A model generated the notes under the pieces. That model was not told where the DNA came from. It saw only the letters and a list, made by a program, of their open reading frames with translations, and made no database searches. A DNA stretch of 64,000 bases. Origin: an uncultured Methanosarcinales archaeon. GTDB taxonomy: Archaea > Nanobdellota > Nanobdellia > Woesearchaeales > GW2011-AR15. Where the stretch lies: NCBI GenBank assembly GCA_964512765.1, contig CAZEKF010000001.1, positions 66,366 through 130,365 of the forward strand, written 5' to 3'. Positions 1 to 64,000 of the stretch are shown piece by piece; positions within the stretch are counted from its first letter, which is position 1, and every line of letters starts with the position of its first letter. The position numbers were made by a program, and so were the translations under genes.

Positions 1-1415
1 ATAACATTATACTGAACCTTCCAGAAGTCGGCTCTCCAAAACAAAAAAAGTTGCCGTTTAATGAAAGGTTAAAATGGACTTTGATAGTTCTTGTTTTATT
101 TTTCGTGCTAGGAATGATACCGTTATGGCCACTTGGCCAGAACACATTAGCACAGTTTGAATATTTATCAATTATTTTAGGCGCGGAGTTTGGCTCACTA
201 TTATCTTTAGGTATTGGACCTATTGTTACAGGGTCTATTATTTTACAGTTGCTTAACGGAGCAGGAATATTAAAGTTTGACTTAACATCTCATGAAGGCA
301 AACAAAGATACCAAGGAATACAAAAACTAGTATCCTTATTTTTCATTATATTCGAAGCTATTATTTACGTTTTCATGGGCGGGATTTCAGTGCCGGCAGG
401 AATAGCGTCTATGTTTCAGATGCAGTTATTACTTGTTTTCCAGTTATTTTTGGGTGGTTTAATTGTATTGTTCATGGACGAGATTGTAAGCAAATGGGGG
501 TTTGGCTCAGGAATTAGTTTGTTCATAGCAGCAGGCATTAGTAAACAAATTTTCATTAGACTGTTTTCATTTACAGATACAGTAGGTAACATGTTTTGGG
601 AAACATCATTCCAAGGACCTGTGGTAGGTCAATTATGGGGCACGATTGGTTCTTTGACAACAGGAGATGGTCAAGGTGCGTTAATAGGTATTGTTACAAT
701 TGCTGCGACATTCATCGTATTTGCAATTGCTGTTTATTCGCAGGCAATGAAGATTGAAATTCCATTGTCTTTTGGTAGAGTTAGAGGGCATGGTATTAGA
801 TGGCCTTTGCAGTTTATTTATACAAGTAACATGCCAGTTATCTTAGTTGCGTCATTGTTTGCAACATTACAGTTATGGGTTAGATTGTTGCAGAACTGGA
901 CAGGGGGTAATCCTTTACCTATATTGGGCGGGTTTGCACAAGGTAATGTTCCAGTAGGTTTAATGGCGGTTTTACAAGGACCAAACTTAGTACAAGCCAT
1001 GATCCAAAGCGGCGGCCAATGGTCAATCATTGCACCAGTGTTGTTTAACTCACTTATTTACATTATATTAATGATCGGCGGCGCGGTTTTATTTTCAATA
1101 TTCTGGGTGCAAACTTCGGGTCAAGATTCTAAAAGTTTAGCAGAACAAATAATGTCGTCAGGACTGCAAATACCTGGGTTTAGAAAAGATAAACGTATCC
1201 TACAACGGATCCTGGACAGGTACATCATGCCGCTTACTGTAATGGGTGGACTAGTGGTTGGATTTTTAGCAGCAACCGCAGATTTAATGGGTGCACTGTC
1301 TCGAGGAACAGGAATTTTACTTACTGTCATGATTGTGTATAAACTGTACGAAGACATTGCACGTGAGCACATGTACGATATGAACCCAATGGTTAGAAAA
1401 TTCATGGGGAAATAG
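1..1415 (+). CDS. secY: Preprotein translocase subunit SecY (5'-partial; the reading frame is open back to window position 3)
   Basis: 10-TM profile. In-frame upstream translation NIILNLPEVGSPKQKKLPFNERLKW gives the conserved SecY N-terminus (LPEV). The TTG start at 51 in the ORF track is an artefact of the window edge. Confidence 0.85.
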   Translation, partial: NIILNLPEVGSPKQKKLPFNERLKWTLIVLVLFFVLGMIPLWPLGQNTLAQFEYLSIILGAEFGSLLSLGIGPIVTGSIILQLLNGAGILKFDLTSHEGKQRYQGIQKLVSLFFIIFEAIIYVFMGGISVPAGIASMFQMQLLLVFQLFLGGLIVLFMDEIVSKWGFGSGISLFIAAGISKQIFIRLFSFTDTVGNMFWETSFQGPVVGQLWGTIGSLTTGDGQGALIGIVTIAATFIVFAIAVYSQAMKIEIPLSFGRVRGHGIRWPLQFIYTSNMPVILVASLFATLQLWVRLLQNWTGGNPLPILGGFAQGNVPVGLMAVLQGPNLVQAMIQSGGQWSIIAPVLFNSLIYIILMIGGAVLFSIFWVQTSGQDSKSLAEQIMSSGLQIPGFRKDKRILQRILDRYIMPLTVMGGLVVGFLAATADLMGALSRGTGILLTVMIVYKLYEDIAREHMYDMNPMVRKFMGK

Positions 1416-1471
1416 TCATATTTAAATAACACCTTTCGTTCTTTTTAGACAATAAACGGGGGTAATTAACA

Positions 1472-4330
1472 TTGGTTAAAGAAAAAACAGATGATGACAT
1501 TACACTTGACTTTTCATGGTTAAAAAATATACTTCCAAAAAAAACAGATACACAAGAAAGTACTGATGAAGATGTTACACTTGATTTGAGTAAAACATCA
1601 GGTTTTCTAAAAAAATATGCTGTGTTTTTCTTATTATTAATACCTATTATTTTATCGATTCATATTAGAACATTGCCAGCAAATTTGCCAATGGCAGATG
1701 ACTGGGCAAGACAAGGCATTTATACTAATATAAGAAACAATGTCGCTGCTCAGGTTAACCAGCAATACCCTCATTTACCGGACCAGACTAAACAAAGTAT
1801 GATTGATGAACAATTTGCGTTAGCGGTTTCTCAACAACAGGTACAAATTGAACAAGCAGTTGTTACGCAAGCAGAAGGGTTAAAGCAAAGGTTCAGAGAC
1901 GAATCTGGTGAGACTTATTTGGGAGATATAGACTCGTACTTTTGGACAAGGTATGCTAATAATTTAGTTGAAAAAGGAATATACGCAGACGAGTTTCGAG
2001 ATGGAGAACCGTATGATAACCATATGTCTGCCCCTAATGGTCTTAAAGTTGAACCCAACCTGTACCCCTATTTAGAGGCATATTTATATAAATTTTTAAG
2101 ATTGTTTAATCCAAAGGTAAGTATACTTAAAGCATCTTTTTTAACACCGTTATTTTTATCATTTTTTGCAATAATAGCTGCATTTTTCATCGGTAAAAAA
2201 CTATCAGGAGATTTAGCTGGATTCATCGCATCAATACTTATTGCAGTTAACCCGACAGTCTTAAGTAGGTCATTAGGATCTGATAATGACGTTGTAAACG
2301 CAGTGTTTCCTTTGTTAATAATGTTATTTACCATATACGCGTTTGACTCTAAAAATACTAACAAGACAATTATTTACGCAGCAATAACAGGACTGTTAAC
2401 CGGACTGTACAGTTTTGCATGGTCAGGATGGTGGTTCATGTTCTTGTTCATTATTGGTGCAGGAGTTATTTACATGGGCTATATAGGTGTTTATGAAACT
2501 ATTAGCAAAGGTAAAACAATTGACAATCTCTTGAGTAATAAAAAACTTAAATTGATTGTTGTGTTACTTAGTATATTTTTAGCATCGACTTTTATTTCAT
2601 TAACCATTTTTGGAAATAGTGGTTTGTTTTTAAGAGCATTGTACAGAAACCCTGTTAAGATTGTTACAATACAACAAGCAGCTCGAGGGATAAGTATATG
2701 GCCGAACGTTTACACTACAGTTGCTGAACTAAATGCAGCAAACTTCCCAACTATTGCCAGTAGTTTAGGTGGTAAAACATTTTTATGGTTAGCTTTAATA
2801 GGTACGATCCTTGCATTGGTTAATTTTGGTAGTGAAAGTAAAAAAACTTCAAGAATAAGTATGATCTTTTTGGCTGCTTCGGTACTGTATTATTTGATTT
2901 TTATTGAAATGTCATTAACAAACAATTTTAACATTATTGTTCAGATGGCATTATTATCGATACCTTTATTCGTTGGTTTGTTATTGTCTGCAATGTATAG
3001 TTACAAACTTGAACCAATACATTCAATTTTAATGGTTATCTGGTTCATGGCTACAATATACGCAGCTACAAAAGGTATTAGGTTTATTTTGTTGATCATC
3101 CCTGCGTTTGTTATTTCGTTTTCCACTTTAATTAATTCGTTAGTTGACTGGACAGCAAAGCTAACAAGTAAGTCTTTAGACCTGAACATATCCATACCAA
3201 AAGTAATTTTTACAGTAATTGCATTACTTTTACTTGTTCAACCAATCAGAGTAGGTAGAGCAACTGCTTATAGTTATGTGCCAAGTGTTAACGATGCCTG
3301 GGTTGAAACATTAACAAAAATAAAAACAGAGTCTGCACCAGATGCAATTGTTAATTCATGGTGGGACTTTGGTCATTGGTTCAAATATTGGGCAGATAGG
3401 CAAGTAACGTTTGACGGTGCTTCTCAGAATAGTCAACAAGCGCACTGGATTGGTAAAGTGTTACTTACTGATGATGAGGACCAAGCAGTTGCAATATTAA
3501 GAATGTTGGATTGTGGGGGCATAAAGGCTGAACAAAAATTAACTAAACTGACAGAAGACACATACGAAACAGTACAATTATTGTATAGTTTTTTTGAAAT
3601 GACTGAGTCAGAGGTTAAGACAGAACTATTAAAATTAACAGATCAAACAAAAGCAGACGAAATTGTTTCTTACATGTTTTGTGAACCTCCTGAAAATTAT
3701 TTTATAACTTCTGGTGACATGGTAGGTAAATCTGGTGTCTGGGCACATTTTGGAAGCTGGAACTTCCAGAGGGCAAAAATATACAGTTATTTTAAATCAA
3801 TGACCTTGACAGAGTTTTCACAAACTTTAACAACAGAATTTGGATATACTGAACAAGATGCGCAAAGAATTTTTTACGAACTAACATCACTAATAACAGA
3901 TAGGGAAATTAACAACTGGATAGCACCGTGGCCAAGCTACGGCGGAGTTATATCTTGTTCAAGAGATAATAGGACTCTGACGTGTAATGTTCCAGCAAAC
4001 AACCAGAATGTTCCAATGCAAATTAATCTTGATACAAAAGAAGCGTCTGTTGAATCTAATAATGACCAAACCTTCCATCCTTACAAGTTCGCATACCTCG
4101 ATGATAACAATGAACTGATAACTAAAACATATAATGAAAACCATCTAGGATACGGACTTGTGTTGTTAGGAGAGTCAAGTGTTTTGTTCATGGCGCCAGA
4201 GTTGACAGGTAGCATGTTTACAAGGATGTTTTACTTAGATGGCCGTGGTTTAAATTATTTTAATAAGTTTCACGATACAAGAGATATAGCAGGCAGCAGG
4301 ATAATTACTTGGAAACTTGACTGGCAGTAA
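1472..4330 (+). CDS. aglB: Archaeal oligosaccharyltransferase AglB (STT3 homolog)
   Basis: 952 aa. N-terminal polytopic domain plus a large C-terminal domain. WWDFGHW (WWDYG) catalytic motif. A TTG start is preceded by a GGGGGT Shine-Dalgarno-like site. Confidence 0.85.
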   Translation: MVKEKTDDDITLDFSWLKNILPKKTDTQESTDEDVTLDLSKTSGFLKKYAVFFLLLIPIILSIHIRTLPANLPMADDWARQGIYTNIRNNVAAQVNQQYPHLPDQTKQSMIDEQFALAVSQQQVQIEQAVVTQAEGLKQRFRDESGETYLGDIDSYFWTRYANNLVEKGIYADEFRDGEPYDNHMSAPNGLKVEPNLYPYLEAYLYKFLRLFNPKVSILKASFLTPLFLSFFAIIAAFFIGKKLSGDLAGFIASILIAVNPTVLSRSLGSDNDVVNAVFPLLIMLFTIYAFDSKNTNKTIIYAAITGLLTGLYSFAWSGWWFMFLFIIGAGVIYMGYIGVYETISKGKTIDNLLSNKKLKLIVVLLSIFLASTFISLTIFGNSGLFLRALYRNPVKIVTIQQAARGISIWPNVYTTVAELNAANFPTIASSLGGKTFLWLALIGTILALVNFGSESKKTSRISMIFLAASVLYYLIFIEMSLTNNFNIIVQMALLSIPLFVGLLLSAMYSYKLEPIHSILMVIWFMATIYAATKGIRFILLIIPAFVISFSTLINSLVDWTAKLTSKSLDLNISIPKVIFTVIALLLLVQPIRVGRATAYSYVPSVNDAWVETLTKIKTESAPDAIVNSWWDFGHWFKYWADRQVTFDGASQNSQQAHWIGKVLLTDDEDQAVAILRMLDCGGIKAEQKLTKLTEDTYETVQLLYSFFEMTESEVKTELLKLTDQTKADEIVSYMFCEPPENYFITSGDMVGKSGVWAHFGSWNFQRAKIYSYFKSMTLTEFSQTLTTEFGYTEQDAQRIFYELTSLITDREINNWIAPWPSYGGVISCSRDNRTLTCNVPANNQNVPMQINLDTKEASVESNNDQTFHPYKFAYLDDNNELITKTYNENHLGYGLVLLGESSVLFMAPELTGSMFTRMFYLDGRGLNYFNKFHDTRDIAGSRIITWKLDWQ

Positions 4331-4332
4331 AA

Positions 4333-4686
4333 ATGAACAGATCAAAAGGCATTATTTTAATGTTTATTTGTACTATTTTTACAGCCATTGGTCAAATATT
4401 ATTGAAAAAAGGCACCGACATACTTGTTTTTGACATTATTTCAATAATTACAAATTTTCCTTTAATACTTGGTGTGTTCTTTTATGCTCTTGGAGCGTTA
4501 CTATTAATTTATGCGTTAAAACATGGTGAATTAAATGTTTTGTATCCTATTGTTTCACTTACTTTTGTCTGGGTAATTATGTTGTCTTATGTTTTTTTGA
4601 ATGAAACAGTATCATTTTCTAAAATAACAGGGACCAGCACAATACTACTTGGCGTGCTTTTAATAACAAAAGGTGGTAAGAAATGA
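4333..4686 (+). CDS. Small 4-TM membrane protein, SMR/EamA-like (ArnE/ArnF-type flippase subunit candidate)
   Basis: 117 aa with 4 predicted TM helices. It is paired with a paralog through an ATGA overlap, as in heterodimeric small-multidrug-resistance-family lipid-sugar flippases. It sits in a glycosylation locus. Confidence 0.4.
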   Translation: MNRSKGIILMFICTIFTAIGQILLKKGTDILVFDIISIITNFPLILGVFFYALGALLLIYALKHGELNVLYPIVSLTFVWVIMLSYVFLNETVSFSKITGTSTILLGVLLITKGGKK

Positions 4687-5024
4687 TAGATCCAATGGTT
4701 TTTGCTTTTATTATTCCAGCAATATTTTTCGGAGGTTATGCGTCTTTATTTCTTAAAAAAGGTGCAGAAAAATTCACATTGAACCCAAAATATATTATGA
4801 AAAACATTACAATTTTCATTGGCATATTTTTTTACGGTTGTTCAATGATTTTGTACATTTTTGCATTGAAATACGGAGAACTCTCAGTTGTATATCCTTT
4901 AACATCATTTTCATACATACTTGTTGCTATTCTTTCTGTTAAAAAACTCAAAGAAAAAATGAACAAGTTTAAGTGGTTAGGGATAATCTTTATAATATTA
5001 GGCTCGTTCTTAGTGGTTAGTTAA
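4683..5024 (+). CDS. Small 4-TM membrane protein, SMR/EamA-like (second subunit)
   Basis: 113 aa. Same architecture as the upstream gene (LKYGELSVVYP vs LKHGELNVLYP). Confidence 0.4.
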   Translation: MIDPMVFAFIIPAIFFGGYASLFLKKGAEKFTLNPKYIMKNITIFIGIFFYGCSMILYIFALKYGELSVVYPLTSFSYILVAILSVKKLKEKMNKFKWLGIIFIILGSFLVVS

Positions 5025-5026
5025 AA

Positions 5027-5974
5027 ATGGAAACAATTATGGTTACAGGGGGTGCAGGATTTGTAGGTAGTCATGTTTGTGATGCCTTACTCAAAAATGG
5101 AAAAAAAGTTGTATGCGTGGATAATTTTAATGATTATTATTCACCAGATATCAAAAAGAGAAACATTAAACATAATCTGGACAATGGAAAATTTGTCTTA
5201 GAAAAAGTTGACATTACAGATTTTGAGAGGTTAAAGCAAGTTTTTGAAAAACATAACATAACAAAAACAATACATTTAGCAGCAAGAGCAGGCGTCAGAC
5301 CGTCACTAAGTAATCCTAGACTTTATTTTAAAGTTAATGTTGAAGGTACATTAAATTTGTTAGAACTTTCTAAAGAATTTAACATTAAGACGTTTATTTT
5401 TGGTTCTTCGTCTTCAGTTTATGGGAATAATGAAAAAACTCCATTCTCAGAAAAAGATGTGACAGAAAACCAGATAAGTCCGTACGCAAGCTCTAAAAAA
5501 GCAGGAGAATTATTGTGTAAAACATATTCACATTTACACAATTTGAATATAACGTGTTTAAGATTTTTCACTGTTTATGGTCCTAGAGGGAGACCAGATA
5601 TGGCACCATATAAATTTACAGATTTAATTTCAAATGGAGAACAGATTGAAATGTACGGAGACGGAACTTCAAAAAGAGATTATACTTATGTGGAAGAGAT
5701 TGTTCAAGGCATTTTAAGTGCATTAGAAAAAAGTTTCAAGTTTGAAGTCATTAATCTCGGTAATTCAAACCCAACCGAGTTAAAAAGATTTATTGAAATT
5801 ATTGAAGAAGCTTTGAATAAAAAAGCTCATATTATTGAGAAACCTATGCCAAAAGGAGACGTTAACATTACTTATGCAGACATTTCAAAAGCCAAGAATT
5901 TGCTTAACTACGATCCTAAAACAAACATTGAACAAGGAATGAAAAAGTTTGTTGAATGGTATCTTTCTCAATAA
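5027..5974 (+). CDS. NAD-dependent nucleotide-sugar epimerase/dehydratase (extended SDR)
   Basis: GGAGFVGSH Rossmann motif, catalytic YASSK (YxxxK), 315 aa. Confidence 0.8.
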   Translation: METIMVTGGAGFVGSHVCDALLKNGKKVVCVDNFNDYYSPDIKKRNIKHNLDNGKFVLEKVDITDFERLKQVFEKHNITKTIHLAARAGVRPSLSNPRLYFKVNVEGTLNLLELSKEFNIKTFIFGSSSSVYGNNEKTPFSEKDVTENQISPYASSKKAGELLCKTYSHLHNLNITCLRFFTVYGPRGRPDMAPYKFTDLISNGEQIEMYGDGTSKRDYTYVEEIVQGILSALEKSFKFEVINLGNSNPTELKRFIEIIEEALNKKAHIIEKPMPKGDVNITYADISKAKNLLNYDPKTNIEQGMKKFVEWYLSQ

Positions 5975-5982
5975 TTCGAAAA

Positions 5983-7230
5983 ATGACAGATGTTTTTATG
6001 ACATTTAGTGCTATTGTACTGTTTATTCTTTTCATGTTTCTTTTTTTTCAGTTTGTTATCATCATAATTTCCTTTTTTAGAAAAAAGGTTAAGATTAACT
6101 ACGAACCAAAAATTAGTGTTGTTATTCCATGTTACAATGAAGAAAGAAACATTATGAAGTGTTTAAATTCTGTGTTCGCCTCAAATTATGATAAAAAAAA
6201 AATTGAAGTTATTGTTGTAGATGATGGAAGCACAGATAATACAGTAACTCTGCTGAAAAAACATAGTAAGAAAATTAGAATAATTGCAGGAAAACACCAA
6301 GGAAAATCAGTAAGCTTGAATCTTGGATGTAAAAAAGCAAAACACGATTATATTTTAACAATCGATGCTGACGTTATCCTTGATAAAAACGCCATTAGAA
6401 GGATAGTAAGACCATTCAAAGATAAAAACGTTGGTGCAGTGAACGGATCATCACTAATAAGGAACTCAAACACAGTGCTAACGTGGTTCCAGAAGTTGGA
6501 ATATTTGCTTAACAACCATATTAGAAAAAGTTTCTCAGATGTTTTTAACAATAGTGTATGGTTTTTTGGTGCATTTGCATGTTACAGAAAATCACTTTTA
6601 CAGAAAATCAAGTATTTTAAACAGGACACTTTGACTGAAGACATGGAAATTTCGTTAGGTATTTACTACCAAAGTTATAAAATTAAACATGTTTATGATG
6701 CAATAGGTTACACATTAGCACCTAACACAATTAAAGAGATAATTAAACAAAGAACTAGGTGGTGGTTAGGTGGGTTACAGGCACTTAATAAACATCGGAA
6801 ATTATTTTCAAGAAAATCGAATTTTTCAATACTTTTTTTGTTCATTAACCAGTATTGGTGGACAATCTACGCTTTTCTGGCCATACCAATTATAGTATAC
6901 CAATACAATTTTTGGTTAAGTACAAACCTAGGTTCCTTTTCTCAACTGTTTTGGTACACATTTAGATGGTTTAGCCTGTTTGGTCCTGTGCATGTTTTAT
7001 ACATGATTCCGAAATGGGGCATATCCTTTATCAGTATTTTCGGTGTTTTGTCAGGAATAATAACTTCAATTAACTTATTAATTTCAATAAAATTATTCAA
7101 GGAAAAACAAAATCTAAGTAATTTAGTTGCTCTTTTGTTCTATTTTCCATATACAATTTTGCTTAACTTTATAATCGTGTTAAGTGTCTTTCGAGCACTT
7201 TTTTCTAAAAACAATTATTTTGTTAACTAA
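5983..7230 (+). CDS. Membrane-bound processive family-2 glycosyltransferase (QxxRW type)
   Basis: VVIPCYNEE, DDGSTDNT, DAD, and QRTRWWLGG (QxxRW) motifs, then C-terminal TM helices. Start moved from 5956 to the in-frame ATG at 5983 to remove overlap with the epimerase. Confidence 0.7.
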   Translation: MTDVFMTFSAIVLFILFMFLFFQFVIIIISFFRKKVKINYEPKISVVIPCYNEERNIMKCLNSVFASNYDKKKIEVIVVDDGSTDNTVTLLKKHSKKIRIIAGKHQGKSVSLNLGCKKAKHDYILTIDADVILDKNAIRRIVRPFKDKNVGAVNGSSLIRNSNTVLTWFQKLEYLLNNHIRKSFSDVFNNSVWFFGAFACYRKSLLQKIKYFKQDTLTEDMEISLGIYYQSYKIKHVYDAIGYTLAPNTIKEIIKQRTRWWLGGLQALNKHRKLFSRKSNFSILFLFINQYWWTIYAFLAIPIIVYQYNFWLSTNLGSFSQLFWYTFRWFSLFGPVHVLYMIPKWGISFISIFGVLSGIITSINLLISIKLFKEKQNLSNLVALLFYFPYTILLNFIIVLSVFRALFSKNNYFVN

Positions 7231-7317
7231 CCGTGGTGAAAAACGACCCAAAAATAGTAAAACTTTTATAAAGTTCCTGTCTTCTATGATAGAAGTATAG
7301 ACAATTACAGATGAACA

Positions 7318-8661
7318 ATGGAAAACATAATAATAAGTATTGTTAGTTTTTACCTTAATATAGGCCAAGCAGTGTTTAATTTCTATGTTACTTATTCCAG
7401 ATTAATCTTGGATTATATGCATTTTATTTTTAATTCTGCGTTTTATGTTGTGTTATCAGTCACAGTGATCTTAACTTTTATGTATCTTTTAATGGGCATT
7501 GTTTTGATGTTTAGAAAAACAAAACAAAGAGAAAAACCAGCACCAAAATCAAAATTGCCGTTTGTAACAATTCAAATTCCGACATTTAACGAATTAGCTG
7601 CGCTTAATTGTGCAAAAAAATGTTTGAACTTAGATTATCCGAAAAATAAGTTTGAAATATTAATAGGAGACGATAGCTCAGACAAATTAGTTTCAAAAGA
7701 AATTAACACATTTGCAAAGAAACATGTAAGAGTTAAAGTAACAAGAAGAGGATCGAATATAGGATTTAAACCAGGTAATTTGAACCACATGTTAAAATTT
7801 ACAAAAGGACAGTATATAGTTATTTTTGATTCAGACTTTTTACCTGAAAAAGATTTCTTGAAAAGGATCATCGCACCATTTGTACACGACGAATCTGTTT
7901 CAACTGTGCAAGCTAGGTGGATCACAAAAAATTTCTCTCAAAACCTTGTATCCATAATAGGGGGGACAATCCCTTTACTGACTCATTATTTGGGCATGCC
8001 TTTCCTTAACTTAATAAAAGGTAACACCTTCATAGCAGGATCAGCAGAAGCAATTAAGAAATCAGATTTAATTGAACAAGGCGGATGGACATCGGGATCA
8101 TTAACAGAAGACATTGAATATTCATTAAGATTAACAAAAGCAGGTAAAAAAATGATTTATCTGGAAAATTTACATTGCGAATGTGAAGCACCTTTTACTA
8201 TTAAAGACCTTGGAAAACAACAAAAAAGATGGGCGTATGGCGTTGTTTCTGCAATAAAAAAACATTTTTTTAATATAATCAAGAACAATAGAATATCTTT
8301 TAACAACAAATTTAACATGTTTTTGTTATTATCTGGGTATGTTGTTACATTCTTGTTCTTTTTACTTGGTGTTTTAGGAATGTTGTCAATTATAACTCAC
8401 CGGCCAGAAGCAATTAACTGGACAAAACTTGTTTCAGAGACAACCCTTAACATACTGTTGACATCAGGATTTTTAGCAACAATGTTGATTGTGCTTATGT
8501 TGGGTAATAAAGCAAAAGAAAGTTTTAAATTAATACTTGCTTCATTTACAGTTGGCATGTTTGTTATATTCCTTGTTACAGAAGGTATTTTCAAAGCAAT
8601 TCTTGATAGACCAATGCATTGGTTCATGTTAACAAAAAAAGGGAACGAGTTTAGTATTTAG
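7318..8661 (+). CDS. Membrane-bound processive family-2 glycosyltransferase (QxxRW type), second copy
   Basis: IQIPTFNE, DDSSDK, DSDF, QQKRWAYG (QxxRW), and C-terminal TM bundle. The true start is probably an internal Met. Confidence 0.7.
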   Translation: MENIIISIVSFYLNIGQAVFNFYVTYSRLILDYMHFIFNSAFYVVLSVTVILTFMYLLMGIVLMFRKTKQREKPAPKSKLPFVTIQIPTFNELAALNCAKKCLNLDYPKNKFEILIGDDSSDKLVSKEINTFAKKHVRVKVTRRGSNIGFKPGNLNHMLKFTKGQYIVIFDSDFLPEKDFLKRIIAPFVHDESVSTVQARWITKNFSQNLVSIIGGTIPLLTHYLGMPFLNLIKGNTFIAGSAEAIKKSDLIEQGGWTSGSLTEDIEYSLRLTKAGKKMIYLENLHCECEAPFTIKDLGKQQKRWAYGVVSAIKKHFFNIIKNNRISFNNKFNMFLLLSGYVVTFLFFLLGVLGMLSIITHRPEAINWTKLVSETTLNILLTSGFLATMLIVLMLGNKAKESFKLILASFTVGMFVIFLVTEGIFKAILDRPMHWFMLTKKGNEFSI

Positions 8662-8664
8662 AGA

Positions 8665-8928
8665 ATGTCAAAGAAAAAAGATTTTTTCTATGCAAAAACA
8701 GCGTTTTATTTAAGTTTAGGCTTCTGGATACCTTTATTTAATGTTGCGATGTCAATTTTATCAATTTACTTTGCATTTAAGGCCTTGAAATTGATTGATA
8801 AACACCCTGAAAAATACAGTGGCAGAAAATATACAATAATCGCGCTAGTTTTAAGTTTGTCTTCTTTATTATTAATGATTGTGGGCGGAGTAGGATATTT
8901 AGTTTTAAGAAGAGGTTTATTAACCTAA
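8665..8928 (+). CDS. Small 2-TM membrane protein, function unknown
   Basis: 87 aa, two hydrophobic helices, tightly spaced after the GT2 gene. Confidence 0.3.
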   Translation: MSKKKDFFYAKTAFYLSLGFWIPLFNVAMSILSIYFAFKALKLIDKHPEKYSGRKYTIIALVLSLSSLLLMIVGGVGYLVLRRGLLT

Positions 8929-10296
8929 ATACTCCCAAATTTCAACTTTGCCAGAATCGTATATTTTATTGAAATGTTTGCTATTGTCTAATATTAAAAG
9001 GATGCCCTCGTCTTCTTTTTCCCATACTTGTCCCTGTTTCATTTTATCATTAATCCAGACATAACGTAACTGATTTTTGTTAAAAAAAGAAGTTATTTTG
9101 TTTAAGTCTCGAGATGAAAAAACGCCTGTTGTTTTGTTAATTCGTGTTTTGTCCCTTGAATACAAATAATACGTTTTGTCAGTGTATGTTCCAAATCCAG
9201 AAACAGCAGTTATCATGAAACCATAATTGTGATGAGATAACACTTTTTCTTTTTCCTGATTTTTTTTGAGCCATTCTAAACTTGTTATTTCACTTTGACT
9301 AGGTCCGAATTCAGAAAATCTTTTGATGTATGATCCAGATGAAAATATTAAACCGCAAAAGAGTAAAATCACAACATAACTTTTCAGAGTTTGAGATATC
9401 CATTTCCTTTTTATAAGGGTTTTCAAAGCTAACCCACCATAATATGCTAGGTAAACATCAACAAAAAGTAGAATGTTTTTATTGAACATAGAAGATACGA
9501 TCAAAGCTAATAAACTAGCATAGAATATTGTTTGTTCATTTTTATTTTTCCATGAAACAATTAAACCTATGCTTGCAATAAGTAGCCCGAACACGCCGAA
9601 ACCGGTTTTTGCACCAAAATCAGAAATAAATTCTGTTAACAAACTATAAATAGAGTAACTATGCGGGACATAATTGTTTACAGTTATGAAAATATATGTT
9701 GTTAATAATATTCCTGCAATGGGTAGTATGGGTTTTATGTTTCGATTTCTTTCATAAACAATGGTTAACATAATTAAAATCACGACAAACATGCTAGGAT
9801 TCACTGCGAATGAAATCAAGAGAGAACCAATACTTAACATATGTCTATTGTTAAGCACAAACAAAGTTCCAAACAGTAAAAACATGAATGATAAATAAAC
9901 TAAATTATGCGTAGTATGTACGTGAATAAATACAGGTGATAATACTATTAAAATAAGCGTAATAAACCGTTGTCTTTTATCTTTTTTAATTATTTTTTTA
10001 AATATTAAATACAACAAAATTATGTTTATTATGCTTGTTAGGAAGGGAATCAACCTGAGCAGGAAAACATAGTTTTCAAACAAAGAAAAAACATAATCTG
10101 TTGGATGATTAAAAATTGGATTTTTTATTCCATTGTTTTTTATTAAGCTTATTGCAGAAATATGAGAATACTGATCATAATCAGGTAATACTTGTGTATT
10201 ATACAATCGCAGAGAATGTAACAAAACAAATAAAGAAGTGGAAAAAATTAACAATAATAGCAAATGCTTTATTTCTATTTCTTTCATTATTGACAC
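8920..10296 (-). CDS. Polytopic membrane protein, GT-C-like glycosyltransferase candidate (PMT/ArnT-like fold)
   Basis: About 10 TM helices followed by an approximately 130-aa soluble C-terminal domain. Cluster context with a Dol-P-sugar synthase. Confidence 0.4.
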   Translation of the reverse strand: MSIMKEIEIKHLLLLLIFSTSLFVLLHSLRLYNTQVLPDYDQYSHISAISLIKNNGIKNPIFNHPTDYVFSLFENYVFLLRLIPFLTSIINIILLYLIFKKIIKKDKRQRFITLILIVLSPVFIHVHTTHNLVYLSFMFLLFGTLFVLNNRHMLSIGSLLISFAVNPSMFVVILIMLTIVYERNRNIKPILPIAGILLTTYIFITVNNYVPHSYSIYSLLTEFISDFGAKTGFGVFGLLIASIGLIVSWKNKNEQTIFYASLLALIVSSMFNKNILLFVDVYLAYYGGLALKTLIKRKWISQTLKSYVVILLFCGLIFSSGSYIKRFSEFGPSQSEITSLEWLKKNQEKEKVLSHHNYGFMITAVSGFGTYTDKTYYLYSRDKTRINKTTGVFSSRDLNKITSFFNKNQLRYVWINDKMKQGQVWEKEDEGILLILDNSKHFNKIYDSGKVEIWEYLG

Positions 10297-11777
10297 TCTT
10301 TTTTATTCAATTGATATATTCTTATTTCATTGTCGAACAGTAAATCAAAGCAAGGATCATTAATAAAAAATAAATTTGAATTATATGAAACAATGAAATA
10401 GTCTGCGTGATACTTGTCTAATATTTTCAAAGCATGGGTTTTAAATCTTGTGTTATAAAATGTAGTTACATCATTAAACCTTTTGTCTGCATCTTCAATC
10501 AACAAATAATTCGAGTCTAATATGTTTTTTCTTTTGCCAAAATAAGTTATAAGATGTCCTTGTTCTGCAGATCCTAAAATAATACTTGAATTAGGCGTGT
10601 TCGCATTGAACCATTCGAAACTAGAAACATATTCCTCGTCAAAAGTTGGTGAATTAAACATTGCAATAAACCCAGGTAGGATTTGTGTTAAAACAATAAC
10701 TGTGACAATTAATATAAAAATTTGATTAGATTTACTGGCAATTTTTGATTTATTAAGTCTAATAAAAACATCTTTTAAGAACTGACCAAATAAGATAACA
10801 AGAGAAGATCCTAAAAACATTAAACCAAGTTCTAAAGAAACCAAACGTAACCATAATAAGATAAATGCAGAAAGAAATATGCTTATGAAAAGAAAAATGC
10901 TTTTGTTTTTTTTAAAGAAATAAACGTAAGCACTGTAAACTCCAAAAATCAGAGGTAAAAACCCAATGTTTGCTAACAACGTCAGGATGTCCAAGTTAAC
11001 AAAATGGTTTTTTATAACTTCTTGTGGCGCGTTCTGGTATATTATTGAGAAACCATGAGCTTGGAACGCGGTCTTGTATATTATAAAACTTGCCCATAAA
11101 AAGAACAATAAAAAAAATGCAGTGAATTCAAGTTCAATTTTTGGTAAGACTCTATTTTCAACCTGGCTTAACAAAATAAACAATAAAATCCCAAGTATTA
11201 ACAAAAAAGATGAAGAAGAGGTTAGGATGAGTACGAGAATTAACGGTATCAAGTAATTAATTTTTGACACGTCATTTTCTAGATTAAGAAAAAAATACAA
11301 AAAGAAAAAACTTCCTGGGAAAAGTATTGAATATGAGCTTATATTATTCAACGTTGCGTTTATATATATGGGTAGAGTAGCAGCAATTACAGAACACAAT
11401 ATTGAGATTCGGCGGTTTTTCAGTATTTTTGAACAAACCATGTAAACGCCAAGGATTAAAGTGGATGCTAACAAATTATTTATAACTTTTATAATAATAA
11501 TTTTTGGAAAAAACAGAGTGAAAAAAGCTAGAAGATAATAATAAAACGGCATTAAAACAAAAGTTCTACCACCGTAACTAAGATCATCATGTATGATAGG
11601 TTTTCCAGTTTCCCAAATATGATCAATTTGTCTTAAAGCAAAATACGACTCATCGTTGCCAAACTGTTCAGTTCCGAGAGAAAAATACAGTCTTATTGAG
11701 AAGTATAATATGAATAAAACAGCAAGGATTATGTGTCTTGACTTAATTGAATCTTTTATTTCTTTAACTGAAACCAT
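10287..11777 (-). CDS. Polytopic membrane protein, GT-C-like glycosyltransferase candidate
   Basis: 496 aa with the same architecture: a TM bundle plus a C-terminal globular domain. Confidence 0.4.
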   Translation of the reverse strand: MVSVKEIKDSIKSRHIILAVLFILYFSIRLYFSLGTEQFGNDESYFALRQIDHIWETGKPIIHDDLSYGGRTFVLMPFYYYLLAFFTLFFPKIIIIKVINNLLASTLILGVYMVCSKILKNRRISILCSVIAATLPIYINATLNNISSYSILFPGSFFFLYFFLNLENDVSKINYLIPLILVLILTSSSSFLLILGILLFILLSQVENRVLPKIELEFTAFFLLFFLWASFIIYKTAFQAHGFSIIYQNAPQEVIKNHFVNLDILTLLANIGFLPLIFGVYSAYVYFFKKNKSIFLFISIFLSAFILLWLRLVSLELGLMFLGSSLVILFGQFLKDVFIRLNKSKIASKSNQIFILIVTVIVLTQILPGFIAMFNSPTFDEEYVSSFEWFNANTPNSSIILGSAEQGHLITYFGKRKNILDSNYLLIEDADKRFNDVTTFYNTRFKTHALKILDKYHADYFIVSYNSNLFFINDPCFDLLFDNEIRIYQLNKKECQ

Positions 11778-12076
11778 GAAACTCCGCCAATTATTATTGT
11801 TGTTAAAACAAAAACAAATTTATTTAATGGAACATGTAAAAACACATCTAATATCACGTAAACAAAACCATAACTTAGCCCGATTAAATTTGTCAATAAA
11901 AATTTCTCAAGAAACCCAGTTTTAATTTTGATTACTAACGGTAAAAAAGGCATGTAAAAAAAGAATAAATAACTGAACATGAGCAAGAAACTTTCCCAAA
12001 GATTTTTCAAAGGAAGAGTAATAACAAAAGTAGTTATTGCTCCAACCAACATTAATTTGTTTAACTCAGTTTTCAT
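11756..12076 (-). CDS. Small membrane protein, function unknown
   Basis: 106 aa, 3 TM helices. Sits between GT-C-like genes with overlaps that suggest co-transcription. Confidence 0.25.
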   Translation of the reverse strand: MKTELNKLMLVGAITTFVITLPLKNLWESFLLMFSYLFFFYMPFLPLVIKIKTGFLEKFLLTNLIGLSYGFVYVILDVFLHVPLNKFVFVLTTIIIGGVSWFQLKK

Positions 12077-13712
12077 TTTTTATAATAATATAACCTTCTT
12101 TATCATAGACTAATTTGAAATTGTAATTTGTAATATAGCTGTTAGCGAACAAATAATTTACTTGAGTAATTTCCTGAGCGATGTTTTGGAACATAATGTA
12201 ATCAAAATCTAATATACTAAGTTCATTATCTGGTTCGCCATATTCTTTATAGTTCCACCATGATTTTTCATACCTTCTAGTTGCTCTTAATGTGTTGCCT
12301 GCCCAGTCACCGTTAAATTCTAACGGAGTTTGATTAGTCTGGATGTATTGATTGTACAATCTTTGCATTTCTTGCATTGTGATTATGGCAGTGATCCTTT
12401 TAGAGTACATGAACTCTGACTGAAACACACTACCGAAAAATAGCACTTTTTCTGATTTATCAGCGTTATCGTGTATCCAGTTATAAGCTATCCATTCTTG
12501 ATTGGATATATGTTCACCCTGCATTTGTTTGGTTAGAGAAATATGCTGTGGAAGAGCAATTAAAATAACTGCAAGGAACAAGATTAATGTTGGGACAAGA
12601 TTATTTTTTAGTTTTCTTAAAATAAAATAATAAACAGCGTATGCTATAGTTGGATAGAGAATAAAAGGAGTTAATGCCCTGACTCTACTAAAATAATGCG
12701 GTTCCTGAACAATTATTTGTAACAAATATGTTACCAAGAAAAAATATATTGTAGTTATTATCCAAATTCTATATTTTTTATTGTTAATTATTAATTGAAC
12801 AAGCCCAATTACGAAGATTACAAGGAGAATCATAGGAATAAAGAACAAATCTGGAAATACGATCCCACCCATATATTCTCTGGTGAACCATAGATTTCTT
12901 AAACCAAAAAAACCAAAACTATATTGAGAACCGCCTTGAGCTCCCCATAAGAATAAAAATCTTGGTAGTAATGTTATAATTCCTAGTAACGGTATTAGAC
13001 CAATCATTAAAGATTCTTTAATTAATTTTTTTATGTCTTTGAGGTTTTTTGTGATTATCTTGTAACCAACAATAACACAAGGTATGAATAATATTCCAAG
13101 ATCTTGTGGATGTAATAAAAGAATTGAGGACAAACACAAACTCATGAAAACCAAAGTCCAAGATTCTTGTTTTTTCATGTATTTAATAAAAAGCCAAAGG
13201 AAGGTTAATAAAAATAAGTAACCAGCAACCTGGATCCAGATTCCGATGTATAAAGTGTATAACCAGACATTGACAGGCATTGGCAAAATACTTAATGATC
13301 CGGCTAGAATAGCAATTTTTTCATTTTCAAATACTTCTTTTGTGATTAAATATACAAGAATCACGAAAAATGCTTGTGATATGCAAATCAGGAAATAAAA
13401 CGTTGCCCAGGCAGGCACTCCTGAAAATAAAGTTAAAATTGCACTGTTTATGTAATATAATGGTGGTTGAGAATTGAGAGCTTTTTCCTGGCCCATTGAT
13501 ATGTAAGAATCAAAATAATTCCAGTGTTCAGTGTCAACAATACCTTCAACCATTAAAGCATGGTAAAACGCGTCCGCTGCCTTTAAATTACCAGGATGTG
13601 TTAATGGAAGTTTATCAATGTTCAAATAAAAAACCATGGCTAAAGCAAAGAACATTAAAACAATATATTCTAATTTGAATTTTTTACTTAACATCACTTG
13701 AAATAAAACCAA
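12066..13712 (-). CDS. Polytopic membrane protein, GT-C-like glycosyltransferase candidate
   Basis: 548 aa: a TM bundle plus a C-terminal soluble domain. Third paralogous architecture in a row. Confidence 0.4.
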   Translation of the reverse strand: MVLFQVMLSKKFKLEYIVLMFFALAMVFYLNIDKLPLTHPGNLKAADAFYHALMVEGIVDTEHWNYFDSYISMGQEKALNSQPPLYYINSAILTLFSGVPAWATFYFLICISQAFFVILVYLITKEVFENEKIAILAGSLSILPMPVNVWLYTLYIGIWIQVAGYLFLLTFLWLFIKYMKKQESWTLVFMSLCLSSILLLHPQDLGILFIPCVIVGYKIITKNLKDIKKLIKESLMIGLIPLLGIITLLPRFLFLWGAQGGSQYSFGFFGLRNLWFTREYMGGIVFPDLFFIPMILLVIFVIGLVQLIINNKKYRIWIITTIYFFLVTYLLQIIVQEPHYFSRVRALTPFILYPTIAYAVYYFILRKLKNNLVPTLILFLAVILIALPQHISLTKQMQGEHISNQEWIAYNWIHDNADKSEKVLFFGSVFQSEFMYSKRITAIITMQEMQRLYNQYIQTNQTPLEFNGDWAGNTLRATRRYEKSWWNYKEYGEPDNELSILDFDYIMFQNIAQEITQVNYLFANSYITNYNFKLVYDKEGYIIIKNEN

Positions 13713-13730
13713 TTACTATTATAAATCTTC

Positions 13731-14429
13731 TTAATATTTCCTCGTTAAATCATTTGCTTTTATCTTTAGAATGTCTAAAAACATTTTTATTGAATGTTTG
13801 ATTAAATGAACTTTACTTTCAGGATCATTATACCAATAAACACCAAGTTCTTTGATTTTCAAGTTATATTTTTTAGCTAAGTATAATAACTCAACATCAA
13901 AAATAAACCCTTCTATTAACTGCTTTTTAAAAATTTTCATGCAAGTTTTTTTATTGAATAGTTTAAACCCACATTGCGTATCTTTAATTCCTGGAAGCAC
14001 AAGTAATCTTACTACCAAGGGAAGAACATTACCTGCTATCACTCTTAATGTTGTTTGTTGAAGTTCTAAATGTGAGTCGTCTGCTTTTCTAGAACCAAAA
14101 ATAATATCGTATTTTTTGATATGTTTCATAAAATTATCAAGTTCTTCAATGGGTGTGCTTAAATCTGCATCACTGAATAAAACATAATCGCCTTTACTAT
14201 GCATGAAACCGTTTTTAACAGAATAACCTTTCCCTTTGTTACCTGGGTTTTTTACAATTCTTACATTGTATTTTTTTACAACGTCAATAGTGCTATCTTT
14301 TGATCCATCATCTACAATGATTATTTCATGTTTGAATTTCTTTTTTTTCAAATATTTAATTATAGTTTTCAGGGTTTTTTCAATACGTTTTTCTTCATTA
14401 TAACACGGTATTACAATAGATAGTTTCAT
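13731..14429 (-). CDS. Dolichyl-phosphate sugar synthase (GT2, DPM1/AglK-like)
   Basis: MKLSIVIPCYNEE, DDGSKDST, and DAD motifs. 232 aa, soluble GT2 of the Dol-P-Man/Glc synthase type. Confidence 0.75.
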   Translation of the reverse strand: MKLSIVIPCYNEEKRIEKTLKTIIKYLKKKKFKHEIIIVDDGSKDSTIDVVKKYNVRIVKNPGNKGKGYSVKNGFMHSKGDYVLFSDADLSTPIEELDNFMKHIKKYDIIFGSRKADDSHLELQQTTLRVIAGNVLPLVVRLLVLPGIKDTQCGFKLFNKKTCMKIFKKQLIEGFIFDVELLYLAKKYNLKIKELGVYWYNDPESKVHLIKHSIKMFLDILKIKANDLTRKY

Positions 14430-15445
14430 AGTTCCAGAACCAGTTTTTTTTCGTTTTCTTTGATGTCTTTTACGATTTTATGATCCTTTAATTTGTCTTT
14501 AATTTCTTTCCAACTCATTTTTTCACGAGCTCTTTTTAGATCTTCTAAGAGTTTGTTAACTATAACATATTTTTCATAAATTAATTCAGCTTTTTTCTGG
14601 TTTTCAGTAATGGATATTTGTAATCCTTTAATCTTATTTTCTTGTTGTTTTATGATACTTTCCAATTGTTTTCTTTTTTTATCAAATTTAGATTCTTTTT
14701 CTTGTTTTATTTTGGTTTTTGATTTCTCTGTGTGATGTTCATCAAGTTCTTTGTTTAATGTTTTTTTAACTTTTTTTAGTTTTTCAGTAGCTTTGAATAA
14801 GTTAGTAATTTCTTTTTTGTCCAATGTTTTTTTATTCTTATCAATCTTTGCCACTTCGCACAATTCTTCAGCGTATTTCCCTCCCAAACCAAGCTCTGTT
14901 GCTAGTGTAATAACTATAGATGCTTTTTCAGATTTTTTAATTAATTCATTTAACTCTGTTTCTTTTAGTTTCAAAAAATTATAATTTCTTTTTGGATATT
15001 CGTAAACAGCACCAGGCCTAATCATTCTTGAACCAAAACCTTTGTATGTTGTAGCCATTATGATTTTGTTTTTGTCGTCTGTTAGAATGATGTTTCCTGG
15101 TTTGAAAAGTTCTATGTATAAATTCATTACACGCTCTTTATTTTCCAAGGTTAACTGGATTATTCTTTCAAACTCTCTTTGTTCAATTTTTCTAATTCTT
15201 GAGTTTCTTAAATGTTTCCTAATATTTAACCCGAACTTACCAGAATCTTCAAATGTTTCTTTATAATTACTAACGTAAATCAAAGAAGGTAAAATAATTC
15301 TAAGATATTTCTTGCCTTTGCTAGGAACGTGCAACTGGAAAACGTATGTGTTATCTTTTTGAAACACTTTGTCAATTTTTCCATTGACTAATTCAAACTC
15401 TTTCAGCAAATAGTACAAATCCAGACTTGACAGTTCCTGATTCAT
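14426..15445 (-). CDS. NFACT-N domain protein (Rqc2/FbpA-family N-terminal module) with a K/E-rich coiled-coil tail
   Basis: N-terminus MNQELSSLDLYYLLKEFELVNGKIDKVFQ matches the NFACT-N signature. Only 339 aa, where full NFACT proteins are about 650 aa. Confidence 0.5.
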   Translation of the reverse strand: MNQELSSLDLYYLLKEFELVNGKIDKVFQKDNTYVFQLHVPSKGKKYLRIILPSLIYVSNYKETFEDSGKFGLNIRKHLRNSRIRKIEQREFERIIQLTLENKERVMNLYIELFKPGNIILTDDKNKIIMATTYKGFGSRMIRPGAVYEYPKRNYNFLKLKETELNELIKKSEKASIVITLATELGLGGKYAEELCEVAKIDKNKKTLDKKEITNLFKATEKLKKVKKTLNKELDEHHTEKSKTKIKQEKESKFDKKRKQLESIIKQQENKIKGLQISITENQKKAELIYEKYVIVNKLLEDLKRAREKMSWKEIKDKLKDHKIVKDIKENEKKLVLEL

Positions 15446-15480
15446 ATAATTAAGAGAATATTTAGTATATTAATACTTAA

Positions 15481-15837
15481 CTAAATAATGCCTTTCTGAA
15501 ATAAGAAATAAACAATTAATCCTGCTAAAACAAGTACACCTATCGAACTTATAATTATTAATTTTAATTTTTGTTCTTTAGAGTCTAACTGAGACCAAGT
15601 TTTATGATTTTTTTTCCATTTATCTTTATTAACTAAGCCAATTGCCATGAACGCAAGGCCCATAATAAAGAACGCATAGTTTTTCGTTGCCATGCCTAGG
15701 GGAATCCAAGTGATGCCCATTATAAAAAAAGTGTAATAATCAGGTTCTCTTTTTTTACCTGTTTTAGCTGCGTAAACTGCAACAACAGCCAATATAATGA
15801 CCAAAACACCAACAGTAATCAAAATCCACGGTATCAT
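15481..15837 (-). CDS. Membrane protein, function unknown
   Basis: 118 aa, 3-4 TM helices. Confidence 0.3.
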   Translation of the reverse strand: MIPWILITVGVLVIILAVVAVYAAKTGKKREPDYYTFFIMGITWIPLGMATKNYAFFIMGLAFMAIGLVNKDKWKKNHKTWSQLDSKEQKLKLIIISSIGVLVLAGLIVYFLFQKGII

Positions 15838-15945
15838 ATTTTACAGTAAGTTTTTATCTACTATTTAAATTATCTGGTATAAAATAATAAAAATTAGTTT
15901 ATAGCTCGCGCTATATATTACCAAAAATAATTAAAAGAAATTACT

Positions 15946-16137
15946 TTACATTGGTTTTACGTTTTTTGCTTGCGGTCCTCTTTCCCCTTCTTCAGGGTCG
16001 AATGTAACTTTTTGGCCTTCATCAAGAGAATCTACTCCGTCTAATGCTGTGCTATGGACAAAATAATCTTTTCCGTCCTCGCCTTCAACAAAGCCATATC
16101 CTTTCATTCGGTTGAACCACTTAACTGTTCCTTCCAT
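15946..16137 (-). CDS. csp: Cold-shock protein, CspA family (S1-like OB fold)
   Basis: [32 protein letters not shown] carries the RNP1 motif KGYGFV and the RNP2 motif VHST. 63 aa. Confidence 0.85.
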
Positions 16138-16228
16138 TTAAATATACCTCAAGCTTTCGGATAAATTCTGTGTTTATAAAGCTATGTTTTAGAAAGATAT
16201 ATAATCTTGCTGTTCTCCTAATATTTAC

Positions 16229-16423
16229 ATGGGACAACAAGAAGTGTATGATTTTCTTAAAAAAAACAAAAATAAATGGTGGACATCTAAGCAGATTTCT
16301 GAGAAAATTGACGCTTCAATAGGTTCTGTCACGACTACATTGACTAAGTTAAGGAAAAGAAAAGATGTTAACTATAAAATGTCCAAGGAAAAAACTAACA
16401 TGTACTTATACCAGTTTAAATGA
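16229..16423 (+). CDS. Small winged-helix-like DNA-binding protein (putative)
   Basis: 64 aa, basic, with an HTH-like KQISEKIDASIGSVTTTLTKL segment. Divergent from csp. Confidence 0.3.
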   Translation: MGQQEVYDFLKKNKNKWWTSKQISEKIDASIGSVTTTLTKLRKRKDVNYKMSKEKTNMYLYQFK

Positions 16424-16434
16424 GGTGATTTACC

Positions 16435-16632
16435 TTGTGTTTTAAAAACATGAAGAAAAAAATTAAGAAATTAACTTGGTGCGATATTAAATTAATTAAA
16501 TTAAGCACAGCAGCTTTTGTTTTGATGGTAGCTAAACTATGGCCGCCTTTACTATCTTTAGATTGGTATTGGTATCTGGCAATTGCTTTACTGGCTATGA
16601 TAAAACCTTTAATGGTTGTGTGTAAGAAATAA
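16435..16632 (+). CDS. Small hypothetical membrane protein
   Basis: 65 aa, two hydrophobic segments. Weak call. Confidence 0.2.
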   Translation: MCFKNMKKKIKKLTWCDIKLIKLSTAAFVLMVAKLWPPLLSLDWYWYLAIALLAMIKPLMVVCKK

Positions 16633-16635
16633 ATT

Positions 16636-16980
16636 TTATTTACAACTGTAAGAAGTAGTTTTTTCTTTTACTATTTTTAATAATTTTACTATGTTTTTTT
16701 CATCAATCTCTTCTAATGATTTAAATTTTAAATGTCGCATATATTTTCCTTTGCCTTTTAACTGATCAGCGTATTGTTTTTCCAGTCCTTGAACAGAGAA
16801 TCCTAGATTAACACTATCTTTTAACCCTACAAGATAAAACTTGCCATCATACCAAGGAACTCCCATTTTCATTTCTTCTTTTATTTCAGGAAAAGTTTTT
16901 AGAATGATTTTTCTTAGCTTATTACAAAGTTGTTTTTGTAAGGGTTTTTGTTTTTCAATATAATTGTCTACATCAGTCAT
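16636..16980 (-). CDS. DUF1801 (YdhG/YdeI-like) domain protein
   Basis: 114 aa. Pattern VPWYDGKFYLVGLKDSVNLGF is typical of DUF1801. Confidence 0.4.
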   Translation of the reverse strand: MTDVDNYIEKQKPLQKQLCNKLRKIILKTFPEIKEEMKMGVPWYDGKFYLVGLKDSVNLGFSVQGLEKQYADQLKGKGKYMRHLKFKSLEEIDEKNIVKLLKIVKEKTTSYSCK

Positions 16981-17477
16981 TCTTTTTCAATCTCGTTAGC
17001 TATGTCTCTGAACGTGTCTGCAATATTTTTCTTAATATTTTTTGATTTTCTATGTTTTCTTTTTTTCTTTTTACCTAGTTTGCAGAATATTGAGATGTAA
17101 CCTCCTATGAATACAGCAACGAATACAATTGGATAAACAATAATAGATAATGGCCATAATAAACTGAATAACCGAGTCATTAACATTAAATCTATTACAC
17201 TGAAAATTCTAAATATGAATGTTACAAGTAGCATTGAAGCAGTTGAACTGAATATTGGTGCTCCAAGATTCAATGGAAATATTAATTCAAAAAATATTTC
17301 TGCAATCATGAATATTAAAGACATTATGATTAGTAACACAGCATTATCATTAAGAAAACTTACCCAGATTGAATAAACACGTAGGTTAACATGAACCAAA
17401 TTTAATACTCCAAGTATAATCAGAAAAATCATCAACCCAATGATTCTTGACAATAAGATTTTAGGTATTTTTTTCAT
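16977..17477 (-). CDS. Membrane protein with a basic C-terminal tail, function unknown
   Basis: 166 aa, 4 TM helices, followed by KKKKRKHRKSKNIKK. Confidence 0.3.
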   Translation of the reverse strand: MKKIPKILLSRIIGLMIFLIILGVLNLVHVNLRVYSIWVSFLNDNAVLLIIMSLIFMIAEIFFELIFPLNLGAPIFSSTASMLLVTFIFRIFSVIDLMLMTRLFSLLWPLSIIVYPIVFVAVFIGGYISIFCKLGKKKKRKHRKSKNIKKNIADTFRDIANEIEKE

Positions 17478-17516
17478 TTGATTTTATAATATAATTACTT
17501 ATGTTTTAATACTTTA

Positions 17517-18212
17517 TCATAACTTACCAGCATGAGCAAGCATAGTTTTTATTTCCTCTTTGAGATATTTGACTTCGTGTATATCATAATTTTCTGCTTT
17601 AAGATGCACAAGCATCATGCCTGCCACGTCCCAGCCATAAAACTTTTCAAGTATGTATCTGTATAAGCTTAATTGGAGCGTGTATTTAGAGAACTTACAA
17701 TCTTGTAATAACTCAAGAGGTGGTGGACAAGTTCTATTATTGTAACCATATTTTTCTATTCTTTTGTTTGTTTTCCAGTCTATAAGAAAAATACCCTCAT
17801 CTGTTCTAGACAACCCATCTATCATTCCTGCAATACCGATTGTTGAAGACCCTATTATTTTTTCAGCATCAAAGAATTCATGATTTTCATTTTCCATGAA
17901 TTTATCTATTGCTTTAAAATATGTTTTATGGTTTTTTGTTACTGGTTCAGGCGTCTTTGTTTTTTTAATAAGAGCTTCAGCGTAATTATGCACGTAATGC
18001 CCAAATTTACAAGAAGCATCAGCTTTATTTTTCCATAGTTCTAAAACTTCTTCAACTGTTAACCCGTCACGTTTTGCAACATGTTTACTCCATTTCTCTT
18101 TGTCAAACTTTTCAAAGAATTGAGATATGAATTCTGTTGCAGATTCTAGTTCACGACCTTCATGGATGTATTTATGACCTTTTTCAATGAATGTTATTAT
18201 TGGTTCTTGCAT
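17517..18212 (-). CDS. PD-(D/E)xK nuclease, RecB/YqaJ-like superfamily
   Basis: Motifs GHKYIH, GMIDGL (D), LIDWKTNK (ExK) and QLSLYRYIL (QxxxY). No Cys cluster, so it is not Cas4. Confidence 0.4.
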   Translation of the reverse strand: MQEPIITFIEKGHKYIHEGRELESATEFISQFFEKFDKEKWSKHVAKRDGLTVEEVLELWKNKADASCKFGHYVHNYAEALIKKTKTPEPVTKNHKTYFKAIDKFMENENHEFFDAEKIIGSSTIGIAGMIDGLSRTDEGIFLIDWKTNKRIEKYGYNNRTCPPPLELLQDCKFSKYTLQLSLYRYILEKFYGWDVAGMMLVHLKAENYDIHEVKYLKEEIKTMLAHAGKL

Positions 18213-18315
18213 ACTTTTTTGAAAAGAAGATTATTTTTAAGGATTGTGGAATGTCATTCTTTTTTGTACTGTTGATTCAAAACCCTTAAATACTTGTTTT
18301 TATCTGATTAACATT

Positions 18316-18465
18316 ATGGCACTCTGTCCGCACTGTAAAAAAGAATTAAAATTAAATACATTAGACAAAGAAACATTAGGTGTTGGTTTTTTTAAACAAG
18401 AGATAATGTATTCATGTCCTGTGTGCAAGAAAGTATTGGGATTCAGCAGAGGAAAGTATGGATAA
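18316..18465 (+). CDS. Small zinc-ribbon protein
   Basis: CPHCKK...CPVCKK forms a two-CxxC pair. Start placed at the internal ATG at 18316. Confidence 0.4.
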   Translation: MALCPHCKKELKLNTLDKETLGVGFFKQEIMYSCPVCKKVLGFSRGKYG

Positions 18466-19129
18466 AAAACTAATAATGCTCCAACCATTAAAACTTGTGA
18501 TATTCTTATTAATGTTATTCTGGGGAGCAGGCACATGGAATTATTGGCAAGGCTGGGTATTTTTTGGATATATGATTGTTATGATGATAGTTGTTTTGTT
18601 TTTGTTCAGAGATAAAATGGATCTTGCTAGGGAAAGATTGCATCCTGGTAAAGGCATGAAATCATGGGACAAAGTAATAGCAGTTGTTGGAATAATATTG
18701 TTTTCAGCTGTGTTTATTATTTCAATACTTGATTCTGGCAGATATCATTGGACAAAACCATTATCAGCTTATTTTTATGCAATAACTTACATAGTTTTCA
18801 CAATAGGCAATATACTCATTTTGTGGGCAATGTATACTTGTAAATGGTTTTCAAGCGTTGTAAGAATACAAAAAGACAGAAAACAAAAAGTTTGCAAGCA
18901 AGGACCGTATAAGATAGTAAGACACCCTGGATACTCTGGCAGTTTTTTCATGTTTCTCACATTGCCTTTAGTGTTTGGGTCGTTGTATGCTTTGATACCT
19001 GCAGTGTTTGTTGTTCCAGTTTTAATAATAAGAACATATCTTGAAGATAAATCATTGCAAAAAGAACTAAAAGGTTACAAACAATACACTAAAGAAACCA
19101 AATATAGATTATTTCCAGGTGTTTGGTAA
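18458..19129 (+). CDS. Isoprenylcysteine carboxyl / phospholipid methyltransferase family membrane protein
   Basis: QGPYKIVRHPGYSGSFF is the ICMT/PEMT signature. 5-6 TM helices. Confidence 0.7.
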   Translation: MDKKLIMLQPLKLVIFLLMLFWGAGTWNYWQGWVFFGYMIVMMIVVLFLFRDKMDLARERLHPGKGMKSWDKVIAVVGIILFSAVFIISILDSGRYHWTKPLSAYFYAITYIVFTIGNILILWAMYTCKWFSSVVRIQKDRKQKVCKQGPYKIVRHPGYSGSFFMFLTLPLVFGSLYALIPAVFVVPVLIIRTYLEDKSLQKELKGYKQYTKETKYRLFPGVW

Positions 19130-19132
19130 TTT

Positions 19133-20461
19133 TTAACAATTAAGACTCTGTTCTTTACATGCATTAATAACTTTTGGAACTTTGTTTATTTGATTGATTT
19201 GACTATTGTATTTTCTTTTTAGTTTTGAAATTTGTTCTTTTGCTAATCCTGCTTTTGGATTAAAGATTATTTTCTCCCCAAGCAAAGTTCGTTTTTCTTT
19301 TGATATGTTTTTAATTCCAAACTTATCACGATGTTCATATGCTCTACTACCTTTTTGCAACCCAAACACAGTTGGTGAAATTAAGTCAATTTGATCTTTA
19401 CTTTCTTCTAAAAAGGTGATAGTTTCCATGAATTCAGGTTCAGTTTCTGTTGGAAACCCGAACATGGTGTAAACAATATTCTTTATACCTAATTTGCTAG
19501 ATTCTTTCAACACTATTGAATTTTGTTTAGCATTTGTTCCTTTATTCATAAAATCTAAGATTCTTTGTGAACCTGATTCAATGCCCCATGCTGCGCTTCT
19601 TAACCCTGCTTTGTATAATCTAGGCAGGAGATCTATGATCCATTTTTCAGGCCTTAGCTGCATCCAGAAGTCAATGTCATAATTATTCATAAGATCAATT
19701 ATTTCTATAAGTCTCTTTTTGGAAAAACCATCGTCAATAAAAAACACTTTCTTCATATTATTTTTTTCAATTGAGTCTTTGATAAAATCCAAACGAATAG
19801 TTTCATATTTCTTGTTACCGTGATGAGTACAAAACGCACAGAGTTTGTACGGACAGGAATGTGTTGTTCTTATTGGATATACTGTTTCTTTTGAAAAATA
19901 TTTACTTTTATCATATTTTGAAAAATCAAGAAAGGATTTTTCCATGTTTTTCTTTTCTTTAGCACCTAATTTAATCAGGTGTTTAATTAATTGATCATAA
20001 TTATCTAGATATAATGCTTTATCTTTGATTTTTGTACAGTCTGCTGGACCGCCAATAATAACCTTTATTCCTTTTTTGTTTAATTCATCTATGATTCCAT
20101 TTGTAAGAAATACTTGGCTATTATATGTTAAGCTTAATGCCACAACATCAGGTTTTTTAGATAAAATTTGTTTAATCAAGAAATCAAAACCAAGTGGTTT
20201 TTTACCCGATACAGCATTTTTAGATATCTTTGGATAAACATGTCTAGTTTCATTTAAGAACTCTTCTAGTACTAAGAAATAATCTTCAGATTTAATTCTT
20301 TTATAGAAGCTATTAAACTGTTTATAATGATACTCACTGTTCAAATCAAGAACATCAATATCTTCATCAAGACAAGAACTTAACACAGAATGCATCATTG
20401 TTATTGAATATGGCATTACTGTAGGTATATGCACTGGAACATCAATAAGTAAGATTTTCAT
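19133..20461 (-). CDS. B12-binding-domain radical SAM protein
   Basis: N-terminal Rossmann-like B12-binding region. CPYKLCAFC is the Cx3Cx2C radical-SAM cluster motif. 442 aa. Confidence 0.75.
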   Translation of the reverse strand: MKILLIDVPVHIPTVMPYSITMMHSVLSSCLDEDIDVLDLNSEYHYKQFNSFYKRIKSEDYFLVLEEFLNETRHVYPKISKNAVSGKKPLGFDFLIKQILSKKPDVVALSLTYNSQVFLTNGIIDELNKKGIKVIIGGPADCTKIKDKALYLDNYDQLIKHLIKLGAKEKKNMEKSFLDFSKYDKSKYFSKETVYPIRTTHSCPYKLCAFCTHHGNKKYETIRLDFIKDSIEKNNMKKVFFIDDGFSKKRLIEIIDLMNNYDIDFWMQLRPEKWIIDLLPRLYKAGLRSAAWGIESGSQRILDFMNKGTNAKQNSIVLKESSKLGIKNIVYTMFGFPTETEPEFMETITFLEESKDQIDLISPTVFGLQKGSRAYEHRDKFGIKNISKEKRTLLGEKIIFNPKAGLAKEQISKLKRKYNSQINQINKVPKVINACKEQSLNC

Positions 20462-20527
20462 TATTTGTTTTAAAAATAAGAAGTTTTTAATTTTAACTGA
20501 TTGGCAATTGAATAAAAAAACCTTGAT

Positions 20528-21247
20528 TTACTTTTCTAGTTCTTCGGGTACATTTGGTCCATCTCCAAAATCATGTCCTAAACCATATAGATCATCAGGA
20601 TTAAAATCTACTATCATTTCCAAGACAAGCGCGCTTCCCAAACATCGATATCTCCCTAATCCTTCAATATCAACATAGTCTAAAAGGCGAACCGTGCCAC
20701 CACTGTATTCACATGCTCTGGTGTCTGGAGTAGCAGTACTTAATCCCTCTGATGGAACATAGTCAGGATCTGCACCAAAAGAACCTGTTGTCCATCCACT
20801 TCCACTTGGACAAACCATATGAGTTAAAGTATACACAGGATCTAGTGATGGATATTCTTTGGAAGGACTACCTTGAGTGCAAACTTCTCCTTTAACTTCG
20901 GTTTTTTCTGCAATTCCTTCTTCCCTATCTGAAAAATTTCCTGTTCCTGGATGAAAGTAAGTTTCATCAGAATACAAATCACCCCAAAAAGTACCTGATT
21001 CTGGTTTAAAAGGAGGTGGAGTACTTGTCACAGTACCACCGCTTGTTTTACAAGCAAGAGCTAATGCTAAAATCAAAAAAGAATAAAGTAATACACCTTT
21101 TAATCCACCACTAAAATACATCCCATTATGCCCTAATTTGCTCCTAACTGCTCTTTGAGATTTAAAAATATGAAGTAATTCACCAGAATCAAAATTACCA
21201 AAAGGAGACTGCACATCATTAACTACGTTTTCTAATGCTAATACCAT
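20528..21247 (-). CDS. Hypothetical single-TM protein with a G/S/T/P- and Cys-rich ectodomain
   Basis: 239 aa. Cytoplasmic N-terminal region, then TM LLYSFLILALALAC, then an extracytoplasmic region with 6 Cys. Composition is atypical for this genome. Confidence 0.3.
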   Translation of the reverse strand: MVLALENVVNDVQSPFGNFDSGELLHIFKSQRAVRSKLGHNGMYFSGGLKGVLLYSFLILALALACKTSGGTVTSTPPPFKPESGTFWGDLYSDETYFHPGTGNFSDREEGIAEKTEVKGEVCTQGSPSKEYPSLDPVYTLTHMVCPSGSGWTTGSFGADPDYVPSEGLSTATPDTRACEYSGGTVRLLDYVDIEGLGRYRCLGSALVLEMIVDFNPDDLYGLGHDFGDGPNVPEELEK

Positions 21248-21368
21248 TTTTAACCAAATTTACGCTTTTTAAGTTAAAAAACCCTGTTCGCTTTATAAAT
21301 CTTTCGATTATTTAACTACTTTTAAGTAACAATATTGTGAAAATTGTTTTAACGAATATTATTGAGAA

Positions 21369-23081
21369 TTATTTAACTGTGACACTTTTAGCCAAATTTC
21401 TTGGTTTATCAATAGGCAAATCTCTTTTCAGAGCAATATAGTATGTCAACAACTGTCCAACTATTGTCGCTAAAATCCCAAACTTACCGTCGTTAGTTGT
21501 TTTTAATTTAACATCTCCGTCAAACTCGTTTGTTATTTTAATTACATTAGCGCCTCTTGCCTCAACTTCTTTTAAATTAGATAGCATGTCATAATCTTTG
21601 TTACTAATTAAACCAATAACAGGAGTACCTTTTTCTATTAAAGCAATCGTCCCATGTTTTAACTCACCGCCCATCATGCCTTCAGCGTGCATGTATGAAA
21701 TTTCTTTTATTTTTAGAGCCATTTCCCTTGCAACTGGATAGCTTAAACCTCTGCCCAGAACATAAATGTCTTTTTCTTCATAAACAAAATTTGCAATTTC
21801 CTTAATGTTATCTATTTGTTCAAAAACTTCACTTATCCTTTCTGGTAAATTATCGAGATTAATGTCAAAACCAAACTCTTTGGCAACTGCTAACATTAAC
21901 GTAACTTGATTAACAAAAGATTTTGTAGCAGCAACACAGATTTCTTGGCCAGCTAATATGTTTAATGATATTTCAGACATTCTTTGAACAGTTGAATGAG
22001 GAACATTAACAATAGAGGCAATCTTAGCTTTTCTTTTCTTAGCATATTTCAAAGCTTCAATAATATCCATAGTTTCCCCAGATTGAGATATAGGAATAAC
22101 TAAAGTATTTGAATCAACAGTAATGAAATGTTCAAATTCAGAAGCAATTATTGCTTGCGCATCTACACCGGCTTTATGTAAATAATATACGCCTAGAAGA
22201 GCAGCATGATATGAAGTACCACATGCAACAAACACTACTCGTTTACTATCTTTAATTAATTTAACAAACCTGTTAAACTTATCTTTTTGTTCTGTCTTTA
22301 ATGAAGATAGTAATCTCTTGACAACATAAGGCTCTTCCATGATTTCTTTTATCATATAATGTTTATAGTTATCTAGTGTAGATTCTTCCTGTTCCCATTC
22401 AACTTCCTGTATTTTTTTATTGACAGGATTGCCGTCTTTATCATAGAATTTGTAACTATCTGCTGAGACAATGGCAAATTCATCATTTTCAAAAAACACA
22501 GCCAGACTTGAGACATCAGAGAAAGCATAAATGTCAGAGGCAAGATAGTATTCATTTTCACCAATGCCTAGAACTAATGGACTGTCACGTTTTAATGCGT
22601 AGATATTGTCATCACCATCTATCATGACTAAGAGAGCGAACTCTCCTTTTATGTGTTTTACAAAATCAACACACACGTCTTTCATGGGTTTTGTCTTCAA
22701 TCTTTCTTCAAAATAGTGAGCTGCAACTTCACTGTCTGTCTCACTAATAAATCTATGACCTCTTTTAATCAATTCTTCTTTTATTGCTTCATAATTTTCA
22801 ATTATGCCATTGTGAACTATTGTTACTTTTCCTGATTTATGAGGATGCGCATTTGCATCTGTTACACCACCGTGTGTCGCCCATCGTGTGTGTGAAATAA
22901 TCTTTTTAGTTTTGTCTTCGCTATCTGGAACAGTAATATGGCCTGTTTTTTTGAACAATTTACTATCATAATAATAACCAAAAGAATCATAACCACGGTA
23001 GTCTAACTTTTTTAATCTTTTAACAGCATCCTTTACATAAAATTCATTTACTGAATTAATTCCAACAATACCGCACATCAA
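21369..23081 (-). CDS. glmS: Glutamine--fructose-6-phosphate aminotransferase
   Basis: MCGIVG N-terminal nucleophile. Glutaminase domain plus two SIS domains. 570 aa. Confidence 0.9.
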   Translation of the reverse strand: MMCGIVGINSVNEFYVKDAVKRLKKLDYRGYDSFGYYYDSKLFKKTGHITVPDSEDKTKKIISHTRWATHGGVTDANAHPHKSGKVTIVHNGIIENYEAIKEELIKRGHRFISETDSEVAAHYFEERLKTKPMKDVCVDFVKHIKGEFALLVMIDGDDNIYALKRDSPLVLGIGENEYYLASDIYAFSDVSSLAVFFENDEFAIVSADSYKFYDKDGNPVNKKIQEVEWEQEESTLDNYKHYMIKEIMEEPYVVKRLLSSLKTEQKDKFNRFVKLIKDSKRVVFVACGTSYHAALLGVYYLHKAGVDAQAIIASEFEHFITVDSNTLVIPISQSGETMDIIEALKYAKKRKAKIASIVNVPHSTVQRMSEISLNILAGQEICVAATKSFVNQVTLMLAVAKEFGFDINLDNLPERISEVFEQIDNIKEIANFVYEEKDIYVLGRGLSYPVAREMALKIKEISYMHAEGMMGGELKHGTIALIEKGTPVIGLISNKDYDMLSNLKEVEARGANVIKITNEFDGDVKLKTTNDGKFGILATIVGQLLTYYIALKRDLPIDKPRNLAKSVTVK

Positions 23082-23962
23082 TTTTCACCTTTTAGACTTT
23101 GATCAAATTTTTTAAAATTTAAATTTATGATTATAATTGATGACAAAATAAAAAATGCACCAATCAGTTCATAAAATGAAAACATTTCATTGTAAACAAC
23201 ATAACTAATGATTATTCCGAAAAATGCTTGGGAGACTCCAAGAATGCCTGCTATGTTAGCTAACACGTTTTTCAATCCAAGATTCATTAATGTATATCCG
23301 ATAATATTTAATATTGCCATTAATACAATATAGAACCCAGTCATGAAACTGAATGAAATATTAACCGGAGTTTCAAAGATAAGTACGAATGGGAGTAAAA
23401 AAAAACCAGCAAAAAAAGTTGTGTAAAACAATCTAGTTCTTATGTCAATGTTTCTCATACTTCTTATGATAACAATATAAGGTGCATAAATAACCGCAGA
23501 AATTAGTGCATAAACAATGCCTATGTCAAGATTTGAAAAATCTGGTCTGAATACAATTAAGATACCTATTACAGAGGTAATAATTGCAAGGATTGCACTT
23601 AATTTTATTTTTTCTTTTAATAGTTTCCAGCTTATCAATAACGTGAAAATCGGAGAGAGCTGTAAAAACGTGGACGCATTCCCATAATTTGTGTTTAAGA
23701 ACGCAAGAACAACAAATACCACCATTAACCCGTAACCGAAAAAACCTGCAACAAAAAGTTTAAATAGATTTTTTGAAGATACTTTTAAGAATTTTTTATC
23801 TTTAATTGAGAAAAATATAAGATAAAATAACGTCGCGATAATTAATCTATATGAAACTTGTGTTATGGGCATTAACTCTTTATTTAACTCTCGTGTAAAA
23901 ATTCCTAATGTTGAAAAAATCAAGTTTGCAAGTATTAAATAAAATTCTCCTTTAATATTCAT
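23078..23962 (-). CDS. EamA/DMT-superfamily transporter (10 TM)
   Basis: 294 aa. Two EamA-like 5-TM halves. Embedded in the glmS-glmU-glmM operon by 4-nt overlaps. Confidence 0.6.
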   Translation of the reverse strand: MNIKGEFYLILANLIFSTLGIFTRELNKELMPITQVSYRLIIATLFYLIFFSIKDKKFLKVSSKNLFKLFVAGFFGYGLMVVFVVLAFLNTNYGNASTFLQLSPIFTLLISWKLLKEKIKLSAILAIITSVIGILIVFRPDFSNLDIGIVYALISAVIYAPYIVIIRSMRNIDIRTRLFYTTFFAGFFLLPFVLIFETPVNISFSFMTGFYIVLMAILNIIGYTLMNLGLKNVLANIAGILGVSQAFFGIIISYVVYNEMFSFYELIGAFFILSSIIIINLNFKKFDQSLKGEN

Positions 23963-25134
23963 TTTATATCTTTCTTAACTATCTCACCTGGCAAAGTTGT
24001 TTTATTTGGCCAAATCTTTCTTCCTGGGTAAATACTTGTGTAAATACCTAATTTTACATTATCACCAATAATAGTGCCAAGCTTTCTTCTACCTGTGCAA
24101 ACTAAGTTATCTTTTACAGGTGTTTTAATATTTTCATTATCATGTCTTAGATTAGCTGTAATAACTCCTGCTGCAACATTAACGTTATCACCAATAACAG
24201 AATCTCCAACATAAGCTAAATGTGCAATACAAGTATTATCTCCAATTATTGAATTTTTAATATCAACTGCGTTTCCAACTTTAGAATTATTTCCAATAGC
24301 GGTTCCTGCTCTAATATAGCAATTGGGCCCAATCACACAGTTTTTTCCAATAACAACAGGGCCTTCAATATAAGATCCTGCTTTAACAATGGTTCCTTTT
24401 CCAATAACAACTTCTCCTTTAATTGTTGTGCCTTTTTCAACATCTCCTTTGATCTCTTTTTTAATCTTTTTTAAGAAAAATTCATTTATTTCCAATAAAT
24501 TCCAAGGGTATGATGTTGCTAACCAATAATCTTCAACAATTTCATTATGAACTTTTTTATTATCTTTAACAAGGTGTTTGATATAATCAACAATTTCATA
24601 TTCTCCTCTTTTTGATTTTTTAAGTTCATAATTGAAAATATCTGTTTTAAACACATACAATCCTGTGTTTGCTATTCCTTTGGTTTTGTCAGGCTTTTCT
24701 TTTATCTCTTTAACACAACCCTTCTCTAGGACAAGTTCACCGAATCTGTGTAAATCATTAACTTCTTTACCTAAAACACAATAATCATGCTTAACACATT
24801 TTTCAATATCTTTTCTTGAGAATAAATCATCACCGTTCATCACAATAAAATTATCTTTTAGCAAACTTTTTGCTTTGATAACTGCCATACCTGTGCCACT
24901 TGCATATTTTTGTTCAACGTACTTTAGTTTAATATTTTCATAACTATCACCAAAATATTCTTTGATCATGTTATTTCCAACAATAATAATAACTTCATCA
25001 ACTAATCCATGTAACTGATCAAGGTTATGTTCAATTATTGTTTTATTAGCTACTTTAAGAAGACCTTTAGGCTTTACTAAAGTTAAAGGATATGTTCTTG
25101 TGCCTTTTCCTGCACCTAAAATAACTGCTTGCAT
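23959..25134 (-). CDS. glmU: Bifunctional sugar-1-phosphate nucleotidyltransferase/acetyltransferase (archaeal GlmU-like)
   Basis: N-terminal AVILGAGKGTR nucleotidyltransferase motif. C-terminal left-handed beta-helix hexapeptide repeats (IGDNVNVAAGVI...). Confidence 0.8.
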   Translation of the reverse strand: MQAVILGAGKGTRTYPLTLVKPKGLLKVANKTIIEHNLDQLHGLVDEVIIIVGNNMIKEYFGDSYENIKLKYVEQKYASGTGMAVIKAKSLLKDNFIVMNGDDLFSRKDIEKCVKHDYCVLGKEVNDLHRFGELVLEKGCVKEIKEKPDKTKGIANTGLYVFKTDIFNYELKKSKRGEYEIVDYIKHLVKDNKKVHNEIVEDYWLATSYPWNLLEINEFFLKKIKKEIKGDVEKGTTIKGEVVIGKGTIVKAGSYIEGPVVIGKNCVIGPNCYIRAGTAIGNNSKVGNAVDIKNSIIGDNTCIAHLAYVGDSVIGDNVNVAAGVITANLRHDNENIKTPVKDNLVCTGRRKLGTIIGDNVKLGIYTSIYPGRKIWPNKTTLPGEIVKKDIK

Positions 25135-25137
25135 TTT

Positions 25138-26481
25138 CTAACCAACCTCATTTTTTATTTCATCAGCGATTTTGTTAGCTAATTTTGTTATAAAATCTTT
25201 ATCAGGCCCTTCAATCATAACTCTGGCTTTCATTTCTGTGCCTGAATACCTTACTAAGTGTCTTCCTTTATCTCCAAGAACAGTTTTAGCATTTTTAATT
25301 TCTTCTTGAACCTTTGTCATGTTTTCAATAGATTTTTTTTCTTTTACCTGAACATTTACTGTGACTTGAGGATATTTTTCAAGTACAGATGCTAACTCAG
25401 ACAATTTCTTTTTAGTTTGTTTCATTATTTTTAATATTTGTAAACCTGCAATCATACCGTCTCCTGTTGAATTATAATCTGAAAAAATAATGTGGCCAGA
25501 AAATTCACCGCCCAGATTAAAACCAGAGTTGTTCATTTCTTCAATAACATACCTGTCACCGTTTTGTACTCTTATAACTTTGCCGTTATGTTTTTTTATT
25601 ACTTCATCAAATGCAAGGTTAGTATAATGTGTCACAACGACAGTATCTTTGCTAAGTTTGTTCTTTTTCAACAAGTCAAGAGCAGCGATTGCTATAATAT
25701 GATCGCCATCAAGAACATTTCCATTATCATCTACCATAATAATTCTGTCAGCGTCACCATCTAATGTGATACCAACATCAGCTTTTTGTTTTAATACTAC
25801 TGCTTTTGTTATTTCAGGATGCAATGCACCGCTGTCTTTGTTAATGTTATTTCCATCTGGAGAATTATTAATTACCATAACTTCAGCACCTAATTCTTTA
25901 AGTATCAAAGGAGCAACTTTGTAAGCTGCACCGTTTGCGCAATCTAATACAATTTTTAGGTTGGTTAGTGGTAAATTGTTTATTGAATTCTTAACAAATT
26001 CGATATATCTTGCTTGCGCATCTTGGATCCTGTATGCTTTACCTATTTCTTTTGAAGTAATATGATCAGTTTTCATTTCTTTGTTCAAAACATGATCTTC
26101 TATTTGCTCTTCAATCTTATCAGGTAATTTATGACCTTTTGAATCAAAAAACTTAATGCCATTATCTGTTGCAGGGTTATGGCTTGCACTTATCATGATG
26201 CCAGCATCTGCAGCAAACGACCTAGTAAGATGTGCAACAGCAGGTGTTGGTACTGGGCCAACTAACAATACATCTGCACCCATTGAAGTTAAACCTGCAG
26301 TAAGAGCATTTTCTAGCATATATCCAGATAATCTAGTATCTTTTCCAATTAGAAAAACTGGTTTTTTCTTACCTTTTGTTAATACAAGAGCAGCAGCTTT
26401 ACCAAGTTTTAAAGCTATGTTTGCTGTTATTGGATATGTGTTTGCTTTTCCTCTTACACCGTCTGTACCGAATAATTTCAT
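25138..26481 (-). CDS. glmM: Phosphoglucosamine mutase / phosphohexomutase
   Basis: SASHNP phosphoserine motif, GDGDADR metal-binding loop, 447 aa. Confidence 0.85.
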   Translation of the reverse strand: MKLFGTDGVRGKANTYPITANIALKLGKAAALVLTKGKKKPVFLIGKDTRLSGYMLENALTAGLTSMGADVLLVGPVPTPAVAHLTRSFAADAGIMISASHNPATDNGIKFFDSKGHKLPDKIEEQIEDHVLNKEMKTDHITSKEIGKAYRIQDAQARYIEFVKNSINNLPLTNLKIVLDCANGAAYKVAPLILKELGAEVMVINNSPDGNNINKDSGALHPEITKAVVLKQKADVGITLDGDADRIIMVDDNGNVLDGDHIIAIAALDLLKKNKLSKDTVVVTHYTNLAFDEVIKKHNGKVIRVQNGDRYVIEEMNNSGFNLGGEFSGHIIFSDYNSTGDGMIAGLQILKIMKQTKKKLSELASVLEKYPQVTVNVQVKEKKSIENMTKVQEEIKNAKTVLGDKGRHLVRYSGTEMKARVMIEGPDKDFITKLANKIADEIKNEVG

Positions 26482-26649
26482 GTATTTGATGAATATAGCT
26501 TGGTTTATATACTTAATTCATAATTATTTTATAATAATCTTGCGGATTAATAGATGAAATAATTAAGTTGTCGTCTATAAATGTTATTTTTGATATTTTA
26601 ATTATATTATGGAAAATTATATAAATATTATAAAATTTCTTATAATAAA

Positions 26650-27381
26650 ATGCCAATAGTAAATGTAAATAAAGTTAGATTAAACTACAAAGTCTTGGGC
26701 AAAGGCCCAGAGCTTGTGTTCTTGCATGGTGGTTGTCTTGATACTAGAGCTTATTCAAAATTACTAAACATATTATCAAAATCATTCAAGGTTTATGGGG
26801 TTGATCTACCACATCATGGCAAATCAAGTAAATTGCAAAATTACTCTATTAAAGCAGTGGCTTCCTTAATCCAAGGTTTCACTAAAAAACTGAAAATAAA
26901 AAACCCTTATGTGTTTGGTCAGTCAGCTGGATCACTTATTGCAATTTATTATGCAGCGCATTCTAAAAACATAAAAAAACTAATTTTGAGTGCACCACCA
27001 GGATTAGAATATTACAAGAATCCAAATATTTTCATAGTAAAATTGTTTTTTGTTCATCCTTTTGTTAGTTTTATAGTTAATCCGATTATATCTTTATTAA
27101 TGGCCTATGTTGTGCTTACAAATATTCTAAGGAATTTATTCAACAAGAATTATTTTTCAGCTATAAAAAAGGAAGTGTCAAGAGAACACACAGCTCTGGA
27201 AAATATTAGAACAAAAACTTTAATACTATGGCCGAAACATGATATTTTTTTCCCTGTAAAGCTTTCAAAAAATTTTTCACAGAAAATTCCTAATTCAGAA
27301 TTAATTATAGTAAATGGAACTCATGAATGGCTTACATTAAGACCTAAAAAAATATTAAATTATATCGAGGATATAAAATGA
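26650..27381 (+). CDS. Alpha/beta-hydrolase fold protein
   Basis: HGG oxyanion motif. GQSAGS nucleophile elbow (GxSxG). 243 aa. Confidence 0.6.
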   Translation: MPIVNVNKVRLNYKVLGKGPELVFLHGGCLDTRAYSKLLNILSKSFKVYGVDLPHHGKSSKLQNYSIKAVASLIQGFTKKLKIKNPYVFGQSAGSLIAIYYAAHSKNIKKLILSAPPGLEYYKNPNIFIVKLFFVHPFVSFIVNPIISLLMAYVVLTNILRNLFNKNYFSAIKKEVSREHTALENIRTKTLILWPKHDIFFPVKLSKNFSQKIPNSELIIVNGTHEWLTLRPKKILNYIEDIK

Positions 27382-28304
27382 AATCATATATTGTAAAGGA
27401 AAAAGATAACAAATTACTGTATAGTGAAGCGTTTATTGTTGATAATCCAAGCGCATTGAAAATAATAGATCATCCAATTAGGCTCCAGATTCTAGAAGTA
27501 CTGGCAAAAACACCAATGTATCCAGCAGAGTTAGCTAAAGAGCTTAAAATGCATGAGCAAAAAGTTTACTATCATATTAAACAGATGACTAATTCAGGTA
27601 TTTTAGAAGTTGTTGAAAAACAAGAAATCCGTGGAACAATTGCCAAGAAATTATCACCAAAATTACTTAATTTTGCTTTTACTTTGTCAAAAGATTGGAA
27701 AAGCATTAGCAATTTGCTTAAGAAAAAAGATGAATCTGTTTCAAATTTTTTAAATCCATTAGTTAAAGAAAGCAAACTTAATTCAAGTATTATTGTTGGG
27801 AGTCCAGATCCACACGGACCACATAAAGCAAGAGCCAGAGATGGACATTATGCAATTGATTTAGCGCTATTTTTAGGCAATTTTTCTCAACTGGATAGAG
27901 AATTTTCAACAAAACTTGATGTCGATGTTAATCTTAAAGAAAGCAAGAACTTGATTTTAGTAGGTGGGCCAGTAACTAATTTGTTAGTTGCAAAAATAAA
28001 TGACTTCTTGCCTGTAAAATTTTCAGATGAAAAACCTTGGGGATTAATATCTAAAACAAAAACATATACAGAAGAAAGTGTTGGCATGGTTTGTAAAATA
28101 CCGAACCCGTATAGCCCAGAACACTTCATATTAGTGATTGCAGGCATAAGATTTATTGGTACTAAAGCAGCAGTATTAGCATTCACAAGACACACAAAAC
28201 AAGTTATTAACAGATACACTGGCCAAAAAGAGTTTTATTCAATTGTTCAAGGCTTTGATTTAAGTGGGGATGGGAAGATAGACAATATTGAAGTTTTAGA
28301 ATAA
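27378..28304 (+). CDS. ArsR-type winged-HTH transcription regulator with a C-terminal domain of unknown function
   Basis: HPIRLQILEVLAKTPMYPAELAKELKMHEQKVYYHIKQMTNSGIL is an ArsR/SmtB-type HTH. 308 aa. Confidence 0.45.
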   Translation: MKSYIVKEKDNKLLYSEAFIVDNPSALKIIDHPIRLQILEVLAKTPMYPAELAKELKMHEQKVYYHIKQMTNSGILEVVEKQEIRGTIAKKLSPKLLNFAFTLSKDWKSISNLLKKKDESVSNFLNPLVKESKLNSSIIVGSPDPHGPHKARARDGHYAIDLALFLGNFSQLDREFSTKLDVDVNLKESKNLILVGGPVTNLLVAKINDFLPVKFSDEKPWGLISKTKTYTEESVGMVCKIPNPYSPEHFILVIAGIRFIGTKAAVLAFTRHTKQVINRYTGQKEFYSIVQGFDLSGDGKIDNIEVLE

Positions 28305-28337
28305 TTTTTTTAAATCAATTATTTTTCTCAGAATAAA

Positions 28338-28559
28338 ATGCCAAAATACGTTTACAAATGCGAAAAATGTAAGAAAAATACTTGTATAATTTGTTCATAT
28401 TCTAACAAATCTAAACAAGAAATCTCGCTTAAATGTGAACATTGCGGCCATAATAAGTTATACCAATTGTTTGGTGCAAATTTTGTTTCTAAAGAATCTA
28501 ATAGTTCAGGTAATTCTTGCGGTAGTTGTTCAAGTACTTCATGTGGTACTTGTGGCTAA
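28338..28559 (+). CDS. FmdB-family zinc-ribbon protein with a Cys/Ser/Gly-rich tail
   Basis: MPKYVYKCEKCKK...CEHCGH matches the FmdB signature. Tail SGNSCGSCSSTSCGTCG. Confidence 0.55.
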   Translation: MPKYVYKCEKCKKNTCIICSYSNKSKQEISLKCEHCGHNKLYQLFGANFVSKESNSSGNSCGSCSSTSCGTCG

Positions 28560-28987
28560 TCAGTATTAATAACCTCAACATCATGTCTAGCTTCTAAAGC
28601 TTCGATTCTGCACGTGTCAAAGATCTCTGCATCTAAGTTTTCTCTTACTTTTTCTTTAGAATATCCTCGTTTTTCTAACCTTTTTTTTAATTCTTTTAAC
28701 TCGCATTTTGTGATGCAGCATTTATCAACATATTTTTTTGGCAAATAATGTGATAAATGAGAGTCAATAACTAAATTATCTTGTTTTTTTATTATACTTA
28801 TAAGAACTTTGTTTAGTTTTTCTACATCAATTAACTCTGTTTCCTTTTCTTTATCGTATCCTTCGGATAATTTATGCTCTTTTACCAACTGATTTACATC
28901 AACATATTTCAGTTTCTTTTCTTTAGCAAGTTTTTTAGCAAAAACAGTCTTACCTGTGGCTGGTGTTCCAGATACAATTACAATCAT
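28556..28987 (-). CDS. P-loop kinase, Fap7/AK6-type putative adenylate kinase
   Basis: MIVIVSGTPATGKT is the Walker A motif. The size and DSHLSH motif are consistent with archaeal AK6/Fap7. Confidence 0.55.
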   Translation of the reverse strand: MIVIVSGTPATGKTVFAKKLAKEKKLKYVDVNQLVKEHKLSEGYDKEKETELIDVEKLNKVLISIIKKQDNLVIDSHLSHYLPKKYVDKCCITKCELKELKKRLEKRGYSKEKVRENLDAEIFDTCRIEALEARHDVEVINTD

Positions 28988-29054
28988 TTTAATCTGAGAA
29001 ATATAAAAAACTATTTAAATGTGATAATAAATTAAATATATCATATTAGGAGGG

Positions 29055-29327
29055 ATGCTCATGTTAAAAATGAAAAGAATTTCAGAATGTTATGATATGA
29101 AAGTTTTCACAGATGAAGGAGATTATTTTGGTGATGTTGAAGAAATGATTGTTACAACTAATAAAATCTTTGGCTGGAGAGTAAAAGCCACAAGAAATTC
29201 TTTCTTAACAACAGTATTAGGAAGTGCAAAAGGCGTTGTTGTGCCTCATCCACTTGTGAAAAGTATAGGAGACATTATGATTATTAACAAGTCTGCTGTG
29301 CCAGCGTATAACCCTGAAGACGATTAG
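29055..29327 (+). CDS. PRC-barrel-like domain protein
   Basis: 90 aa. The pattern GDYFGDVEEMIV...KSIGDIMII resembles PRC-barrel proteins. Confidence 0.4.
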   Translation: MLMLKMKRISECYDMKVFTDEGDYFGDVEEMIVTTNKIFGWRVKATRNSFLTTVLGSAKGVVVPHPLVKSIGDIMIINKSAVPAYNPEDD

Positions 29328-29521
29328 AATTATTTTTTTTCTTAAATTAATGTAAGAACTTAGCTTTAGCCTTTCTTAGCTGAAGACTGAGGTAACAAAT
29401 ATTTGTTGGACACAGTCCTTTGGATATAAGTGAGCCCCTTTGTCTCCAGGTGCTAAAGGCCAAGCTTAGATGAAGCTAATTCTGTAAATTTATAAATCTT
29501 ATTGTTCTTCTATTCTGATAA

Positions 29522-30223
29522 ATGGTTAAAAAAAGCCCTCAGAAATTCAAGATTTATAAGAATGTATTTGACGAGTTTACTTTGAAAACCCTTTTTAAAC
29601 TAAGTTCACAAGGACATTTTGATGATCTACTTAGTCCTGTCATGATTGGCAAAGAATCTAATATATTTTTAGCAGATACAAAGGATAAAGAGTATGTTAT
29701 TGTTAAGATATACAGGTTACACTCATGTAACTTTAACAAGATGTATTCTTATATACAGTCAGACCCAAGATTTGTAAAACTAAGAAATCAAAGAAGATTG
29801 GTAATCTTTAATTGGGTGCAGCGTGAGTATAGAAACTTAATGATTGCTCGGGAAAAAATTCTTGTGCCAAAACCAATTGCTTTCCTAAAAAATGTGCTTG
29901 TCATGGAATTAATAGGAGGAGATAAACCTGCTCTACAATTAAAGGATAAGATTCCAAAGGATTTGAAAAGATTTGCTGATGATATCTTAACCTCTGTTAA
30001 GGATCTGTATGAATTAGGCATTGTTCACGCAGATTTATCAGAATTCAATATTCTTAATCATAATGACAAGCCTTACTTTATTGATTTTTCACAAGCAACA
30101 AGTGTTAAGGACCAGAATGCAAAGGAATATTTTGATAGAGATTTGAAAAACATTGTTAGGTTTTTTAAAAAACACGATCTTAAATTAGATTTTGATAAGA
30201 TAAAAAAAGAAATAATTAAATAA
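29522..30223 (+). CDS. rio: RIO-type serine/threonine protein kinase
   Basis: GKESNIF glycine loop region, VKIYR lysine, HADLSEFNIL catalytic loop, FIDFSQA metal-binding loop. Confidence 0.75.
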   Translation: MVKKSPQKFKIYKNVFDEFTLKTLFKLSSQGHFDDLLSPVMIGKESNIFLADTKDKEYVIVKIYRLHSCNFNKMYSYIQSDPRFVKLRNQRRLVIFNWVQREYRNLMIAREKILVPKPIAFLKNVLVMELIGGDKPALQLKDKIPKDLKRFADDILTSVKDLYELGIVHADLSEFNILNHNDKPYFIDFSQATSVKDQNAKEYFDRDLKNIVRFFKKHDLKLDFDKIKKEIIK

Positions 30224-30259
30224 AGAGAGGTTTTAATCCAAATATAAGGTGATTTAATC

Positions 30260-30499
30260 ATGGCTGAAGAAGATGTTTCAAAAGACGAACAAGTAGGTTT
30301 TCATAAAGGTGCATTATCAACATTAGCTAAGGAAAGACAAGAACTAATGAAATTAGTTGGTATTGTTGAACAATTAATGCAAATGCATGTCAAAGCTCTT
30401 AAAGAGTTAGGCGTTGATTTACAAGAAATGGCTGACAAAGCTGCAAAAGATCAAAAAAAACCAATCGAAGATTTAGTTGATAAAGAATCAAGAAAATAA
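30260..30499 (+). CDS. Small acidic coiled-coil protein, function unknown
   Basis: 79 aa, helical heptad character. Confidence 0.25.
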   Translation: MAEEDVSKDEQVGFHKGALSTLAKERQELMKLVGIVEQLMQMHVKALKELGVDLQEMADKAAKDQKKPIEDLVDKESRK

Positions 30500-30892
30500 A
30501 TGCAGTTTAATATTTCTGGACATGAAAATGTTTTAAGTACGCATAGGAATACAATTGAGTTTACTAAAGATACAGAGTTAAGCTTGAAAGGAGATTGTAT
30601 CCTTGGTGTTAATGCTGATTTTGATCATAATGAATTAATGGAATTGGTTAAGCAATGTTCTAAAATTAAAGTAATAATTACAGTTGATGATCTGAAAGAA
30701 GAAATAACAGCAGAAATTAACAAAGATTTTGATGATAAACGTGAAATTGTAATCAGGAAAACAGACTTTGTTTCAAAAAGAACATTGGGCATTAAAGCAG
30801 ATAAAGCAGCAATTGATGTGAATAGAGATTTGGTTGATAAGTTGAAAGATTCTAATGTAAGAGGAATAGTTGAAATAATTGGATTAAATTAG
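30500..30892 (+). CDS. DUF371-like archaeal protein
   Basis: ISGHENVLSTHRNTIEFTKD...GDCILGV pattern. 130 aa. Confidence 0.45.
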   Translation: MQFNISGHENVLSTHRNTIEFTKDTELSLKGDCILGVNADFDHNELMELVKQCSKIKVIITVDDLKEEITAEINKDFDDKREIVIRKTDFVSKRTLGIKADKAAIDVNRDLVDKLKDSNVRGIVEIIGLN

Positions 30893-30962
30893 ATAATTCA
30901 GTGTAGTCACAGGTCATTCTACACTAAAGTAAGGAGATGACCGACACTTACACAATTCAAAA

Positions 30963-31415
30963 ATGAAGAAAACTATGAAAAATAAGGAAGTTAAGGAGTT
31001 TATCAAGATAGTAAATGAACAATTTTCTTTAACATTGAACAAGAAAGATAGGTATGAGAAACAAAACAATTTGATTTTAGTCAATAATGAACCGTTGTTT
31101 TTTTACTTTGAGAATAGATTAGTACCAACATTGAAATTACTTTTTGAACAAGACGTTCTTAAGAAAATAACAGTTGACATGGGGGCTGTTAAATTTGTTG
31201 TGAAAGGCGCAGACGTGATGCGGCCGGGTATAACTAACATTGAAGAAAACATTGAGAAAAACGAGCTAATAGTTATTATTGACGAAACACATAGTAAGAA
31301 ATTGGCAGTTGGAATTGCTATATTTTCTACTGTTGAAATGACTTCATTAGATTCTGGGAAGGTTATTAAGAATCTACATTATGTTGGGGATGAGATTTGG
31401 AACAGTAATATTTAA
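30963..31415 (+). CDS. PUA-domain RNA-binding protein
   Basis: VVKGADVMRPGITNIEENIEKNELIVIIDE is PUA-like. 150 aa. Confidence 0.5.
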   Translation: MKKTMKNKEVKEFIKIVNEQFSLTLNKKDRYEKQNNLILVNNEPLFFYFENRLVPTLKLLFEQDVLKKITVDMGAVKFVVKGADVMRPGITNIEENIEKNELIVIIDETHSKKLAVGIAIFSTVEMTSLDSGKVIKNLHYVGDEIWNSNI

Positions 31416-31538
31416 ATATAACTAATTCTACCCTAAGTAAAAATGTTAGGAAGGAATATTATTAATACGTTGTATCTGCTAGTGTGCTAGATACATCAGT
31501 TTCTCTGCCTTCCATGAAAAAAATCTTGATTCAATATC

Positions 31539-33266
31539 TTGGTTGGAATGTTTGTGGAAGTCAGAGCCAAAAATATCAAAAAAATGTTACACTCAATTAA
31601 ATCAAGATTTGATCCCTCTTTATTACCTAGATATATTCCTATATACAGTAGAGAAGATCCTCTTTTTCAATTAATTGATGATTTACCTCATGCACTTGAT
31701 GAAATTCTTTCAAATGAGCAACAAGTAATTGAAAACATACTAGAACTACGTAAAATAGGAGAGGATGCGTCTGAACTTGAAACAGAGTTACGAAAAAGAG
31801 TTTTTGTGTCAGATGATACATCTGATCAGTATGTGTTGTGTAGGTTATTTGCAGATGCTTTTTTAAGGTACAGAAAAGATGGTAGGAATTTTTTTAGAGA
31901 TCTTGCAGAATCTAGTAAAGGTTTTTTCAGCTCAAAACGAGGTTTCTCAAAGGGACAGGTTGAAACTATAAGATATATTACAGTTTTAGGGATGTCAAAA
32001 GCAAACGGACATTTTGAAGAACAATCTCGATTGATGATACCTGTGGATAAGTTTGGTAATGTGCCTAAATTAAATATTTTACTTGAACAGAGGATACAAG
32101 AAACAGGGCGTGCAATTAATTATGCAGACTTAATTTATTCACACCATGATGAGACTTTTGATGATCAAGGATATTTATTAGGCCCTGATGGTAAACGACA
32201 AATTCTTTTGCAAGTTGGTGAGGCAGTTATGTTTACACCTAGGCTTACTGAATACAAAAAAGAAAAGATAATTAGGTCACTTGTAAAAAATTTAGCAAGA
32301 TCAACGGTATACAGTGGGAACAAAGGCACAATTTCAAATTCAAAAATAACTGCTTTATGTAGAGAACTTGAACAGATAATTAATATAGGTGAAGGAAGAA
32401 GTTATGACATATTATACGATGCGTTTTATGCTACTGTTGAGCGAACTTTGAATATTGGAGATTTAATTAGTCCAGAGAGAGTGGGATTTTTGAATGGAAA
32501 TTCTGTTTTTAAACCCTATTTATGCACACCAGGAAACTTTCCAAGTTTTATCAAAGAACTTGAAAGATTAGTTTCAGATTTCATATCTCTACCTATAGGA
32601 TATGGTGCTTGGGGTTGGAAAGGAGTATCTTTTGTTCCAAAGCTCTTGATTACCACATATTTTGATGAAATAGTTACACATGATGAAAAAGATCTTAGAG
32701 AATATTTAAGAGAAAGAGGTATTAAAGGAAAATCTGGTGAATATGAAAGAAGAGATTTAAGAGATCTGCGTCGTGCAACCTTTTTGACTTGGAGCGAACA
32801 CATAGGTCCAATTACAGATGATGATAATCTACCTGTAAGAGATAAGAAAGGCGAAGAGATTGCCTTAGCTTTGTTCGCTTATCACCATGGTTTGGATACA
32901 GGTGAATTAATTGAATTGATTCAAGGAAACCGTGAATTGGTAATACCAAGATCATCAGAGTTTGGACTAATATCTGACTGGACAAATAAGAAGAATTTTC
33001 AATATCGTATGGGTGATAGACGTAAACCAAATGGATATGGTGCCTTGAATACAACTGTATTGGGCTTACCTGGCTCTGCAGAAGTAGTTTACAAAACAAA
33101 TGTAGATGACGCAAGATCATTTTGTTTAGAAGAACAAACACACAGGAGCTATATCAGAGAGAGAGAAGCGATAAAAGACTTCTTACTTGAGGAAAGAAAA
33201 GTAATTACACCTCAAGAGTATTATGCATTACAAATGGTACTTTCTCCGAACCAAGTTGTACTTTAA
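31539..33266 (+). CDS. Large hypothetical cytoplasmic protein (575 aa)
   Basis: Long ORF with native codon usage. I do not recognise the domains. The true start is possibly an internal Met. Confidence 0.3.
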   Translation: MVGMFVEVRAKNIKKMLHSIKSRFDPSLLPRYIPIYSREDPLFQLIDDLPHALDEILSNEQQVIENILELRKIGEDASELETELRKRVFVSDDTSDQYVLCRLFADAFLRYRKDGRNFFRDLAESSKGFFSSKRGFSKGQVETIRYITVLGMSKANGHFEEQSRLMIPVDKFGNVPKLNILLEQRIQETGRAINYADLIYSHHDETFDDQGYLLGPDGKRQILLQVGEAVMFTPRLTEYKKEKIIRSLVKNLARSTVYSGNKGTISNSKITALCRELEQIINIGEGRSYDILYDAFYATVERTLNIGDLISPERVGFLNGNSVFKPYLCTPGNFPSFIKELERLVSDFISLPIGYGAWGWKGVSFVPKLLITTYFDEIVTHDEKDLREYLRERGIKGKSGEYERRDLRDLRRATFLTWSEHIGPITDDDNLPVRDKKGEEIALALFAYHHGLDTGELIELIQGNRELVIPRSSEFGLISDWTNKKNFQYRMGDRRKPNGYGALNTTVLGLPGSAEVVYKTNVDDARSFCLEEQTHRSYIREREAIKDFLLEERKVITPQEYYALQMVLSPNQVVL

Positions 33267-33719
33267 CTAATTGGAAGATCTCCTCTCCTTCTGTACATAA
33301 TTAAACAATTTTTTATTAGAAATCTTACCGCAACCAAGGTAATCTTCTTTGTTTTTGATTATAACGAACCCGTTTAAGTTAGATTTTACCTCGAAATCTT
33401 CACCACTCATCCATCTCTTAGTTTCTGTATACTTTAATTCAAGAACATTCTTTTTAGCAATCGGACCTATTATTTGTGAACCTTCAATACTCAACCTAAC
33501 TTCTTTTTTATCATATACAACACCAAAATAGAGTCCTAATGAATTAACTCTTAACTCATCCAGGTTAACTTTCGAAACGTCTTTATTTAGGATAAACAGT
33601 TTGTTTTTAGTGTTCATAAAAACTTCATAATTGAAACTAAAATCACAATTAAACTGTTCATTAATTAGTTTTTCAATTCTTTTTTTTTCTTTTGAATTTA
33701 ATATTTTAAGTTGTTGCAT
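33267..33719 (-). CDS. Small RNA-binding protein with a PUA-like C-terminus (Nip7-like candidate)
   Basis: 150 aa. C-terminal GFVIIKNKEDYLGCGKI resembles PUA. Confidence 0.35.
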   Translation of the reverse strand: MQQLKILNSKEKKRIEKLINEQFNCDFSFNYEVFMNTKNKLFILNKDVSKVNLDELRVNSLGLYFGVVYDKKEVRLSIEGSQIIGPIAKKNVLELKYTETKRWMSGEDFEVKSNLNGFVIIKNKEDYLGCGKISNKKLFNYVQKERRSSN

Positions 33720-33762
33720 TTTTTTGATTAAATTTAAAAACTTACAAAAGGTTATTTATATT

Positions 33763-34404
33763 ATGAAAAAGCTGCTGTTATTATTAATTTTGTTGTTCTC
33801 TCTTAATATAGTAATAGCAGAGTCTGTTCAGTATGGGAAAGTTAAGTTAACTGTTGTTAATCGAGCACCAAGAATTACTTCTTTGAACATATTGCCTGAA
33901 GAACCTTATTATGATTCTATGTTAGAGTGTAATGCGATTGTTGAGGACGAGTCTCCTGAGACAGTTACATTTGTGTATAAATGGTATAAAAATAATGTAT
34001 TATTAGAAGAAACAAGCAAATATCTTACTGATATAATAGATAATGATAACATTAGATGTTCAGTAACACCAACTGACAAATACGATGAAATAGGTAACAC
34101 AGAAACAGCTCAAACAACAATCTTAGAAAGTCCAGTAAGAGTCAAGGTCATTAAACCTGTTCTTAACATAGTAGGAATTCAAGTTAGTGCCAAAGATCTG
34201 AAACAAAGCACAAGTATGCAAGCAATAACAGGTATGGTGACAGGAACTAATAGTAGTTCTGATATCACTGTAGTGTTCTTATTAGGTATTTTTGTAATAA
34301 TTCTTGTAGGTTTAAATTTAACAGGTTTTGTAATACATCTTAGAAGAAAAAAATCTGTTAAATCCCCCAAACAGGGTTTTCTTTCCGCATCATACCAGCA
34401 ATAG
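33763..34404 (+). CDS. Secreted type-I membrane protein (signal peptide, ectodomain, C-terminal TM)
   Basis: MKKLLLLLILLFSLNIVIA signal peptide. C-terminal helix ITVVFLLGIFVIILVGL followed by HLRRKK. Start set at ATG 33763, in frame with track ORF 33631. Confidence 0.45.
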   Translation: MKKLLLLLILLFSLNIVIAESVQYGKVKLTVVNRAPRITSLNILPEEPYYDSMLECNAIVEDESPETVTFVYKWYKNNVLLEETSKYLTDIIDNDNIRCSVTPTDKYDEIGNTETAQTTILESPVRVKVIKPVLNIVGIQVSAKDLKQSTSMQAITGMVTGTNSSSDITVVFLLGIFVIILVGLNLTGFVIHLRRKKSVKSPKQGFLSASYQQ

Positions 34405-36109
34405 TTTTCAAAACTTCAATCTCACCTTTGCTTAAGAATTTCATTAATTTTTTCAGTTTTCTAAAATCATCTTCAGGAATATAACTATATAGAATATCTC
34501 GTTCTTTTATTTGTCTGCCTACAGTAACATCAGTGATAGAAATTGCTAACTGTTTACCTTTTGTTGCGGACTGAACATTTTCTTTTTCAAGTTGCATGCT
34601 TTTAACAGTACCCAATGCTTTGCCGTCTTTCATTACTCTCGTGCCTGTCTGAATCTTACCTTCTAGAATATCACAGCCAATTATGGCAGGGTTATTTTGC
34701 CTGAAAGTATGATTAAACATAAATTCAAACTTACACGGTCTTACTAATTCATCTAATGCTTTTGCTTCTAACAAAGCTTTTTGTTGCTCTTGCCATTGCT
34801 CTAATTCTTCAATTATTTTATAAATGATGTCTGAAGTAATTATTTTAACTTTCTCACTTCCAACTATGCCTTGTTCTCTCTCTACATTAAACCCTAATAT
34901 AACAGCTTGCAACGGATCCTTTTCAAAGTTAGACTCTGCGTCAACAATATCTTTTTTAGTAATAATGCCTATACTTGCTTTTCTGACAGGTATATTTTTT
35001 TCTTTTAATAAAAAAGTTAATGCTTCTAATGATCCAAGCGTATCTGCTTTTATTATTACTCCAGAACTTTCAGTTTCTATCATTACTTCTTGGACTTCTT
35101 TTTGAATTTCGTCGATAACTTTGTTTTTAATATCTTTTGTGTAACTTTGCAAAGGCATACCTGCAATAACTTCTTCAACATCTGGGGCGCTAATTTTTAC
35201 ACCTGTTGCAGCAACAACTTGTTTTTCTCTTTTAAACTTAGTTTTTTTGTCACGCATTTCTTTTAGTGGTAATGGACATAACAATGCCTTAACTCTTGTT
35301 TCAATAGGTTTTTCTAATCCTCCAATTATTAATTTATCATTTGTGTTCAGAATTCCATCGTAAATAATAACATCCAAAGTTTTTCCTAGCCCTGTGGATT
35401 CTTTAACTTCTAGAACAGTGCCTTTTGCGTTTCCTTTAACATGTAATTTTAAAGATTCTTCAAGATATTTTTGTGCTAATCCAATCAATACCATTAATAG
35501 TTCAGGAATGCCGTCTCCATTTATTGCTGAAGTAGGTATGATTGCAACTTGTTTAGTGTGATCTTCAATTCTGTCAAATCGTTCAGATTCAAAACCTAAT
35601 TCTGATAGTTTAGCTACAATCTCATACAGTTTAGTTTCGATATTTTCCTGGACAAAAGGATCTTGGTTGTTCAGATTTTTTATTAGAAATTTTTCAGTTT
35701 GCCTATATCCTGGTATAAGATCGATTTTGTTAGCTGCAATCACAAACGGTGTTTTGCTGTTTTTTAGGATTTCAATACTTTCAAATGTCTGTGGTTTTAG
35801 GCCTTCATTAATATCAATGACCAATATGGCAATATCTGCAATGTTACCACCACGTTTTCTTAATGTTGTAAAAGCTGCGTGACCTGGCGTGTCCAGAAGT
35901 AACAATCCAGGCACAGTAATTTTAATTTGCTTTAGCAATTGTCCACAAATATTTTTTATAGTTTCAATTGGAATAATTGAAGCACCTATTGCTTGGGTAA
36001 TGCCTCCAGATTCGCCTAATTGAACAGCACTCCCTCTAATCTTATCAAGTAACTTTGTTTTTCCATGATCCACATGACCAATTAATCCACAAATGACTTT
36101 TCTTAGCAT
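34358..36109 (-). CDS. infB: Translation initiation factor aIF5B (IF-2 homolog)
   Basis: GHVDHGKT G1 motif, DTPGH, NKID. Four-domain GTPase of 583 aa. Size argues against an intein. Confidence 0.9.
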   Translation of the reverse strand: MLRKVICGLIGHVDHGKTKLLDKIRGSAVQLGESGGITQAIGASIIPIETIKNICGQLLKQIKITVPGLLLLDTPGHAAFTTLRKRGGNIADIAILVIDINEGLKPQTFESIEILKNSKTPFVIAANKIDLIPGYRQTEKFLIKNLNNQDPFVQENIETKLYEIVAKLSELGFESERFDRIEDHTKQVAIIPTSAINGDGIPELLMVLIGLAQKYLEESLKLHVKGNAKGTVLEVKESTGLGKTLDVIIYDGILNTNDKLIIGGLEKPIETRVKALLCPLPLKEMRDKKTKFKREKQVVAATGVKISAPDVEEVIAGMPLQSYTKDIKNKVIDEIQKEVQEVMIETESSGVIIKADTLGSLEALTFLLKEKNIPVRKASIGIITKKDIVDAESNFEKDPLQAVILGFNVEREQGIVGSEKVKIITSDIIYKIIEELEQWQEQQKALLEAKALDELVRPCKFEFMFNHTFRQNNPAIIGCDILEGKIQTGTRVMKDGKALGTVKSMQLEKENVQSATKGKQLAISITDVTVGRQIKERDILYSYIPEDDFRKLKKLMKFLSKGEIEVLKTIAGMMRKENPVWGI

Positions 36110-36110
36110 C

Positions 36111-37271
36111 TTAAATTAATAATCTCTTATCTTTATTTGATAACCATTTATTAGTTTTTATTTTTAAATTACCTCTTTTATATCTAGGTATGAATTTATA
36201 AAAATTTATTAATATATCTTTTAATGATTGTTTTGAGAGTGCTCCTCTACACTTTAATAATAATTTAAGTTGGTTTTCATGTCTTTTTAATTCAAAACCA
36301 ATTTTCGAGTAGAATGTCATTAAGTCCTTAAGTCTAGTAATTAAGATAGTGTATGTAGCAGTTATTTTTCCAAGAGAACTAACATATACTTTTGAAAAAT
36401 AAGGTTGAACAATGATACCAAAACTTTTTAGTATTTGCACTTCGTTTTTAGTCAATTCAGGTACATTTGAATTAAGACTACTTAAGCAATGTTTATCTAA
36501 ATCCTGTTTATAATATACTTTTCTCATTTTCTTATGTTTAAGACCAATTTTGACTGAATTATTTCTATTCAATTGTATTCTAGGACTAAGATAATATTTG
36601 TTTTTAACTTTTGTGACAAAGGCATAAATTGATGCTTCTTCACTTATGTTTGCTTGCCACCATATCTTATGGAATTGTTTATTATTTAAAATGTAATTAG
36701 GAATCTTTAAATCTGCACTGTTTTTATTTCCATAAATCCTATTTTTTATAAAATGCTTTGCAAATATAAGTGGGAAATATAAACATCTTGTTTGGTCTCT
36801 CGTATCAATTCTTTCTTTTAGCGTAATATTTCCTATTAACTTTTTTGAATTTACTCTTATAATGTCCAATATTTCATGGTCTTTATTTGTATATTCAACA
36901 ATTCTATGTCTTATTCGTCCTTCGTTAATCATTCCAACAAATAATCTTACACCAGCATTACAATTAAAATTCAAAGGCAATTTTGGATCTTTGATTTCAT
37001 CAATAAATTTGATGCCTTTTGTTATTTTAGAAATTGAAAAATTACAGAAATTTCCAATTCTTTGAAATGTTAAAGACTTGATATATTTTTGATTGATAAA
37101 TTTTTTCCAGGTTCTTAACTCTATACCTATATTTTTCGAGATAGGAGTATTTAAACTTGATTTTGTTTTTACTTTTGCTATTTTGATTACATATTTGATA
37201 TAATTTTTCTTAGCAATAATCTTAGAAAACGGACTATCTGAGATATTTACAATATTTTTTCCATTATTCAT
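36111..37271 (-). CDS. Paralog of 40392..41405: degenerate LAGLIDADG-like homing-endonuclease-type protein
   Basis: Shares the N-terminal KSSLN and NxNAG blocks and a C-terminal basic helical tail with 40392..41405. Shares the upstream GTCCAGTG repeats. Possible degenerate motif RLFVGMINEG. Confidence 0.3.
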   Translation of the reverse strand: MNNGKNIVNISDSPFSKIIAKKNYIKYVIKIAKVKTKSSLNTPISKNIGIELRTWKKFINQKYIKSLTFQRIGNFCNFSISKITKGIKFIDEIKDPKLPLNFNCNAGVRLFVGMINEGRIRHRIVEYTNKDHEILDIIRVNSKKLIGNITLKERIDTRDQTRCLYFPLIFAKHFIKNRIYGNKNSADLKIPNYILNNKQFHKIWWQANISEEASIYAFVTKVKNKYYLSPRIQLNRNNSVKIGLKHKKMRKVYYKQDLDKHCLSSLNSNVPELTKNEVQILKSFGIIVQPYFSKVYVSSLGKITATYTILITRLKDLMTFYSKIGFELKRHENQLKLLLKCRGALSKQSLKDILINFYKFIPRYKRGNLKIKTNKWLSNKDKRLLI

Positions 37272-37340
37272 TTAAATCACGATTATTATGCTTATTTTGG
37301 ATTTGTAAATGAGTAATAAAGAAATAACCATTTAAATACC

Positions 37341-37423
37341 TCACACAAGAATGTCTAGTGTGTCCAGTGGATGTTTGATAGCAGCTAGCAGAGGACAAAT
37401 GTAACATTTGAAAGTGTCCAGTG
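37341..37423 (-). promoter_or_regulatory. Upstream repeat element (3x GTC[C/T]AGTG) with a TATA-like box, 5' of 36111..37271
   Basis: TCACACAAGAATGTCTAGTGTGTCCAGTGG plus a downstream GTGTCCAGTG. A near-identical 21-mer occurs at 41460. Confidence 0.4.
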
Positions 37424-37478
37424 ACAACCAAAATTCAATAACTTTAAATATAATTACTACTTTTGAATAGTTCATAAA

Positions 37479-37850
37479 TTGGAGGAGAGGTATATGAAGA
37501 AATTATTAACAACAATATCATTGTTTATCTTGGTTATTGCAAGTGTTTCAGCAGGATATGTTGGTCATATTTATCCAGATAGATTAGAGGCAAAGGAAGG
37601 CAACATTTTAGTAACTTTTTTTAACCATGGTAATTCAAAGGTTAAAGATCTTAAAGCAACAGCATACATACCAGATTTAGATGTTTATCATAAGTCAGGA
37701 GACTTTAATTTGAGGTCAAAAACATCTGGACGAGTATACATAATAGTTGAAATACCACACGACACTGAACCAGATTATTACCCAGTTATTGTTACTCTAC
37801 GAAACAATGATGTTAGAGAAAAAACACATACTTGGTTAGAAGTATATTAA
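37479..37850 (+). CDS. Small secreted protein
   Basis: MKKLLTTISLFILVIASVSAG signal peptide. GGAGG ribosome-binding site 7 nt upstream. Confidence 0.4.
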   Translation: MEERYMKKLLTTISLFILVIASVSAGYVGHIYPDRLEAKEGNILVTFFNHGNSKVKDLKATAYIPDLDVYHKSGDFNLRSKTSGRVYIIVEIPHDTEPDYYPVIVTLRNNDVREKTHTWLEVY

Positions 37851-37879
37851 TAAACTAAATCCTTTTTCTTTTTTTATAT

Positions 37880-38932
37880 ATGGTCGTTACTGAAGAATCT
37901 ATTAACTTAAACATTGTAAAAGAAAAAAAAATTTCTAAAAAACTCCCAGTATTTTACAATCCAATCATGAAACTTAACAGAGATATTTCTGTTTTGCTAC
38001 TTAATTCTATTCCAGACAAAAACATGCAAATAGCACTTCCATTAGCAGGGTCAGGTGTTCGTGGGATAAGGTTTCTTAAAGAACTTAGTAAAAATAAAAT
38101 TAAATCAATTGCATTTAATGATTATAAAACTTTATCAGACATTAAGAAAAACCTTAAATTAAATAATTTAGAAAAAGATAAAAGGATAAAGTTGTATAAC
38201 GCAGATGCTAACTTATTCTTGTTACAAAGTAAAGGTTTTGATTATATTGATATTGATCCTTTTGGTACTCCAAATCCTTTTTTAGAAAATTCTATTACGA
38301 GGTTGGCTAGAAAAGGGATTTTGGCAGTAACAGCCACAGACACAGCAGCGTTAGCAGGAAGTTCGGAAAAGGCATGCATAAGAAAATACTGGGCTAAACC
38401 TATGAGAAACGAGTTAATGCATGAAATTGGTATTAGAATATTGATCAGGAAAGTGCAGTTGATAGGTGCTCAGAATGATAAAGCACTAACACCAATATTT
38501 AGTTATTCAAAAGACCATTATTACAGGTTATTTTTCAGGTGCGAGAAAGGAAAACAAAAAGTTGATTCATTGTTAAAAAACCACAAATATTTGTTGTATA
38601 ATCCAAAAACAATGAAAAGAGAAGTTTCTGAGCATAACTATAAGAAAAATTATCAATACACAGGACCTTTGTGGGCAGAACAATTATGGGACAAGAAATT
38701 AGTTAGCAAAATGTATAAGAATTGTGATAAAAGTAATAAAAAACTGAGTGATTTGGTTTCAATTATTAAAGAAGAATGTAAAATTGGTACTGTTGGATTC
38801 TATGATTTACATAAAATAGCTAAATTAAAAGGTAAAGAAGTTCCAAAAATTGAAACCATATTGAATAAAAATACAACTAGAACACATTTCCTGGGCTGGG
38901 GGGTTAGGACCCAGCTTCAAAAATTGATTTAG
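37880..38932 (+). CDS. trm1: tRNA (guanine26-N2)-dimethyltransferase Trm1
   Basis: LPVFYNPIMKLNRDISV N-terminal Trm1 signature. SAM-MTase fold. 350 aa. Confidence 0.85.
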   Translation: MVVTEESINLNIVKEKKISKKLPVFYNPIMKLNRDISVLLLNSIPDKNMQIALPLAGSGVRGIRFLKELSKNKIKSIAFNDYKTLSDIKKNLKLNNLEKDKRIKLYNADANLFLLQSKGFDYIDIDPFGTPNPFLENSITRLARKGILAVTATDTAALAGSSEKACIRKYWAKPMRNELMHEIGIRILIRKVQLIGAQNDKALTPIFSYSKDHYYRLFFRCEKGKQKVDSLLKNHKYLLYNPKTMKREVSEHNYKKNYQYTGPLWAEQLWDKKLVSKMYKNCDKSNKKLSDLVSIIKEECKIGTVGFYDLHKIAKLKGKEVPKIETILNKNTTRTHFLGWGVRTQLQKLI

Positions 38933-39695
38933 TCCAACCACCAAAGAATTCTTGACCATTTAGTTTCCAGTTATTAACAGGAGAGTCAATGTGTAAATTT
39001 TCAGGAGGGCGTACATCTGTCCGTCCTTTATTTTTGTCTCTTATATATTCTTCCACAAGCCTGGTTGTATGATATTCAGGATGACCTAAATTGATTAAAA
39101 ATTTTTTATCACAACTTTCAAAAATATAATAGCCCGCATCCTGTGAATAAGCCAATAGGTTAATTATGCCTTTATTGCTTGTTTGTTCAAGAAGATTATC
39201 ATTTATTCCAGCATGTCTACTATGTGGACAATAAAATTCATCATCCAAATCTCTCATAATAATGTGTTTTGAATCAAGTTTGGTTGTTTTATAAATACCG
39301 AATAATTTTTTTTTAAACATAGTCTTTTTTATGTCAAGCAATTTTGCCAAAGCAAGGCCGCCCCAGCAAAGTCCTAAAGTTGAAGCATAATTTTTTCTTG
39401 CATAACCAAGTATTTTTTTTAGCTCTTCCCAATATGTGATTTTTTCAAACGGAATTTCTTCAACAGGAGCAGGTGAAAGTATGAGTCCTTGTAGTTTATC
39501 TTTAACATCTTCAAAATACTTGTAGCATTTTTTTAAATGCTCTTTATTACTGCTTGAATAACAATGATTCTTTAATCTGATAAATACAAGTGTAACTTTG
39601 AGTGAGGATTTGTTTAAAGGTACTAGTAAGTTATGTTCATATTCCTCAGCTTTCGGCATTAAATTAATTATGCCAATTTTTATTTCGTTAGTCAT
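38904..39695 (-). CDS. metA: Homoserine O-acyltransferase (MetA/HTS family)
   Basis: IINLMPK, GLILSPAPVE, CWGG, PHSRHAG and GHPEY blocks match MetA. Confidence 0.8.
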   Translation of the reverse strand: MTNEIKIGIINLMPKAEEYEHNLLVPLNKSSLKVTLVFIRLKNHCYSSSNKEHLKKCYKYFEDVKDKLQGLILSPAPVEEIPFEKITYWEELKKILGYARKNYASTLGLCWGGLALAKLLDIKKTMFKKKLFGIYKTTKLDSKHIIMRDLDDEFYCPHSRHAGINDNLLEQTSNKGIINLLAYSQDAGYYIFESCDKKFLINLGHPEYHTTRLVEEYIRDKNKGRTDVRPPENLHIDSPVNNWKLNGQEFFGGWTKSIFEAGS

Positions 39696-39900
39696 TGTGA
39701 TTTTTTTAATGCATGATTTATATCTTTAATAATGTCTTTTGAATGTTCAATCCCTATTGACAATCTAATTAATTCAGGTTTTATTCCACCAAATATCAAG
39801 TGTTCTTCAGTTAACTGACTGTGTGTTGTTGGATCTGGCCTTTGGCCAGCGTGTACAAATTTTGTTTGAATATCTAATTTTTTATTTTTTTAGTAGACAT
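39692..39900 (-). pseudogene. metY: Remnant of O-acetylhomoserine sulfhydrylase/cystathionine gamma-synthase (MetY/MetB family): frameshift plus large in-frame internal deletion
   Basis: Translation gives MSTKKIKN*, then (after a frameshift in an A-run) TKFVHAGQRPDPTTHSQLTEE (Cys/Met-metabolism PLP-enzyme N-terminus) fused directly to GGIKPELIRLSIGIEHSKDIIKDINHALKK (family C-terminus). Its TGA stop overlaps the metA ATG (ATGA). Confidence 0.5.
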
Positions 39901-40063
39901 ATTAATCACCTTTAATATTTTTTAAAGAAATTAAGAAAATCACTGAATGCTTCAACACATCATTAACATTTTAGAATTTATTAAACAGTAATTAAGCATT
40001 TTTACCTAGAAATCCCTTAATGATTTATAAAATATTTTGAAAAAATAATTCTAATAAGAATAA

Positions 40064-40342
40064 TTATCCAATAGCTCTTCTAACATCTGTTATTTCAACA
40101 GAATTAACTCCTTCAATACTATTAACGTCTTCTTCTAAAGGATCAGTTGCACCTTTAGCTTCATCCATAACAAACAATATTTTCACTGCTTTTAGACCAA
40201 AAGCAACAGGTTCTTGTTCAGTTTTATAATTGTCCATTTCTGTGAAAGACTTAATTTTGTCAAGAGCTTCTGATTCAACTTTTGCTAAGTCAATTTCAGG
40301 AGAATCAGGCATTATTTTCATAGTTACTACAACGTCTGCCAT
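40064..40342 (-). CDS. ef1b: Elongation factor 1-beta (aEF-1beta)
   Basis: MADVVVTMKIMPDSPEIDL...AFGLKAVKILFVMDE is a full-length match to the archaeal EF-1beta family. 92 aa. Confidence 0.85.
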   Translation of the reverse strand: MADVVVTMKIMPDSPEIDLAKVESEALDKIKSFTEMDNYKTEQEPVAFGLKAVKILFVMDEAKGATDPLEEDVNSIEGVNSVEITDVRRAIG

Positions 40343-40391
40343 TTTGTTAAAGGGATTAAATAGAGTTATTTAAATCTATCTTTTTAAAAAG

Positions 40392-41405
40392 TTATTGGTC
40401 TAAATATGATTCCAGTTTTTTTCTTTTGTAATCCATCAGTTTAATATGTTTATTAAATAATTTTAAGTTTGGTTTTGAAGTTATTCGGATAATATATTTA
40501 GAACATTTACCATATCTGTTCATATATGTGTTTGTTAAATAAGGACCTTGAACTTTAATACCCAACTTGTTTAGAAGTAGCTTGTCGATTTCCAGAATGC
40601 CTGAAGGAGCAGGAGTACCATTCTTTATTAAGGATGCTTGTTCTAATGTTATCTCCCTTTTTCCAACACATCCATCGTCATTGAAAGCTTTTGCAAGAAA
40701 CTCAGAAATTAATTCTTTGTCATCAATTTTTTCTAGGAAACTGAATGGTTGAAAATGGATTTTTATTTTGTATCCAGGAGTATAACCTATGGAGATCATT
40801 ATCTCACCTACTATGGTTGGCAAAGTTATGCGATAGATACCTTTTTTGTCTTTTTTAATTTCTCTTTTAAATTTCCCAAATAATATTTGAGAGTCACTAA
40901 GAAATTCCGAACATTCAGGTTTTGATTTATTTACATATCTAGGTTGTTTGTTGTCTTTTCCAATGCAACCGTCATGATAAAGATGACTTAAAAATCTCAT
41001 ACCTTCTTTTGTATTGAAACTTATGGGAAAAACAGGATAATATATTTTTTGTGAATGAGAACCACCACTTTTTATATAATATATGTTTTTTTCTAAATTC
41101 AATAATGTGAAAGTACCACATCCCGCATTTACCAAAAGATTCGATATCTTCTGAAGATTTGATAATGAAAAAGGGACTCTTGTGAATTGATCCCAAAGTT
41201 GAGTAAAACTAATATTAGAAATCCGAGACAAGTTTGTTATTGTCTCAAAGGTGTTAAGTGCACTTTTAAATATTATTTTTTTAAGTGGAGGTTTGAACTC
41301 AACATAAATGGATTCCGTATTGTTCAAATTTAAGGAGCTTTTCAAATCTCTTAAATGATATGTTCCCTTTTTTGTTGATCTTTTACTCTTTTTTCCAAAT
41401 TTCAT
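40392..41405 (-). mobile_element. Free-standing double-motif LAGLIDADG-type homing endonuclease gene (putative)
   Basis: Two LAGLIDADG-like motifs (LSHLYHDGCIGKD and LAKAFNDDGCVGKRE) about 100 aa apart. Basic C-terminal tail. Inserted between a Zn-ribbon gene and EF-1beta. Confidence 0.5.
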
Positions 41406-41458
41406 TTGAATCTTGATAAAACCCTATTCAATCTATGTAATTGTTTTTATTTATATAC

Positions 41459-41498
41459 TTCACACAAGAATGTCCAGTGGGTTTTTTGTCCAGTGGAG
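41459..41498 (-). promoter_or_regulatory. Upstream repeat element (2x GTCCAGTGG) with a TATA-like box, 5' of 40392..41405
   Basis: TTCACACAAGAATGTCCAGTGGGTTTTTTGTCCAGTGGAG. Shares a 21-mer with 37341..37361. TATATAAATAAAA lies between the repeats and the ATG. Confidence 0.4.
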
Positions 41499-41601
41499 TT
41501 ATAAAAACATAATTTGATAGTTGATTTCAACAAGAACAAAAATCAAATAAATTAGAGAAATAGAGTTATTATCAGACAAAAGTATGGGAATATGTTGTAG
41601 T

Positions 41602-41766
41602 TTAATTCGGGCCGTTAAAATTGCATGTAGGACAGGTATATTTTGCCACTGTTTTTCTACAGGTTAAACATCTAACTATTTGATATTTACCGCATTTCGG
41701 GCACATGAACTTAGCAGTGCCTTTCTGGTTAGTTATTTTTGTTTTACATGATATACATTCTTCCAT
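41602..41766 (-). CDS. Zn-ribbon RNA-binding protein (COG2888-like, translation-associated); not in the ORF track (54 aa)
   Basis: Manual translation MEECISCKTKITNQKGTAKFMCPKCGKYQIVRCLTCRKTVAKYTCPTCNFNGPN shows four CxxC pairs. This family is normally adjacent to EF-1beta. Confidence 0.65.
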   Translation of the reverse strand: MEECISCKTKITNQKGTAKFMCPKCGKYQIVRCLTCRKTVAKYTCPTCNFNGPN

Positions 41767-41816
41767 TGATCATCACTGAACTCAAGGATTAAATAAGAAT
41801 TTAAAAAACTTGTTAT

Positions 41817-42653
41817 TTATAGAGTGGTATAGTAATTTTGCATTAATAAAGCATCTTCTTCAATGTTCGGACTTTCTGCGATAACACAGCCTTTTATTTT
41901 GAATTCTTTCCAGATTTTTAACAAATCTTGGTAGTTCATGTCAGATTCTTCAAGTATTAAATGATTTCTTTCGCCTTTTTCACCATAATTAATACCCGAG
42001 AGGTGAATGTGCATGTTATCCAAACCATCTTTACCGAGGTATGATTCAATATCTAGTAATATTTGTCTGAATTCATCTTCAGTGTTGTATTTACTTGTTC
42101 TAGCATGTATGTGCGAGAAATCAAAGACAGGCATTACTTTTTCAAGTTCCTGGCTCATTTTTAATAGTTCAAGGTAACTACCGAACTGTGTTGCCTTACC
42201 TGTAGTTTCTGGCCGTATCCAGACATCAATCCCTTTGTTATCCAAATTTTCTTTAATTTTCTTAATCCCTTCTTTTATATTTTCATATACTTTACTTGGC
42301 TCTTGTTTTAAATAAAAACCTGGGTGAAAACATAATGACCAACCACCACACTCATGTAAGATTTCAGCAGATTTTTCAATCCTGTGCATGCTTGCATATT
42401 TTTTTGCAGGTTCAATTGCATTCAGGTTAATGTAATAAGGAGCATGGCAGGTTAAGAAAATGTTTTCTTTCTCTGCTCTTTTTTTAACTAAAGGTGCTTT
42501 TTCTTTACTTATGTTAACACTTCTTACAAACTCAAGTTCCATGCAATCCAGGCCAAGTTCTCTTACTCTTGAAATTCCGTTTGGAGTATTTGGAATTGTA
42601 GTGGATAAAGGAATGCCTGCAGTACCAAACAGTAACTTATCAGGAGATTTCAT
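41817..42653 (-). CDS. nfo: Endonuclease IV (AP endonuclease, xylose-isomerase-like TIM barrel)
   Basis: Conserved His/Glu metal ligands (HAPYYINL, HIHLSGINYGEKGERNHL). 278 aa. Confidence 0.75.
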   Translation of the reverse strand: MKSPDKLLFGTAGIPLSTTIPNTPNGISRVRELGLDCMELEFVRSVNISKEKAPLVKKRAEKENIFLTCHAPYYINLNAIEPAKKYASMHRIEKSAEILHECGGWSLCFHPGFYLKQEPSKVYENIKEGIKKIKENLDNKGIDVWIRPETTGKATQFGSYLELLKMSQELEKVMPVFDFSHIHARTSKYNTEDEFRQILLDIESYLGKDGLDNMHIHLSGINYGEKGERNHLILEESDMNYQDLLKIWKEFKIKGCVIAESPNIEEDALLMQNYYTTL

Positions 42654-42716
42654 CTAAATCAACGTAAAGAACCAATTGTTTTTATATGTTGTCTTAAATA
42701 AAAAAGAATAAAATAA

Positions 42717-44996
42717 TTAGCCGTAATAAACCGGCCTATTTTCTTTCATTTCTTTTCCGCGCGCAGCTTTAAATTGTTTAAGTAAGTCTTTATACGCTTC
42801 AGCAACGTCTTTTGTCACGCTCGGAGAAACTTTTTTCAAAGCATCTTCAAAATGTTTTTTATTGATCTTTTTAGCATCCATGTCTTTTCGTAATGCTAGC
42901 ATTGCAGATTCTCTGCATACTGCTTCAATGTCCGCGCCAACGTAACCATCTGTTTCTTTAGCAAGTTCTTTGATTTTCACATCTTTTGTTATTGGCATGC
43001 CTTTTATATGGATTTTAAAGATTTCTTCACGCGCTTTTTCAGTCGGTGCGGGAACTAAAACAATCCTGTCAAACCTACCAGGACGTAATAGTGCAGTGTC
43101 TACAATGTCTGGCCTGTTAGTTGCTGCTAATATCACAATATCGTCAAGTTCTATTAACCCGTCCATTTCTGTCAGTAGCTGGTTAACAACTCTTTCTGTC
43201 ACATGACTATCTGAACCAGCACCTCTTCTTGGAGCTAATGAATCAATTTCATCAAAGAAGATGATCGTTGGACTTGTTTGTCTAGCTTTCTCAAATATTT
43301 TTCTGACAGCTTTTTCAGATTCACCGACCCATTTACTTAACAGTTCAGGGCCTTTAACTAATATGAAATTAGATTTGCTTTCATTAGCAACAGCTTTCGC
43401 TAATAGTGTTTTACCAGAACCTGGAGGTCCGTATAACAAAATACCTTTTGGAGGTTTAATACCCATCCTTGTAAAGATTTGTGGATGTTTCAATGGCCAT
43501 TCAACAGCTTCTACTAATTCTTGCCTTACAGTATCAAGACCGCCAATATCGCCCCATTTTACATTAGGAACTTCAATCAAAACTTCTCGTAACGCACTCG
43601 GTCTCACGACTTTCAAAGCTTCAATAAAATCTTTTTTAGCTACGATTAATTTTTCAAGAACTTCCGTAGGAATAGGCTGGTCTTCTTCAAGTTTCATGTC
43701 AGGATATATACGTCTTAGTAATGTCATTGCAGCTTCTTTTGCTAATGCAGATAAGTCTGCACCAACAAAACCATGCGTTATCTCAGCAAATTGTTTTAAA
43801 CTAACACCTTTTGATAATGGCATGTTCCTTGTATGAATTTTTAAGATGTTCAATCTTCCTTCTACATCAGGAACGCCAATTTCAAGTTCTCGGTCAAATC
43901 TACCAGGCCGTCTTAACGCAGGGTCTAACTCATTTGGAATGTTTGTTGCACCAATCACAACAACTTTCCCTCTACTTTTCAGACCGTCCATTAAAGCAAG
44001 CATCTGTGCAACTACTCTTCTCTCAACTTCTCCTCTGCTTTCTTCTCTTTTTGAAGCAATTGCATCAATTTCATCAATAAAAATTATAGATGGCGCGTTT
44101 TTCTCAGCTTCTTCAAACTTTTTTCTTAGGTTTTCTTCACTTTGACCATAATATTTTGACATAATTTCTGGACCGTTTATTAAAATGAAATTAGCATGTG
44201 TTTCATTAGCAACAGCTTTTGCAAGTAAAGTTTTACCAGTACCTGGAGGACCGTGTAACAGAACACCTTTAGGTGGCTCTATACCAAGAGCTTCAAATAT
44301 CTCAGGATGTTTTAATGGTAATTCAACCATCTCTCTTATTTTGGTAATTTCTTCTTGTAATCCTCCAATATCTTCATACGTAACTTCCAGAACTTTTTCT
44401 TCGTCAACTTCAGTTGCTTCAGGGTTAAACTTAACTGCAGTTTGTTCAGTTATTAAAACAGCTTGTTTAGGGTCTGTACTAACAACAACAAATTTCAAAT
44501 CGCCTAATCCAAAACCCATTAAACTTTCGTCTAACATGTTAAAGAAATCATCACCAAATGTTGGGTTTGAAGACATTGCAGACCGTCTTCTTTTTGTGCC
44601 GCCTAATGATACAATATCACCTTTTGTTACAGCTCTTCCTAACAATCCTTGCTTGAAAATTACAGGATTTGCTCTAATAACAATACCTTTTCTTTGAGGT
44701 GCAATCATGACTTTCTTAGCTTCAATAACATTACCTTTTTTTATTGATACAATTTCGCCAATGCCTGCTTTTGCATTCCTTCTTATAAGACCGTCCATCC
44801 TAATAATGTTTAATCCAATATCACCAGGATATGCTCTGTCTGTGATTGCAACAGTTTTTCTTTCGCCCTTAATTTCAATTATATCGCCAGGCCTTATACC
44901 GAGCTCGTGCATAAAACTACTATCAATTCTTACAATACCTTTGTTAACATCATCCTGAATTGCTTCTGCAACTTTTAATTTTAATTCTTTGACCAT
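42717..44996 (-). CDS. cdc48: CDC48/VCP-like AAA+ ATPase (two AAA domains)
   Basis: N-terminal double-psi barrel. Two GPPGTGKT Walker A motifs, DEID Walker B motifs, second region of homology. 759 aa with no intein. Confidence 0.9.
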
Positions 44997-45091
44997 GATT
45001 AAATCACCTTTAACCTGAGATAAAACTTAAATGATAAATAAAGGTATCGGTGCATAAACTTAAATATAAAATGTTTTTTCCCTATTGAAGA

Positions 45092-46738
45092 ATGACGAAA
45101 AAGAAAAGATTAATGGATGATGCAGATCTTGATCAGTTTGTTAGAGACTGTATTCTTATATGGTATAATCGAACTGATGCACAGCCAATAACCGAAGAAC
45201 AGTCAAAAAAAATTTACAGAACAATTGGTGATATGGTTAACGCACACGAATTAGTCGCAGAGGTTTTTGAAGCTACGCAAGACATAATTCCTTTAATTGT
45301 TTATGATGAAGTACGCGTTTTAAGAAAAGAAATTGATCAGTATGATTCTCTTCTTTATGTTTTACATGGTAATTTTGATTATAGAGATGCACATCTAAGA
45401 CACGGAGATTCTTTGTTGGCTGTTTTAGCACAACACGTAGACTTGGCTACACCATACGAAACATGGAGACAACAACAAAACTTTTCTAAAGTTGATAATG
45501 TCACTGAACAACCTCAACAAGCACAAGCATTTGAAGTTGAACCAGGAGAAGAACATCACCACGTAGTACAACAATCTGTCCGAGATGAAATTCCGGTAAA
45601 TGCATCAGCAAGAGTTGAGGATATGCGTCTTGACGGTCATGCTTTACAAATACCAGGGACAGGAGTAACAGTTGCCACTCAGCTTGACCAACATCAAATT
45701 ATTGTTTCAGGAACAGCACCTAATAATTTTGTTATTCATCTACCAGGAGATCTTGGTGATAAATTACAAGACGGGTTACTTATAGTTGATACAATCGATA
45801 GGTTTTCACCTGAAATACGTCGTTTTGATTTTTTTTCAAGAGCTGAGCGAATTGCAGCTGGGCATGAAAAAGGGATAGCTACAAACTTATATCCGTCAGG
45901 ACAAGGAGCTAGTGCAACAATTACTTTTCAACAACCAGCAAACTATTTGTTAGTGCCTTTAGATGGAGATGGTGCATTAACTTGTGAACGAGGGAGATTC
46001 AAAGGATATATTGGGACATATAATTTGCGAAGATTTGAAAGAAATTTTAATATTTCTAATTTTCTTTTGGCAAACTTTAATTTTATTGTCAGTAAGTTAT
46101 CTGATCAGCCATTATTATTTGGACCTGTTCAAAAAGTGAATGTTAATGGTCAAGGATACGCAATAATTCAAGCATCTAAGGGAACTCAGACAGTTACCAT
46201 GCCTCCCCATGATGAACAAGATTTAGAATCGCCTGTTATTGCATACAAAAATGTTTTTTTCAAAGATAAAGGGTTGCCTTATAAAATTGGCATGGAAGTA
46301 ATTACTGCAGGAGGGTTAGCATCATTAGCTCTTATTTTTGGTGATAAAGCACCAGAAATAGGTAAAATGATTGGAGGATTTGCTGCAGGGTATTATGCTA
46401 CATCTGCAACGGTTGGCAAACGTACTTTTAAAAACACTTTAGTTAGTATTGTTACTGGTGTTGCTTGTGCAGCAACTACACAAATTAATTACGAACCAGT
46501 ACAAGAAGTTGTTCAAAATATTGTTGAACCTGTTTATGCGGGATTAGACGGATTATTTCTTGGGAGAATTCTATATGGAACAATATTTAATCCTATTAGG
46601 ATTAAAAACTGGGGAGAAAGAATATTTAGAATGTTATACTTGAGCAAAACCAATAATGCATTGACACAACCAGTAGCCTATACTAAAGAGAAAGTTGGTC
46701 ATGTTATAGAAGGAAGAATTGGTAGAGCTAGGGAATAA
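45092..46738 (+). CDS. Hypothetical protein with a C-terminal glycine-zipper membrane region (548 aa)
   Basis: About 400-aa soluble N-terminal region, then GxxxG-rich helices (VITAGGLASLALIFG, IGGFAAGYYATSA). Composition shift relative to the core genome. Confidence 0.3.
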   Translation: MTKKKRLMDDADLDQFVRDCILIWYNRTDAQPITEEQSKKIYRTIGDMVNAHELVAEVFEATQDIIPLIVYDEVRVLRKEIDQYDSLLYVLHGNFDYRDAHLRHGDSLLAVLAQHVDLATPYETWRQQQNFSKVDNVTEQPQQAQAFEVEPGEEHHHVVQQSVRDEIPVNASARVEDMRLDGHALQIPGTGVTVATQLDQHQIIVSGTAPNNFVIHLPGDLGDKLQDGLLIVDTIDRFSPEIRRFDFFSRAERIAAGHEKGIATNLYPSGQGASATITFQQPANYLLVPLDGDGALTCERGRFKGYIGTYNLRRFERNFNISNFLLANFNFIVSKLSDQPLLFGPVQKVNVNGQGYAIIQASKGTQTVTMPPHDEQDLESPVIAYKNVFFKDKGLPYKIGMEVITAGGLASLALIFGDKAPEIGKMIGGFAAGYYATSATVGKRTFKNTLVSIVTGVACAATTQINYEPVQEVVQNIVEPVYAGLDGLFLGRILYGTIFNPIRIKNWGERIFRMLYLSKTNNALTQPVAYTKEKVGHVIEGRIGRARE

Positions 46739-48110
46739 CCTCTTCGTAATAATCTGTTATTTTGAATGAATCAATAATTGTTGTGTTGTTTCCACTCACT
46801 TGATGAGCATTACCTATCAACGCGTTTTCATGCACGTCTATAGTTACAAAGTGATAAATACCGCATTTTGCATATTTTTGTAAAAAATTTATGCTTTGCT
46901 CATGATGACGTATTCCCCAACTACAGTCTTTTAATGGACCTCCTCCTCCGCCTGTTACAATAGTATGAATGAAGGTATTTGGAAAGATAAAAGTTTGTTC
47001 AGCACCGTTTTCGGGTTTAGTTTTATGCCCATCGTCAGGAACAGCATACCTTTCATATGAATGTAAATGACCTGAAAACACCATTGTTACATCATATTCT
47101 CTGAATAAATCTTCATAAAGATTACTTACTTTGGTAGTTTTACTCTCACCCATAGTAGCTGTATAAAACGGCATGTGCATGTATACAATAATGTTTTCTA
47201 TACCCTCCATTGATCGTGCTTGTTGAAGATGATTTTTTACCCAACCAACAGGTGTATTTCTCCAATATTCGTTTCCTTGTTCAAATGAAATAAAATATGT
47301 GTTTTTGTATCTAAAAGCATAGTTTGTTCCGTACTGAAGATCGCTTGGCGAACCAGATTCATGTGTGTTTGAAGGAGGGAACAACTTAAAATTATCTCCA
47401 AGTCCAGGGTTGCTTAGAAGAGAACTAAGAAATGACCTATATTGAAGAATTCCGTCTTGTGCTTGGTCATGGTTTCCGCTTGTTGGGAAGAAAGGTATAC
47501 CGTTTAGTTTATTTGTGAAACACTGGTTAAATCTACTGTAAGCACCGCCTGACCATCCCCAGTCCATTAAATCACCAGTATGAATTACTAAATTTGGGTT
47601 AGTCTGTGCTAACAAAGAGGGTAAACTTGATCTTTCAGCACCGCCGCATGAGTTTGTTGCATACTGTGTATCTCCAACAACGCCAAATCTAAACAAAAAT
47701 TCACCGTCTAATGATTCTGCGACTAATTTGTCCACAGGATTTCCTACCCACAACTCTAGTTTTTTTGAAGCTTCTGGTGTAGGTGTTGTCATTTGCGTAG
47801 ATGTCAATAAAATTTCTTGCGTTGGTGTCATAACATCTGTCGTTGGTGTATATACTTGAGTAGGATTTAATAGAACTTCTAAAGTAGGTGTTGTTGTAAT
47901 ATCAGATGAAACCACAGTGCCTAATGTGAAATCTGTTGAAAAAGCAATTGGGCTTGGAGTGACATAAACTTGTGCTTGGTTCTGTGATACAGATGTTGAA
48001 GAAGTTACTGTGCCATAGACCCAGCCAACAGTTACAGCACCGCCTAACAGTACAAGAGATCTTACTAAACCATTTTTCTTTTTCCTACGCCTACGTCTTC
48101 TTCTTGTCAT
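46728..48110 (-). CDS. Arg-tail signal-anchored surface protein with a calcineurin-like metallophosphatase domain; C-terminal ...EEVIP tag
   Basis: MTRRRRRRRKKK plus TM. T/P-rich stalk. Metallophosphatase motifs GDTQY, GDLMD, GNHD, MHMP, GHLHSYER. Ends DYYEEVIP. Confidence 0.7.
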   Translation of the reverse strand: MTRRRRRRRKKKNGLVRSLVLLGGAVTVGWVYGTVTSSTSVSQNQAQVYVTPSPIAFSTDFTLGTVVSSDITTTPTLEVLLNPTQVYTPTTDVMTPTQEILLTSTQMTTPTPEASKKLELWVGNPVDKLVAESLDGEFLFRFGVVGDTQYATNSCGGAERSSLPSLLAQTNPNLVIHTGDLMDWGWSGGAYSRFNQCFTNKLNGIPFFPTSGNHDQAQDGILQYRSFLSSLLSNPGLGDNFKLFPPSNTHESGSPSDLQYGTNYAFRYKNTYFISFEQGNEYWRNTPVGWVKNHLQQARSMEGIENIIVYMHMPFYTATMGESKTTKVSNLYEDLFREYDVTMVFSGHLHSYERYAVPDDGHKTKPENGAEQTFIFPNTFIHTIVTGGGGGPLKDCSWGIRHHEQSINFLQKYAKCGIYHFVTIDVHENALIGNAHQVSGNNTTIIDSFKITDYYEEVIP

Positions 48111-48116
48111 TTTTAT

Positions 48117-49469
48117 TTAAGGTATAGCTTCATCAGGATCATACTCTTCCACATTTGAAGCAACATGAACATCAGATTGTAACCTTGCAACCCAGATTTC
48201 GCTGTTTGATTTTTTCAAAGAATAACTGTGCTGCTGGTCTATCTTACCATATAGTAACCATAGTTCTTGGTTCATTCTATATATTTGATTTGCAGAATAA
48301 TGTTGGAAATTACCTTCTCCATTAAGAACCCACTTACCTGTTCTGTTCCAATTAATACCGTCACTGCTATACGTCCATTCTAAATGAACATTACCTTCAG
48401 CATGAACACGATCAACGCCTTCTCTAATGTTACGTAATTCTGGTTCATAAATCCAAAGAACACCTAAATATCCATTCTGAACTTGTGTAACTGCCATACC
48501 ATAGAAATGCGTGTCTTTTCCTTCTTTATCAATCTCACTTTGGTTTGGCACAAGCACTAGCTGTGGTTCAGACCAATTAATAAAATCATCAGATACAACT
48601 CTAGCAACAGTTCTTATTCTTACACCTTCAATATTTTCTTGTCTTTTAACATATCCAACATATTTATTTAACCTGAAATCATAGAAAAAGTTAGCAACAT
48701 CGCTCCAATTTGTATATGGGCCACCTATTTGATTAAAATCAATACCATTTGTAGATTCATATGCCATAAATCCGTTGTCTCGTTTATATACCATTAATTT
48801 CATGGTCTTTGTACCATCATAAACAACAGACGTCATGTTAGAATTTTCAAATAAAATCCGTTCGTTACTCCACTCATTACCATTACCACTTTCTACAACT
48901 CTAATGCTTGACCCAGAACCCGATGCTTTATCCCAATGAGTGAAATAAAGAAAATAGTTGTCACGATTTTCTCCTTTTGGTAAAATTCCACCATACACAT
49001 ACTCGATACCTTCAAACCTGTTTCCTTCTGTAAAAAGTATAGAATTATCTATAACTCTAACACTGTTAATCCAAGAAGCCAAATCAAACTCAAGATTACA
49101 TAAATATTCAGGAGGGCATAAAGATGCTTCTATTGTATTTTCAAGTGTAGGTGTTAAGGTTACAATTGGTGTTGAAGTTAACAACACTTTTGGTGAAGGA
49201 GTAAGTATAACCGGTTGAGTAGGATCAGACACAATAGTACCATCTGCAAAAGGTTCAGAAAAAGTAGGAATTGTCTGGTTGTTGTCAGAATGTTCTTTTG
49301 GATTATAAGGTAAGATAGCAGCTATTTGGTCAAATATTGGTTCGTTAAAATCAATCTGGCTTATTACATAACCTGTGTATAAAGAAGCTCCTCCTATTAA
49401 AGCAACTGTTCCAATAGTTTTAAGGAAATTTCCTTTTCTTTTCCTTCTTCTACGTCTTCGTCTTGCCAT
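48117..49469 (-). CDS. Arg-tail signal-anchored surface protein with a beta-propeller glycoside-hydrolase-like domain; C-terminal ...DEAIP tag
   Basis: MARRRRRRRKRK plus TM. T/P stalk. W/Y/G-rich repeated blocks typical of GH32/43/130-type propellers (the fold assignment is tentative). Ends EEYDPDEAIP. Confidence 0.4.
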   Translation of the reverse strand: MARRRRRRRKRKGNFLKTIGTVALIGGASLYTGYVISQIDFNEPIFDQIAAILPYNPKEHSDNNQTIPTFSEPFADGTIVSDPTQPVILTPSPKVLLTSTPIVTLTPTLENTIEASLCPPEYLCNLEFDLASWINSVRVIDNSILFTEGNRFEGIEYVYGGILPKGENRDNYFLYFTHWDKASGSGSSIRVVESGNGNEWSNERILFENSNMTSVVYDGTKTMKLMVYKRDNGFMAYESTNGIDFNQIGGPYTNWSDVANFFYDFRLNKYVGYVKRQENIEGVRIRTVARVVSDDFINWSEPQLVLVPNQSEIDKEGKDTHFYGMAVTQVQNGYLGVLWIYEPELRNIREGVDRVHAEGNVHLEWTYSSDGINWNRTGKWVLNGEGNFQHYSANQIYRMNQELWLLYGKIDQQHSYSLKKSNSEIWVARLQSDVHVASNVEEYDPDEAIP

Positions 49470-49475
49470 TTTTAT

Positions 49476-51134
49476 TTAAGGTATTATTTCTTCATAAAAT
49501 TCATTTCCTTCGAAAATTCTATCTCGAACAACATAATATGCTGCACTACACTCAACAGGTGAGTCTGTAATGCCTTCACCAACACAACCATATTCAGGTG
49601 TTTTAAATGGAGATTTTACAGCACCTGTTATAGAAGTAGAGAGCATAAAATCCTTAACAGCATTTGCAACAGCTTCATAACACCTAAAACTGTCAAAAGG
49701 GAACCCTTCCACAGCTTGGCAACTCATTAAATTGTTTGTTAACCAAGCAAGTTGGTCAAGACTTGTGTCATAATTAAGTGGTTCCTGAAAATTTAATACA
49801 TTTATCATATATCTAACATGCCACATATGACCTAACTCATGTGCAAAAACTTTTGTGAATATTTCTTGAGACACTGTATCTCTGTTTTTCATTATAATTT
49901 CATTATAGGAAACAACACCAGAGTCTGTTGTATTTTGAAAGCTTGTAACACCAGTGTCTGAACACGTCACAATTAACGGATCATTAAATAATACATAAGG
50001 TCCAACTCTTGTAACGAGTTCTTCTGCCCAAACAGGAATTTCTTGTCTACAGTTGTTAAAAGATACTAAACCAAATTCATATGTAGGGGCTTGTGCAACA
50101 ACTACAGTCGGAGTAGGTACAAGAGGTGTGTTAGTCAAAGTAGGGTTGAGAACACCAGTTGGCGTAGCTATCGCAACTTGACCACTACCTTGGTCAGGTT
50201 GAGAAATATCTACTTCAACAAACACACCTTTGTAATCAGGATATAAACTGCTAAGGTTTTCTAAACTAGTAGATTGTACACCACCTGCTGCAGTTGAATG
50301 AATAACAGTAACACCGTTATTAGTTGGGATCGCTATTCCAACATGCGAATATTCTCTTATGCCACCTTTATCATGGTTAAGTGTCCATAGATACATTTTA
50401 CCAATTTCCATATGATTACCAATATCATCCCATTTATCAGGGTCATAACCTTGGAACTCAGTAAATCCGTCTATTGGTTTAAATATCTGAGAATTTGGAT
50501 CAATAATGTATGCAATGTTAAGTGTCTGGTCCCAACCATATGCTTGCCTTAAAACTTCGTCATCTGCAGGTCGGTCTGTTCTTTGTTGAAATGCGTCGTC
50601 AAGTTTGATATTAACTCTACTAATTGCTCTGGCAGCTTGTAACTGATACCCTGCACAGTTGAATCCAATAACATTATCAATTGTTGGTGCACCACCTGTC
50701 CAATAAACAAACGAGCCATTATCATCAATAAAACCAAAGTTCTTGTAAGGCACGCCAATGTACTGACTTGCGTCATTTAAAGCCATTTGTGCAATTTCGT
50801 CAACACTTTTACTCGTCTGTGTAAAAAATAACGTTGGAGTTGGAGTTAACATTAAAGCATCAGGCGTAGGAGTTAATGCTACTGGTTGAGTAGGTCCAGG
50901 GATAAGTGTACCATTCATGAAACTTTCAGGAAAAATAGGAATTGCTTGATTATCATCAGATTGTTCTTTTGGGTTGTAAGGTAAGATAGCAGCTATTTGG
51001 TCGAATATTGGCTTGTCAAAATCTATCTGACTGATTAGATAACCACTGTATAAAGCTCCACCTATTAGAACCAAGTTTACACCAGTCCTAAGACAACCGC
51101 CTCCTCTCCTTCTTCTACGTCTTCGTCTTGCCAT
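49476..51134 (-). CDS. Arg-tail signal-anchored surface protein with NlpC/P60-like cysteine peptidase and HEXXH zinc-metallopeptidase domains; C-terminal ...EEIIP tag
   Basis: MARRRRRRRRGGG plus TM. NCAGY (Cys) and HVGIAIP...IHSTAAGG (His) of NlpC/P60. AHELGHMWH zincin motif. Ends NEFYEEIIP. Confidence 0.6.
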   Translation of the reverse strand: MARRRRRRRRGGGCLRTGVNLVLIGGALYSGYLISQIDFDKPIFDQIAAILPYNPKEQSDDNQAIPIFPESFMNGTLIPGPTQPVALTPTPDALMLTPTPTLFFTQTSKSVDEIAQMALNDASQYIGVPYKNFGFIDDNGSFVYWTGGAPTIDNVIGFNCAGYQLQAARAISRVNIKLDDAFQQRTDRPADDEVLRQAYGWDQTLNIAYIIDPNSQIFKPIDGFTEFQGYDPDKWDDIGNHMEIGKMYLWTLNHDKGGIREYSHVGIAIPTNNGVTVIHSTAAGGVQSTSLENLSSLYPDYKGVFVEVDISQPDQGSGQVAIATPTGVLNPTLTNTPLVPTPTVVVAQAPTYEFGLVSFNNCRQEIPVWAEELVTRVGPYVLFNDPLIVTCSDTGVTSFQNTTDSGVVSYNEIIMKNRDTVSQEIFTKVFAHELGHMWHVRYMINVLNFQEPLNYDTSLDQLAWLTNNLMSCQAVEGFPFDSFRCYEAVANAVKDFMLSTSITGAVKSPFKTPEYGCVGEGITDSPVECSAAYYVVRDRIFEGNEFYEEIIP

Positions 51135-51140
51135 TTTTAT

Positions 51141-52694
51141 TTAAGGTATTAATTCATCTGGTCCGTCATAATGAACTGTTGCAAAATTTACAACTGACCG
51201 ACCACTCCAAGTATATTCGTACAGCCTACCATTAAAATAAATCTGTTGCGATCCTCCAGCGTCCATGTTAATTGCAGAATGTGCACCAATGTTGTCCATT
51301 ATTTCTGCAGCATTGCACAAAGTCATTGGTTGAGTTATCATAACAAATAAGGTATTATCATTCACGCCAATCACTGTTCTTCCTCTTGAACCCCATTTAG
51401 GAGAATGACAATCTTGTTTAATGTCAGGATAAAAATCACCGCCGTAGTTGCTTCTATTAAACAAAGTATTGTTACCAGAAACAGCGTATAATATACCGTC
51501 GAAGTTACTGTTAATGTGCCTAATTGTTACTCTACCATTTTCATAAACTACTAATGAAGGCTCTCTAGGGTTTCCAGCATGGACATGATTACGATGTACA
51601 TACGGACCTTTAGGAACAGATGAACCAGAGTCCCATTGATCAGCATTAACAGTAAAAATTACATTATGGCTGTTAGCATATCCTTGCGCAGTATTTAACC
51701 CACCAGGTGCAGAAGATCCAACATTAATGTAAGGACTACACAAATCAAATTTAAACAAAGTATAATTGCCATTATTTTTAATTATTATAGGCTCATCCCT
51801 TGGTTTACAGTTATTTGGTCCTTGTGATTCTTCTGTTGGTCTAGGAGTATGTGTCAATGTAGGGACAGGAGTTGGTGTACTAATTAGATGTTTAATATCT
51901 ATATTACCTAAATCAGGTGAATAACTTTTAACTGCATCTTTTAGATGTTGGTAAGGATAACTGTTATTTGCAAAGCGCAACATTTCTTTTTCAGCTAGAT
52001 CGTAACTGTAGTTTTCGAACTCCACCCTATATATACCAACAATCATACCTGCTCTATGCGCACCATGCTGGCAATGAACATATACCGGTTGCATAGCAGG
52101 ATCTTTAATAATTGTCATAATCTCTAGAATATTTTTGTTAAAATCATGATGTGTAGGAGATTCTGCATTCATTGGATATTTATCAATGTAAATCATGCCT
52201 CTTTGTTCAACTAATGATCGTTCATTAGGCATTCCTTGAGACAAATCTATAACTGTTTTAAATCCTTGAGCTTGTAAATAATCAAAAGCAGCAGCAGAGT
52301 CTGGTTGAGCACCTGCAGCTAACACACCAGGATCAATCCATCTTAAATGAGTTACTGGTGAACCTTCAACTAAAGGAGGAATTTCTGCTTTAACAACAAT
52401 GTCAAGCGTAGTAGTTGGTTGAGGTGTAGGTGTATGGGTTGGCATCAATGTGGGCAGAGGAGTGTGAGTTAATGTTGCTAAAGTTTCTGGTGTTATGTAT
52501 GGGTCTGTTGGTGCGTACAGTACTGTTGCAGTAGTATCTAAGATTTGCTGAGCAGACATGTTATTAACATGAGCAGATGCATGGTCCCTTGTTTTAAAAT
52601 AAACAAATGACGCCGCTGTACCAAGAATAAATAATCCAAGAGGTATAACACAACTATTTCTACGATTCTTTCTTCTACGTCTCCTACGTGCCAT
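51141..52694 (-). CDS. Arg-tail signal-anchored surface protein with a CX5R (PTP/DSP-type) phosphatase domain and a phosphodiester-glycosidase (NAGPA-like) domain; C-terminal ...DELIP tag
   Basis: MARRRRRRKNRRN plus TM. VHCQHGAHRAG is an HCxxGxxR P-loop. C-terminal AINMDAGGSQQ resembles the NAGPA/DUF2233 motif. Ends YDGPDELIP. Confidence 0.6.
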   Translation of the reverse strand: MARRRRRRKNRRNSCVIPLGLFILGTAASFVYFKTRDHASAHVNNMSAQQILDTTATVLYAPTDPYITPETLATLTHTPLPTLMPTHTPTPQPTTTLDIVVKAEIPPLVEGSPVTHLRWIDPGVLAAGAQPDSAAAFDYLQAQGFKTVIDLSQGMPNERSLVEQRGMIYIDKYPMNAESPTHHDFNKNILEIMTIIKDPAMQPVYVHCQHGAHRAGMIVGIYRVEFENYSYDLAEKEMLRFANNSYPYQHLKDAVKSYSPDLGNIDIKHLISTPTPVPTLTHTPRPTEESQGPNNCKPRDEPIIIKNNGNYTLFKFDLCSPYINVGSSAPGGLNTAQGYANSHNVIFTVNADQWDSGSSVPKGPYVHRNHVHAGNPREPSLVVYENGRVTIRHINSNFDGILYAVSGNNTLFNRSNYGGDFYPDIKQDCHSPKWGSRGRTVIGVNDNTLFVMITQPMTLCNAAEIMDNIGAHSAINMDAGGSQQIYFNGRLYEYTWSGRSVVNFATVHYDGPDELIP

Positions 52695-52740
52695 GATGTT
52701 CTCATCGACCAGTAGTAAATAGTTATATTTAAAGATAGTG
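52650..52740 (-). repeat. Copy 1 of an approximately 90-bp duplicated segment covering the leaderless promoter (TATA-like TTTAAATATAACT) and the first approximately 14 codons of the Arg-tail gene
   Basis: A 45-mer CATGATGTTCTCATCGACCAGTAGTAAATAGTTATATTTAAAGAT at 52692..52736 is identical to 54313..54357. The flanks are near-identical. Confidence 0.7.
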
Positions 52741-52785
52741 GGTTTTCAATATGATTTTACTGTATAATTGAAGAAGAATTAGGTG

Positions 52786-54315
52786 CTATGGAATAGGTTC
52801 ATCATAATTATATTCATAAGCGGTTCTAAATGAGCTTGCAATATCTATACTGTTTCCAGAAATTAAAACTAATTTTCCACTATTTGACCCATTCATGGTT
52901 GGTATTGTTAAATTAACATTACCTTCTTCATTTGCTTGAATAACATCACCAGTAAAAACATTTGTTAATATTTCATAAGCTGGTAGTCCATTGAGCGTAT
53001 AATTTCTGGATTCTTGTGTTAAATTGACTAGGTAATACATTTGGGAGTCATTAGGCCCTTGCCTGACCATGTATGCAATACCATTTTGGTTTCCATATTC
53101 TGGATTTGATCCAGTTAACCAAGGCATTAACGCATGAAGTTCATGACCAATCTCACTAATAGTATTCCATAAAGATTCGTATAAACATGGTTTATTATAT
53201 TCACATTCTGGCCAATCCCATAAGGCAATACCATTAGCACCGCCAACAATTGCTTCGTCAATTCGTTGCCTAAGCATACCTCTTGATTGATTATAATTAA
53301 AATGTGCTGGTAAAACAACAAATGTAGAGTTTGAAATACCAGATTCTTTTTTACTTGATAACTGTCTTACTGAATTAAATGTTTTTCCAGTTCCTGAATA
53401 GTTATGATAAAAGTCAGCACCCCATATATCACCTAAGAGAGTATTAAATAATTGATCAGAAGAATAACCAAAATTAGGTTGATCCATTCTGTGATGTAAT
53501 ATTAATGTGTCGTGAACTGCATTGTTATGAATTTTTTTGTGGAGCCTTGTAACTTTTTCAGATATTAAGTTCCAATTTTTAATTAAATTAGGTTCATCTT
53601 TTCCATAGAACCATAACATTGAAGGATGATTATCTACAAAATTAATGAATTCAATTAGTTCTTCAGGTTTTTCGTCATATGTGTCAAATCGAGGAATCAT
53701 CATCATGCCAAATTCTCTGGCATGTTCAAAAATTTTGGGACCATATGGCTGCATAACAATTGTGTTAATACATGCATTAGACACTCTTTGCCACACATTC
53801 ATATTATGATTTATTTCAGCATCAGGCCCAAAGTCAGGATTATCAAATGCACCAGGAGGCCTAGGTAAATAATATATTCCAAATGGAAAAAAACCTGTTC
53901 CTTGTTGAGGGAGACCGTCACCAGTAATAATTATTGAACCTTGATTTTCATAATTTATTTGATTAGCACCATTTGCATACCAGGAAGGAACACATATAGT
54001 ATTATGTTGAACTAAATCTTGGAGATTTTGGACTTGAAGGGTGGGCGTTAGGGTAGGTAATGGTGTTGGTGTTGAAGTAGGTAATGGAGTATGAGTTAAA
54101 GTTGGTAATGTTTCAGAAGTCACAATTGTTTGAGTAGGTACAAAAAAAGCTTGTTGTGCAGGAGTCGCAACACTATTTTGTTGAACAGATGCTGCAATAT
54201 TTGGTATTACTTCTTCAAACATAAAATATGACACAGTAGTACCTAAAATAAATAATCCAAGAGGCACAACACAACTATTTCTACGTTTACTTCTTCTACG
54301 TCTCCTACGTGCCAT
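52786..54315 (-). CDS. Arg-tail signal-anchored surface protein with a TIM-barrel glycoside-hydrolase-like domain (tentative); C-terminal ...DEPIP tag
   Basis: MARRRRRRSKRRN plus TM. T/P stalk. WFYGKDEPN resembles the GH clan-A NEP acid/base strand. Ends YNYDEPIP. Confidence 0.35.
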   Translation of the reverse strand: MARRRRRRSKRRNSCVVPLGLFILGTTVSYFMFEEVIPNIAASVQQNSVATPAQQAFFVPTQTIVTSETLPTLTHTPLPTSTPTPLPTLTPTLQVQNLQDLVQHNTICVPSWYANGANQINYENQGSIIITGDGLPQQGTGFFPFGIYYLPRPPGAFDNPDFGPDAEINHNMNVWQRVSNACINTIVMQPYGPKIFEHAREFGMMMIPRFDTYDEKPEELIEFINFVDNHPSMLWFYGKDEPNLIKNWNLISEKVTRLHKKIHNNAVHDTLILHHRMDQPNFGYSSDQLFNTLLGDIWGADFYHNYSGTGKTFNSVRQLSSKKESGISNSTFVVLPAHFNYNQSRGMLRQRIDEAIVGGANGIALWDWPECEYNKPCLYESLWNTISEIGHELHALMPWLTGSNPEYGNQNGIAYMVRQGPNDSQMYYLVNLTQESRNYTLNGLPAYEILTNVFTGDVIQANEEGNVNLTIPTMNGSNSGKLVLISGNSIDIASSFRTAYEYNYDEPIP

Positions 54316-54362
54316 GATGTTCTCATCGACCAGTAGTAAATAGTTATATTTAAAGATGGTGT
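54272..54362 (-). repeat. Copy 2 of the approximately 90-bp duplicated promoter / 5'-CDS segment
   Basis: See copy 1. About 4 mismatches over about 90 bp. Confidence 0.7.
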
Positions 54363-54441
54363 TTTTTATGAAAATTAACTCTTAATTAGTATCAAATAAT
54401 TTTAAATATAACGTGTCATTACTTTTTAGTAAGAATTTATC

Positions 54442-55818
54442 ATGGTAAGATTGAACATTAAAAAAAAGACTAGAAAGCGCTCAAAAAAAAGAAGCTCAAG
54501 AAAGACTTTAAGAAGACGACCTAGTTCAGGTAATTCTCTTCAAAATAAATTGTTAAATTTTATACCTTCAGAGGCACCTGCTCAACGTCCAGGACTTGAA
54601 TTTAAAGATATTGTGGGAGATCTTTTTCGAAGGGGACCATGGTACTTATTTACACCATTTGCTTTGGAATCCGGAGATGCAACTGTTGATATTAATCCTT
54701 CTAGTCCAAGTCACGGGCAAATCATTGGTGATGTTAGTCTTAATCCAGTGAATGATTATGCAATAAATCATGTTACTTTTGAAATTGGGAAATCTATGTT
54801 AAGAGGCATTGCAGCTTCAAAAGAAAATTCAATAGTAGATACAATAATGCATGTAAGTGTTTTAGGATTATCCGGTTATCAATTTTATAATGGTTTTAGG
54901 AGATTAGGACATTTTCTATGGACAAATCCTATTACAGGTATACCCATTAGATCCTTAATAGGAAATTATGCACCAGATTTAGCAATGGCAATTGACATGG
55001 AATACTTGGACTTAAATTCACAACCAGAACAGTACACACCAATGGGTTCATTATTTGTAGGTATTAGCAACATCACTAGAGGATTTGAAGATGGAATTCA
55101 AGCACTGGGACAATTATATTTTGATGTTCTAAGAATGATGGGAAAGGTTGCGGAGTCAGAACCTAAAAGATCTCTTAAAGATATTCTAAAAGATTTAATT
55201 CCAAATATGCCTAGAGAAGCACCTGCTCAACGTCCAGGATTAGAATTTAAAGATATTTTTGCAGACTTATTCAGAAGAGGACCATGGTACTTACTTACAC
55301 CGTTTGCATTAGAGTCAGGAGATGCAACTGTTGATATTAACCCTTCCAGTCCAAGCCATGGACAAATCATTGGAGATTTAAGCCTTAATCCAATAAATGA
55401 TTATGCAGTTAGCCATGTCTCATTTGAAATTGGAAAATATGTATTAAGGGGCATTGCAGCAGCTGAGAAACGTCCTAAAGTAGATTTGTTAATGCACGGA
55501 CTTGTTGGTGCATTATCTGGTTGGCAAATTGCATATGGTTTAAAAAGATTTGGACATTTTCTATGGACAAACCCATTTACAGGCATACCTCTTAGATCTT
55601 TTATAGGTAGTAATGCACCAGATTTAGCGATGGCAATTGACATGGAATATTTAGATTTAAGTTTACAACCTGAACAGTATACGCCTATTAGTTCATATTT
55701 TGTAGGAATTAGTAATATCACCAGAGGAATTGAAGATGGAATTCAAGCAGTAGGGCAATTATATTATGATACTCTTAGAATAATGGGACGAGTTGCAGAA
55801 CCTGATGATATGTATTAA
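54442..55818 (+). CDS. Basic-tail protein made of two tandem approximately 200-aa repeats of an unknown domain
   Basis: N-terminus KKKTRKRSKKRSSRKTLRRRP with no TM. Residues 44-258 and 259-458 are about 75-80% identical (EAPAQRPGLEFKDI...GDATVDINPSSPSHGQIIGD...). Confidence 0.4.
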   Translation: MVRLNIKKKTRKRSKKRSSRKTLRRRPSSGNSLQNKLLNFIPSEAPAQRPGLEFKDIVGDLFRRGPWYLFTPFALESGDATVDINPSSPSHGQIIGDVSLNPVNDYAINHVTFEIGKSMLRGIAASKENSIVDTIMHVSVLGLSGYQFYNGFRRLGHFLWTNPITGIPIRSLIGNYAPDLAMAIDMEYLDLNSQPEQYTPMGSLFVGISNITRGFEDGIQALGQLYFDVLRMMGKVAESEPKRSLKDILKDLIPNMPREAPAQRPGLEFKDIFADLFRRGPWYLLTPFALESGDATVDINPSSPSHGQIIGDLSLNPINDYAVSHVSFEIGKYVLRGIAAAEKRPKVDLLMHGLVGALSGWQIAYGLKRFGHFLWTNPFTGIPLRSFIGSNAPDLAMAIDMEYLDLSLQPEQYTPISSYFVGISNITRGIEDGIQAVGQLYYDTLRIMGRVAEPDDMY

Positions 55819-55829
55819 TTTAAAGAATT

Positions 55830-57314
55830 TTATCCAGTAATTTGATTTTGTTTGTTATGAGTTTGATTATGATCATATAACTCTTTTGTACTTAGACTAG
55901 TTGTTGCTGCAACTTGTTTAATTTGCATATGGTCATTGTTTGCCCATGAAGAAATTCTATTTACAGCTGCATGTATCTTTTCCATATCTCCTTTTGCGTA
56001 CATTCTAACACAAGCCAAACGGTAGTTAGGGGGAAGTTTTCTTAATTTTTTTTTTTTAATTTGTTTTACAGGATCTCTAAACAAACCAGTTTTCGGCATC
56101 CAGTCACCGTAAGCATATTCAGGTATTACTTCAAATACCTCTTCAGGATCAAATTCATCAATTCCTTTGAACATTCTTTCAGTCCATGTTGCTTCATCAG
56201 GCGGCATCCATGGTGCTATGGAACAGTTTCGAAACCTAGCAATTGAGTTGGCTCTAGGCTGTGGAGTGTACGGATATCCATACAATGGATAGTAAATTTG
56301 TACTTCTAATTCAAGACCACCAGACTTTTCTTTTTCTATTTCACTAACGTACCCAACTACTAAGTCACCGTCTATTTCAACAGGATTTAACTGGGAAGAA
56401 ACACCAGGAATGGGATCCCATCTTGGGTTTAGAGCTCTTCCCAAGAATAAATGATCAGCATATCTATCTCTGTATCCTTCCATTTGTGAAAGATGTCTTG
56501 GTAAAGCAAAAAGACCACCTAGATCATAAACTCTTTTTGAAAATTCAACTTCTAATTCCATCTGCCCTGTATTTGTATCATGGTCAATATCAGCAAAAAC
56601 CAAAGTACCCAAACTTCTATCAAATATTTTAGGCAAAGCATTTAAAAATTGAACTCTAGCCATTTGTTCTGGATCAAGTTGTAATATTTTAATTGCATTC
56701 AAGATGTATTTAGTAACATAGGTCATGGGACCTTGCGAAAGAATGTTGACGTTTGATATGTATGGGCCGCTAGCAAGTGCATTAATAAGACGCTTACCAA
56801 AAGCATCTATAGTAATTTCAGTCTTTACATCTCGATCTTCCACAGGATATTGTCCAATTCTGTATCTGTTTTTTGATGCTTGAATTTCTTCGTAGGCAAA
56901 ATGATGTTTGAGATGGTGAACTGAAAAATCTGTAAACAGTGTTGCAAGCATATCTGGACTTCCTGCCATTTTAAAATCTAACTCTAACTTTGCATACGAT
57001 CTGTTTGGATAAAGTTCTAACCTTGTGTCACTACCTATGTATTCTTCTTGTTTAGGAACACGTTGAACTATACTTGCAAGCCCTTTTCTAATTTTCCTAT
57101 GTTTTGTTTTGTCTAAACTAAAAACTGGTTGCTCAGATTGCTGTGGCGGAGGAGTGTCCCATACCATGATTTGAGGTTCTGTTTGACCTAAATCTGTAGT
57201 TATTTCTCCTCCTTGGGTAGTTGTTATTCTAGAATCGTTGGATTTTGGACTAGTCATATCGCATGAGATTATTAAGTTAATATTTAAATATTTGCTTTTT
57301 CTAACTACTTTCAA
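55830..57314 (-). CDS. Hypothetical soluble protein (494 aa)
   Basis: Long ORF with no TM and no recognised motifs. Island-type composition. Confidence 0.3.
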   Translation of the reverse strand: MKVVRKSKYLNINLIISCDMTSPKSNDSRITTTQGGEITTDLGQTEPQIMVWDTPPPQQSEQPVFSLDKTKHRKIRKGLASIVQRVPKQEEYIGSDTRLELYPNRSYAKLELDFKMAGSPDMLATLFTDFSVHHLKHHFAYEEIQASKNRYRIGQYPVEDRDVKTEITIDAFGKRLINALASGPYISNVNILSQGPMTYVTKYILNAIKILQLDPEQMARVQFLNALPKIFDRSLGTLVFADIDHDTNTGQMELEVEFSKRVYDLGGLFALPRHLSQMEGYRDRYADHLFLGRALNPRWDPIPGVSSQLNPVEIDGDLVVGYVSEIEKEKSGGLELEVQIYYPLYGYPYTPQPRANSIARFRNCSIAPWMPPDEATWTERMFKGIDEFDPEEVFEVIPEYAYGDWMPKTGLFRDPVKQIKKKKLRKLPPNYRLACVRMYAKGDMEKIHAAVNRISSWANNDHMQIKQVAATTSLSTKELYDHNQTHNKQNQITG

Positions 57315-57369
57315 GTGATAAAATTAGTATTATTTATATATAACTTGTAATTACTCATCGATAATAAAA

Positions 57370-58398
57370 ATGCCTAGACGTAGAAGACGAAAGAAAGGAA
57401 TAGTGTCACCTCTGTTAATAGTTCCTGTTGTACTTTCTGCGACTAGTTGTTATTTAGTTTATTCAGTTCTTAAGTCTGATGATGGTGCTCTGGCACAAAA
57501 CAATGTTGTAATGATAACCACAACCTCAGAATACACTGCTACTCCTGCATACACATTAACTGCTGTTCCACCTGAATTAACACCAGAGGCAACAGTTGTT
57601 TTACAAGATTCTCATGGAGAAGGTTTCCCTGCAATACCTGCTGAGTTATTTAGTGGGATTCCTTCTAACCCAGGGGGAGGAGCTTTAGACGGTAGTTTGT
57701 TGCCAACATCTACACAAATGCCAAGAATGGGCTCTGAAGATCAACAGCCAAGAGAAGAACCGAATAATCCACAACCTGATCTTGGGAACTGTGCTATTAC
57801 TTACCCGTTTCAAGGAACACTAGGAGTTGATTTTTCAAGAACCTCGGGACCCCATACTTATGGAGCAGCAATAAATGGGGTTTCTCAGAATGCAGAAGAT
57901 TATGGAACTGCTGCAAATGTTGATCCAGTAATAGCTGTAATCTCAGGCAAAGTACTTTACTCATCACATGCACAATTATTGATTGATGGTCCTTGTTACT
58001 GGGCTTATTATTATCATGTTGACCAAGACCTGAGATACGGTCAACAAGTTGAAATTGGTCAAGCTATTGGTAGAGAAGCTTGTAATGTTGATAGTACTTC
58101 AGCAGGTTGTAGTGGTCCTCACGTTCACCTTAATATTTACGTTAAAGCTCAAGGACGAAGTGTGCCATTATCAGCTCTTAATGTCACATCTTGGCCAAAA
58201 GGTAATTCATATAATCCCTTCCAGGAGATTAGCGTAGCTTCTGCTATAGATTTTTTAGTTGCAAAAGAAACTTTGCAGGGCTATGAAGCAACACCACATG
58301 CTTTTGTATCTAAACAATTAGCAAGCGGTATTTATGTGCCTTCTTCAAAGAAAAAAAATGTTTTAGATGAAATAGTATGGGACCAGCCAATTTTGTAA
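57370..58398 (+). CDS. Arg-tail signal-anchored M23-family (LytM/lysostaphin-like) metallopeptidase
   Basis: MPRRRRRKKG plus TM. M23 motifs YYHVDQD (HxxxD) and GPHVHLNIY (HxH). Ends DQPIL. Confidence 0.65.
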   Translation: MPRRRRRKKGIVSPLLIVPVVLSATSCYLVYSVLKSDDGALAQNNVVMITTTSEYTATPAYTLTAVPPELTPEATVVLQDSHGEGFPAIPAELFSGIPSNPGGGALDGSLLPTSTQMPRMGSEDQQPREEPNNPQPDLGNCAITYPFQGTLGVDFSRTSGPHTYGAAINGVSQNAEDYGTAANVDPVIAVISGKVLYSSHAQLLIDGPCYWAYYYHVDQDLRYGQQVEIGQAIGREACNVDSTSAGCSGPHVHLNIYVKAQGRSVPLSALNVTSWPKGNSYNPFQEISVASAIDFLVAKETLQGYEATPHAFVSKQLASGIYVPSSKKKNVLDEIVWDQPIL

Positions 58399-60632
58399 AT
58401 GGAATAGCACTTGTAACAACAGCTGCTAGGTTGTTGGTACCTGCTGCAGGAGAAGTAATAGCATCTGATACTGTAGAAAGCCCGCAACAATCTGTTTCTA
58501 TTTGCCAGGCAATTAATGATCCAGGCAGTATTGGTGGTGATCTAGGCAATTTAGTTAATGCACTGGCATCTGCAGCTAGCCAAGCGCCAAGACATGGTAT
58601 TGGAATGAATGGTGGTGTGGAAAAAATAACAGCAGACGTGTTTGGCTGCGGTGAAATGGAGTTAACTGGCAAGTTTTTATCAACACTACCTGCGGCAGTT
58701 GCATTGTACTATGAACAATCTGACATTTCTTCAATGATTTCCAATGCAAGAAGTTACCCAGGTGGTGACCCTAGCAATGAAATAAGATCTGCTGTAGTTG
58801 TTGCGTTGTCAATGACTGAAAAAGGTAGAAAGATATTATCTGATCATGGAATTAATGGAAACATTAACGATGGAGCACAATTATTAATGGCAGTAAACAG
58901 GTTTGATGGTAAAGGACACGACATTATACCTTTACAAGACGCGTATTATTTAAGAACAGCTCTTCAAAATGGTAGAATTGTTGATGCTACTGCTTATAAC
59001 GAGAAAGCAATGTGGTATTATCAACAGGTAATGTCCAGTCCAATTTTAAGAGCTACCATGACAAGGATATCGATTAGAGAATGGACTCACAGACATGGAG
59101 CACAAAGTTACTGGGTGCAAATGGGTGGACGAATTAATTATTATCCAGACCATCCATCAAAAATATTTAACAGTGGAAAATGGTCAAGTTCTGCCTATGG
59201 AAAATACCAGTGGTTGACAAAGACATGGAATGATTTTTCTAAAAAGTTTCTTAATGCTCCAGGAATGGATCCTGTTTCACAAGAGTTAGGCGCTCCTGTT
59301 TTAATGAGAGAAAAAAGAAGTTGTTTTGATTTAGTTAGAGCAGGAGATAGAAATAGTCTAACAAGTGCTTTATCAGAATTAGGCTGTGAATGGGCAGGTG
59401 TACCGAATAGCTTAGCCAGAAGTGGGTGTATTTCTGGACAAAATCCAGCTGAGTCTGGTCAAGCATTTATAGACGCTGTATTTAGTACACATCTTCAAGA
59501 AGCAGAAAATATGCAAGACCAAGCATTTAAAACATTGTCAAGTGCAGGCCATCTTGGACCTTATTTGATAGTGCCTGCATTTAATTTTCCTGCTGGGTCA
59601 GTTGTTAAACTGCATACAAGTTCAGGTATAGTTGAAGTTCAAGGTCCAATTGCTATTCCAACATCTAATTTAGGCGACTGGGCGCAAAACAATAACTGGT
59701 CAGATACACGCGCGGGAGAATATACACCAGGTAATGGTTCTATTCCAATGAGTTATGTTAAGTGGATTAATGAACCAGACATGAGGCCAGTTGTTAATGT
59801 TCCTCAAGACATTGTTGCTGCACCAGAAGATTATGTGTTAAGTGGTGGTGCATCTTCTGCACCAGGCAGTGTTCCTGCAATGCAACTTGACGACACAGCT
59901 GAGACACTTGGTGTAATAGATCAAACTAGAGTGTCATCATATGGTAAGTTTGATGTGGAGTACGATGATCTTATGACTGCGTTTATAAAATCAGATACAG
60001 AAGTTACGCTTAACATTAGATCAATGAATATGGAAACAATAATTCACCAAGATAATATGTTTAAAATTGCACTAGGTAAAAACCTTGAAGTTGAAGGAGA
60101 CAGTTTGTCCTTAATAGGTTGGGGTAATCAGTTTAACCTTGAAGTTAATCAAAATTCTGCTGTTTTACAGTTACCTCAAAGTGAGGGTTATTTTGGTATA
60201 GGACTTATTTATGAAACAAATGGTATTTCTTATATCTTAAATACCAAAACAATTTTTGAAAGTCCTGCGTTAAGAGGAGAGTTTACATTTTTCGAATTAG
60301 ATTTACCTACAATAACTGATGATAACATGCAAAACCTTGACATTGCAGCTGTTGAACTTTCATGGAAAATGTATCAAGAAACTTTTGGTATTGTTTATAA
60401 TCCAGAAGAAATTGTAGAAAGAAAAGCTGAATGGGAAAGATATTCAAGAGATACTAATCATCCAGCTAATTTCTTTTATGTAGAAGCTGTTGGTATGCTT
60501 GCAAACACACCTATTTTTGGATATAATGATTCAGGTGAAATAATTGCTCTTGAACATGTTACACAGAACATGTTATTGCCTGTTCAAACATATGAATCTA
60601 ATATTGATTATTATCAAGAAGTTATACCTTGA
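58377..60632 (+). CDS. Large hypothetical secreted/surface protein (751 aa) with a C-terminal ...QEVIP tag
   Basis: Overlaps the M23 gene by 22 nt. No Arg tail. Ends DYYQEVIP like the minus-strand family. Domains not recognised; a muralytic partner role is speculative. Confidence 0.35.
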   Translation: MGPANFVNGIALVTTAARLLVPAAGEVIASDTVESPQQSVSICQAINDPGSIGGDLGNLVNALASAASQAPRHGIGMNGGVEKITADVFGCGEMELTGKFLSTLPAAVALYYEQSDISSMISNARSYPGGDPSNEIRSAVVVALSMTEKGRKILSDHGINGNINDGAQLLMAVNRFDGKGHDIIPLQDAYYLRTALQNGRIVDATAYNEKAMWYYQQVMSSPILRATMTRISIREWTHRHGAQSYWVQMGGRINYYPDHPSKIFNSGKWSSSAYGKYQWLTKTWNDFSKKFLNAPGMDPVSQELGAPVLMREKRSCFDLVRAGDRNSLTSALSELGCEWAGVPNSLARSGCISGQNPAESGQAFIDAVFSTHLQEAENMQDQAFKTLSSAGHLGPYLIVPAFNFPAGSVVKLHTSSGIVEVQGPIAIPTSNLGDWAQNNNWSDTRAGEYTPGNGSIPMSYVKWINEPDMRPVVNVPQDIVAAPEDYVLSGGASSAPGSVPAMQLDDTAETLGVIDQTRVSSYGKFDVEYDDLMTAFIKSDTEVTLNIRSMNMETIIHQDNMFKIALGKNLEVEGDSLSLIGWGNQFNLEVNQNSAVLQLPQSEGYFGIGLIYETNGISYILNTKTIFESPALRGEFTFFELDLPTITDDNMQNLDIAAVELSWKMYQETFGIVYNPEEIVERKAEWERYSRDTNHPANFFYVEAVGMLANTPIFGYNDSGEIIALEHVTQNMLLPVQTYESNIDYYQEVIP

Positions 60633-62620
60633 GCTAACACAGAAAGATTGTCATACATTCTCTCTTTTACTTTGTGTTCATTAACACCATACAGTTCACA
60701 AAGCGGTTTTATTTTACCATACGGAATAAGTTTAACTAATCCGCATAAATCACTTGGTTTAAAGTCTAAGAAAGGTGCTAATTTTTCCAGAGTAGTTTTT
60801 AATCCTGTTCTACGAATGAGTTTTTGGACAATTGGGTGGTCATGATGACCATTGCTCATTCCTCTCATTACATCATAGACTTCTTTTGTTCTCTCTGCCA
60901 AGGGATTTTCACTTGGACTATGTTCAGGAAGTTCAGCTGAAAATTCGTCAAGTGTTTTGTAAATAGTTAATCTAATATAGTTAGTCATTATTTTTTTTCT
61001 TGCTTTTTCAATATGTTCTTCATCTATATTTAACAGCACAGATTCTTGTTCTTCTTGTGATAATTCTGTTAATGTTTCACTTACTTCAAATTCTGCAGCA
61101 GCTTCTCTCACTAAACCAACAGGAACATTTTTTAACAAAGTATATATTACTTCAGGATTGCCTCTAAATTTCGAATATTTAATCATGTCTGATCCTGAAA
61201 ATTGATAAAGTGGTAAAGACGTGTGAGCTGCATGATATTCTTTATACATGTCATCTAAACCATTTGTTTGGAGAGGACCTATTAATTGTTCAGCTAGAGC
61301 TGATCTAATCTCTGGCGGAACTGCAGTGAACATAAGATCATATTTATCTGAGTTTGTATCTAATGTTGTTCCTACTCTTCCTAATATCTCACAAAATCTT
61401 GTTAGTTCATGTTGAAGTATTTTTTTAAACTCAATGTCTGGAGGCATTTCACCAATTTTGTTTAAACTAGCATCCAAATACCATTGCCTAGCAAGTTTTG
61501 TTAGTTCTTCATAACTTAACTCAGGCATTAGTTTTGCTATTCTGGAATGTGTTCTTGCATATGTACTCGCTGTTCCTTCACTTACCATGTTTGGATCTTG
61601 GTTGAATAATAACCATGAAAATTGTATTTTAGTATCAGCAAACGGACCTTTTCTCGGATGCCTGGCTTCTTCTAAAAACAAATCATCTATACATGACGGA
61701 GGAGTATTTACCCACATAGAACTTGAATACTCTTTACCAAGATATTCTTGTGCAATAGCGTCGAATAGTGCAAGCATTGGCAAATCTGCTTTTATTCTTT
61801 CTAAAGCAACTTCTCCTATGTAACCAGTTTCTTCAATTAAATCAGCGTGTCTGTTAATCATACTAAGTGATTTTGCATATTCAACCAATGCAGGTTTTAA
61901 ATGTTCAGCCTGACCTTTAATTGATGCAATATCAATATGTTCCCAGATAGGTTTGTCAGATGCACCTGTTTCAAGAGTGTAAGAATTAACGTATTGACAT
62001 ATAATATTTTCTGTTACATCCAAAAGTCCTGTTATAAAACTATACATAGGATTTGAAGTTAAATGAATTTTTCTTAGTCTTCTTAGTAACTGATCCATAT
62101 CATTAGCTTCGTCTATTATAAAATCCAGATGTCCGAAAAAGTTACTTGGTGTAAGATTGCTTAAATTATCTTTTATGGTTCTATCTAAATTATGAATATA
62201 CATTTCACTGTCCAAAACACCGTTAAAAGATAAATTACTAAGAATAAGTTGTTCATATGTTTCATAGTTCAATAATCCTAGTCTAATTGCAAGAGAAATA
62301 GCATTAAAATTTATAGGAAAAATAGTTTTTTTAGATACACTGGCTGTGGATATAGGATCTAGTTTGCTTAGTGGAAAATGTGCTCTTGGAATGGATATGG
62401 TTTTTTCCTCATATTTAGGTATTAATTCTTCTTCAGTTAGCAAACCGCGCCATATTGTGTCTACTAAAACTAAATCAGGTTCTGGAACAAAAGGTATTTC
62501 TTCTTGAGGTTCAGGAAATAATGGTTTATGTCCATTTACCTGTTCTTGAGGTTTATAATCTCGAATATGTCTTGTACGAACTTGTGTTATTTCACGTACT
62601 CTAGTAGGTTTTTTCCCCAT
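60614..62620 (-). CDS. Hypothetical soluble protein (668 aa)
   Basis: Long ORF with no TM. Contains internal EEIP/EELIP peptides near the N-terminus. Function unknown. Confidence 0.3.
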   Translation of the reverse strand: MGKKPTRVREITQVRTRHIRDYKPQEQVNGHKPLFPEPQEEIPFVPEPDLVLVDTIWRGLLTEEELIPKYEEKTISIPRAHFPLSKLDPISTASVSKKTIFPINFNAISLAIRLGLLNYETYEQLILSNLSFNGVLDSEMYIHNLDRTIKDNLSNLTPSNFFGHLDFIIDEANDMDQLLRRLRKIHLTSNPMYSFITGLLDVTENIICQYVNSYTLETGASDKPIWEHIDIASIKGQAEHLKPALVEYAKSLSMINRHADLIEETGYIGEVALERIKADLPMLALFDAIAQEYLGKEYSSSMWVNTPPSCIDDLFLEEARHPRKGPFADTKIQFSWLLFNQDPNMVSEGTASTYARTHSRIAKLMPELSYEELTKLARQWYLDASLNKIGEMPPDIEFKKILQHELTRFCEILGRVGTTLDTNSDKYDLMFTAVPPEIRSALAEQLIGPLQTNGLDDMYKEYHAAHTSLPLYQFSGSDMIKYSKFRGNPEVIYTLLKNVPVGLVREAAAEFEVSETLTELSQEEQESVLLNIDEEHIEKARKKIMTNYIRLTIYKTLDEFSAELPEHSPSENPLAERTKEVYDVMRGMSNGHHDHPIVQKLIRRTGLKTTLEKLAPFLDFKPSDLCGLVKLIPYGKIKPLCELYGVNEHKVKERMYDNLSVLAQGITS

Positions 62621-62729
62621 TTTGCTACTAAAAAGTAATAAATATTATATAAATCTTTCCTTTTTGTTATTATTTGATAGTGGTTAAAAAAGTTAAATTT
62701 AAATATAAATTTGTTTTACAGAGGGTAAA

Positions 62730-64000
62730 ATGGCTAGTAGAGCGAAGAGACGTAGAAAACTTGTTAAGTTTGCTTTTGGAGCTATGGTACCTCTTACTGC
62801 TTTGTCATTAGGTTTTCTAGGTTACACAGTTCTTAATCCAGAAGGTGCTAAAAAACTTATAGTAAATGCATTTGATGGACTTCCTGAAATATCAATTTCG
62901 GACTTATTAGGAGATATAGATGTGAATTTGCCTAGTCTTCAAGACTTAATTCTTGGAGAAAGAAATCCTGAGGAAGGAGTGTTTAATCTAACTCTTTTTG
63001 GAAATACAGATTACAGATACTCAATAAAAACTGATTTTTTAGCAGTGCTAAGTTCTGGTGATTTAGGTGTTTCAACAGGTAATTTAAATATTTCTAGCCA
63101 AACTATCTTACTTTTACCAGAAGCTATACTAAGAGCACAATATCCACTTGTTGGTCAAGGGCCTAAATTTAGCTTATACAATGATTTTGAACTGCTTCAC
63201 GATACTAATGTGTGCATGCCAAAAGAAGATAAATTTGATTGTGCAGTTTATCCTGCAGGTACAGTGTTCTCAGGAGAAGAACATTTAGGCCAGATTCCAT
63301 TGGTAGTTACACCAAGGAAAGTATTACAAGGTCCACAATTATTAGATGCAGACGGTAATCCAAAATTTGATAATCACGTGATTTTTTCTTTTATTGATTA
63401 TGCAGGAATGGTAACTAATTCAGGATCATTCCAACTGTATGCAACACCTGAAGAAGTTTATGAATTAATGCAAGGTACAGAATTAACACTTCAGCAAGCA
63501 GAACAACAAGTAATTGATCAAAAACAACAAGCATTAGATTCGCTTTTATTAGAATTTTTTGATGAGAATGGTGCTGTAAAACAAGATGCGTTTTATGAAG
63601 ATCCATTAACCCAAGAAAAATTCTATGGTCAACAAGGATTTTGGGAAGCTATAATGGATGCAAATTTAGCTCCAACTAAAGAATCTGTACAAAAACAGGT
63701 CACGCAAGGTTATGTTAGTACAACCATGGTTTGGGAGACAGCTCCTGGTTCAATATCAGTTCAGTTAATGGATCTTGAACATGGAAATGTTAAATTTAAA
63801 AACATAATAAGAGACTGGTTTGATACTATTACAACAGATCCTAATACAGGTCAATCTTTAGAGTTCGAAAACAAAGCAATAGCACTTGATAGAGTTAGTG
63901 ATATTCCTCATGGTTTTGTAGAATGGTTTAATCAATACGTAGGCGGTCCTTTATTATATGCTGGTCCAATCGAGGTTAATAATCTTCAACAACCTGCACG
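62730..64000 (+). CDS. Basic-tail (RAKRRRK) signal-anchored protein, 3'-partial (runs off the window)
   Basis: MASRAKRRRKLVKFAFGAMVPLTALSLGFLGYTVL gives a basic tail plus TM like the island family. Reading frame open to 64000. Not in the ORF track because no stop lies within the window. Confidence 0.45.
   Translation, partial: MASRAKRRRKLVKFAFGAMVPLTALSLGFLGYTVLNPEGAKKLIVNAFDGLPEISISDLLGDIDVNLPSLQDLILGERNPEEGVFNLTLFGNTDYRYSIKTDFLAVLSSGDLGVSTGNLNISSQTILLLPEAILRAQYPLVGQGPKFSLYNDFELLHDTNVCMPKEDKFDCAVYPAGTVFSGEEHLGQIPLVVTPRKVLQGPQLLDADGNPKFDNHVIFSFIDYAGMVTNSGSFQLYATPEEVYELMQGTELTLQQAEQQVIDQKQQALDSLLLEFFDENGAVKQDAFYEDPLTQEKFYGQQGFWEAIMDANLAPTKESVQKQVTQGYVSTTMVWETAPGSISVQLMDLEHGNVKFKNIIRDWFDTITTDPNTGQSLEFENKAIALDRVSDIPHGFVEWFNQYVGGPLLYAGPIEVNNLQQPA

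Follow-up and report, generated by a model that had tools for sequence, protein, structure and literature searches.

A predicted membrane-anchored archaeal protein combining an NlpC/P60-superfamily domain with a near-orphan HEXXH domain

Results and Discussion

The gene at positions 49476..51134 (minus strand) of the window, that is, of the whole 64,000-nucleotide stretch of DNA that was analyzed, is best explained as encoding an anchored enzyme with two heads, an NlpC/P60-type cysteine hydrolase and a likely zinc-dependent domain, which would attack bacterial envelopes together with the products of neighboring genes. The probability of this reading as a whole is estimated at roughly 0.55. A preliminary description of the locus had assigned two peptidases to this single polypeptide. 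The NlpC/P60 half of that assignment was supported, whereas in the half described as a HEXXH metallopeptidase the motif is real but is accompanied by no profile or fold match.

Gene and protein architecture

The open reading frame extends from an ATG to a TAA stop and encodes 552 amino acids. The frame itself and all motifs quoted for it in the preliminary description were recovered exactly in place when the motif strings were located by residue number in the translation, and taken together they exceed chance expectation. Several metagenomes contain the identical protein, on a total of at least 23 contigs, and it thus is not an assembly artefact.

The protein begins with the basic leader MARRRRRRRRGGG (residues 1–13; 51096..51134, minus strand), and similar leaders were found in seven other proteins of the locus. 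The most hydrophobic stretch of the whole protein follows directly, at approximately residues 16–37 (51024..51089, minus strand), where the top Kyte-Doolittle windows start at residues 16 to 21. According to the positive-inside rule this sole hydrophobic helix is predicted to be an uncleaved membrane anchor in N-in/C-out orientation. The poly-Arg leader and the single helix would tether the protein in the membrane, and the gene product would be an enzyme displayed at the surface by a type-II (N-in, C-out) anchor. There is no support for a Tat signal, as the spacing after the arginine run varies and no consistent RRxFLK occurs across the paralogues.

A Thr/Pro-rich stalk linker was located at residues 76–105 (50820..50909, minus strand), with a combined Thr and Pro fraction of 0.44–0.52 in windows of 25 residues. 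The second Thr/Pro-rich linker (residues 321–350; 50085..50174, minus strand; fraction 0.44–0.48) lies between the heads, and pLDDT is low for this region, which closes the AF2 model calculated for head 1. The stalk would present both heads at the surface side, separated from each other by the second linker. These features agree with the arginine-rich anchor and stalk proposed before. The first approximately 113 residues are 62% identical to the neighboring protein encoded at 48117-49469, and the polypeptide ends in a free C-terminal tail, EEIIP (49479..49493, minus strand). A Pfam search revealed no cell-wall-binding domain of the LysM, SH3 or PG_binding type in the protein. It did return a match to DUF792 (E=0.007), which played no part in the conclusions, and the phmmer match to scytalone dehydratase in the PDB (E=0.06) was not meaningful.

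Head 1, an NlpC/P60-superfamily domain

The region of approximately residues 105–320 (50175..50822, minus strand) can be regarded with confidence as a real NlpC/P60-superfamily domain, on the basis of HMMER relatives, alignments, a PDB profile search, an AF2 model and Foldseek comparisons. An exhaustive HMMER search of 1.84 billion representative proteins yielded relatives with E-values from 4e-23 to 1e-4, and the family comprises approximately 48 of them. The motif FNCAGYQ (residues 158–164) includes Cys160 (50655..50657, minus strand), the only cysteine of the domain and the predicted nucleophile, and HVGIAI (residues 264–269) includes His264 (50343..50345, minus strand), the predicted general base. 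Both residues are invariant in alignments of 25 and of 48 sequences. The predicted third residue of the triad, His279 (50298..50300, minus strand), is part of IHSTAAGG (residues 278–285); its column in the alignment of 25 sequences contains E, H or Q and in one case S. His264 was aligned by hhalign to the histidine of the HVG motif in a canonical NlpC/P60 domain, and His279 to the position of the motif 'IEAS'.

Structural prediction, one of the checks named in the preliminary description, gave a model with a pLDDT of 91.2 and a pTM of 0.90. In the numbering of the modeled domain, Cys160 is the first residue of helix 56–68 and thus occupies the N-terminus of the core helix, like the conserved cysteine of NlpC/P60 enzymes. 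His264 is located on strand 155–167 and His279 on the adjacent strand 170–177, as is typical of the histidine and the third polar residue in this superfamily. The best Foldseek matches in the PDB, namely 4h4j, MepS, 7v6s, 3i86 and CwlO, are all NlpC/P60 proteins with probabilities of 0.99–1.0; the E-values are modest (best 4.5e-4), the TM-scores range from about 0.4 to 0.63 (target-normalised maximum 0.63), and the rmsd is large. In BFVD, head 1 matches phage hydrolases. The model and the Foldseek matches together show a papain-like alpha+beta fold, and Cys160, His264 and His279 are predicted to form the catalytic triad. The earlier NlpC/P60 call is therefore well supported: the cysteine and histidine it had named are invariant in a family of approximately 48 members, and the confident model matches NlpC/P60 structures.

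None of the curated profiles of the NlpC/P60 clan reached its cut-off with head 1. The Pfam model NLPC_P60 (PF00877) did not match the protein and gave an E-value of 0.084 in only one of 25 relatives, and no NCBIfam model matched the domain. The clade formed by head 1 and its relatives is thus captured by no Pfam or NCBIfam model, and since no curated profile was matched at threshold, membership holds at the level of the superfamily, not of PF00877.

The papain-like fold is shared with MepS/Spr of E. coli, CwlO of B. subtilis and the DUF1460 amidase BACUNI_02947 (PDB 4h4j), all of them NlpC/P60 enzymes of MEROPS family C40. Head 1 also has in common with these enzymes a cysteine at a helix N-terminus, a histidine on a strand followed by a third polar residue one strand further on, and the order of cysteine before histidine. 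The local motif G-x-hydrophobic...HVGI...IH/E-[AS]...GV likewise aligns to the canonical domain. In contrast to C40 enzymes, the cysteine and histidine of head 1 are separated by approximately 104 residues because of an inserted helical region, and neither PF00877 nor PF07313 matches the protein significantly. It also differs from them in its archaeal genome, in its N-terminal anchor and in having no cell-wall-binding domain.

At the sequence level, the head 1 family profile matched best to the permuted YaeF/YiiX amidases (Peptidase_C92), over the histidine strand and the strand following it. In the PDB this corresponds to entry 3kw0, annotated as 'Cysteine peptidase' (E=7e-7). The Pfam model Peptidase_C92 matched this part of the domain weakly, with 14.9–17.5 bits, below the cut-off of 27. 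According to its Pfam description C92 is circularly permuted, whereas the head 1 family has the canonical order with the invariant cysteine upstream of the histidine. Thus, head 1 is not a member of C92.

Head 2, a near-orphan domain with a HEXXH motif

The C-terminal domain (residues 351–552; 49479..50084, minus strand) is a putative HEXXH zinc hydrolase with a single homologue, P0008, which is 34% identical and was the only one detected in the exhaustive search of 1.84 billion representative proteins. Word-indexed searches of protein sequences, run with the complete protein and with the alignment of the C-terminal domain, retrieved only fragments from the same organism and P0008. Four further, strong-looking candidates of the exhaustive search, P0003, P0016, P0017 and P0033 (up to 47 'stretches'), were discarded as spurious, being low-complexity tandem-repeat translations that match residues 365–413.

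Head 2 contains six cysteines, of which four are conserved in P0008. The motif HELGH (residues 432–436; 49827..49841, minus strand) is kept in P0008 and lies within FAHELGH.W..RY, the longest identical run between the two proteins, and the block around it is the best conserved part of head 2. In the long open reading frames of the window (18,342 amino acids) HEXXH occurs once, against 0.41 occurrences expected; for one protein of 552 residues the expectation is 0.012. Of the string AHELGHMWH (residues 431–439), which had been pointed out in the preliminary description as the mark of a metallopeptidase, the motif itself is present and conserved, but no metallopeptidase family or fold could be matched to it, and the last residue, His439, is replaced by Asn in P0008. 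The putative domain resembles gluzincins of the HEXXH...E type in the sequence 'xxAHELGHxW' and in a conserved glutamate in ExxA, 51 residues past the second histidine of the motif; the likeness is one of motifs alone and extends to no profile or fold. This glutamate, Glu487 (49674..49676, minus strand), lies in C[YF]ExVA and is a candidate third zinc ligand. It is conserved in two of two sequences, which are too few to decide on this role. A distance of 51 residues falls within the range of spacings of the third ligand in gluzincins.

Searches for a known metallopeptidase fold did not bear out the original call. The best profile match of head 2, Reprolysin_5, scored 15.3 bits (cut-off 27; E=0.024), ended at the motif and was seen in one of the two sequences, not in P0008. 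A profile search of the PDB with head 2 gave no matches at E<=10, and phmmer of the protein against the PDB found no zincin; in these searches head 2 thus has no significant match to a metallopeptidase profile or solved structure. Structural prediction, successful for head 1, produced no usable fold here: the AF2 model, based on the alignment of two sequences, has a pLDDT of 37.8 and is unreliable. In this model two hairpins precede a long helix that contains HELGH, and Foldseek found nothing above noise. Because there is neither a profile match nor a usable structure for a zincin fold, the metallopeptidase claim is plausible and unproven.

The most serious alternative is that the protein has one catalytic head only, the NlpC/P60 domain, and that the C-terminal domain has no catalytic role but serves in targeting, in binding or as a structural part, with its HEXXH holding a structural metal or being retained for reasons unrelated to peptidase activity. 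This would fit the empty metallopeptidase searches and the sub-threshold Reprolysin_5 match, as well as the richness in cysteines, which is common in binding modules. Moreover, peptidoglycan hydrolases usually consist of a catalytic and a binding domain (PMC12352652), and no other binding domain is present in the protein. However, FAHELGH.W is the longest run of identity between sequences that are otherwise only 34% identical, the motif is embedded in a typical zincin context (hydrophobic-hydrophobic-Ala-HExxH), and the conserved ExxA is found at a spacing known from gluzincins. A purely non-catalytic role is considered rather unlikely. Judged from its motifs, head 2 would most likely be a disulfide-rich, zinc-dependent hydrolase whose target is a second envelope bond.

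Neighboring genes with the same leader and tail

The gene is part of a run of five co-oriented leader/tail genes (46728..54315, minus strand). The last four of them are in one reading frame and are joined by TAA-ATAAAA-ATG; the sequence of the cassette junction is ATACCTTAAATAAAAATG. Read-through of the stop codons, yielding one polyprotein from the four in-frame genes, was considered and rejected. Each of the four genes supplies an ATG, a basic leader and an anchor helix of its own; if they were fused, poly-Arg segments would come to lie outside the cell. On the opposite strand (57370..60632, plus strand), an M23 peptidase with the leader (Pfam M23, E=1.6e-7) and a lysozyme/endolysin-like protein with the IP tail (phrog_90 endolysin, E=1e-10) are encoded.

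In total, seven neighboring genes have the leader, the tail or both in common with the gene analyzed, and the C-terminal ending [DEQ][EP]x-I-P occurs in seven proteins of the locus. The heads of these neighbors are unrelated and comprise an M23 peptidase, a lysozyme-like domain, a metallophosphoesterase, and a phosphatase together with NAGPA. The two-headed protein would act beside these similarly anchored M23, lysozyme-like, phosphoesterase and NAGPA glycosidase neighbors.

A more far-reaching interpretation is that the protein is one cassette of an undescribed archaeal system for surface display or export. In such a system, a shared module of promoter, poly-Arg leader, transmembrane helix and Thr/Pro stalk, together with a free C-terminal tail of the form [YF]x[DE][EP]x-I-P, would frame envelope-degrading heads that are unrelated and interchangeable, the genes being linked through the conserved TAA-ATAAAA-ATG junction. 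The I-P end of the tail would be a new signal for sorting, docking or assembly, and a DPANN-type archaeon would use the orphan HEXXH domain, the first of a new metallopeptidase family, against bacteria. Taken with all its parts this interpretation is speculative and probably goes too far. The unexplained system of leader and tail cassettes is the most novel element of the locus.

Substrate of head 1

Head 1 would most likely hydrolyze an amide bond within stem peptides of bacterial peptidoglycan, either as an endopeptidase or as a MurNAc-L-Ala amidase. Murein is suggested as the substrate by association, namely by the domains fused to relatives of head 1 and by the M23 and endolysin-like neighbors. 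All Pfam domains fused in the 48 relatives are related to peptidoglycan: SLT (five cases), M23, polysaccharide deacetylase and VanW (two each), LysM, NLPC_P60 and Amidase_5. The relatives resemble bacterial secreted proteins or lipoproteins. With the gene cluster, the archaeon would then breach bacterial envelopes or digest them, be it for attachment, for predation or for scavenging.

A bacterial target is countered by the fact that the known hosts of DPANN archaea are archaea, which have no murein. Head 1 might instead act on the envelope of an archaeal host, that is, on isopeptide bonds of pseudomurein, S-layer glycoproteins or other surface proteins, or on free peptides, and its role would be episymbiotic attachment to that host or nutrition. 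Cultivated DPANN archaea are described as living episymbiotically on other archaea, some enzymes of the NlpC/P60 and papain-like superfamily have substrates other than murein, and the LysM, SH3 and PG_binding domains are missing here. Against this stand the exclusively murein-acting fusion partners, the M23 and lysozyme/endolysin-like heads of the neighbors and the bacterial character of the relatives, so that a non-murein substrate appears improbable. A reading as pseudomurein endoisopeptidase found no supporting match.

Genome context

The genome context is archaeal, as the window and its flanks contain AglB/STT3, aIF5B, Trm1, aEF-1beta, CDC48 and RadA, and the archaeon is probably DPANN-like. 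The preliminary description rightly remarked that peptidoglycan is not made by archaea, but the presence of such an enzyme is less surprising than was implied, since archaeal peptidoglycan hydrolases have been published. Scans of genome, metagenome and viral contigs detected no relatives, which are weak results given that the metagenome collection missed the window's own contig too.

As an alternative to a cellular surface arsenal, a lysis module of a prophage or mobile element, or an artefact of assembly or annotation, is very improbable and was rejected. Two neighbors do have PHROG endolysin-type matches, and the G+C content is slightly higher at the locus (0.33–0.39) than across the left two-thirds of the window (~0.30). 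However, CDC48 borders the locus on one side, and r-protein S2, Lon and RadA are encoded on its other side; synteny is identical across more than 20 contigs, which reach 262 kb in length. Matches to capsid, terminase or integrase proteins are absent from the locus, no relative was found in the viral contigs scanned, and N-terminal anchors and stalks suit surface display, not holin-dependent lysis.

Comparison with known systems

Peptidoglycan hydrolases have been described in archaea, with Nanoarchaeota being prominent (Strock et al. 2025, PMC12352652), and lytic murein transglycosylases in DPANN/Woesearchaeota (PMC9723730, PMC10936187). Like these cases, the present locus combines an archaeon that has no murein with exported murein-type hydrolases, several per genome. 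The protein differs from the surveyed archaeal hydrolases in that it is predicted to be membrane-anchored and has no classical Sec or Tat signal peptide. The surveys relied on catalytic and wall-binding domains recognizable by Pfam, or on GH23 (PMC12352652, PMC9723730, PMC10936187). A protein such as this one, which has neither an above-threshold Pfam domain nor a binding domain, would be missed by them.

Fusions of CHAP or NlpC/P60 domains with M23, which are found in phage lysins and bacterial autolysins, likewise combine two hydrolytic chemistries through flexible linkers, and two relatives of head 1 themselves carry M23. The difference is that the putative metal head of the archaeal protein has a HEXXH motif of no known family and not the HxxxD/HxH M23 (LAS) fold. 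Both peptidoglycan hydrolases in archaea and fusions of cysteine and metallopeptidases are already known. As archaeal peptidoglycan hydrolases and two-headed lysins have been published, the advance is incremental.

Implications

Because neither head passes a curated threshold, surveys based on Pfam would undercount archaeal peptidoglycan hydrolases. Both heads are candidate antibacterial enzymes, and the common leader and I-P tail could mark an unrecognized protein-sorting signal. If the activities are confirmed, an uncultivated archaeon would possess a whole set of membrane-tethered enzymes directed against the envelopes of bacteria. Besides an M23 peptidase, a lysozyme-like enzyme and enzymes that cleave phosphodiesters, this set would include a cysteine hydrolase working as amidase or endopeptidase and what may be a new zinc peptidase. 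Such a set would support the predatory ('vampiristic') or antagonistic lifestyle that has been proposed for some DPANN archaea.

The two-headed protein and its gene

The two-headed protein is encoded by an ORF at 49476..51134 (minus strand), which runs from ATG to TAA and specifies 552 amino acids. The gene is regarded as real and stable, since at least 23 contigs of up to 262 kb, from several metagenomes, encode exactly this protein. The protein begins with MARRRRRRRRGGG, followed by its sole clearly hydrophobic stretch (aa ~16-37); two segments, aa 76-105 and aa 321-350, are rich in Thr and Pro. All motifs quoted in the preliminary description are present, namely FNCAGYQ (Cys160), HVGIAI (His264), IHSTAAGG (His279) and AHELGHMWH (HELGH at aa 432-436). 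The proposal that two peptidase chemistries share one chain was borne out for the NlpC/P60 head by relatives, profile and model, whereas profile matches for a HEXXH peptidase stayed below threshold.

The N-terminal head belongs to the NlpC/P60 superfamily

The first head (aa ~105-320) belongs to a clade that is missed by curated libraries, which yielded only sub-threshold matches (Peptidase_C92, 14.9-17.5 bits at a cut-off of 27); an NCBIfam search gave zero matches. About 48 genuine relatives (E=4e-23 to 7e-4) emerged when 1.84 billion representative proteins were searched exhaustively with HMMER. Cys160, the only cysteine of the domain, His264 and three glycines are among the residues invariant in alignments of 25 and 48 sequences (A1 and A4), and at the position of His279 the sequences show E, H or Q and, in one case, S. 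The spacing between the cysteine and the histidine, 104 residues, is unusually long. A family profile matched PDB entry 3kw0, which was deposited under the name 'Cysteine peptidase' (E=7e-7); the match spans the strand carrying the His and the one after it. By hhalign, GKMYLW...HVGIAI...VIHST...GGV of the family corresponds to GDLVFF...HVGMII...FIEAS...GGV of a canonical NLPC_P60 domain located elsewhere in P0009, one of the relatives. An AlphaFold2 model built with the alignment of relatives (pLDDT 91.2, pTM 0.90) places Cys160 at the start of a helix and His264 and His279 on consecutive strands. The top Foldseek matches of this model in the PDB were almost all NlpC/P60 enzymes (probability 0.99-1.0, E from 4.5e-4), including the DUF1460 amidase 4h4j, MepS, 7v6s, P60 3i86 and CwlO, and its matches in BFVD were phage hydrolases and papain-like proteins. 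Alignments, profile match, model, Foldseek and hhalign therefore establish the first head as a member of the NlpC/P60 superfamily with canonical, non-permuted order.

Most relatives carry bacterial-type leaders (signal, lipoprotein or Tat). Because the additional Pfam domains found in the 48 relatives all act on murein (SLT in five, M23, polysaccharide deacetylase and VanW in two each, LysM, NLPC_P60 and Amidase_5), peptidoglycan is the most likely predicted substrate, with cleavage as an endopeptidase or MurNAc-L-Ala amidase.

The C-terminal head is a putative zinc hydrolase

The second head (aa ~351-552) has a sole homologue in all protein collections searched, P0008, which is 34% identical. 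This 308-aa protein, encoded on a 1.8-kb contig, has the second-head domain as its only head, along with a Thr/Pro linker and a membrane-spanning segment. FAHELGH.W..RY is the longest run identical in both proteins, which also share a downstream C[YF]ExVA containing Glu487 and four cysteines; His439 is not conserved in P0008. Across the window's long ORFs (18,342 aa in all), HEXXH is seen a single time, where 0.41 occurrences would be expected. The best Pfam match, Reprolysin_5 (E=0.024, 15.3 bits at a cut-off of 27), was obtained with one of the two sequences only, and a PDB profile search gave no match. AlphaFold2 modelling from the two-sequence alignment reached a pLDDT of 37.8, and a fold search with this low-confidence model returned only noise. 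A metallopeptidase is thus a plausible but unproven reading of the second head, with a probability of about 0.6 for a zinc hydrolase.

Four further candidates (P0003, P0016, P0017 and P0033) were rejected as relatives. They are highly repetitive, with eukaryote-like tandem repeats, and by adding up dozens of weak repeats they reach E-values as low as 9e-58 over aa 365-413 of the target, a warning that phmmer scores summed over many stretches can mislead.

A leader and a tail shared across the putative arsenal locus

Five co-oriented genes follow one another at 46728-54315 (minus strand), the target gene being the third. All of their products start with M[AT]RRRRRR... and have one hydrophobic helix, a Thr/Pro linker and a free [DE][EP]x-I-P end. 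Three additional genes, at 57370-58398 (+), at 58377-60632 (+) and, encoding 601 aa, immediately beyond the window's right end (positions 8086-9891, minus strand, of the adjoining sequence L007), bring the set to eight proteins. Its members carry the leader module (a basic or poly-Arg stretch plus one transmembrane helix and a Thr/Pro linker), the free C-terminal [YF]x[DEQ][EP]x-I-P tail (EEVIP, DEAIP, EEIIP, DELIP, DEPIP, QEVIP and DEVIP), or both. Neither leader nor tail occurs in any other long ORF of the window or of the 10 kb past its right end, and we know of no sorting signal of the form [YF]x[DEQ][EP]x-I-P.

Homology among these paralogues is confined to the first ~100-120 residues. 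The other heads comprise a metallophosphoesterase (46728-48110), a possible beta-propeller glycosidase, a DSP-phosphatase with NAGPA, one unknown, an M23 peptidase and a lysozyme/endolysin-like domain. The upstream neighbour of the target (51141-52694, minus strand) is likewise two-headed, with a dual-specificity/PTP-like phosphatase (aa ~116-244) and a NAGPA phosphodiester glycosidase (aa 344-505) separated by a Thr/Pro linker. Speculatively, this protein and the metallophosphoesterase could attack teichoic acids or other wall polymers linked by phosphodiesters. The M23 gene (57370-58398) has the leader without the I-P tail, and the lysozyme-like gene (58377-60632), which shares 22 nt with it in the -1 frame, has the tail without the leader. 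This arrangement recurs in at least four independent assemblies; a split gene or frameshift may lie behind it. The gene at 54442-55818 (+), which sits divergently within the locus, encodes a 458-aa protein made of two copies of a ~215-aa unit. The string EAPAQRPGLEFKDI..DLFRRGPWYL.TPFALESGDATVDINPSSPSHGQIIGD is present twice in the protein, which matched no family.

Within the run, the four consecutive genes from 52694 down to 46728 have a common reading frame and are separated by TAA-ATAAAA-ATG spacers (48111-48116, 49470-49475, 51135-51140 and flanks). All three junctions share ATACCTTAAATAAAAATG[GA]CAAGA[CA]GAAGACGTAG, with the core ATACCT-TAA-ATAAAA-ATG-[GA]CAAGA, and none of them contains a Shine-Dalgarno-like sequence. 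This arrangement suggests cassette duplication or recombination as well as coupling by termination and reinitiation. Near-identical regions of the form ATCTTTAAATATAACTATTTACTACTGGTCGATGAGAACATC-ATG, containing the TATA-box-like TTTAAATATAA, lie upstream of the genes starting at 54315 and 52694 (54316-54375 and 52695-52754, minus strand), and the M23 gene has a related sequence upstream (57310-57369, +). Their sequences suggest duplicated promoters of the arsenal genes.

Genome context

The window contains the archaeal markers AglB/STT3, aIF5B, Trm1, CDC48 and aEF-1beta, and RadA, a LonB-type Lon and ribosomal protein S2 are encoded just past it. G+C is about 30% (about 0.28-0.32 in 1-42000 and 0.33-0.39 in 42000-64000). 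The left part holds mostly glycosylation genes (AglB/STT3, GT2, GlmS-like, phosphoglucomutase), the right third CDC48 and the arsenal locus. The locus shows no sign of a viral origin, with zero viral hallmark genes and zero matching viral contigs found. A free-standing ORF at 40392-41405 (-) with a faint, homing-endonuclease-like LAGLIDADG_3 match lies near the aEF-1beta gene in matching contigs.

Relation to known peptidoglycan hydrolases and proposed function

Phages and bacteria commonly encode two-headed peptidoglycan hydrolases that unite a cysteine hydrolase with a zinc peptidase, and two relatives of the first head themselves carry M23. Archaeal peptidoglycan hydrolases, notably of Nanoarchaeota, are the subject of a published survey in which two proved able to kill bacteria (PMC12352652). 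DPANN/Woesearchaeota have been proposed to encode murein transglycosylases and to live as predators (PMC9723730, PMC10936187). Our literature search found no paper naming DPANN and NlpC together. The target would be missed by the published archaeal surveys because neither head passes the Pfam threshold and a wall-binding domain is absent. The newest element, beyond the earlier claim of a two-headed enzyme, is the locus-wide architecture of leader, tail and junction cassette with its unexplained I-P carboxy-terminus.

The protein would be anchored N-in/C-out and display its two heads on a stalk. A Cys160-His264-His279 triad would hydrolytically cleave an amide bond within the stem peptides of murein, and the second head, with zinc held by His432, His436 and Glu487 and Glu433 as catalytic base, would probably cut another envelope bond. 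Together, the target and its neighbours may degrade bacterial envelopes.

Follow-up and report, generated by a model that had tools for sequence, protein, structure and literature searches.

Two tandem enzyme genes of a DPANN archaeon carry near-identical 5' heads, probably homogenised by gene conversion

Introduction

DPANN archaea depend on other cells, and to our knowledge the ways in which they display or deliver hydrolytic enzymes are poorly known. In a 64,000-nt stretch of an uncultured Woesearchaeales genome (the window, to which all coordinates refer), two neighbouring genes, here A and B, encode proteins with different catalytic domains behind 5' ends that are almost the same, from a TATA-like box through the start codon to a predicted membrane anchor. 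How did these two heads come to be alike, and what information do they carry? The window contains archaeal genes (aIF5B, AglB/STT3, Trm1 and CDC48), and the best matches of its CDC48 are to Woesearchaeota and Nanoarchaeota MAGs (up to 76%).

Extent and borders of the repeat

A repeat search of the window returned the two heads as a direct repeat of 154 nt with 87% identity and a spacing of 1621 (Table 1). The sequence-only reading had reported an identical 45-mer (52692–52736 and 54313–54357) with similar flanks, spanning the ATG, the Arg-tail codons and an upstream TATA-like box. This description holds and is understated: the 45-mer sits within an exact run of 67 nt, the longest in the repeat, and the repeat also includes the anchor helix. 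Poor identity on exact alignment, named beforehand as an outcome that would count against a duplication, was not seen. Read on the minus strand, the exact run consists of ATCTTTAAATATAACTATTTACTACTGGTCGATGAGAACATC upstream of the start codon (42 nt) followed by ATGGCACGTAGGAGACGTAGAAGAA, the first 25 nt of the coding sequence. With up to three mismatches allowed, the 67-mer occurs twice in the window and in none of 100 shuffles, and a clean run of 67 nt in 154 nt with 20 differences has a permutation P of 9e-5. On the upstream side the two heads cease to be similar just 5' of the TATA box, some 52 nt from the ATG; on the coding side they do so where the hydrophobic helix ends, about 100 nt into the gene.

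Table 1. Coordinates of the two heads and associated features in the window
Feature	Position	Strand	Description
Gene A, 517 aa	51141..52694	-	Arg tail, predicted anchor helix, Thr/Pro stalk, DSP-type phosphatase, Thr/Pro linker, NAGPA phosphodiester glycosidase, ...DELIP end
Gene B, 509 aa	52786..54315	-	same head as A, Thr/Pro stalk, orphan (beta/alpha)8 glycosidase-like domain with beta-sandwich (modelled), ...DEPIP end
Extended head module, copy A	52593..52746	-	predicted promoter and short leader, Met-Ala-Arg6 tail, hydrophobic helix (aa 1-33); 154 nt, 87% identical to copy B
Extended head module, copy B	54214..54367	-	154-nt partner of copy A
Exact 67-nt repeat heading gene A	52670..52736	-	42 nt upstream and first 25 nt of CDS
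Exact 67-nt repeat heading gene B	54291..54357	-	exact match to copy A
TATA box TTTAAATA, copy A	52726..52733	-	first T 39 nt before A of ATG (52694)
TATA box TTTAAATA, copy B	54347..54354	-	first T 39 nt before A of ATG (54315)
B-A spacer, 91 nt	52695..52785	-	sole long spacer in the five-gene array; contains predicted promoter copy A
Three downstream family genes (49476-51134, 48117-49469, 46728-48110)	46728..51134	-	each joined to the preceding gene by junction ATACCTTAAATAAAAATG (stop, 6 nt, start)
Junction repeat J1, 45 nt	51107..51151	-	Ile-Pro-stop, ATAAAA, ATG-Ala-Arg7
Junction repeat J2, 45 nt	49442..49486	-	exact copy of J1
TTTAAATATAAC box of divergent gene 54442-55818	54401..54412	+	inverted pair with TATA box of copy B
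Diverged third head, before M23-peptidase family gene 57370-58398	57325..57400	+	TTTATATATAACT...CTCATCGA...ATG-Pro-Arg5; TATA 37 nt before ATG

An assembly artefact, either a chimeric join or a collapsed repeat, is so improbable as an origin of the duplication that we set it aside. Some short contigs do stop inside the 67-nt repeat (L086 at 54328, L094 at 52682), but assemblies made independently (JGI, ENA and Logan) recover the same B-A order with both copies, on contigs of up to 167–262 kb and with identities of at least 99.88% (most 99.94–100%). Structural polymorphism through the direct repeats was also rejected, as about 21 contigs include no B-deleted or rearranged variant.

Recent copying between older paralogous heads

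Codon usage separates the head from what follows it. Across residues 1–33, the identical degenerate residues of A and B share their codon in 22 of 24 cases, against 10.5 expected from the codon usage of the surrounding gene island; this falls to none of six across residues 34–67 and to 8 of 21 across residues 68–100, which include the ETLxTLTHTPLPT stalk (head 22/24 against downstream 8/27, Fisher P=9e-6). A and B also agree in each of the eight Arg codons of the tail (CGT AGG AGA CGT AGA AGA..CGT AGA), and other family members spell their tails differently. Since the Thr/Pro stalk downstream is conserved at the protein level only, the two heads were already paralogous before they were copied. 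The pattern fits a gene-conversion tract: a sharp block of high identity, including synonymous and non-coding sites, with older divergence around it. Head similarity also peaks between neighbours, at 0.87/0.98 for A and B and 0.76 for 49476 and 48117, with other pairs at about 0.6.

On these grounds we think it likely that older paralogous heads were recently homogenised by gene conversion between tandem neighbours; we infer its direction, one copy having most likely overwritten the other. The earlier proposal, a recent duplication or gene conversion of promoter plus anchor, thus gains support in its claim of recent copying, with the codon test favouring conversion onto an older paralogue pair rather than one fresh duplication. 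Mechanistically, non-reciprocal recombination between the neighbours would have homogenised the first ~150 nt of pre-existing heads. Each head comprises the TTTAAATA TATA box, about 30 nt to the predicted start, a predicted very short leader with no Shine-Dalgarno motif, the ATG, Met-Ala-Arg6 and a hydrophobic helix of about 19 residues. A and B are thereby predicted to share their transcription start, translation-start context and N-in/C-out membrane targeting.

An unlikely alternative, though the strongest of those we weighed, is a one-off segmental duplication or promoter capture, in which the B head (about −52 to +100) entered the B-A junction in a single copying event, replacing a promoter-less 6-nt junction, with no continuing exchange among homologous heads that already existed. 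It would account for the long spacer (91 nt) that A alone has within the array, where the three remaining junctions are of the 6-nt type, and for a repeat whose start coincides exactly with the upstream border of the core promoter. However, homology between A and B runs on into the Thr/Pro stalk with synonymous sites saturated (8/21), which implies that the N-termini had long been paralogous before the event; and such a capture would still be a conversion-type copy mechanistically, differing from gene conversion in history only.

Purifying selection on DNA or RNA, for example on an operator at the start site together with a constrained translation-start region, would maintain identity with no recent copying, and we judge it quite improbable. 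In the 64 kb the octamer CTCATCGA appears just three times, always 7–16 nt before the ATG of A, B or the M23 gene 57370, a count reached in 2 of 100 shuffles, and AGACGTAG is common to the Arg-tail coding of all six heads; both would fit such selection. Against this, it is rare for selection to keep 67 bases in a row unchanged, TATA-to-start spacer and all third codon positions included, and the head of gene 57370, with the same presumed role, is only 67–69% identical to A and B (over 45 nt upstream). Nor does the 5' RNA of the heads fold significantly (z = +0.67 and −0.30). Selection at the nucleotide level, acting on a regulatory or translation-start element of 67 nt, would nevertheless also leave synonymous sites identical. 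The diverged head of gene 57370, a third copy at 57333–57400, had gone unnoticed in the sequence-only reading.

Promoter architecture and the predicted leader

The match of TTTAAATA and its spacing from the start codon point to an archaeal core promoter in each head, with a predicted activity and start site. The TATA-like box had been placed about 25–30 nt from the ATG, and this agrees with the sequence: the 13-mer ends 26 nt before the ATG, with the first T of the octamer at −39. At least nine other starts in the window have the very same octamer, TTTAAATA, upstream of them, and the 12-mer TTTAAATATAAC, with at most one mismatch, has 14 occurrences there against 3.15 expected, several of them intergenic. 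Copy A lies straight after the B stop codon, within the B-A spacer, and copy B in a bidirectional promoter region of 126 nt common to gene 54442–55818.

Perfect TATA octamers in the window fall into spacing classes, 31–33 nt before the ATG in five genes (leaderless spacing) and 51 nt before an ATG or TTG start in others, which carry GGAGG/GGGGGT Shine-Dalgarno motifs. Set against the 31–33 nt of the leaderless class, the 39 nt of A and B predicts a leader of about 6–9 nt with no Shine-Dalgarno motif, provided that the distance from TATA box to transcription start is constant, and would put the start some 8–9 nt ahead of the ATG; such a leader is longer than the 5' UTR of at most 5 nt by which Haloferax transcripts are called leaderless (Babski et al. 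as cited in PMC7531240). The sequence-only claim of leaderless mRNAs therefore has only partial support: neither A nor B has a GGAG, GAGG, AGGT or GGTG 4-mer within the 20 nt ahead of its ATG, but the spacing predicts a short leader. SD-like 4-mers are present before the CDC48 gene and the gene at 37494, and further SD-led starts can be seen in the upstream sequences, among them that of AglB at 1472 (GGGGGT). The bases upstream of the A and B TATA boxes (CACTATC and CACCATC) are not purine-rich, and other promoters in the window likewise have no clear BRE consensus. An Rfam search of the window gave no match, and a sigma-70 promoter and terminator scan, which is not applicable to archaea, was uninformative here.

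The heads resemble leaderless and short-leader TATA promoters of Sulfolobus and Haloferax (PMC7531240) in their fixed distance from TTTAAATA to the ATG, lack of a Shine-Dalgarno motif and unstructured 5' end, and in the coexistence of SD-led genes in the same genome; they differ in a spacing of 39 rather than 31–33 nt and in having no recognisable BRE. The locus may also serve as an internal promoter ruler for an uncultured lineage, with TATA boxes at 31–33 nt for leaderless starts, at 39–41 nt for short leaders and at 51 nt for starts with a Shine-Dalgarno motif.

Copy A and the genes behind it

Three further family genes follow A. At their junctions we found no promoter and no Shine-Dalgarno motif, and there is no suitably spaced TATA box inside the genes upstream of them. 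Junctions of this kind are atypical for the genome, since operon-internal genes elsewhere in the window carry Shine-Dalgarno motifs. Termination-reinitiation is predicted for spacings of −8 to +10 nt in H. volcanii and E. coli, a range that includes the +6 found here, and is nearly abolished beyond about 20 nt (PMC10666635). Copy A, as the only available promoter for these promoter-less genes, probably drives a four-gene operon headed by A, the last three genes of which would be translated through termination-reinitiation at the conserved 6-nt junctions. The promoter-less junctions had been missed by the sequence-only reading.

We give little credence to copy A being an inactive relic, with A and the three genes behind it read through from the B promoter as a five-gene operon. 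No oligo-T tract or hairpin terminator was found on the coding strand between the B stop and A, which favours read-through; but copy A is intact to the base, including its TATA box, and translation of A from read-through would be inefficient given a 91-nt spacer with no Shine-Dalgarno motif and the reinitiation limit just cited. Read-through from B could also coexist with an active copy A.

Proteins behind the heads

That the heads precede two different catalytic domains is confirmed for A by Pfam, which finds DSP-PTPase and NAGPA domains (one match being to the polymorphic-toxin DSP-PTPase family PF22785), and is supported for B by modelling. B has no Pfam match; a model built from a 7-sequence alignment (pLDDT 72.6, pTM 0.80) folds as a (beta/alpha)8 barrel with a beta-sandwich, and the single-sequence AlphaFold model was unusable (pLDDT 33). 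The PDB structural matches of the alignment-based model are generic (beta/alpha)8 glycosidases (GH13/27/30/5, TM ~0.45–0.5), so that B cannot be assigned to a family. Sequence searches of the PDB with B, 49476 and 48117 gave no match.

The N-termini of A and B carry a net charge of +9 ahead of a hydrophobic segment at residues 15–33 (KD 1.9–2.0), and each protein examined has one such segment (KD 1.4–2.0) preceded by a net charge of +6 to +11. A charged N-region, a single hydrophobic segment of about 19 residues and then a Thr/Pro/Ser-rich stretch are the features of a type II signal anchor or Sec export signal, and we predict from the sequence that the helix exports and anchors A and B in an N-in/C-out topology. 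A cleavable signal peptide is an alternative to an anchor, for example at ASA, residues 39–41 of A. A Tat signal was rejected, as there is no PF10518 match and RRNSCV departs from the S/T-R-R-x-F-L-K motif; two remote homologues of B carry Tat signals, so the TAT_signal model can detect them. A lipobox was likewise rejected, as was an archaeosortase-type signal (PGF-CTERM and kin), the proteins ending at ...[DE][EQ]xIP with no C-terminal hydrophobic segment and no NCBIfam or Pfam match.

A tagged-enzyme island and its relatives

A and B belong to a lineage-specific island of about 22 kb with at least eight otherwise unrelated tagged enzymes, among them phosphatase/NAGPA, TIM-barrel glycosidase-like, metallophosphoesterase, M23-peptidase and lysozyme-like proteins. 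The Arg/Lys-rich tail and anchor are present N-terminally in seven of the eight, and every one of the eight has at its C-terminus a disordered tag of six or seven residues, aromatic-x-[DEQ]-[EQ]-x-Ile-[Pro/Leu]-COOH, which matches nothing in Pfam or NCBIfam. This family-wide C-terminal tag was not remarked on in the sequence-only reading.

Protein, genome, metagenome and viral searches did not find the pair of end-tags elsewhere. A word-index query with B matched itself and A only; the catalytic part of A matched itself and two weak PTP sequences; and an exhaustive HMMER search with the catalytic part of B yielded eight remote relatives (28–36% identity), none with tags. The CDC48 neighbourhoods of 80 related Woesearchaeota and Nanoarchaeota genomes contain no island gene and no tagged protein, and the searched collections hold no diverged orthologous A/B locus, every contig with the genes being 99.88–100% identical (one population). 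Viral and metagenome contigs yielded nothing but GC-rich chance matches to a degenerate form of the junction ([DEQ-type codon]-x-Ile-Pro-stop, 6 nt, Met-x-Arg5), a weak negative, since the metagenome collection missed the source contig too. A protein search with the N-terminal module of 49476 was uninformative, returning not even its parent protein. M23-peptidase and lysozyme-like enzyme classes have been reported in Nanoarchaeota and Woesearchaeota (PMC12352652).

As a tentative and rather doubtful proposal, the A/B head may be one half of a lineage-specific two-tag system, in which the N-terminal anchor is paired with a C-terminal peptide acting as a new sorting or docking signal. One of the island's untagged proteins (45092, 54442, 55830 or 60614) might read this signal, which would assemble or deliver a cell-surface arsenal against a host or prey cell, the heads and the Ile-Pro-stop-ATAAAA-ATG-Ala-Arg junctions serving as recombination seams for new enzyme bodies.

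Comparison with known systems

The clustered vpma and vsp (and vlp-type) families of Mycoplasma have members with a conserved 5' untranslated region and signal-peptide coding that are unrelated beyond it (PMC2268961), and they share with A and B a single expression-and-export head on many bodies, kept alike by recombination between neighbours. They are, however, bacterial lipoproteins that undergo phase and antigenic variation, with a site-specific recombinase moving a single promoter, whereas A and B are archaeal, have enzyme bodies and direct repeats, and keep a promoter in both copies, with no recombinase or inverted sites. A phase-variable locus of this type was rejected accordingly, given direct repeats, two promoters and no recombinase domain; a search among the island proteins for such a domain found none. 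In concerted evolution of tandem paralogues such as rRNA operons (PMC8022953), a near-identical tract that includes synonymous and non-coding sites is likewise bounded by older divergence, as in these direct repeats 1.6 kb apart, but the A/B tract is very short (~150 nt) and comprises only regulatory and targeting sequence, in genes that are otherwise unrelated. Polymorphic toxin and effector cassettes and dockerin-tagged cellulosomal enzymes, like the island, join varied enzyme bodies to common trafficking or docking tags; the island has no immunity genes, known secretion-system genes, dockerin or cohesin domains, and its tags are a poly-Arg anchor and a short C-terminal peptide.

The mechanism by which the heads were copied is an ordinary route of gene-family evolution; the end-tags are unusual and undescribed, and make the family moderately interesting. 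The two heads offer a small, clean case of modular gene-family evolution in a DPANN archaeon, in which a unit of ~150 nt bundles transcription, translation-start and membrane-targeting information and is copied between neighbours independently of the enzyme behind it. The island of eight enzymes with an undescribed C-terminal peptide could matter more than the repeat, as a testable candidate for a display or delivery system. A provirus or mobile element was rejected as its nature, PHROGs giving lysin-type matches only and phage records and IMG/VR none. Island genes have a GC3 of 0.198, below the 0.241 of host genes, so that the higher G+C of the island comes from amino-acid composition.

A promoter-plus-anchor module repeated before two different enzymes

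A repeat search of the window recovers the heads of genes A and B, that is, the promoter, ATG, Arg tail and hydrophobic anchor helix, as a direct repeat of 154 nt at 87% identity with a spacing of 1621 nt. Within it the longest exact run reaches 67 nt (coding strand, minus: ATCTTTAAATATAACTATTTACTACTGGTCGATGAGAACATC followed by ATGGCACGTAGGAGACGTAGAAGAA; permutation P = 9e-5 for so clean a run given 20 differences over 154 aligned bases), and the duplicated segment described in the sequence-only reading thus lies where it was placed and is larger than it was taken to be. Similarity starts approximately 52 nt upstream of the ATG, immediately 5' of the TATA box, and fades approximately 100 nt into the coding sequence, where the hydrophobic helix ends. 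Some short contigs end inside the repeat; the same arrangement is reproduced at no less than 99.88% identity in independent JGI, ENA and Logan assemblies, which rules out an assembly artefact.

Gene A encodes a dual-specificity phosphatase domain and a NAGPA phosphodiester-glycosidase domain. Gene B has no match in Pfam, NCBIfam or PDB sequences, and an exhaustive HMMER search of 1.84 billion representative proteins returned just eight remote relatives, apparently all with N-terminal hydrophobic or Tat-type export signals. Modelled by AlphaFold with these relatives as the alignment, it forms a (beta/alpha)8 barrel and a beta-sandwich (pLDDT 72.6, pTM 0.80), and the model bears only a generic resemblance to many glycoside hydrolases, with no GH family assignable. 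Given these domains in A and this fold in B, the catalytic bodies indeed differ. The catalytic part of B represents a near-orphan enzyme family (common motifs FFPxGIYYLPGP, WYGLDEP and GAxGIxWWDWP), and in one sample 52 nt within the gene are replaced by 10 nt.

Origin of the identity

The N-terminal 100 or so residues of A and B are homologous and mosaic: identity is 76% over residues 1-33 (Met-Ala-Arg6 and the hydrophobic helix), residues 34-67 hardly align, and conservation returns beyond residue 67 in a Thr/Pro stalk segment (ETLxTLTHTPLPT). We took synonymous sites as the evidence deciding how the identity arose. Over residues 1-33 the same codon is used at 22 of the 24 identical degenerate residues (10.5 expected from island codon usage), against 0/6 over residues 34-67 and 8/21 over residues 68-100 (22/24 versus 8/27, Fisher P = 9e-6); the Arg codons of the tail agree in 8/8 cases between A and B, and are spelled differently in other family members. 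This contrast between head and downstream sequence suggests that the stalk records an old duplication maintained at the protein level, and that the first ~150 nt, which include 42 non-coding bases, are young. Judged at these sites, the pattern is that expected of a short tract of gene conversion linking two tandem paralogues. The earlier claim of a recently copied promoter-plus-anchor module before two different enzymes is borne out by the codon test and by the differing bodies.

Throughout the array the most similar heads belong to adjacent genes, and the genes at 49476 and 48117 have a 45-nt exact junction repeat in common, from which homogenisation between neighbours appears general here. 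No diverged relative was found in any collection searched. Events with this mechanism are known, and ordinary concerted evolution of tandem paralogues fits. The closest analogy is the mycoplasma vpma/vsp-type family, whose members keep a conserved 5' UTR and signal-peptide region in front of unrelated bodies (PMC2268961). Unlike that family, the locus described here lacks a recombinase, inverted sites and a single movable promoter, and a phase-variation reading fails on these grounds. The Thr/Pro-rich stalk of B is encoded by three tandem units, and stalks resembling it come after the anchor in all family members.

Promoters and predicted leaders

The TATA consensus of this genome is TTTAAATA, and the 12-mer TTTAAATATAAC occurs 14 times in the window with at most one mismatch (3.15 expected), several times in intergenic positions. 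At five starts the first T of the perfect octamer falls 31-33 nt before the ATG, as expected for transcription starting at or beside the ATG; in two genes, AglB and that starting at 37494, the octamer lies 51 nt before the start and a clear Shine-Dalgarno is present. The TATA-to-ATG distance is 39 nt in A and B, 37 nt in the M23 gene at 57370 and 41 nt in the gene at 54442. If the distance from TATA to transcription start is constant, transcripts of A and B would carry a leader of approximately 6-9 nt, and a T|G step 9 nt upstream of the ATG could plausibly serve as the initiator. This predicted leader contains no Shine-Dalgarno, no significant structure is found in the A/B 5' RNA, no BRE is recognisable at either promoter, and an out-of-frame ATG 14 nt upstream of the start codon falls before the predicted transcription start. 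The proposal of leaderless transcripts therefore came close; taken strictly it is probably untrue, as the predicted leader exceeds the ≤5 nt criterion (PMC7531240). Ordinary archaeal TATA promoters fit the locus.

In front of the M23 gene stands a third, diverged promoter-plus-tail head (67-69% identity upstream), which carries near its predicted start the same rare octamer, CTCATCGA, as A and B. The 64 kb contain only three copies of this octamer, and all three precede promoter-bearing family genes, 7-16 nt from the ATG; its orientation in A and B is opposite to that at 57370, around a TCGA core. Three copies were reached in 2/100 shuffles. The octamer may act as an operator or an initiator, or may have arisen by chance. 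B and the divergent gene at 54442 have identical promoter boxes, 46 nt apart and inverted with respect to each other. Two start types are seen across the window, one with TATA 31-33 nt before the ATG and no Shine-Dalgarno, the other in leadered or operon-internal genes with a GGAGG/GGTGAT-type Shine-Dalgarno, a distinction helpful for start-codon annotation in this lineage.

Transcription and translation of the array

Each of the three genes behind A is joined to its predecessor by an identical ATA CCT TAA ATAAAA ATG (Ile-Pro-stop, 6 nt, Met), and two of the three junctions have a 45-nt exact run in common. The junctions have no TATA box at usable distance, which would leave copy A as the sole promoter positioned for A and the genes at 49476, 48117 and 46728. 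With no terminator-like signal between B and A, transcription of A and the genes downstream may be supplemented by read-through from B. Nor do the junctions have a Shine-Dalgarno, in contrast to other operon-internal genes of the window. For the inner genes the simplest account of translation would be termination-reinitiation, a process that operates over distances this short (PMC10666635); the junctions might serve as signals for reinitiation, or as seams at which enzyme cassettes recombine.

The tagged enzyme island

The window encodes SecY, AglB/STT3, aIF5B, Trm1 and CDC48 at a G+C of approximately 30%, and its DNA is archaeal. Since the CDC48 protein is closest to those of Woesearchaeota/Nanoarchaeota MAGs (up to 76%), we treat the source as a Woesearchaeota-like DPANN archaeon. 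The island that holds the repeat spans approximately 22 kb, from CDC48 to housekeeping genes just past the window end. Its somewhat higher G+C (GC3 0.198 versus 0.241) is due to amino-acid composition, not foreign codon usage. Island genes were found beside CDC48 in 0/80 related genomes. A provirus reading was rejected, as neither viral hallmarks nor matches to the phage and IMG/VR collections were found.

Eight proteins of the island have the C-terminus aromatic-x-[DEQ]-[EQ]-x-Ile-[Pro/Leu]-COOH (e.g. YYEEVIP, FYEEIIP, NFDEVIP), and seven of them have an Arg/Lys-rich N-terminal tail (net charge +6 to +11) followed by a single hydrophobic helix. Outside the junctions the C-terminal tail codons vary (ATT CCC TAG, ATT CCA TAG, ATA CCT TGA), and selection on this tail therefore acts on the protein sequence. 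In the AlphaFold model of B the final 12 residues are disordered. A and B failed the test for a Tat signal, and the tagged proteins that for an archaeosortase signal. Neither tag occurs among the remote homologues of B. The C-terminal tag matches no known family model and is missing both from the housekeeping ORFs of the window and from related genomes (1.3 Mb), and we found no family model or paper describing the pair. M23 and lysozyme-like enzymes are already known in Nanoarchaeota (PMC12352652); the two-tag enzyme island, undescribed so far, is the part deserving follow-up.

In one sample, the product of the gene at 48117 loses 21 C-terminal residues, and the C-terminal tag with them, through a TTA-to-TAA nonsense SNP. 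One ORF, free-standing between housekeeping genes, encodes a LAGLIDADG-like domain (Pfam E = 9e-6). An untagged island protein with a very basic N-terminus (net +15 over the first 56 residues) has no homologues in Pfam, PHROGs, phage records or IMG/VR, and its gene contains an internal tandem duplication at 79% nucleotide identity.

Features of the locus (window coordinates unless a contig is named)
Feature	Position	Remark
Gene A	51141-52694 (-)
Gene B	52786-54315 (-)	catalytic part 52786-54033
Direct repeat	52593-52746; 54214-54367	copy A; copy B
Longest exact run	52670-52736; 54291-54357
Stalk units of B	54041-54112	3 x 24 nt, repeat family D5
Replacement in B	53511-53564	782-793 in contig L099
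Octamer CTCATCGA	52701-52708; 54322-54329; 57354-57361
Inverted pair of TTTAAATATAAC boxes	54343-54354 (-); 54401-54412 (+)	I5; compact bidirectional promoter region
Array junctions	48093-48131; 49442-49486; 51107-51151	common sequence ATACCTTAAATAAAAATG
Starts with TATA spacing of 31-33 nt	15481-15837; 28556-28987; 55830-57257; 60614-62620; 62730	first start type: 15481-15837, 28556-28987, 62730
Second start type	1472; 37494; 42717-44996
CDC48	42717-44996
C-terminally tagged proteins	46728; 48117; 49476; A; B; 57370; 58377; 62730	62730 extends past the window; read complete in contig L085, 8086-9891 (-)
Tagged-protein regions	46728-54315; 57370-60632; 62730-64000
Nonsense SNP	~48170-48190	~5510-5530 in contig L098
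LAGLIDADG-like ORF	40392-41405
Untagged basic protein	54442-55818	duplication 54561-54860 versus 55206-55505

Follow-up and report, generated by a model that had tools for sequence, protein, structure and literature searches.

The gene at positions 54442..55818 on the plus strand of the window (i.e., the whole stretch of 64,000 nucleotides analysed here) encodes a protein with two homologous domains that arose from one old in-frame tandem duplication and have both since been kept by purifying selection. The gene is chromosomal, its host being an uncultured, Woesearchaeota/Nanoarchaeota-like DPANN archaeon, and the encoded protein is an orphan without detectable homologue in the databases that we searched. 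We have high confidence in the anatomy and the evolutionary history of this protein as described below, and we firmly regard the gene as real, selected, and lineage-specific. The features of the locus are the following (window coordinates):

45092..64000 in the window and onward to ~65660, no strand assigned: lineage-specific island of 13 genes, ~20.5 kb
52786..54315, minus strand: divergent neighbour of 509 aa with an N-terminus reading MARRRRRR, a transmembrane helix, a Pro/Thr-rich linker, and a C-terminus reading ...YDEPIP
54345-54354, minus strand: mirrored copy of the TATA-like element listed next, 39 nt ahead of the divergently transcribed 509-aa neighbour, forming an inverted repeat with it
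54401..54410, plus strand: TATA-box-like element TTTAAATATA, located 41 nt ahead of the start codon of the gene under study
54442..55818, plus strand: open reading frame under study, complete, 458 aa, orphan protein (ORF call; dN/dS between the halves)
54442..54540, plus strand: basic N-terminal tail, aa 1-33, with 15 K/R, no D/E, and a pI of 12
54550..55161, plus strand: repeat unit 1, aa 37-240, acidic, pI ~4.9, net charge -8
55162..55194, plus strand: short and basic inter-unit linker, aa 241-251, PKRSLKDILKD (direct sequence reading)
55195..55806, plus strand: repeat unit 2, aa 252-455, acidic, pI ~5.2, net charge -6
55830..57257, minus strand: convergent neighbour of 475 aa, an orphan without transmembrane helix

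Promoter, start codon, and N-terminal tail

The element TTTAAATATA is probably the gene's own promoter. Its decamer occurs seven times in the window where 1.74 occurrences are expected, with at least five copies located 32-41 nt upstream of start codons, and behaves like an archaeal TATA box; a scan for bacterial promoters and terminators was uninformative for this archaeal DNA. The position of the element supports a short-leader transcript from this ATG and translation of the basic tail, and no other methionine codon precedes residue 119.

The tail itself (KKKTRKRSKKRSSRKTLRRRP) has a net charge of +15 with lysine and arginine mixed over 26 residues, and is encoded by DNA with two stretches of eight consecutive adenines (54460-54467; 54483-54490). 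A highly basic N-terminus lacking a transmembrane helix had already been described in an earlier sequence-only reading of this locus, and both parts of that description hold: lysine and arginine are accompanied by no acidic residue, and the Kyte-Doolittle mean stays at or below 0.95 in every 19-residue window of the protein. The further idea that the tail echoes the basic tails of the neighbouring proteins is correct with regard to charge but not with regard to homology, given that a K/R mix instead of an arginine run makes the resemblance an analogous one. Judged from hydropathy, the protein has no Sec/Tat-like h-region, with PSSGNSLQNKLLNFIPSEAPAQRPG after the tail showing negative hydropathy, and no strongly hydrophobic or amphipathic hairpin. 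It also contains zero cysteines, carries an "IP" dipeptide ahead of each repeat unit (FIP and LIP, respectively), and ends in ...RVAEPDDMY. A soluble protein amid membrane-anchored neighbours is a reasonable reading.

Two domains from one old tandem duplication

A unit of 645 nt (215 aa) occurs twice in the gene, head to tail. A repeat search detected the direct repeat between 54561-54860 and 55206-55505 with a start-to-start distance of 645 nt at 79% identity, and a global alignment of the two units at DNA level found 495 of 608 positions to be identical (81%). Their translations align without any gap over aa 37-240 and aa 252-455 with 152 of 204 residues in common (74.5%), and the match of one unit to the other in a tblastn search (E = 1e-103) places the repeat well past chance level. 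The longest period considered by TRF is 500, and the 645-nt repeat was therefore missed by this program. Two back-to-back copies of an unknown domain are exactly what had been read from the sequence by eye, and even the unit boundaries proposed at the time (E44 at 54571 and E259 at 55216) proved exact, with homology between the units reaching ~7-10 residues further upstream into an L..L..(F/L)IP segment. Beyond this, partial homology also connects the inter-unit linker with the final part of the N-terminal tail, with a 3-residue indel between the two.

Comparison of the two units using the Nei-Gojobori method gave dS = 0.74, dN = 0.16, and dN/dS = 0.22, with a synonymous excess over neutrality at p = 3e-11 (binomial). 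This ratio shows that the open reading frame is translated in this frame and that both copies are under purifying selection. Along the unit, the values are distributed as follows:

aa 37-104: dS 0.79, dN/dS 0.15
aa 105-172: dS 0.68, dN/dS 0.38
aa 173-240: dS 0.77, dN/dS 0.15

The middle third of the unit is thus under less constraint than its flanks (0.38 versus 0.15), while the uniformity of dS over all three thirds (0.68-0.79) leaves no trace of recent gene conversion. Between the copies, different codons are used at 48 of the 152 conserved residues, and the longest perfect match is 23 nt. The exact 458-aa protein is present on 23 contigs that we examined from JGI, ENA, Logan, and NCBI (the longest spanning 262 kb), and each of the eight contig copies that were fetched, drawn from JGI, ENA, and Logan data and representing no fewer than six samples, has exactly two units and is identical to the window at every nucleotide.

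The duplication had previously been called recent and the locus expansion-prone, with an assembly duplication named as the finding that would overturn the repeat, but none of this agrees with the data: a dS of ~0.74 that is even along the unit speaks of an old event, and units of 81% identity that are present in two copies on eight out of eight contigs do not behave like a hypervariable or contingency repeat locus. Though adjacent homologous units could in principle recombine and the island contains further tandem duplications, a recent duplication at an unstable, copy-number-variable locus or an assembly duplication is highly improbable in light of the synonymous divergence, the differing codons, the shortness of the longest identical stretch, and the constant copy number, and the assembly duplication in particular is ruled out by independent assemblies and a 19% difference between the copies that is incompatible with assembly collapse or expansion. 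A 197-aa cluster member (P0003) considered as an alternative allele was rejected as the chimeric end of a 2.4-kb contig, of which the last ~160 nt are GC-rich and unrelated to the window.

Relatives and structure prediction

A word-indexed search of 5.8 billion clustered proteins retrieved only the protein itself, and when 1.84 billion representatives were searched exhaustively using HMMER and a two-unit profile, the protein was joined by a single spurious match, a transglutaminase/FN3-repeat protein (P0004, E = 1e-3) in which a 44-residue low-complexity stretch had been matched five times. Hits in Pfam-A and NCBIfam were chance matches below threshold (SBP56 with 17 bits at a cut-off of 34; PRK10687 with 17.6 bits versus 206), and neither of the two libraries revealed a helix-turn-helix or other DNA-binding domain. 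Similarly, we detected no toxin or enzyme domain using the family libraries, no match among PHROGs, PADLOC, or PDB sequences, and no relative in GTDB genomes, IMG/VR viral contigs, or JGI metagenome contigs when scanning these with an alignment of the two repeats. A single-domain ancestor was not found by synteny at 80 CDC48 loci of related DPANN genomes, and there is no similarity to any other protein of the island or the window (hhalign probabilities <1%; nothing significant with tblastn).

AlphaFold2 models are not interpretable, their pLDDT being 34 (full protein) and 40 (one unit, two-row alignment); as weak evidence, these low-confidence models hint at mostly helical domains and not at a jelly roll. 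Internal domain duplication is among the commonest routes of protein growth, and DPANN genomes are rich in orphan proteins restricted to one lineage. The sequence of the protein is new, but the finding is of an ordinary kind.

A lineage-specific island in a DPANN chromosome

The window encodes archaeal SecY, aIF5B, Trm1, and CDC48. The nearest relatives of this CDC48 among GTDB species representatives come from Woesearchaeota/Nanoarchaeota MAGs at no more than 78% identity, which makes the host an unrepresented DPANN archaeon. The gene under study sits in the middle of an island between housekeeping genes: CDC48 borders one end, and the other end is followed by small ORFs, transaldolase, a protein kinase, Lon, and ribosomal protein S2. 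Compared to the rest of the window, the island is richer in GC (33-39% versus ~30%) and its proteins are poorer in lysine (4.2% versus 9.9%) and richer in proline (6.0% versus 3.3%). No integrase is encoded in the island and no tRNA gene flanks it, and neither the island nor any protein combining an arginine-run N-terminus with a C-terminal IP is present at any of the 80 CDC48 loci of related DPANN genomes. Additional tandem paralogue modules of the island share 78-87% DNA identity, and this similar degree of divergence indicates that local duplication is the island's general mode of growth, of which the duplication described above is one instance.

Eight island proteins share terminal features, namely a basic N-terminus with a transmembrane anchor, a C-terminal [DEQ]-x-I-P tail, or both. 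In seven of them, a transmembrane helix comes after the basic N-terminus; six of these N-termini contain an arginine run of the form M-[APT]-R5-9, while that of the 601-aa island protein shows the shorter mixed motif MASRAKRRRK. In most anchored proteins, the helix is succeeded by a Pro/Thr-rich linker. The C-terminal motif [YF]-x-x-[DEQ]-x-I-P is present in seven proteins, and six carry both terminal signatures. The 751-aa protein has the C-terminal signature only, and the M23 peptidase, with a C-terminus reading PIL, only the N-terminal one. Pfam domains of the island comprise Metallophos, PTP together with NAGPA (phosphodiester glycosidase), and the M23 peptidase. Furthermore, the 751-aa protein has a domain similar to lambda lysozyme (PHROG endolysin, 1e-10; PDB 1am7, E = 2e-5).

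Apart from the protein under study, a transmembrane helix is also missing from the 548-aa, 475-aa, 668-aa, and 340-aa proteins of the island. The 548-aa, 668-aa, and 340-aa proteins have no match in any family library, a protein search with the 475-aa neighbour found no homologues, and a search with the 517-aa PTP and NAGPA enzyme recovered only itself and its paralogue. An apparent hot-spot of variation in the 475-aa neighbour was judged to be an assembly artefact, being adjacent to a 12-nt homopolymer and containing scaffold Ns.

With a M23 peptidase, a lambda-type lysozyme, a metallophosphatase, and a PTP plus phosphodiester glycosidase enzyme encoded in it, the island appears to serve the attack on, or the scavenging of, bacterial cell envelopes. 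This reading is consistent with previous proposals, as predation on bacteria has been suggested for Woesearchaeota with murein hydrolases (PMC9723730) and bacteria are killed by archaeal peptidoglycan hydrolases (PMC12352652). PMC9723730 also presents "vampiristic" gene sets of Woesearchaeota in which a murein transglycosylase is accompanied by the pore-forming toxin TlyC. The parallel to our locus is a DPANN archaeon with enzymes degrading the bacterial wall and proposed host-damaging companions, but the protein under study is no TlyC/hemolysin homologue (no Pfam or NCBIfam match) and has no hydrophobic pore-forming segment, and a clustered island with common terminal signatures is not described in the passages of that paper considered here.

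Possible roles of the two-domain protein

The value of the protein lies in its context, in that its gene sits at the heart of a compact island resembling a tool kit for an ultra-small archaeon to breach bacterial cell walls. If it were an adaptor or effector of the island, the protein would provide a handle on the mechanism by which such archaea interact with partners or prey. As a tentative suggestion, which we favour among the roles considered here but still regard as doubtful, it could be a cytoplasmic accessory factor for the neighbouring anchored enzymes that is tethered to the inner face of the membrane by its tail. This idea is based on the gene having its own promoter, being arranged back-to-back with the gene of an anchored enzyme, and lying in the middle of the 13-gene island, i.e., on guilt by association in a single clonal population, which is weak. 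The protein would most likely stay in the cytoplasm, judging solely by the absence of a recognisable export signal, and its basic tail may hold it on an anionic surface, either the inner face of the membrane or a nucleic acid. An accessory role would then consist of the assembly, escort, or control of the anchored enzymes; the catalytic parts and C-terminal tails of these neighbours are presumably extracellular, so that a cytoplasmic partner would reach only their poly-Arg N-termini.

The most common outcome of whole-domain in-frame duplications is the single-chain form of a former homodimer, and such pseudo-dimers include the TATA-binding protein and double-jelly-roll capsid proteins. By analogy, the one-domain ancestor of our protein was probably a homodimer that the duplication locked into one chain, and the faster divergence of the middle third could subsequently have rendered the two halves non-equivalent. 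Like known pseudo-dimers, the protein has two homologous halves under purifying selection on one chain with a short linker, and divergence is asymmetric in part of each half; different from them, it is related to no such family in sequence or structure, and the packing of its halves is a proposal. If true, this would be a clean case of the old homodimer-to-pseudodimer transition in a new fold.

The neighbouring island family is built from an arginine-run N-terminus, a transmembrane anchor, a PT-rich linker, an enzyme domain, and a C-terminal Y-x-[DE]-E-x-I-P. With these anchored proteins, the two-domain protein has in common the island, a strongly basic N-terminus, and the "IP" before each unit. 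However, it lacks their transmembrane helix, PT-rich linker, and C-terminal IP tail (ending in PDDMY instead), mixes lysine and arginine in its tail without an arginine run at residues 3-10, and has no sequence similarity to any protein of the island.

Alternatively, the protein might be an effector that is delivered to a host by a non-classical route such as a DPANN-host cytoplasmic bridge, using its tail as a penetrating or membrane-binding peptide and its two domains inside or on the host cell. The tail KKKTRKRSKKRSSRKTLRRRP indeed resembles arginine-rich penetrating peptides in composition, and the gene is found among enzymes that are apparently aimed at a foreign bacterial wall in an island with an amino-acid composition unlike the rest of the genome. 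Fast-evolving effectors are often orphans, and among the other island proteins without a transmembrane helix, the 475-aa protein has no homologues and the remaining three match no family library. Nevertheless, we deem a delivered effector unlikely, as the protein has no signal peptide by hydropathy and lacks any toxin or enzyme domain as well as a strongly hydrophobic or amphipathic hairpin, as the family libraries identified no known secretion apparatus in the island, and as a dN/dS of 0.22 points, at least for the comparison of the two copies, to conservation instead of an arms race.

Arg/Lys-rich N-terminal arms are also known from capsid and nucleic-acid-binding proteins of the circovirus and nodavirus type. 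A protein with such an arm might likewise bind nucleic acid, touching DNA or RNA with it in the manner of small-virus capsid proteins, and could either regulate the island or serve a cryptic mobile element or virus in structure or packaging. Our protein shares with these viral proteins a disordered and strongly basic arm (+15 without acidic residues) ahead of globular domains, the deviant GC content and amino-acid composition of the island suggest a foreign origin, and one island protein matches phage endolysin and tail-lysozyme PHROGs. Yet there is no viral context, hallmark gene, or detectable jelly roll: Pfam and PHROGs identified no capsid, portal, terminase, integrase, or replication gene among the 13 genes of the island, a flanking tRNA gene is missing, and no long inverted or flanking direct repeats are found within 45000-64000. 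With no relative among IMG/VR viral contigs, no helix-turn-helix or other DNA-binding domain, and low-confidence models that would be helical instead of jelly rolls (weak evidence), we view a nucleic-acid binder as improbable. Any probability beyond the hypotheses discussed here is left for something else.

A bolder and similarly improbable reading would see the island as an undescribed DPANN host-attack module with a sorting code of its own and the two-domain protein as its soluble component. On enzymes that take a bacterial envelope apart, such a code would combine a poly-Arg signal anchor with a PT-rich stalk and a C-terminal Y-x-E-E-x-I-P tag. As an adaptor of the module, the protein could grip the cytoplasmic poly-Arg tails of two enzymes with its two acidic domains, or it might alternatively be an effector that enters the host via its penetrating-peptide-like tail. 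Overall, the protein resembles an orphan built by internal domain duplication in a fast-evolving host-interaction island of DPANN archaea.

Given its common N-terminal and C-terminal signatures and its conserved gene junctions, the island is a more interesting object than the two-domain protein itself.

Composition and setting of the island

The island that surrounds the 458-aa protein (45092 to ~65660, past the window end) is compositionally foreign relative to positions 1-45000 of the window, with a higher GC content and a different amino acid usage:

Composition of the island compared with window positions 1-45000
GC: 33-39% in the island, ~30% in 1-45000
Lys: 4.2% in the island, 9.9% in 1-45000
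Pro: 6.0% in the island, 3.3% in 1-45000
Gln: 4.5% in the island, 2.6% in 1-45000

It is flanked by housekeeping genes, contains neither an integrase nor a tRNA, and is missing beside CDC48 in 80 related DPANN loci. A few kb upstream, between the genes for homoserine O-succinyltransferase and an AP-endonuclease, a free-standing 337-aa ORF (40392-41405, minus strand) carries a homing-endonuclease-like LAGLIDADG_3 domain (E = 9e-6).

Shared terminal signatures of island proteins

Eight island proteins carry common terminal signatures (window 46728-54315, 57370-60632, and 62730 to past the window end, the latter completed on contig L001 of the same locus at 18289-20094). In seven, a TM helix comes directly after a basic N-terminus, and in six of these seven that N-terminus includes an arginine run of the form M-[APT]-R5-9. 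Seven end in the tail motif [YF]-x-x-[DEQ]-x-I-P-COOH with the variants EEVIP, DEAIP, EEIIP, DELIP, DEPIP, QEVIP and DEVIP; six combine both signatures. The [DEQ]xIP motif is enriched 6-fold in island proteins, and no protein encoded outside the island ends in IP. These shared termini look like a sorting or recognition tag that has not previously been described.

Two genes on which the signatures are distributed differently lie next to each other and overlap by 22 nt in different frames:

57370-58398, M23 peptidase gene; Arg-run anchor, C-terminus QPIL
58377-60632, 751-aa gene; lambda-lysozyme-like domain at aa 234-344

In the 751-aa protein the IP tail is present, but there is no separate anchor. 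Together the two genes may represent a coupled pair or a fusion by frameshifting.

Junction cassettes and duplicated modules

Four island genes form a head-to-tail chain joined through a 61-nt junction cassette present in three conserved copies (mutual identity 74-82%):

48075-48135, minus (coding) strand, junction cassette
49434-49494, minus (coding) strand, junction cassette
51099-51159, minus (coding) strand, junction cassette

On the coding strand it reads '...ATA CCT TAA ATAAAA ATG GCA AGA CGA AGA...'. The upstream gene contributes its IP-stop, a constant 6-nt spacer follows, and the downstream gene begins with its ATG and poly-Arg codons. This arrangement suggests that the junctions may serve translational coupling or module recombination.

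The N-terminal modules of two pairs of adjacent anchored genes are duplicated:

49192-49384 and 50863-51055, module pair of the 450-aa and 552-aa genes, 78% identity
52593-52746 and 54214-54367, module pair of the 517-aa and 509-aa genes, 87% identity

In the latter pair the duplicated stretch takes in the upstream TATA region. Since the catalytic parts within these pairs are unlike each other, the island has grown by duplication plus domain swapping. The 509-aa gene also contains a 24-nt tandem repeat (54053-54110; 2.4 copies, 82% matches) that codes for part of a Pro/Thr-rich linker (TLPTLTHTPLPTSTPTPLPTLTPTL).

Homopolymers and contig ends

A stretch of 12 T (A12 when read along the coding strand) occupies ~56055-56066 within the 475-aa neighbor gene. 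Directly beside it, two ENA scaffolds of the locus (L002 and L006) show scrambled sequence or Ns that break the gene into 57 + 400/409 aa; this disruption is probably an assembly artefact, and phase variation of the gene is disfavored. A further ENA scaffold, L090 (2375 nt), encodes the first 151 residues of the 458-aa protein and then runs into ~160 nt of unrelated GC-rich DNA (~2216-2375), and its 197-aa "cluster member" P0003 was judged to be the product of a chimeric contig end. The region coding for the basic tail of the 458-aa protein itself contains two A8 runs (54460-54467 and 54483-54490).

Follow-up and report, generated by a model that had tools for sequence, protein, structure and literature searches.

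What would an archaeon, which makes no murein, do with two overlapping genes whose products resemble murein-degrading enzymes? The question is raised by positions 57370..60632 of the window, the 64,000-nucleotide stretch of DNA analysed here. Our main reading, to which we give a probability of about 0.6, is that the locus is a two-gene transcription unit by which a Woesearchaeota-type DPANN archaeon would place murein-directed proteins outside its cell. An Arg-rich N-terminus and one transmembrane helix would anchor the gene-1 product in the membrane, from which it would project an M23/LytM-fold domain on a Thr/Pro-rich stalk of about 100 aa; the GH104-type domain of gene 2 would act through E235 as a lytic transglycosylase on the MurNAc-GlcNAc glycan strand of bacterial peptidoglycan.

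The host belongs to the archaea and is a Woesearchaeota-like DPANN organism of the small symbiont type. The chromosome is marked as archaeal by SecY, AglB, aIF5B, Trm1 and CDC48, the last being closest to Woesearchaeota/Nanoarchaeota MAGs (72-78% identity); a ribosomal superoperon with L32e/L19e/S4e lies upstream, and rpS2 and LonB lie downstream. The same two-gene layout was found in at least 23 independently assembled contigs differing in sample and assembler. The gene-1 protein is identical on 23 contigs, the gene-2 protein is identical or 750/751 identical in independent assemblies, and the carrier population is near-clonal. Because about 75% of gene 2 and the stalk and tail of gene 1 also gave no relatives, conservation is unusable as a test of function in this case.

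A sequence-only reading of the locus had proposed a cell-wall-lytic module in an archaeon and had included the 751-aa product of gene 2 in it while leaving that protein unidentified. The proposal is strengthened by the archaeal contig and by a GH104-like domain with its catalytic Glu in gene 2, the features of which are as follows.

58377..60632, plus strand: gene 2, encoding 751 aa, with a GH104-like domain in the middle and DYYQEVIP at the end (ORF)
58989..59546, plus strand: predicted GH104/lambda-lysozyme-like lytic transglycosylase domain, aa ~205-390 (PDB, phmmer, AF2, Foldseek, PHROG)
59079-59081, plus strand: codon of the predicted catalytic Glu, E235 (alignment, codon checked)
59547..60605, plus strand: C-terminal orphan region, aa 391-743 (no relatives found; pLDDT mostly <50)
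60606..60629, plus strand: C-terminal tag DYYQEVIP, its codons overlapping the 3' end of the convergent gene 60614..62620

Assignment of this domain to the GH104/lambda-lysozyme-like lytic transglycosylases is well supported by sequence and model comparisons, from which the activity is predicted. A PDB search matched lambda lysozyme (3D3D/1AM7) at E 1.8e-5 over aa 234-344, and phmmer returned 461 homologs (E<=1e-3), all confined to aa ~195-410. E235, the equivalent of E19 in lambda R, is invariant in 62 aligned sequences. The AF2 model reached a pLDDT of 83-96 across aa ~200-390, with 3D3D (E 3.9e-7, TMt 0.74) and 1AM7 (TMt 0.75) as its best Foldseek matches. Additionally, the protein matched the PHROG endolysin family phrog_90 (E 1.1e-10), and tblastn retrieved phage endolysins and GH104 proteins, among the hits a phage record annotated 'glycoside hydrolase family 104 protein'; no Pfam model detects the domain. 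The nearest relatives of the domain are found in phage-like contigs and in phage tail or endolysin proteins. Among long GH104-like homologs M23 is the commonest partner domain (5/56), and some homologs carry PG_binding_1. Neither protein of the archaeal pair gave a Pfam match to a peptidoglycan-binding domain (PG_binding_1, LysM, SH3 or similar) at E<=0.1.

Homology searches found no relatives for about 75% of gene 2, and its C-terminal orphan region is weakly predicted to be beta-rich. The DYYQEVIP ending is present as had been described. The claim that gene 2 has no anchor of its own stands as far as the basic cluster is concerned, which is absent, as is a classical signal peptide; it must be qualified for the N-terminus, which opens with a moderately hydrophobic stretch (aa 10-28, Kyte-Doolittle 1.61).

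The corresponding features of gene 1 and its upstream region are listed below.

57333..57342, plus strand: TATA-box-like TTTATATATA, ~30 nt upstream of the gene-1 ATG (sequence read)
57370..58398, plus strand: gene 1, encoding a 342-aa predicted membrane-anchored M23/LytM-fold protein (ORF, PF01551, PHROG)
57370..57471, plus strand: basic cluster MPRRRRRKKG and hydrophobic helix, aa ~9-34 (sequence, hydropathy)
57472..57780, plus strand: Thr/Pro/Ala/Glu-rich low-complexity stalk, aa 35-137 (sequence)
57781..58179, plus strand: M23/LytM domain, aa ~138-270 (alignments and profile scores)
57886-57900, plus strand: motif-1 position, Q173NAED177 (alignments, codons read)
58015-58017, plus strand: auxiliary His, H216 (alignment, codons read)
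58120-58128, plus strand: HxH, H251/H253 (alignment, codons read)
58375..58395, plus strand: C-terminal VWDQPIL, a degenerate family tag (by-eye comparison)

If TTTATATATA served as a promoter, the transcript of the two-gene unit would have a short leader or none. The poly-Arg and transmembrane anchor described earlier is present: after MPRRRRRKKG comes a hydrophobic segment (aa 9-34, Kyte-Doolittle 1.98) whose length of ~24 aa is typical of an anchor, and the positive-inside rule predicts an N-in/C-out signal anchor. The Tat signal S/T-R-R-x-F-L-K, which precedes a short h-region and a cleavage site, was not matched by the N-terminus (MPRRRRRKKGIVSPLL..), where a run of 5-8 Arg stands outside an x-F-L-K context. 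The stalk gave no family match in the Pfam profile search, and homology searches returned no relatives of the whole stalk and tail.

The M23/LytM domain was recognised by Pfam Peptidase_M23 (PF01551; 31.9 bits against a gathering cut-off of 28.7 bits, E 1.6e-7, aa 182-260), by the PHROG endolysin family phrog_3084 (E 5.6e-5), by a custom profile of nine M23B domains (37.9 bits, with high posterior over the motif-1 stretch) and by BLASTP to LasA (40.4 bits, 32% identity over 96 aa). Scores for M23A and M23B were 40.4 and 41-42 bits, which does not separate the subfamilies. The single-sequence AF2 model of the protein had a mean pLDDT of 31.8.

Both zinc-site motifs named in the sequence-only reading were examined by alignment. 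The HxH motif is intact, G-P-H251-V-H253 aligning to the GPHLH of Pgp3, LasA, phage lysins and the profile. YYHVDQD had been taken as the HxxxD motif, and literally it is one (H216-V-D-Q-D220), but it aligns as the YxH auxiliary His: H216 in YYHVDQ faces LasA H81 in YYHMDQ, ~35 aa before the HxH. The auxiliary His of M23 enzymes (LytM H260, LasA H81) lies ~30 aa before the HxH, and its role is given in PMC9662197. Motif 1 itself aligns to Q173-N-A-E-D177, in which the Asp is kept and the first zinc-ligand His is replaced by Gln; three alignments support this placement (phmmer to Pgp3 6JMX, BLASTP to Gordonia phage lysin A, and the custom M23B profile), and an alternative that puts T150LGVD154 at motif 1 likewise has no His. 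Conservation of the catalytic residues, on which the sequence-only reading had staked its own refutation, thus holds for D177, H216, H251 and H253 and fails for the motif-1 His. By that standard the enzymatic role of the M23 half is compromised, and its peptidase activity is doubtful. We give about even odds to a weakened or atypical cross-bridge endopeptidase and to a non-catalytic subunit that binds murein or a partner.

The loss of this His brings in the closest competitor to our main reading, which we hold to be a little short of an even chance, namely that gene 1 encodes a degenerate LytM protein, an anchored murein-binding or partner subunit that would position or activate the anchor-less GH104 protein and leave gene 2 as the sole cutter. 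QNAED takes the place of HxxxD in three independent alignments, and the anchor lies on gene 1, with none on gene 2, in what appears to be a coupled gene pair. There is also precedent: in SpoIIQ of B. subtilis, a Ser in just this place leaves the protein unable to bind zinc and, it seems, without catalytic activity (PMC4982068), and degenerate M23 folds are known to work as protein hubs or activators, as partners of other wall enzymes (PMC9662197). Against this must be set the retention of the four other residues and the position of H162, the sole upstream His, which lies 15 residues before D177 and aligns with the M23A ligand His (motif H(x)nD) in a four-sequence MAFFT alignment, although local profile alignments give it no support. 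Gln can in principle ligate zinc. Moreover, the Gln codon, CAG, is one base from His, and the loss may therefore be recent, which would make a designed regulator an over-reading.

The junction of the two genes was inspected next to the question of whether they are one, since the sequence-only reading had allowed for a single gene split by a frameshift.

58351..58358, plus strand: A8 run that includes, from 58353 and in the frame of gene 1, the slippery heptamer A_AAA_AAT (sequence)
58366-58370, plus strand: GATGA, a weak match to a Shine-Dalgarno (SD) sequence 6 nt upstream of the gene-2 ATG, with a putative SD role
58377..58398, plus strand: overlap of gene 1 and gene 2, 22 nt (ORFs)

The two overlapping ORFs, of 342 and 751 aa, are real. 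Several features would fit a split gene, mutational or with a programmed -1 shift, for a protein of the order Arg-anchor, M23, GH104 and tag: the frame of gene 2 is shifted by -1 from that of gene 1, which it overlaps by 22 nt; the A8 run with its heptamer comes 19 nt ahead of the gene-2 ATG; the tag is on gene 2, which lacks a basic anchor, and the anchor is on gene 1; other family members bear both on one chain; and GH104-M23 fusions occur in phages. A -1 slip at the A8 run cannot fuse the genes, however, because it meets a stop at 58368-58370 in the gene-2 frame and yields a truncated protein only, and the sole window that permits fusion, the 25 nt at 58371-58395, contains neither a slippery heptamer nor a homopolymer. 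Gene 1 also has a tag-like WDQPIL end of its own, which by eye, with no statistic attached, resembles the family tag (compare YDEPIP of the gene at 52786); GATGA stands at SD-like spacing before the gene-2 ATG, and elsewhere in the window GGTGA precedes the CDC48 and glmS-like genes at a comparable distance; and the layout is identical in the 23 contigs from different samples and assemblers. We consider a split gene improbable. Ribosomes probably reach gene 2 by coupled translation or by re-initiation at its ATG, which lies inside the end of gene 1. Export as a complex is a proposal of the sequence-only reading.

The pair is part of a cluster of ~19 kb encoding eight hydrolase-like proteins, which have in common an Arg-anchor, a ..[DE]E[VI]IP sequence at the C-terminus, or both. 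The shared N-terminal end consists of Met-x-Arg(5-8), one transmembrane helix and a Pro/Thr stalk, and the shared C-terminal end is a free aromatic-acidic ..[YF]x[DEQ]E[VIALP]IP-COOH. No archaeosortase/exosortase-type signal (PGF-CTERM, PEF-CTERM and similar), in which a short C-terminal motif precedes a transmembrane helix and a basic cluster, was matched: no hydrophobic segment follows the ..EVIP at which the chains stop, and the transmembrane helix and basic cluster are N-terminal. The eight proteins are accompanied by a 57-nt 'tag-stop-ATAAAA-ATG-Ala-Arg7' junction repeat and by untagged, repeat-containing neighbours (54442, 55830, 60614 and 45092). Taken as a whole it looks like an arsenal displayed on the surface against bacterial envelopes, which could serve predation, host access or scavenging.

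It is tempting, though we hold it only as a tentative proposal that is more probably wrong than right, to see in the shared ends an archaeal signal for targeting or assembly that has not been described before. The tag would be a short docking peptide, by a logic analogous to that of dockerin and cohesin, holding diverse envelope-degrading enzymes, the anchor-less GH104 protein included, together on the surface in a single complex directed against a bacterial partner; the four neighbours would be candidate scaffold or handling factors. If this were true, the 57-nt repeat would mark a cassette system in which catalytic domains are swapped between constant ends.

That the cluster is instead a lysis or entry cassette of a provirus or mobile element, or a recently transferred bacterial or phage island, seems to us very unlikely. 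The phage-like company of the GH104 relatives points that way, as do a bulk GC in the cluster above that of its flanks and the occurrence of CDC48 without adjoining homologs of the island in 80 related MAG loci. The GC excess lies entirely at codon positions 1 and 2, however, and GC3 is 0.195 in gene 1 and 0.209 in gene 2 against a core-gene mean of 0.238; with 0.20 in the cluster and 0.24 in core genes the codon bias is native, and since GC3 of both genes is as low as in the host core genes, transfer was not recent. Furthermore, no integrase, capsid, terminase or tRNA gene was found in or adjoining the cluster, IMG/VR gave zero matches, and housekeeping genes lie on either flank. Horizontal acquisition, which the sequence-only reading had suggested, is plausible for the M23 and GH104 domains, given that both have their nearest relatives among proteins of bacteria or phages; what GC3 gives no sign of is a recent event.

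A different target has also to be weighed. The enzymes might act on an archaeal envelope (the pseudomurein of a methanogen host, or the archaeon's own S-layer glycans) or remodel the archaeon itself rather than bacterial murein. Partnership with other archaea is often proposed for Woesearchaeota, both catalytic domains are highly divergent, and Pfam finds no peptidoglycan-binding domain. We nevertheless regard such a target as unlikely: all GH104 and M23 relatives of known function act on murein, and to our knowledge pseudomurein, with its beta-1,3 linkage and talosaminuronic acid, is not a lysozyme substrate. Archaeal homologs of PG hydrolases were, in addition, found by Strock et al. to be almost absent from the classes that make pseudomurein (PMC12352652). 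Interaction with murein-bearing bacteria, as the sequence-only reading had it, is also how such DPANN genes have been read in print (PMC12352652, PMC9723730).

Compared with lambda lysozyme R (1AM7, 3D3D) and the P2/186-type endolysins, gene 2 has there its best sequence match in the PDB and its best fold match (TM 0.74-0.75), and it conserves the DHP and G-x-YQ motifs besides the catalytic Glu. It differs in that its domain of ~185 aa, with an identity of only ~25-40%, is set between orphan regions of ~200 and ~360 aa in an archaeal protein that ends with a lineage-specific tag. Gene 1 shares the HxH and the auxiliary His with the M23B (lysostaphin, LytM, C. jejuni Pgp3 6JMX) and M23A enzymes (LasA 3IT5, pseudoalterin 6IK4, beta-lytic protease 8AF1), the likeness to LasA being close ('YYHVDQ...GQQV...GPHVH' and 'YYHMDQ...GQQV...GPHLH'), but it has QNAED in place of HxxxD, and a predicted Arg-TM anchor with stalk in place of a bacterial signal peptide or pro-region. 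The incomplete zinc site is shared with SpoIIQ, an M23 fold in which exactly the motif-1 His is missing (PMC4982068), and with the degenerate LytM proteins EnvC/NlpD of E. coli and Csd2 of H. pylori, which are used as partners or activators (PMC9662197); unlike these, gene 1 keeps every other catalytic residue, in an archaeal context without a cell-division or sporulation role.

The same two families are combined in phage bifunctional virion-associated lysins, which join lysozyme-type and M23 domains, as in UWV19746.1 of cyanophage MaMV-DH01, a 397-aa protein with GH104-like and M23 domains encoded beside a baseplate gene. The archaeal pair, in contrast, spreads the domains over two genes, with M23 first, the reverse of the phage order, and has no phage genes nearby; both proteins are far larger and more divergent, and one is predicted to be membrane-anchored.

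Among archaea, Strock et al. (2025) described PG hydrolases including Woldo/Danwoldo of Halogranum salarium and M23 homologs in Nanoarchaeia, and argued that they target bacteria (PMC12352652), and Vigneron et al. (2022) read the GH23 lytic murein transglycosylases of Woesearchaeota as tools of predation on bacteria (PMC9723730). Both surveys used Pfam or CAZy catalytic domains, and one also required a wall-binding domain. The present pair agrees with these reports in being of bacterial murein-hydrolase type in an archaeon that makes no murein, a pattern prominent in Nanoarchaeota, and differs in having no recognisable binding domain, in a glycosidase that is GH104-like and not GH23/GH25, and in an Arg-anchor and EEVIP-tag architecture described in neither paper. 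It is a new and very divergent example of the published idea that DPANN archaea attack or scavenge bacteria; the principle is not new.

The two overlapping genes under study and the related genes around them are listed below, in window positions.

57370-58398, plus strand: gene 1, 342 aa, Arg-rich N-terminal anchor and M23-type domain
58377-60632, plus strand: gene 2, 751 aa, GH104-like domain and C-terminal tag DYYQEVIP
46728-54315, minus strand: five tandem genes, 6 nt apart (one gap of 91 nt), each with M-[AT]-Arg6-8 and a transmembrane (TM) helix at the N-terminus and the tag ..[DE]E[VIALP]IP at the C-terminus
62730-64000, running off the window end and whole at 8086-9891 of the related locus L095: eighth family member, 601 aa, MASRAKRRRK and a TM helix, ending ..YNFDEVIP

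Both plus-strand open reading frames described in the sequence-only reading of this DNA were found, with their 22-nt overlap and with DYYQEVIP at the end of gene 2. The gene 1 protein begins MPRRRRRKKG, followed by a hydrophobic stretch of ~24 residues (Kyte-Doolittle 1.98) and a Thr/Pro/Ala-rich segment of ~100 residues. An exact copy of it was present in 23 contigs of different samples, assembled in JGI, ENA and Logan (JGI 3300009128 and 3300009374 and the ENA SAMN102318xx/SAMN102319xx series are among the source samples), and the layout of the two genes was identical at every listed place reaching beyond gene 1; as the layout recurs across separate samples and assemblies, the overlap is not an assembly error. 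DNA identity between the window and the related loci was 99.8-100%, and gene 2 showed a single variant, with 1 of 751 residues different; the population is too clonal for any conservation signal. Word-index searches for homologs of either protein, or of the M23 domain by itself, found at most the query, so that no alignment of the M23 domain could be built from them. The 3' end of gene 2 (part of the tag and the stop codon, 60614-60632) overlaps by 19 nt the 3' end of a convergent 668-aa gene at 60614-62620.

Pfam detected no domain in the 751-aa gene 2 protein. A PDB sequence search matched its residues 234-344 to bacteriophage lambda lysozyme (3D3D, 1AM7; E 1.8e-5), and 1.84 billion representatives, scanned exhaustively with phmmer, yielded 461 matches, all confined to residues ~195-410, the rest of the protein being matched by a self-fragment only. 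When gene 2 was aligned with 60 of these matches, residues E235, Y245, H259, P260, G275, Y277 and Q302 were invariant, and the verified lambda R sequence, added to this alignment, placed its catalytic Glu19 on E235. The AlphaFold model, with 60 GH104-like homologs in the alignment, reached pLDDT 83-96 for residues ~200-390 only, and its flanking regions were uninterpretable. Foldseek against the PDB returned lambda lysozyme as the two top matches (E 3.9e-7, TM 0.74-0.75), followed by a cyanophage baseplate protein; against BFVD it gave meaningless matches only (rmsd 25-60 Å). The PHROG matches were to endolysin and 'tail fiber/lysozyme' families, and tblastn retrieved P2/186-type endolysins and records annotated as GH104 or lytic transglycosylase. 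From these searches, the aligned catalytic Glu and the model, gene 2 carries a GH104-type lytic transglycosylase domain between ~200 and ~360 residues of orphan sequence, and is the credible enzyme of the pair. The sequence-only reading had proposed a cell-wall-lytic module, and this domain strengthens the proposal more than anything noticed at that stage. Relatives of the 751-aa protein were absent from IMG/VR and from the GTDB species genomes.

The pairing of GH104 with M23 has precedent. M23 was the commonest extra domain among 56 longer GH104-like homologs (5 of 56), and cyanophage MaMV-DH01 encodes a 397-aa 'lysozyme/metalloendopeptidase' with a GH104-like N-terminal part and a canonical M23 C-terminal part, its gene adjoining a baseplate gene. 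The two best-scoring GH104-like relatives were located in phage-like contigs.

Gene 1 scored 31.9 bits against Pfam Peptidase_M23, passing the gathering cut-off of 28.7, and matched a PHROG endolysin family. The M23 family is defined by the motifs H(x)nD and HxH, with a further His ~30 residues before HxH (PMC9662197). The HxH recognised earlier is present as H251-V-H253, but the HxxxD that had been assigned to YYHVDQD resembles motif 1 in its letters by chance: in BLASTP, YYH216VDQ pairs with YYH81MDQ of Pseudomonas LasA (sequence checked, identical to PDB 3IT5), the site of the auxiliary His. The Pfam match begins at profile position 11, past motif 1, and Q173-N-A-E-D177 falls on HxxxD in three independent alignments, namely phmmer to C. 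jejuni Pgp3 (6JMX), BLASTP to a Gordonia phage lysin A, and a profile built on nine bona fide M23B domains, which scored 37.9 bits with a high posterior across the stretch. In a fourth, against the M23B of an uncultured phage, T150-L-G-V-D154 stood at motif 1 with a 22-residue gap, also without a His. Since the alignments place Q173, and no His, at the motif-1 position, the first zinc ligand of gene 1 is most probably Gln. The Q173 codon is CAG (57886-57888), from which one third-position transversion would give His and the canonical HNAED; Gln stands at this position in all 23 contigs.

The only upstream His, H162, pairs with the M23A ligand His of LasA, pseudoalterin and beta-lytic protease in a four-sequence MAFFT alignment. 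An M23A-type H(x)nD running from H162 to D177 was rejected, as the M23A profile aligns only from aa 171 on and the three M23B-based alignments put Q173 at the position; H162 as a ligand is retained as a caveat only. The H120S variant of C. difficile SpoIIQ does not bind Zn2+ (PMC4982068), and this, together with the lost motif-1 His, places the peptidase activity predicted for gene 1 genuinely in doubt. A single-sequence AlphaFold (AF2) model of the M23 part, for which no homologs were recruited, was unusable (pLDDT 31.8). Gene 1 would thus encode a peptidase of weakened activity or else a partner protein that is not itself catalytic.

Gene 2 is read in the -1 frame relative to gene 1, and a single gene split by a frameshift had been offered as one option for the pair. 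A stop codon, TGA, stands in the gene 2 frame at 58368-58370, two codons ahead of the ATG, and gene 1 stops at 58396-58398, so that a fusing shift must fall within 58371-58395, a stretch with no X_XXY_YYZ heptamer and no homopolymer. The A8 run at 58351-58358, which contains A_AAA_AAT, was rejected as the fusion site, for it lies upstream of the gene 2-frame stop and a slip there only truncates gene 1. Gene 1 has a C-terminus of its own, VWDQPIL, which resembles the family tag (as in ..YDEPIP), and upstream of the gene 2 ATG stands GATGA, spaced like the GGTGA before the CDC48 and glmS-like genes. On these grounds a split gene is very improbable, and the pair is probably two translationally coupled genes.

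The pair lies in a cluster of eight hydrolase-like proteins that runs from ~45 kb to past the window's end. Its anchor, an M-[AT]-R/K-rich start followed by a TM helix and a Pro/Thr linker, is carried by the five tandem genes and by the 601-aa gene, and these six proteins end in DYYEEVIP, DPDEAIP, FYEEIIP, GPDELIP, YDEPIP or NFDEVIP. The constant ends enclose a different enzyme-like domain in each tandem protein: Metallophos (calcineurin-like phosphoesterase), a possible beta-propeller glycosidase, an HExxH protein, PTP with NAGPA (phosphodiester glycosidase), and one without assignment. The 601-aa protein had no Pfam match, and PDB sequence searches with three neighbouring tagged proteins gave nothing usable. 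Paralogy in the cluster is limited to the N-terminal modules (~75-115 residues), and three junctions between the tandem genes consist of a 57-nt repeat (81-93% identity) with the tag end, TAA, ATAAAA and ATG-GCA-(Arg codons)7. EEVIP also occurs internally at 54199-54213 (aa 34-38 of the protein encoded at 52786-54315), right after the N-terminal TM helix (..SYFMFEEVIPNIAAS..).

No TM helix follows the tag, which is therefore not an archaeosortase-type signal, and the N-terminus departs from the Tat consensus. In the JGI metagenome collection, a degenerate DNA pattern for [DE]YY[EQ]E[VI]IP-stop had three chance matches and failed to recover the window's own contig, making it uninformative on spread; a literature search on the anchor and tag motif found nothing relevant.

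Two further genes lie between the tandem genes and gene 1. The first (54442-55818, plus strand) encodes 458 aa, with a very basic start (MVRLNIKKKTRKRSKKRSSRKTLRRRP) and then two internal repeats of ~215 aa (300 nt, 79% identity); the protein has no family match, TM helix or tag, and that it partners the acidic tags is pure speculation. The neighbours at 55830, 60614 and 45092 are likewise untagged. The second (55830-57314, minus strand) is divergent from gene 1. Most contigs have it as a 475-aa call, and two strain variants (L002 and L005) have it broken into 57 and 400/409 aa, with the M23 protein unchanged. This suggests that part of the population can do without the gene or is losing it.

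The window encodes SecY, the STT3/AglB oligosaccharyltransferase, aIF5B, Trm1 and a CDC48-type ATPase; an archaeal ribosomal-protein superoperon (including L32e, L19e and S4e) lies directly upstream on the same contig, and rpS2, a Lon_C (Lon protease C-terminal domain) protein and a RecA/Rad51-family protein lie downstream of the cluster. CDC48 is 72-78% identical to proteins of MAGs labelled Woesearchaeota, Nanoarchaeota or Nanoarchaeia, and nearly all of its best 80 genome matches are DPANN. These markers bear out the archaeal host assumed earlier and narrow it to a Woesearchaeota-type DPANN lineage.

A large glycosylation neighbourhood (1472-15445 and 21369-26481) includes AglB/STT3, several GT2 glycosyltransferases, an epimerase/dehydratase, a DUF6541 membrane protein, a glmS-like enzyme, a nucleotidyltransferase with hexapeptide repeats and a phosphoglucosamine-type mutase; its probable role is to provide sugars for the N-glycosylation of proteins at the cell surface, the Pro/Thr-stalked enzymes among them. 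Elsewhere in the window, a 308-aa protein (27378-28304, plus strand) shows an unusual pairing of an ArsR-type HTH (HTH_20/HTH_5) with an S_layer_C domain, and a free-standing 337-aa ORF (40392-41405, minus strand) has a LAGLIDADG_3 homing-endonuclease-like domain (Pfam E 9e-6; 26.3 bits against a cut-off of 22.5).

Horizontal acquisition had also been proposed. Bulk GC is 0.36 in the cluster (45000-64000) against 0.31 in the rest of the window (1-45000), and this step was rejected as a sign of foreign DNA because the excess lies at codon positions 1 and 2 alone, in Ala/Gly/Pro/Thr-rich proteins, GC3 being slightly lower in the cluster than in core genes (0.20 against 0.24; Mann-Whitney p 0.005). 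No integrase, tRNA or phage structural gene lies within the cluster, which has no counterpart in IMG/VR. An old bacterial or phage origin of the M23 and GH104 domains would be the natural inference from where their relatives occur, so that the proposal is plausible; the cluster bears no compositional trace of a recent transfer.

Few signs of direct dealings between archaea and bacteria can be read from sequence, and peptidoglycan hydrolases are among them. To these the locus adds, in a Woesearchaeota-like DPANN archaeon, a putative GH104-type lytic transglycosylase and a protein of M23 fold. We consider it rather probable (roughly 0.6) that the module formed by gene 1 and gene 2 is surface-exposed murein-degrading equipment of this archaeon. 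In sum, the observations of the sequence-only reading were confirmed in part, its HxxxD assignment being wrong, and its interpretation was supported for the lytic module and the archaeal host and weakened for the split gene. Domain-based surveys would largely miss both genes, because the GH104 domain escapes Pfam and both proteins lack a wall-binding domain; archaeal anti-bacterial enzymes are therefore probably more numerous than catalogued. Both ectodomains are small enough for expression, which makes murein cutting by DPANN archaea directly testable at this locus.

Peptidoglycan hydrolase homologs have been reported in ~5% of archaeal genomes and are especially common in Nanoarchaeota, with M23 domains in four Nanoarchaeia genomes and two haloarchaeal enzymes that killed a bacterium (Strock et al. 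2025, PMC12352652); GH23 lytic murein transglycosylases were found in Woesearchaeota MAGs, for which predation on bacteria was proposed (Vigneron et al. 2022, PMC9723730). To these archaeal murein hydrolases the present locus adds one more, highly divergent case; taken alone, it confirms a published idea and opens no new one. It differs from the published cases in its GH104-like glycosidase family, its lack of a wall-binding domain, its defective M23 motif 1 and its Arg-anchor/EEVIP architecture. The last of these, common to eight different hydrolase-like proteins, could point to a surface-enzyme organisation, and is the one feature that could be new.
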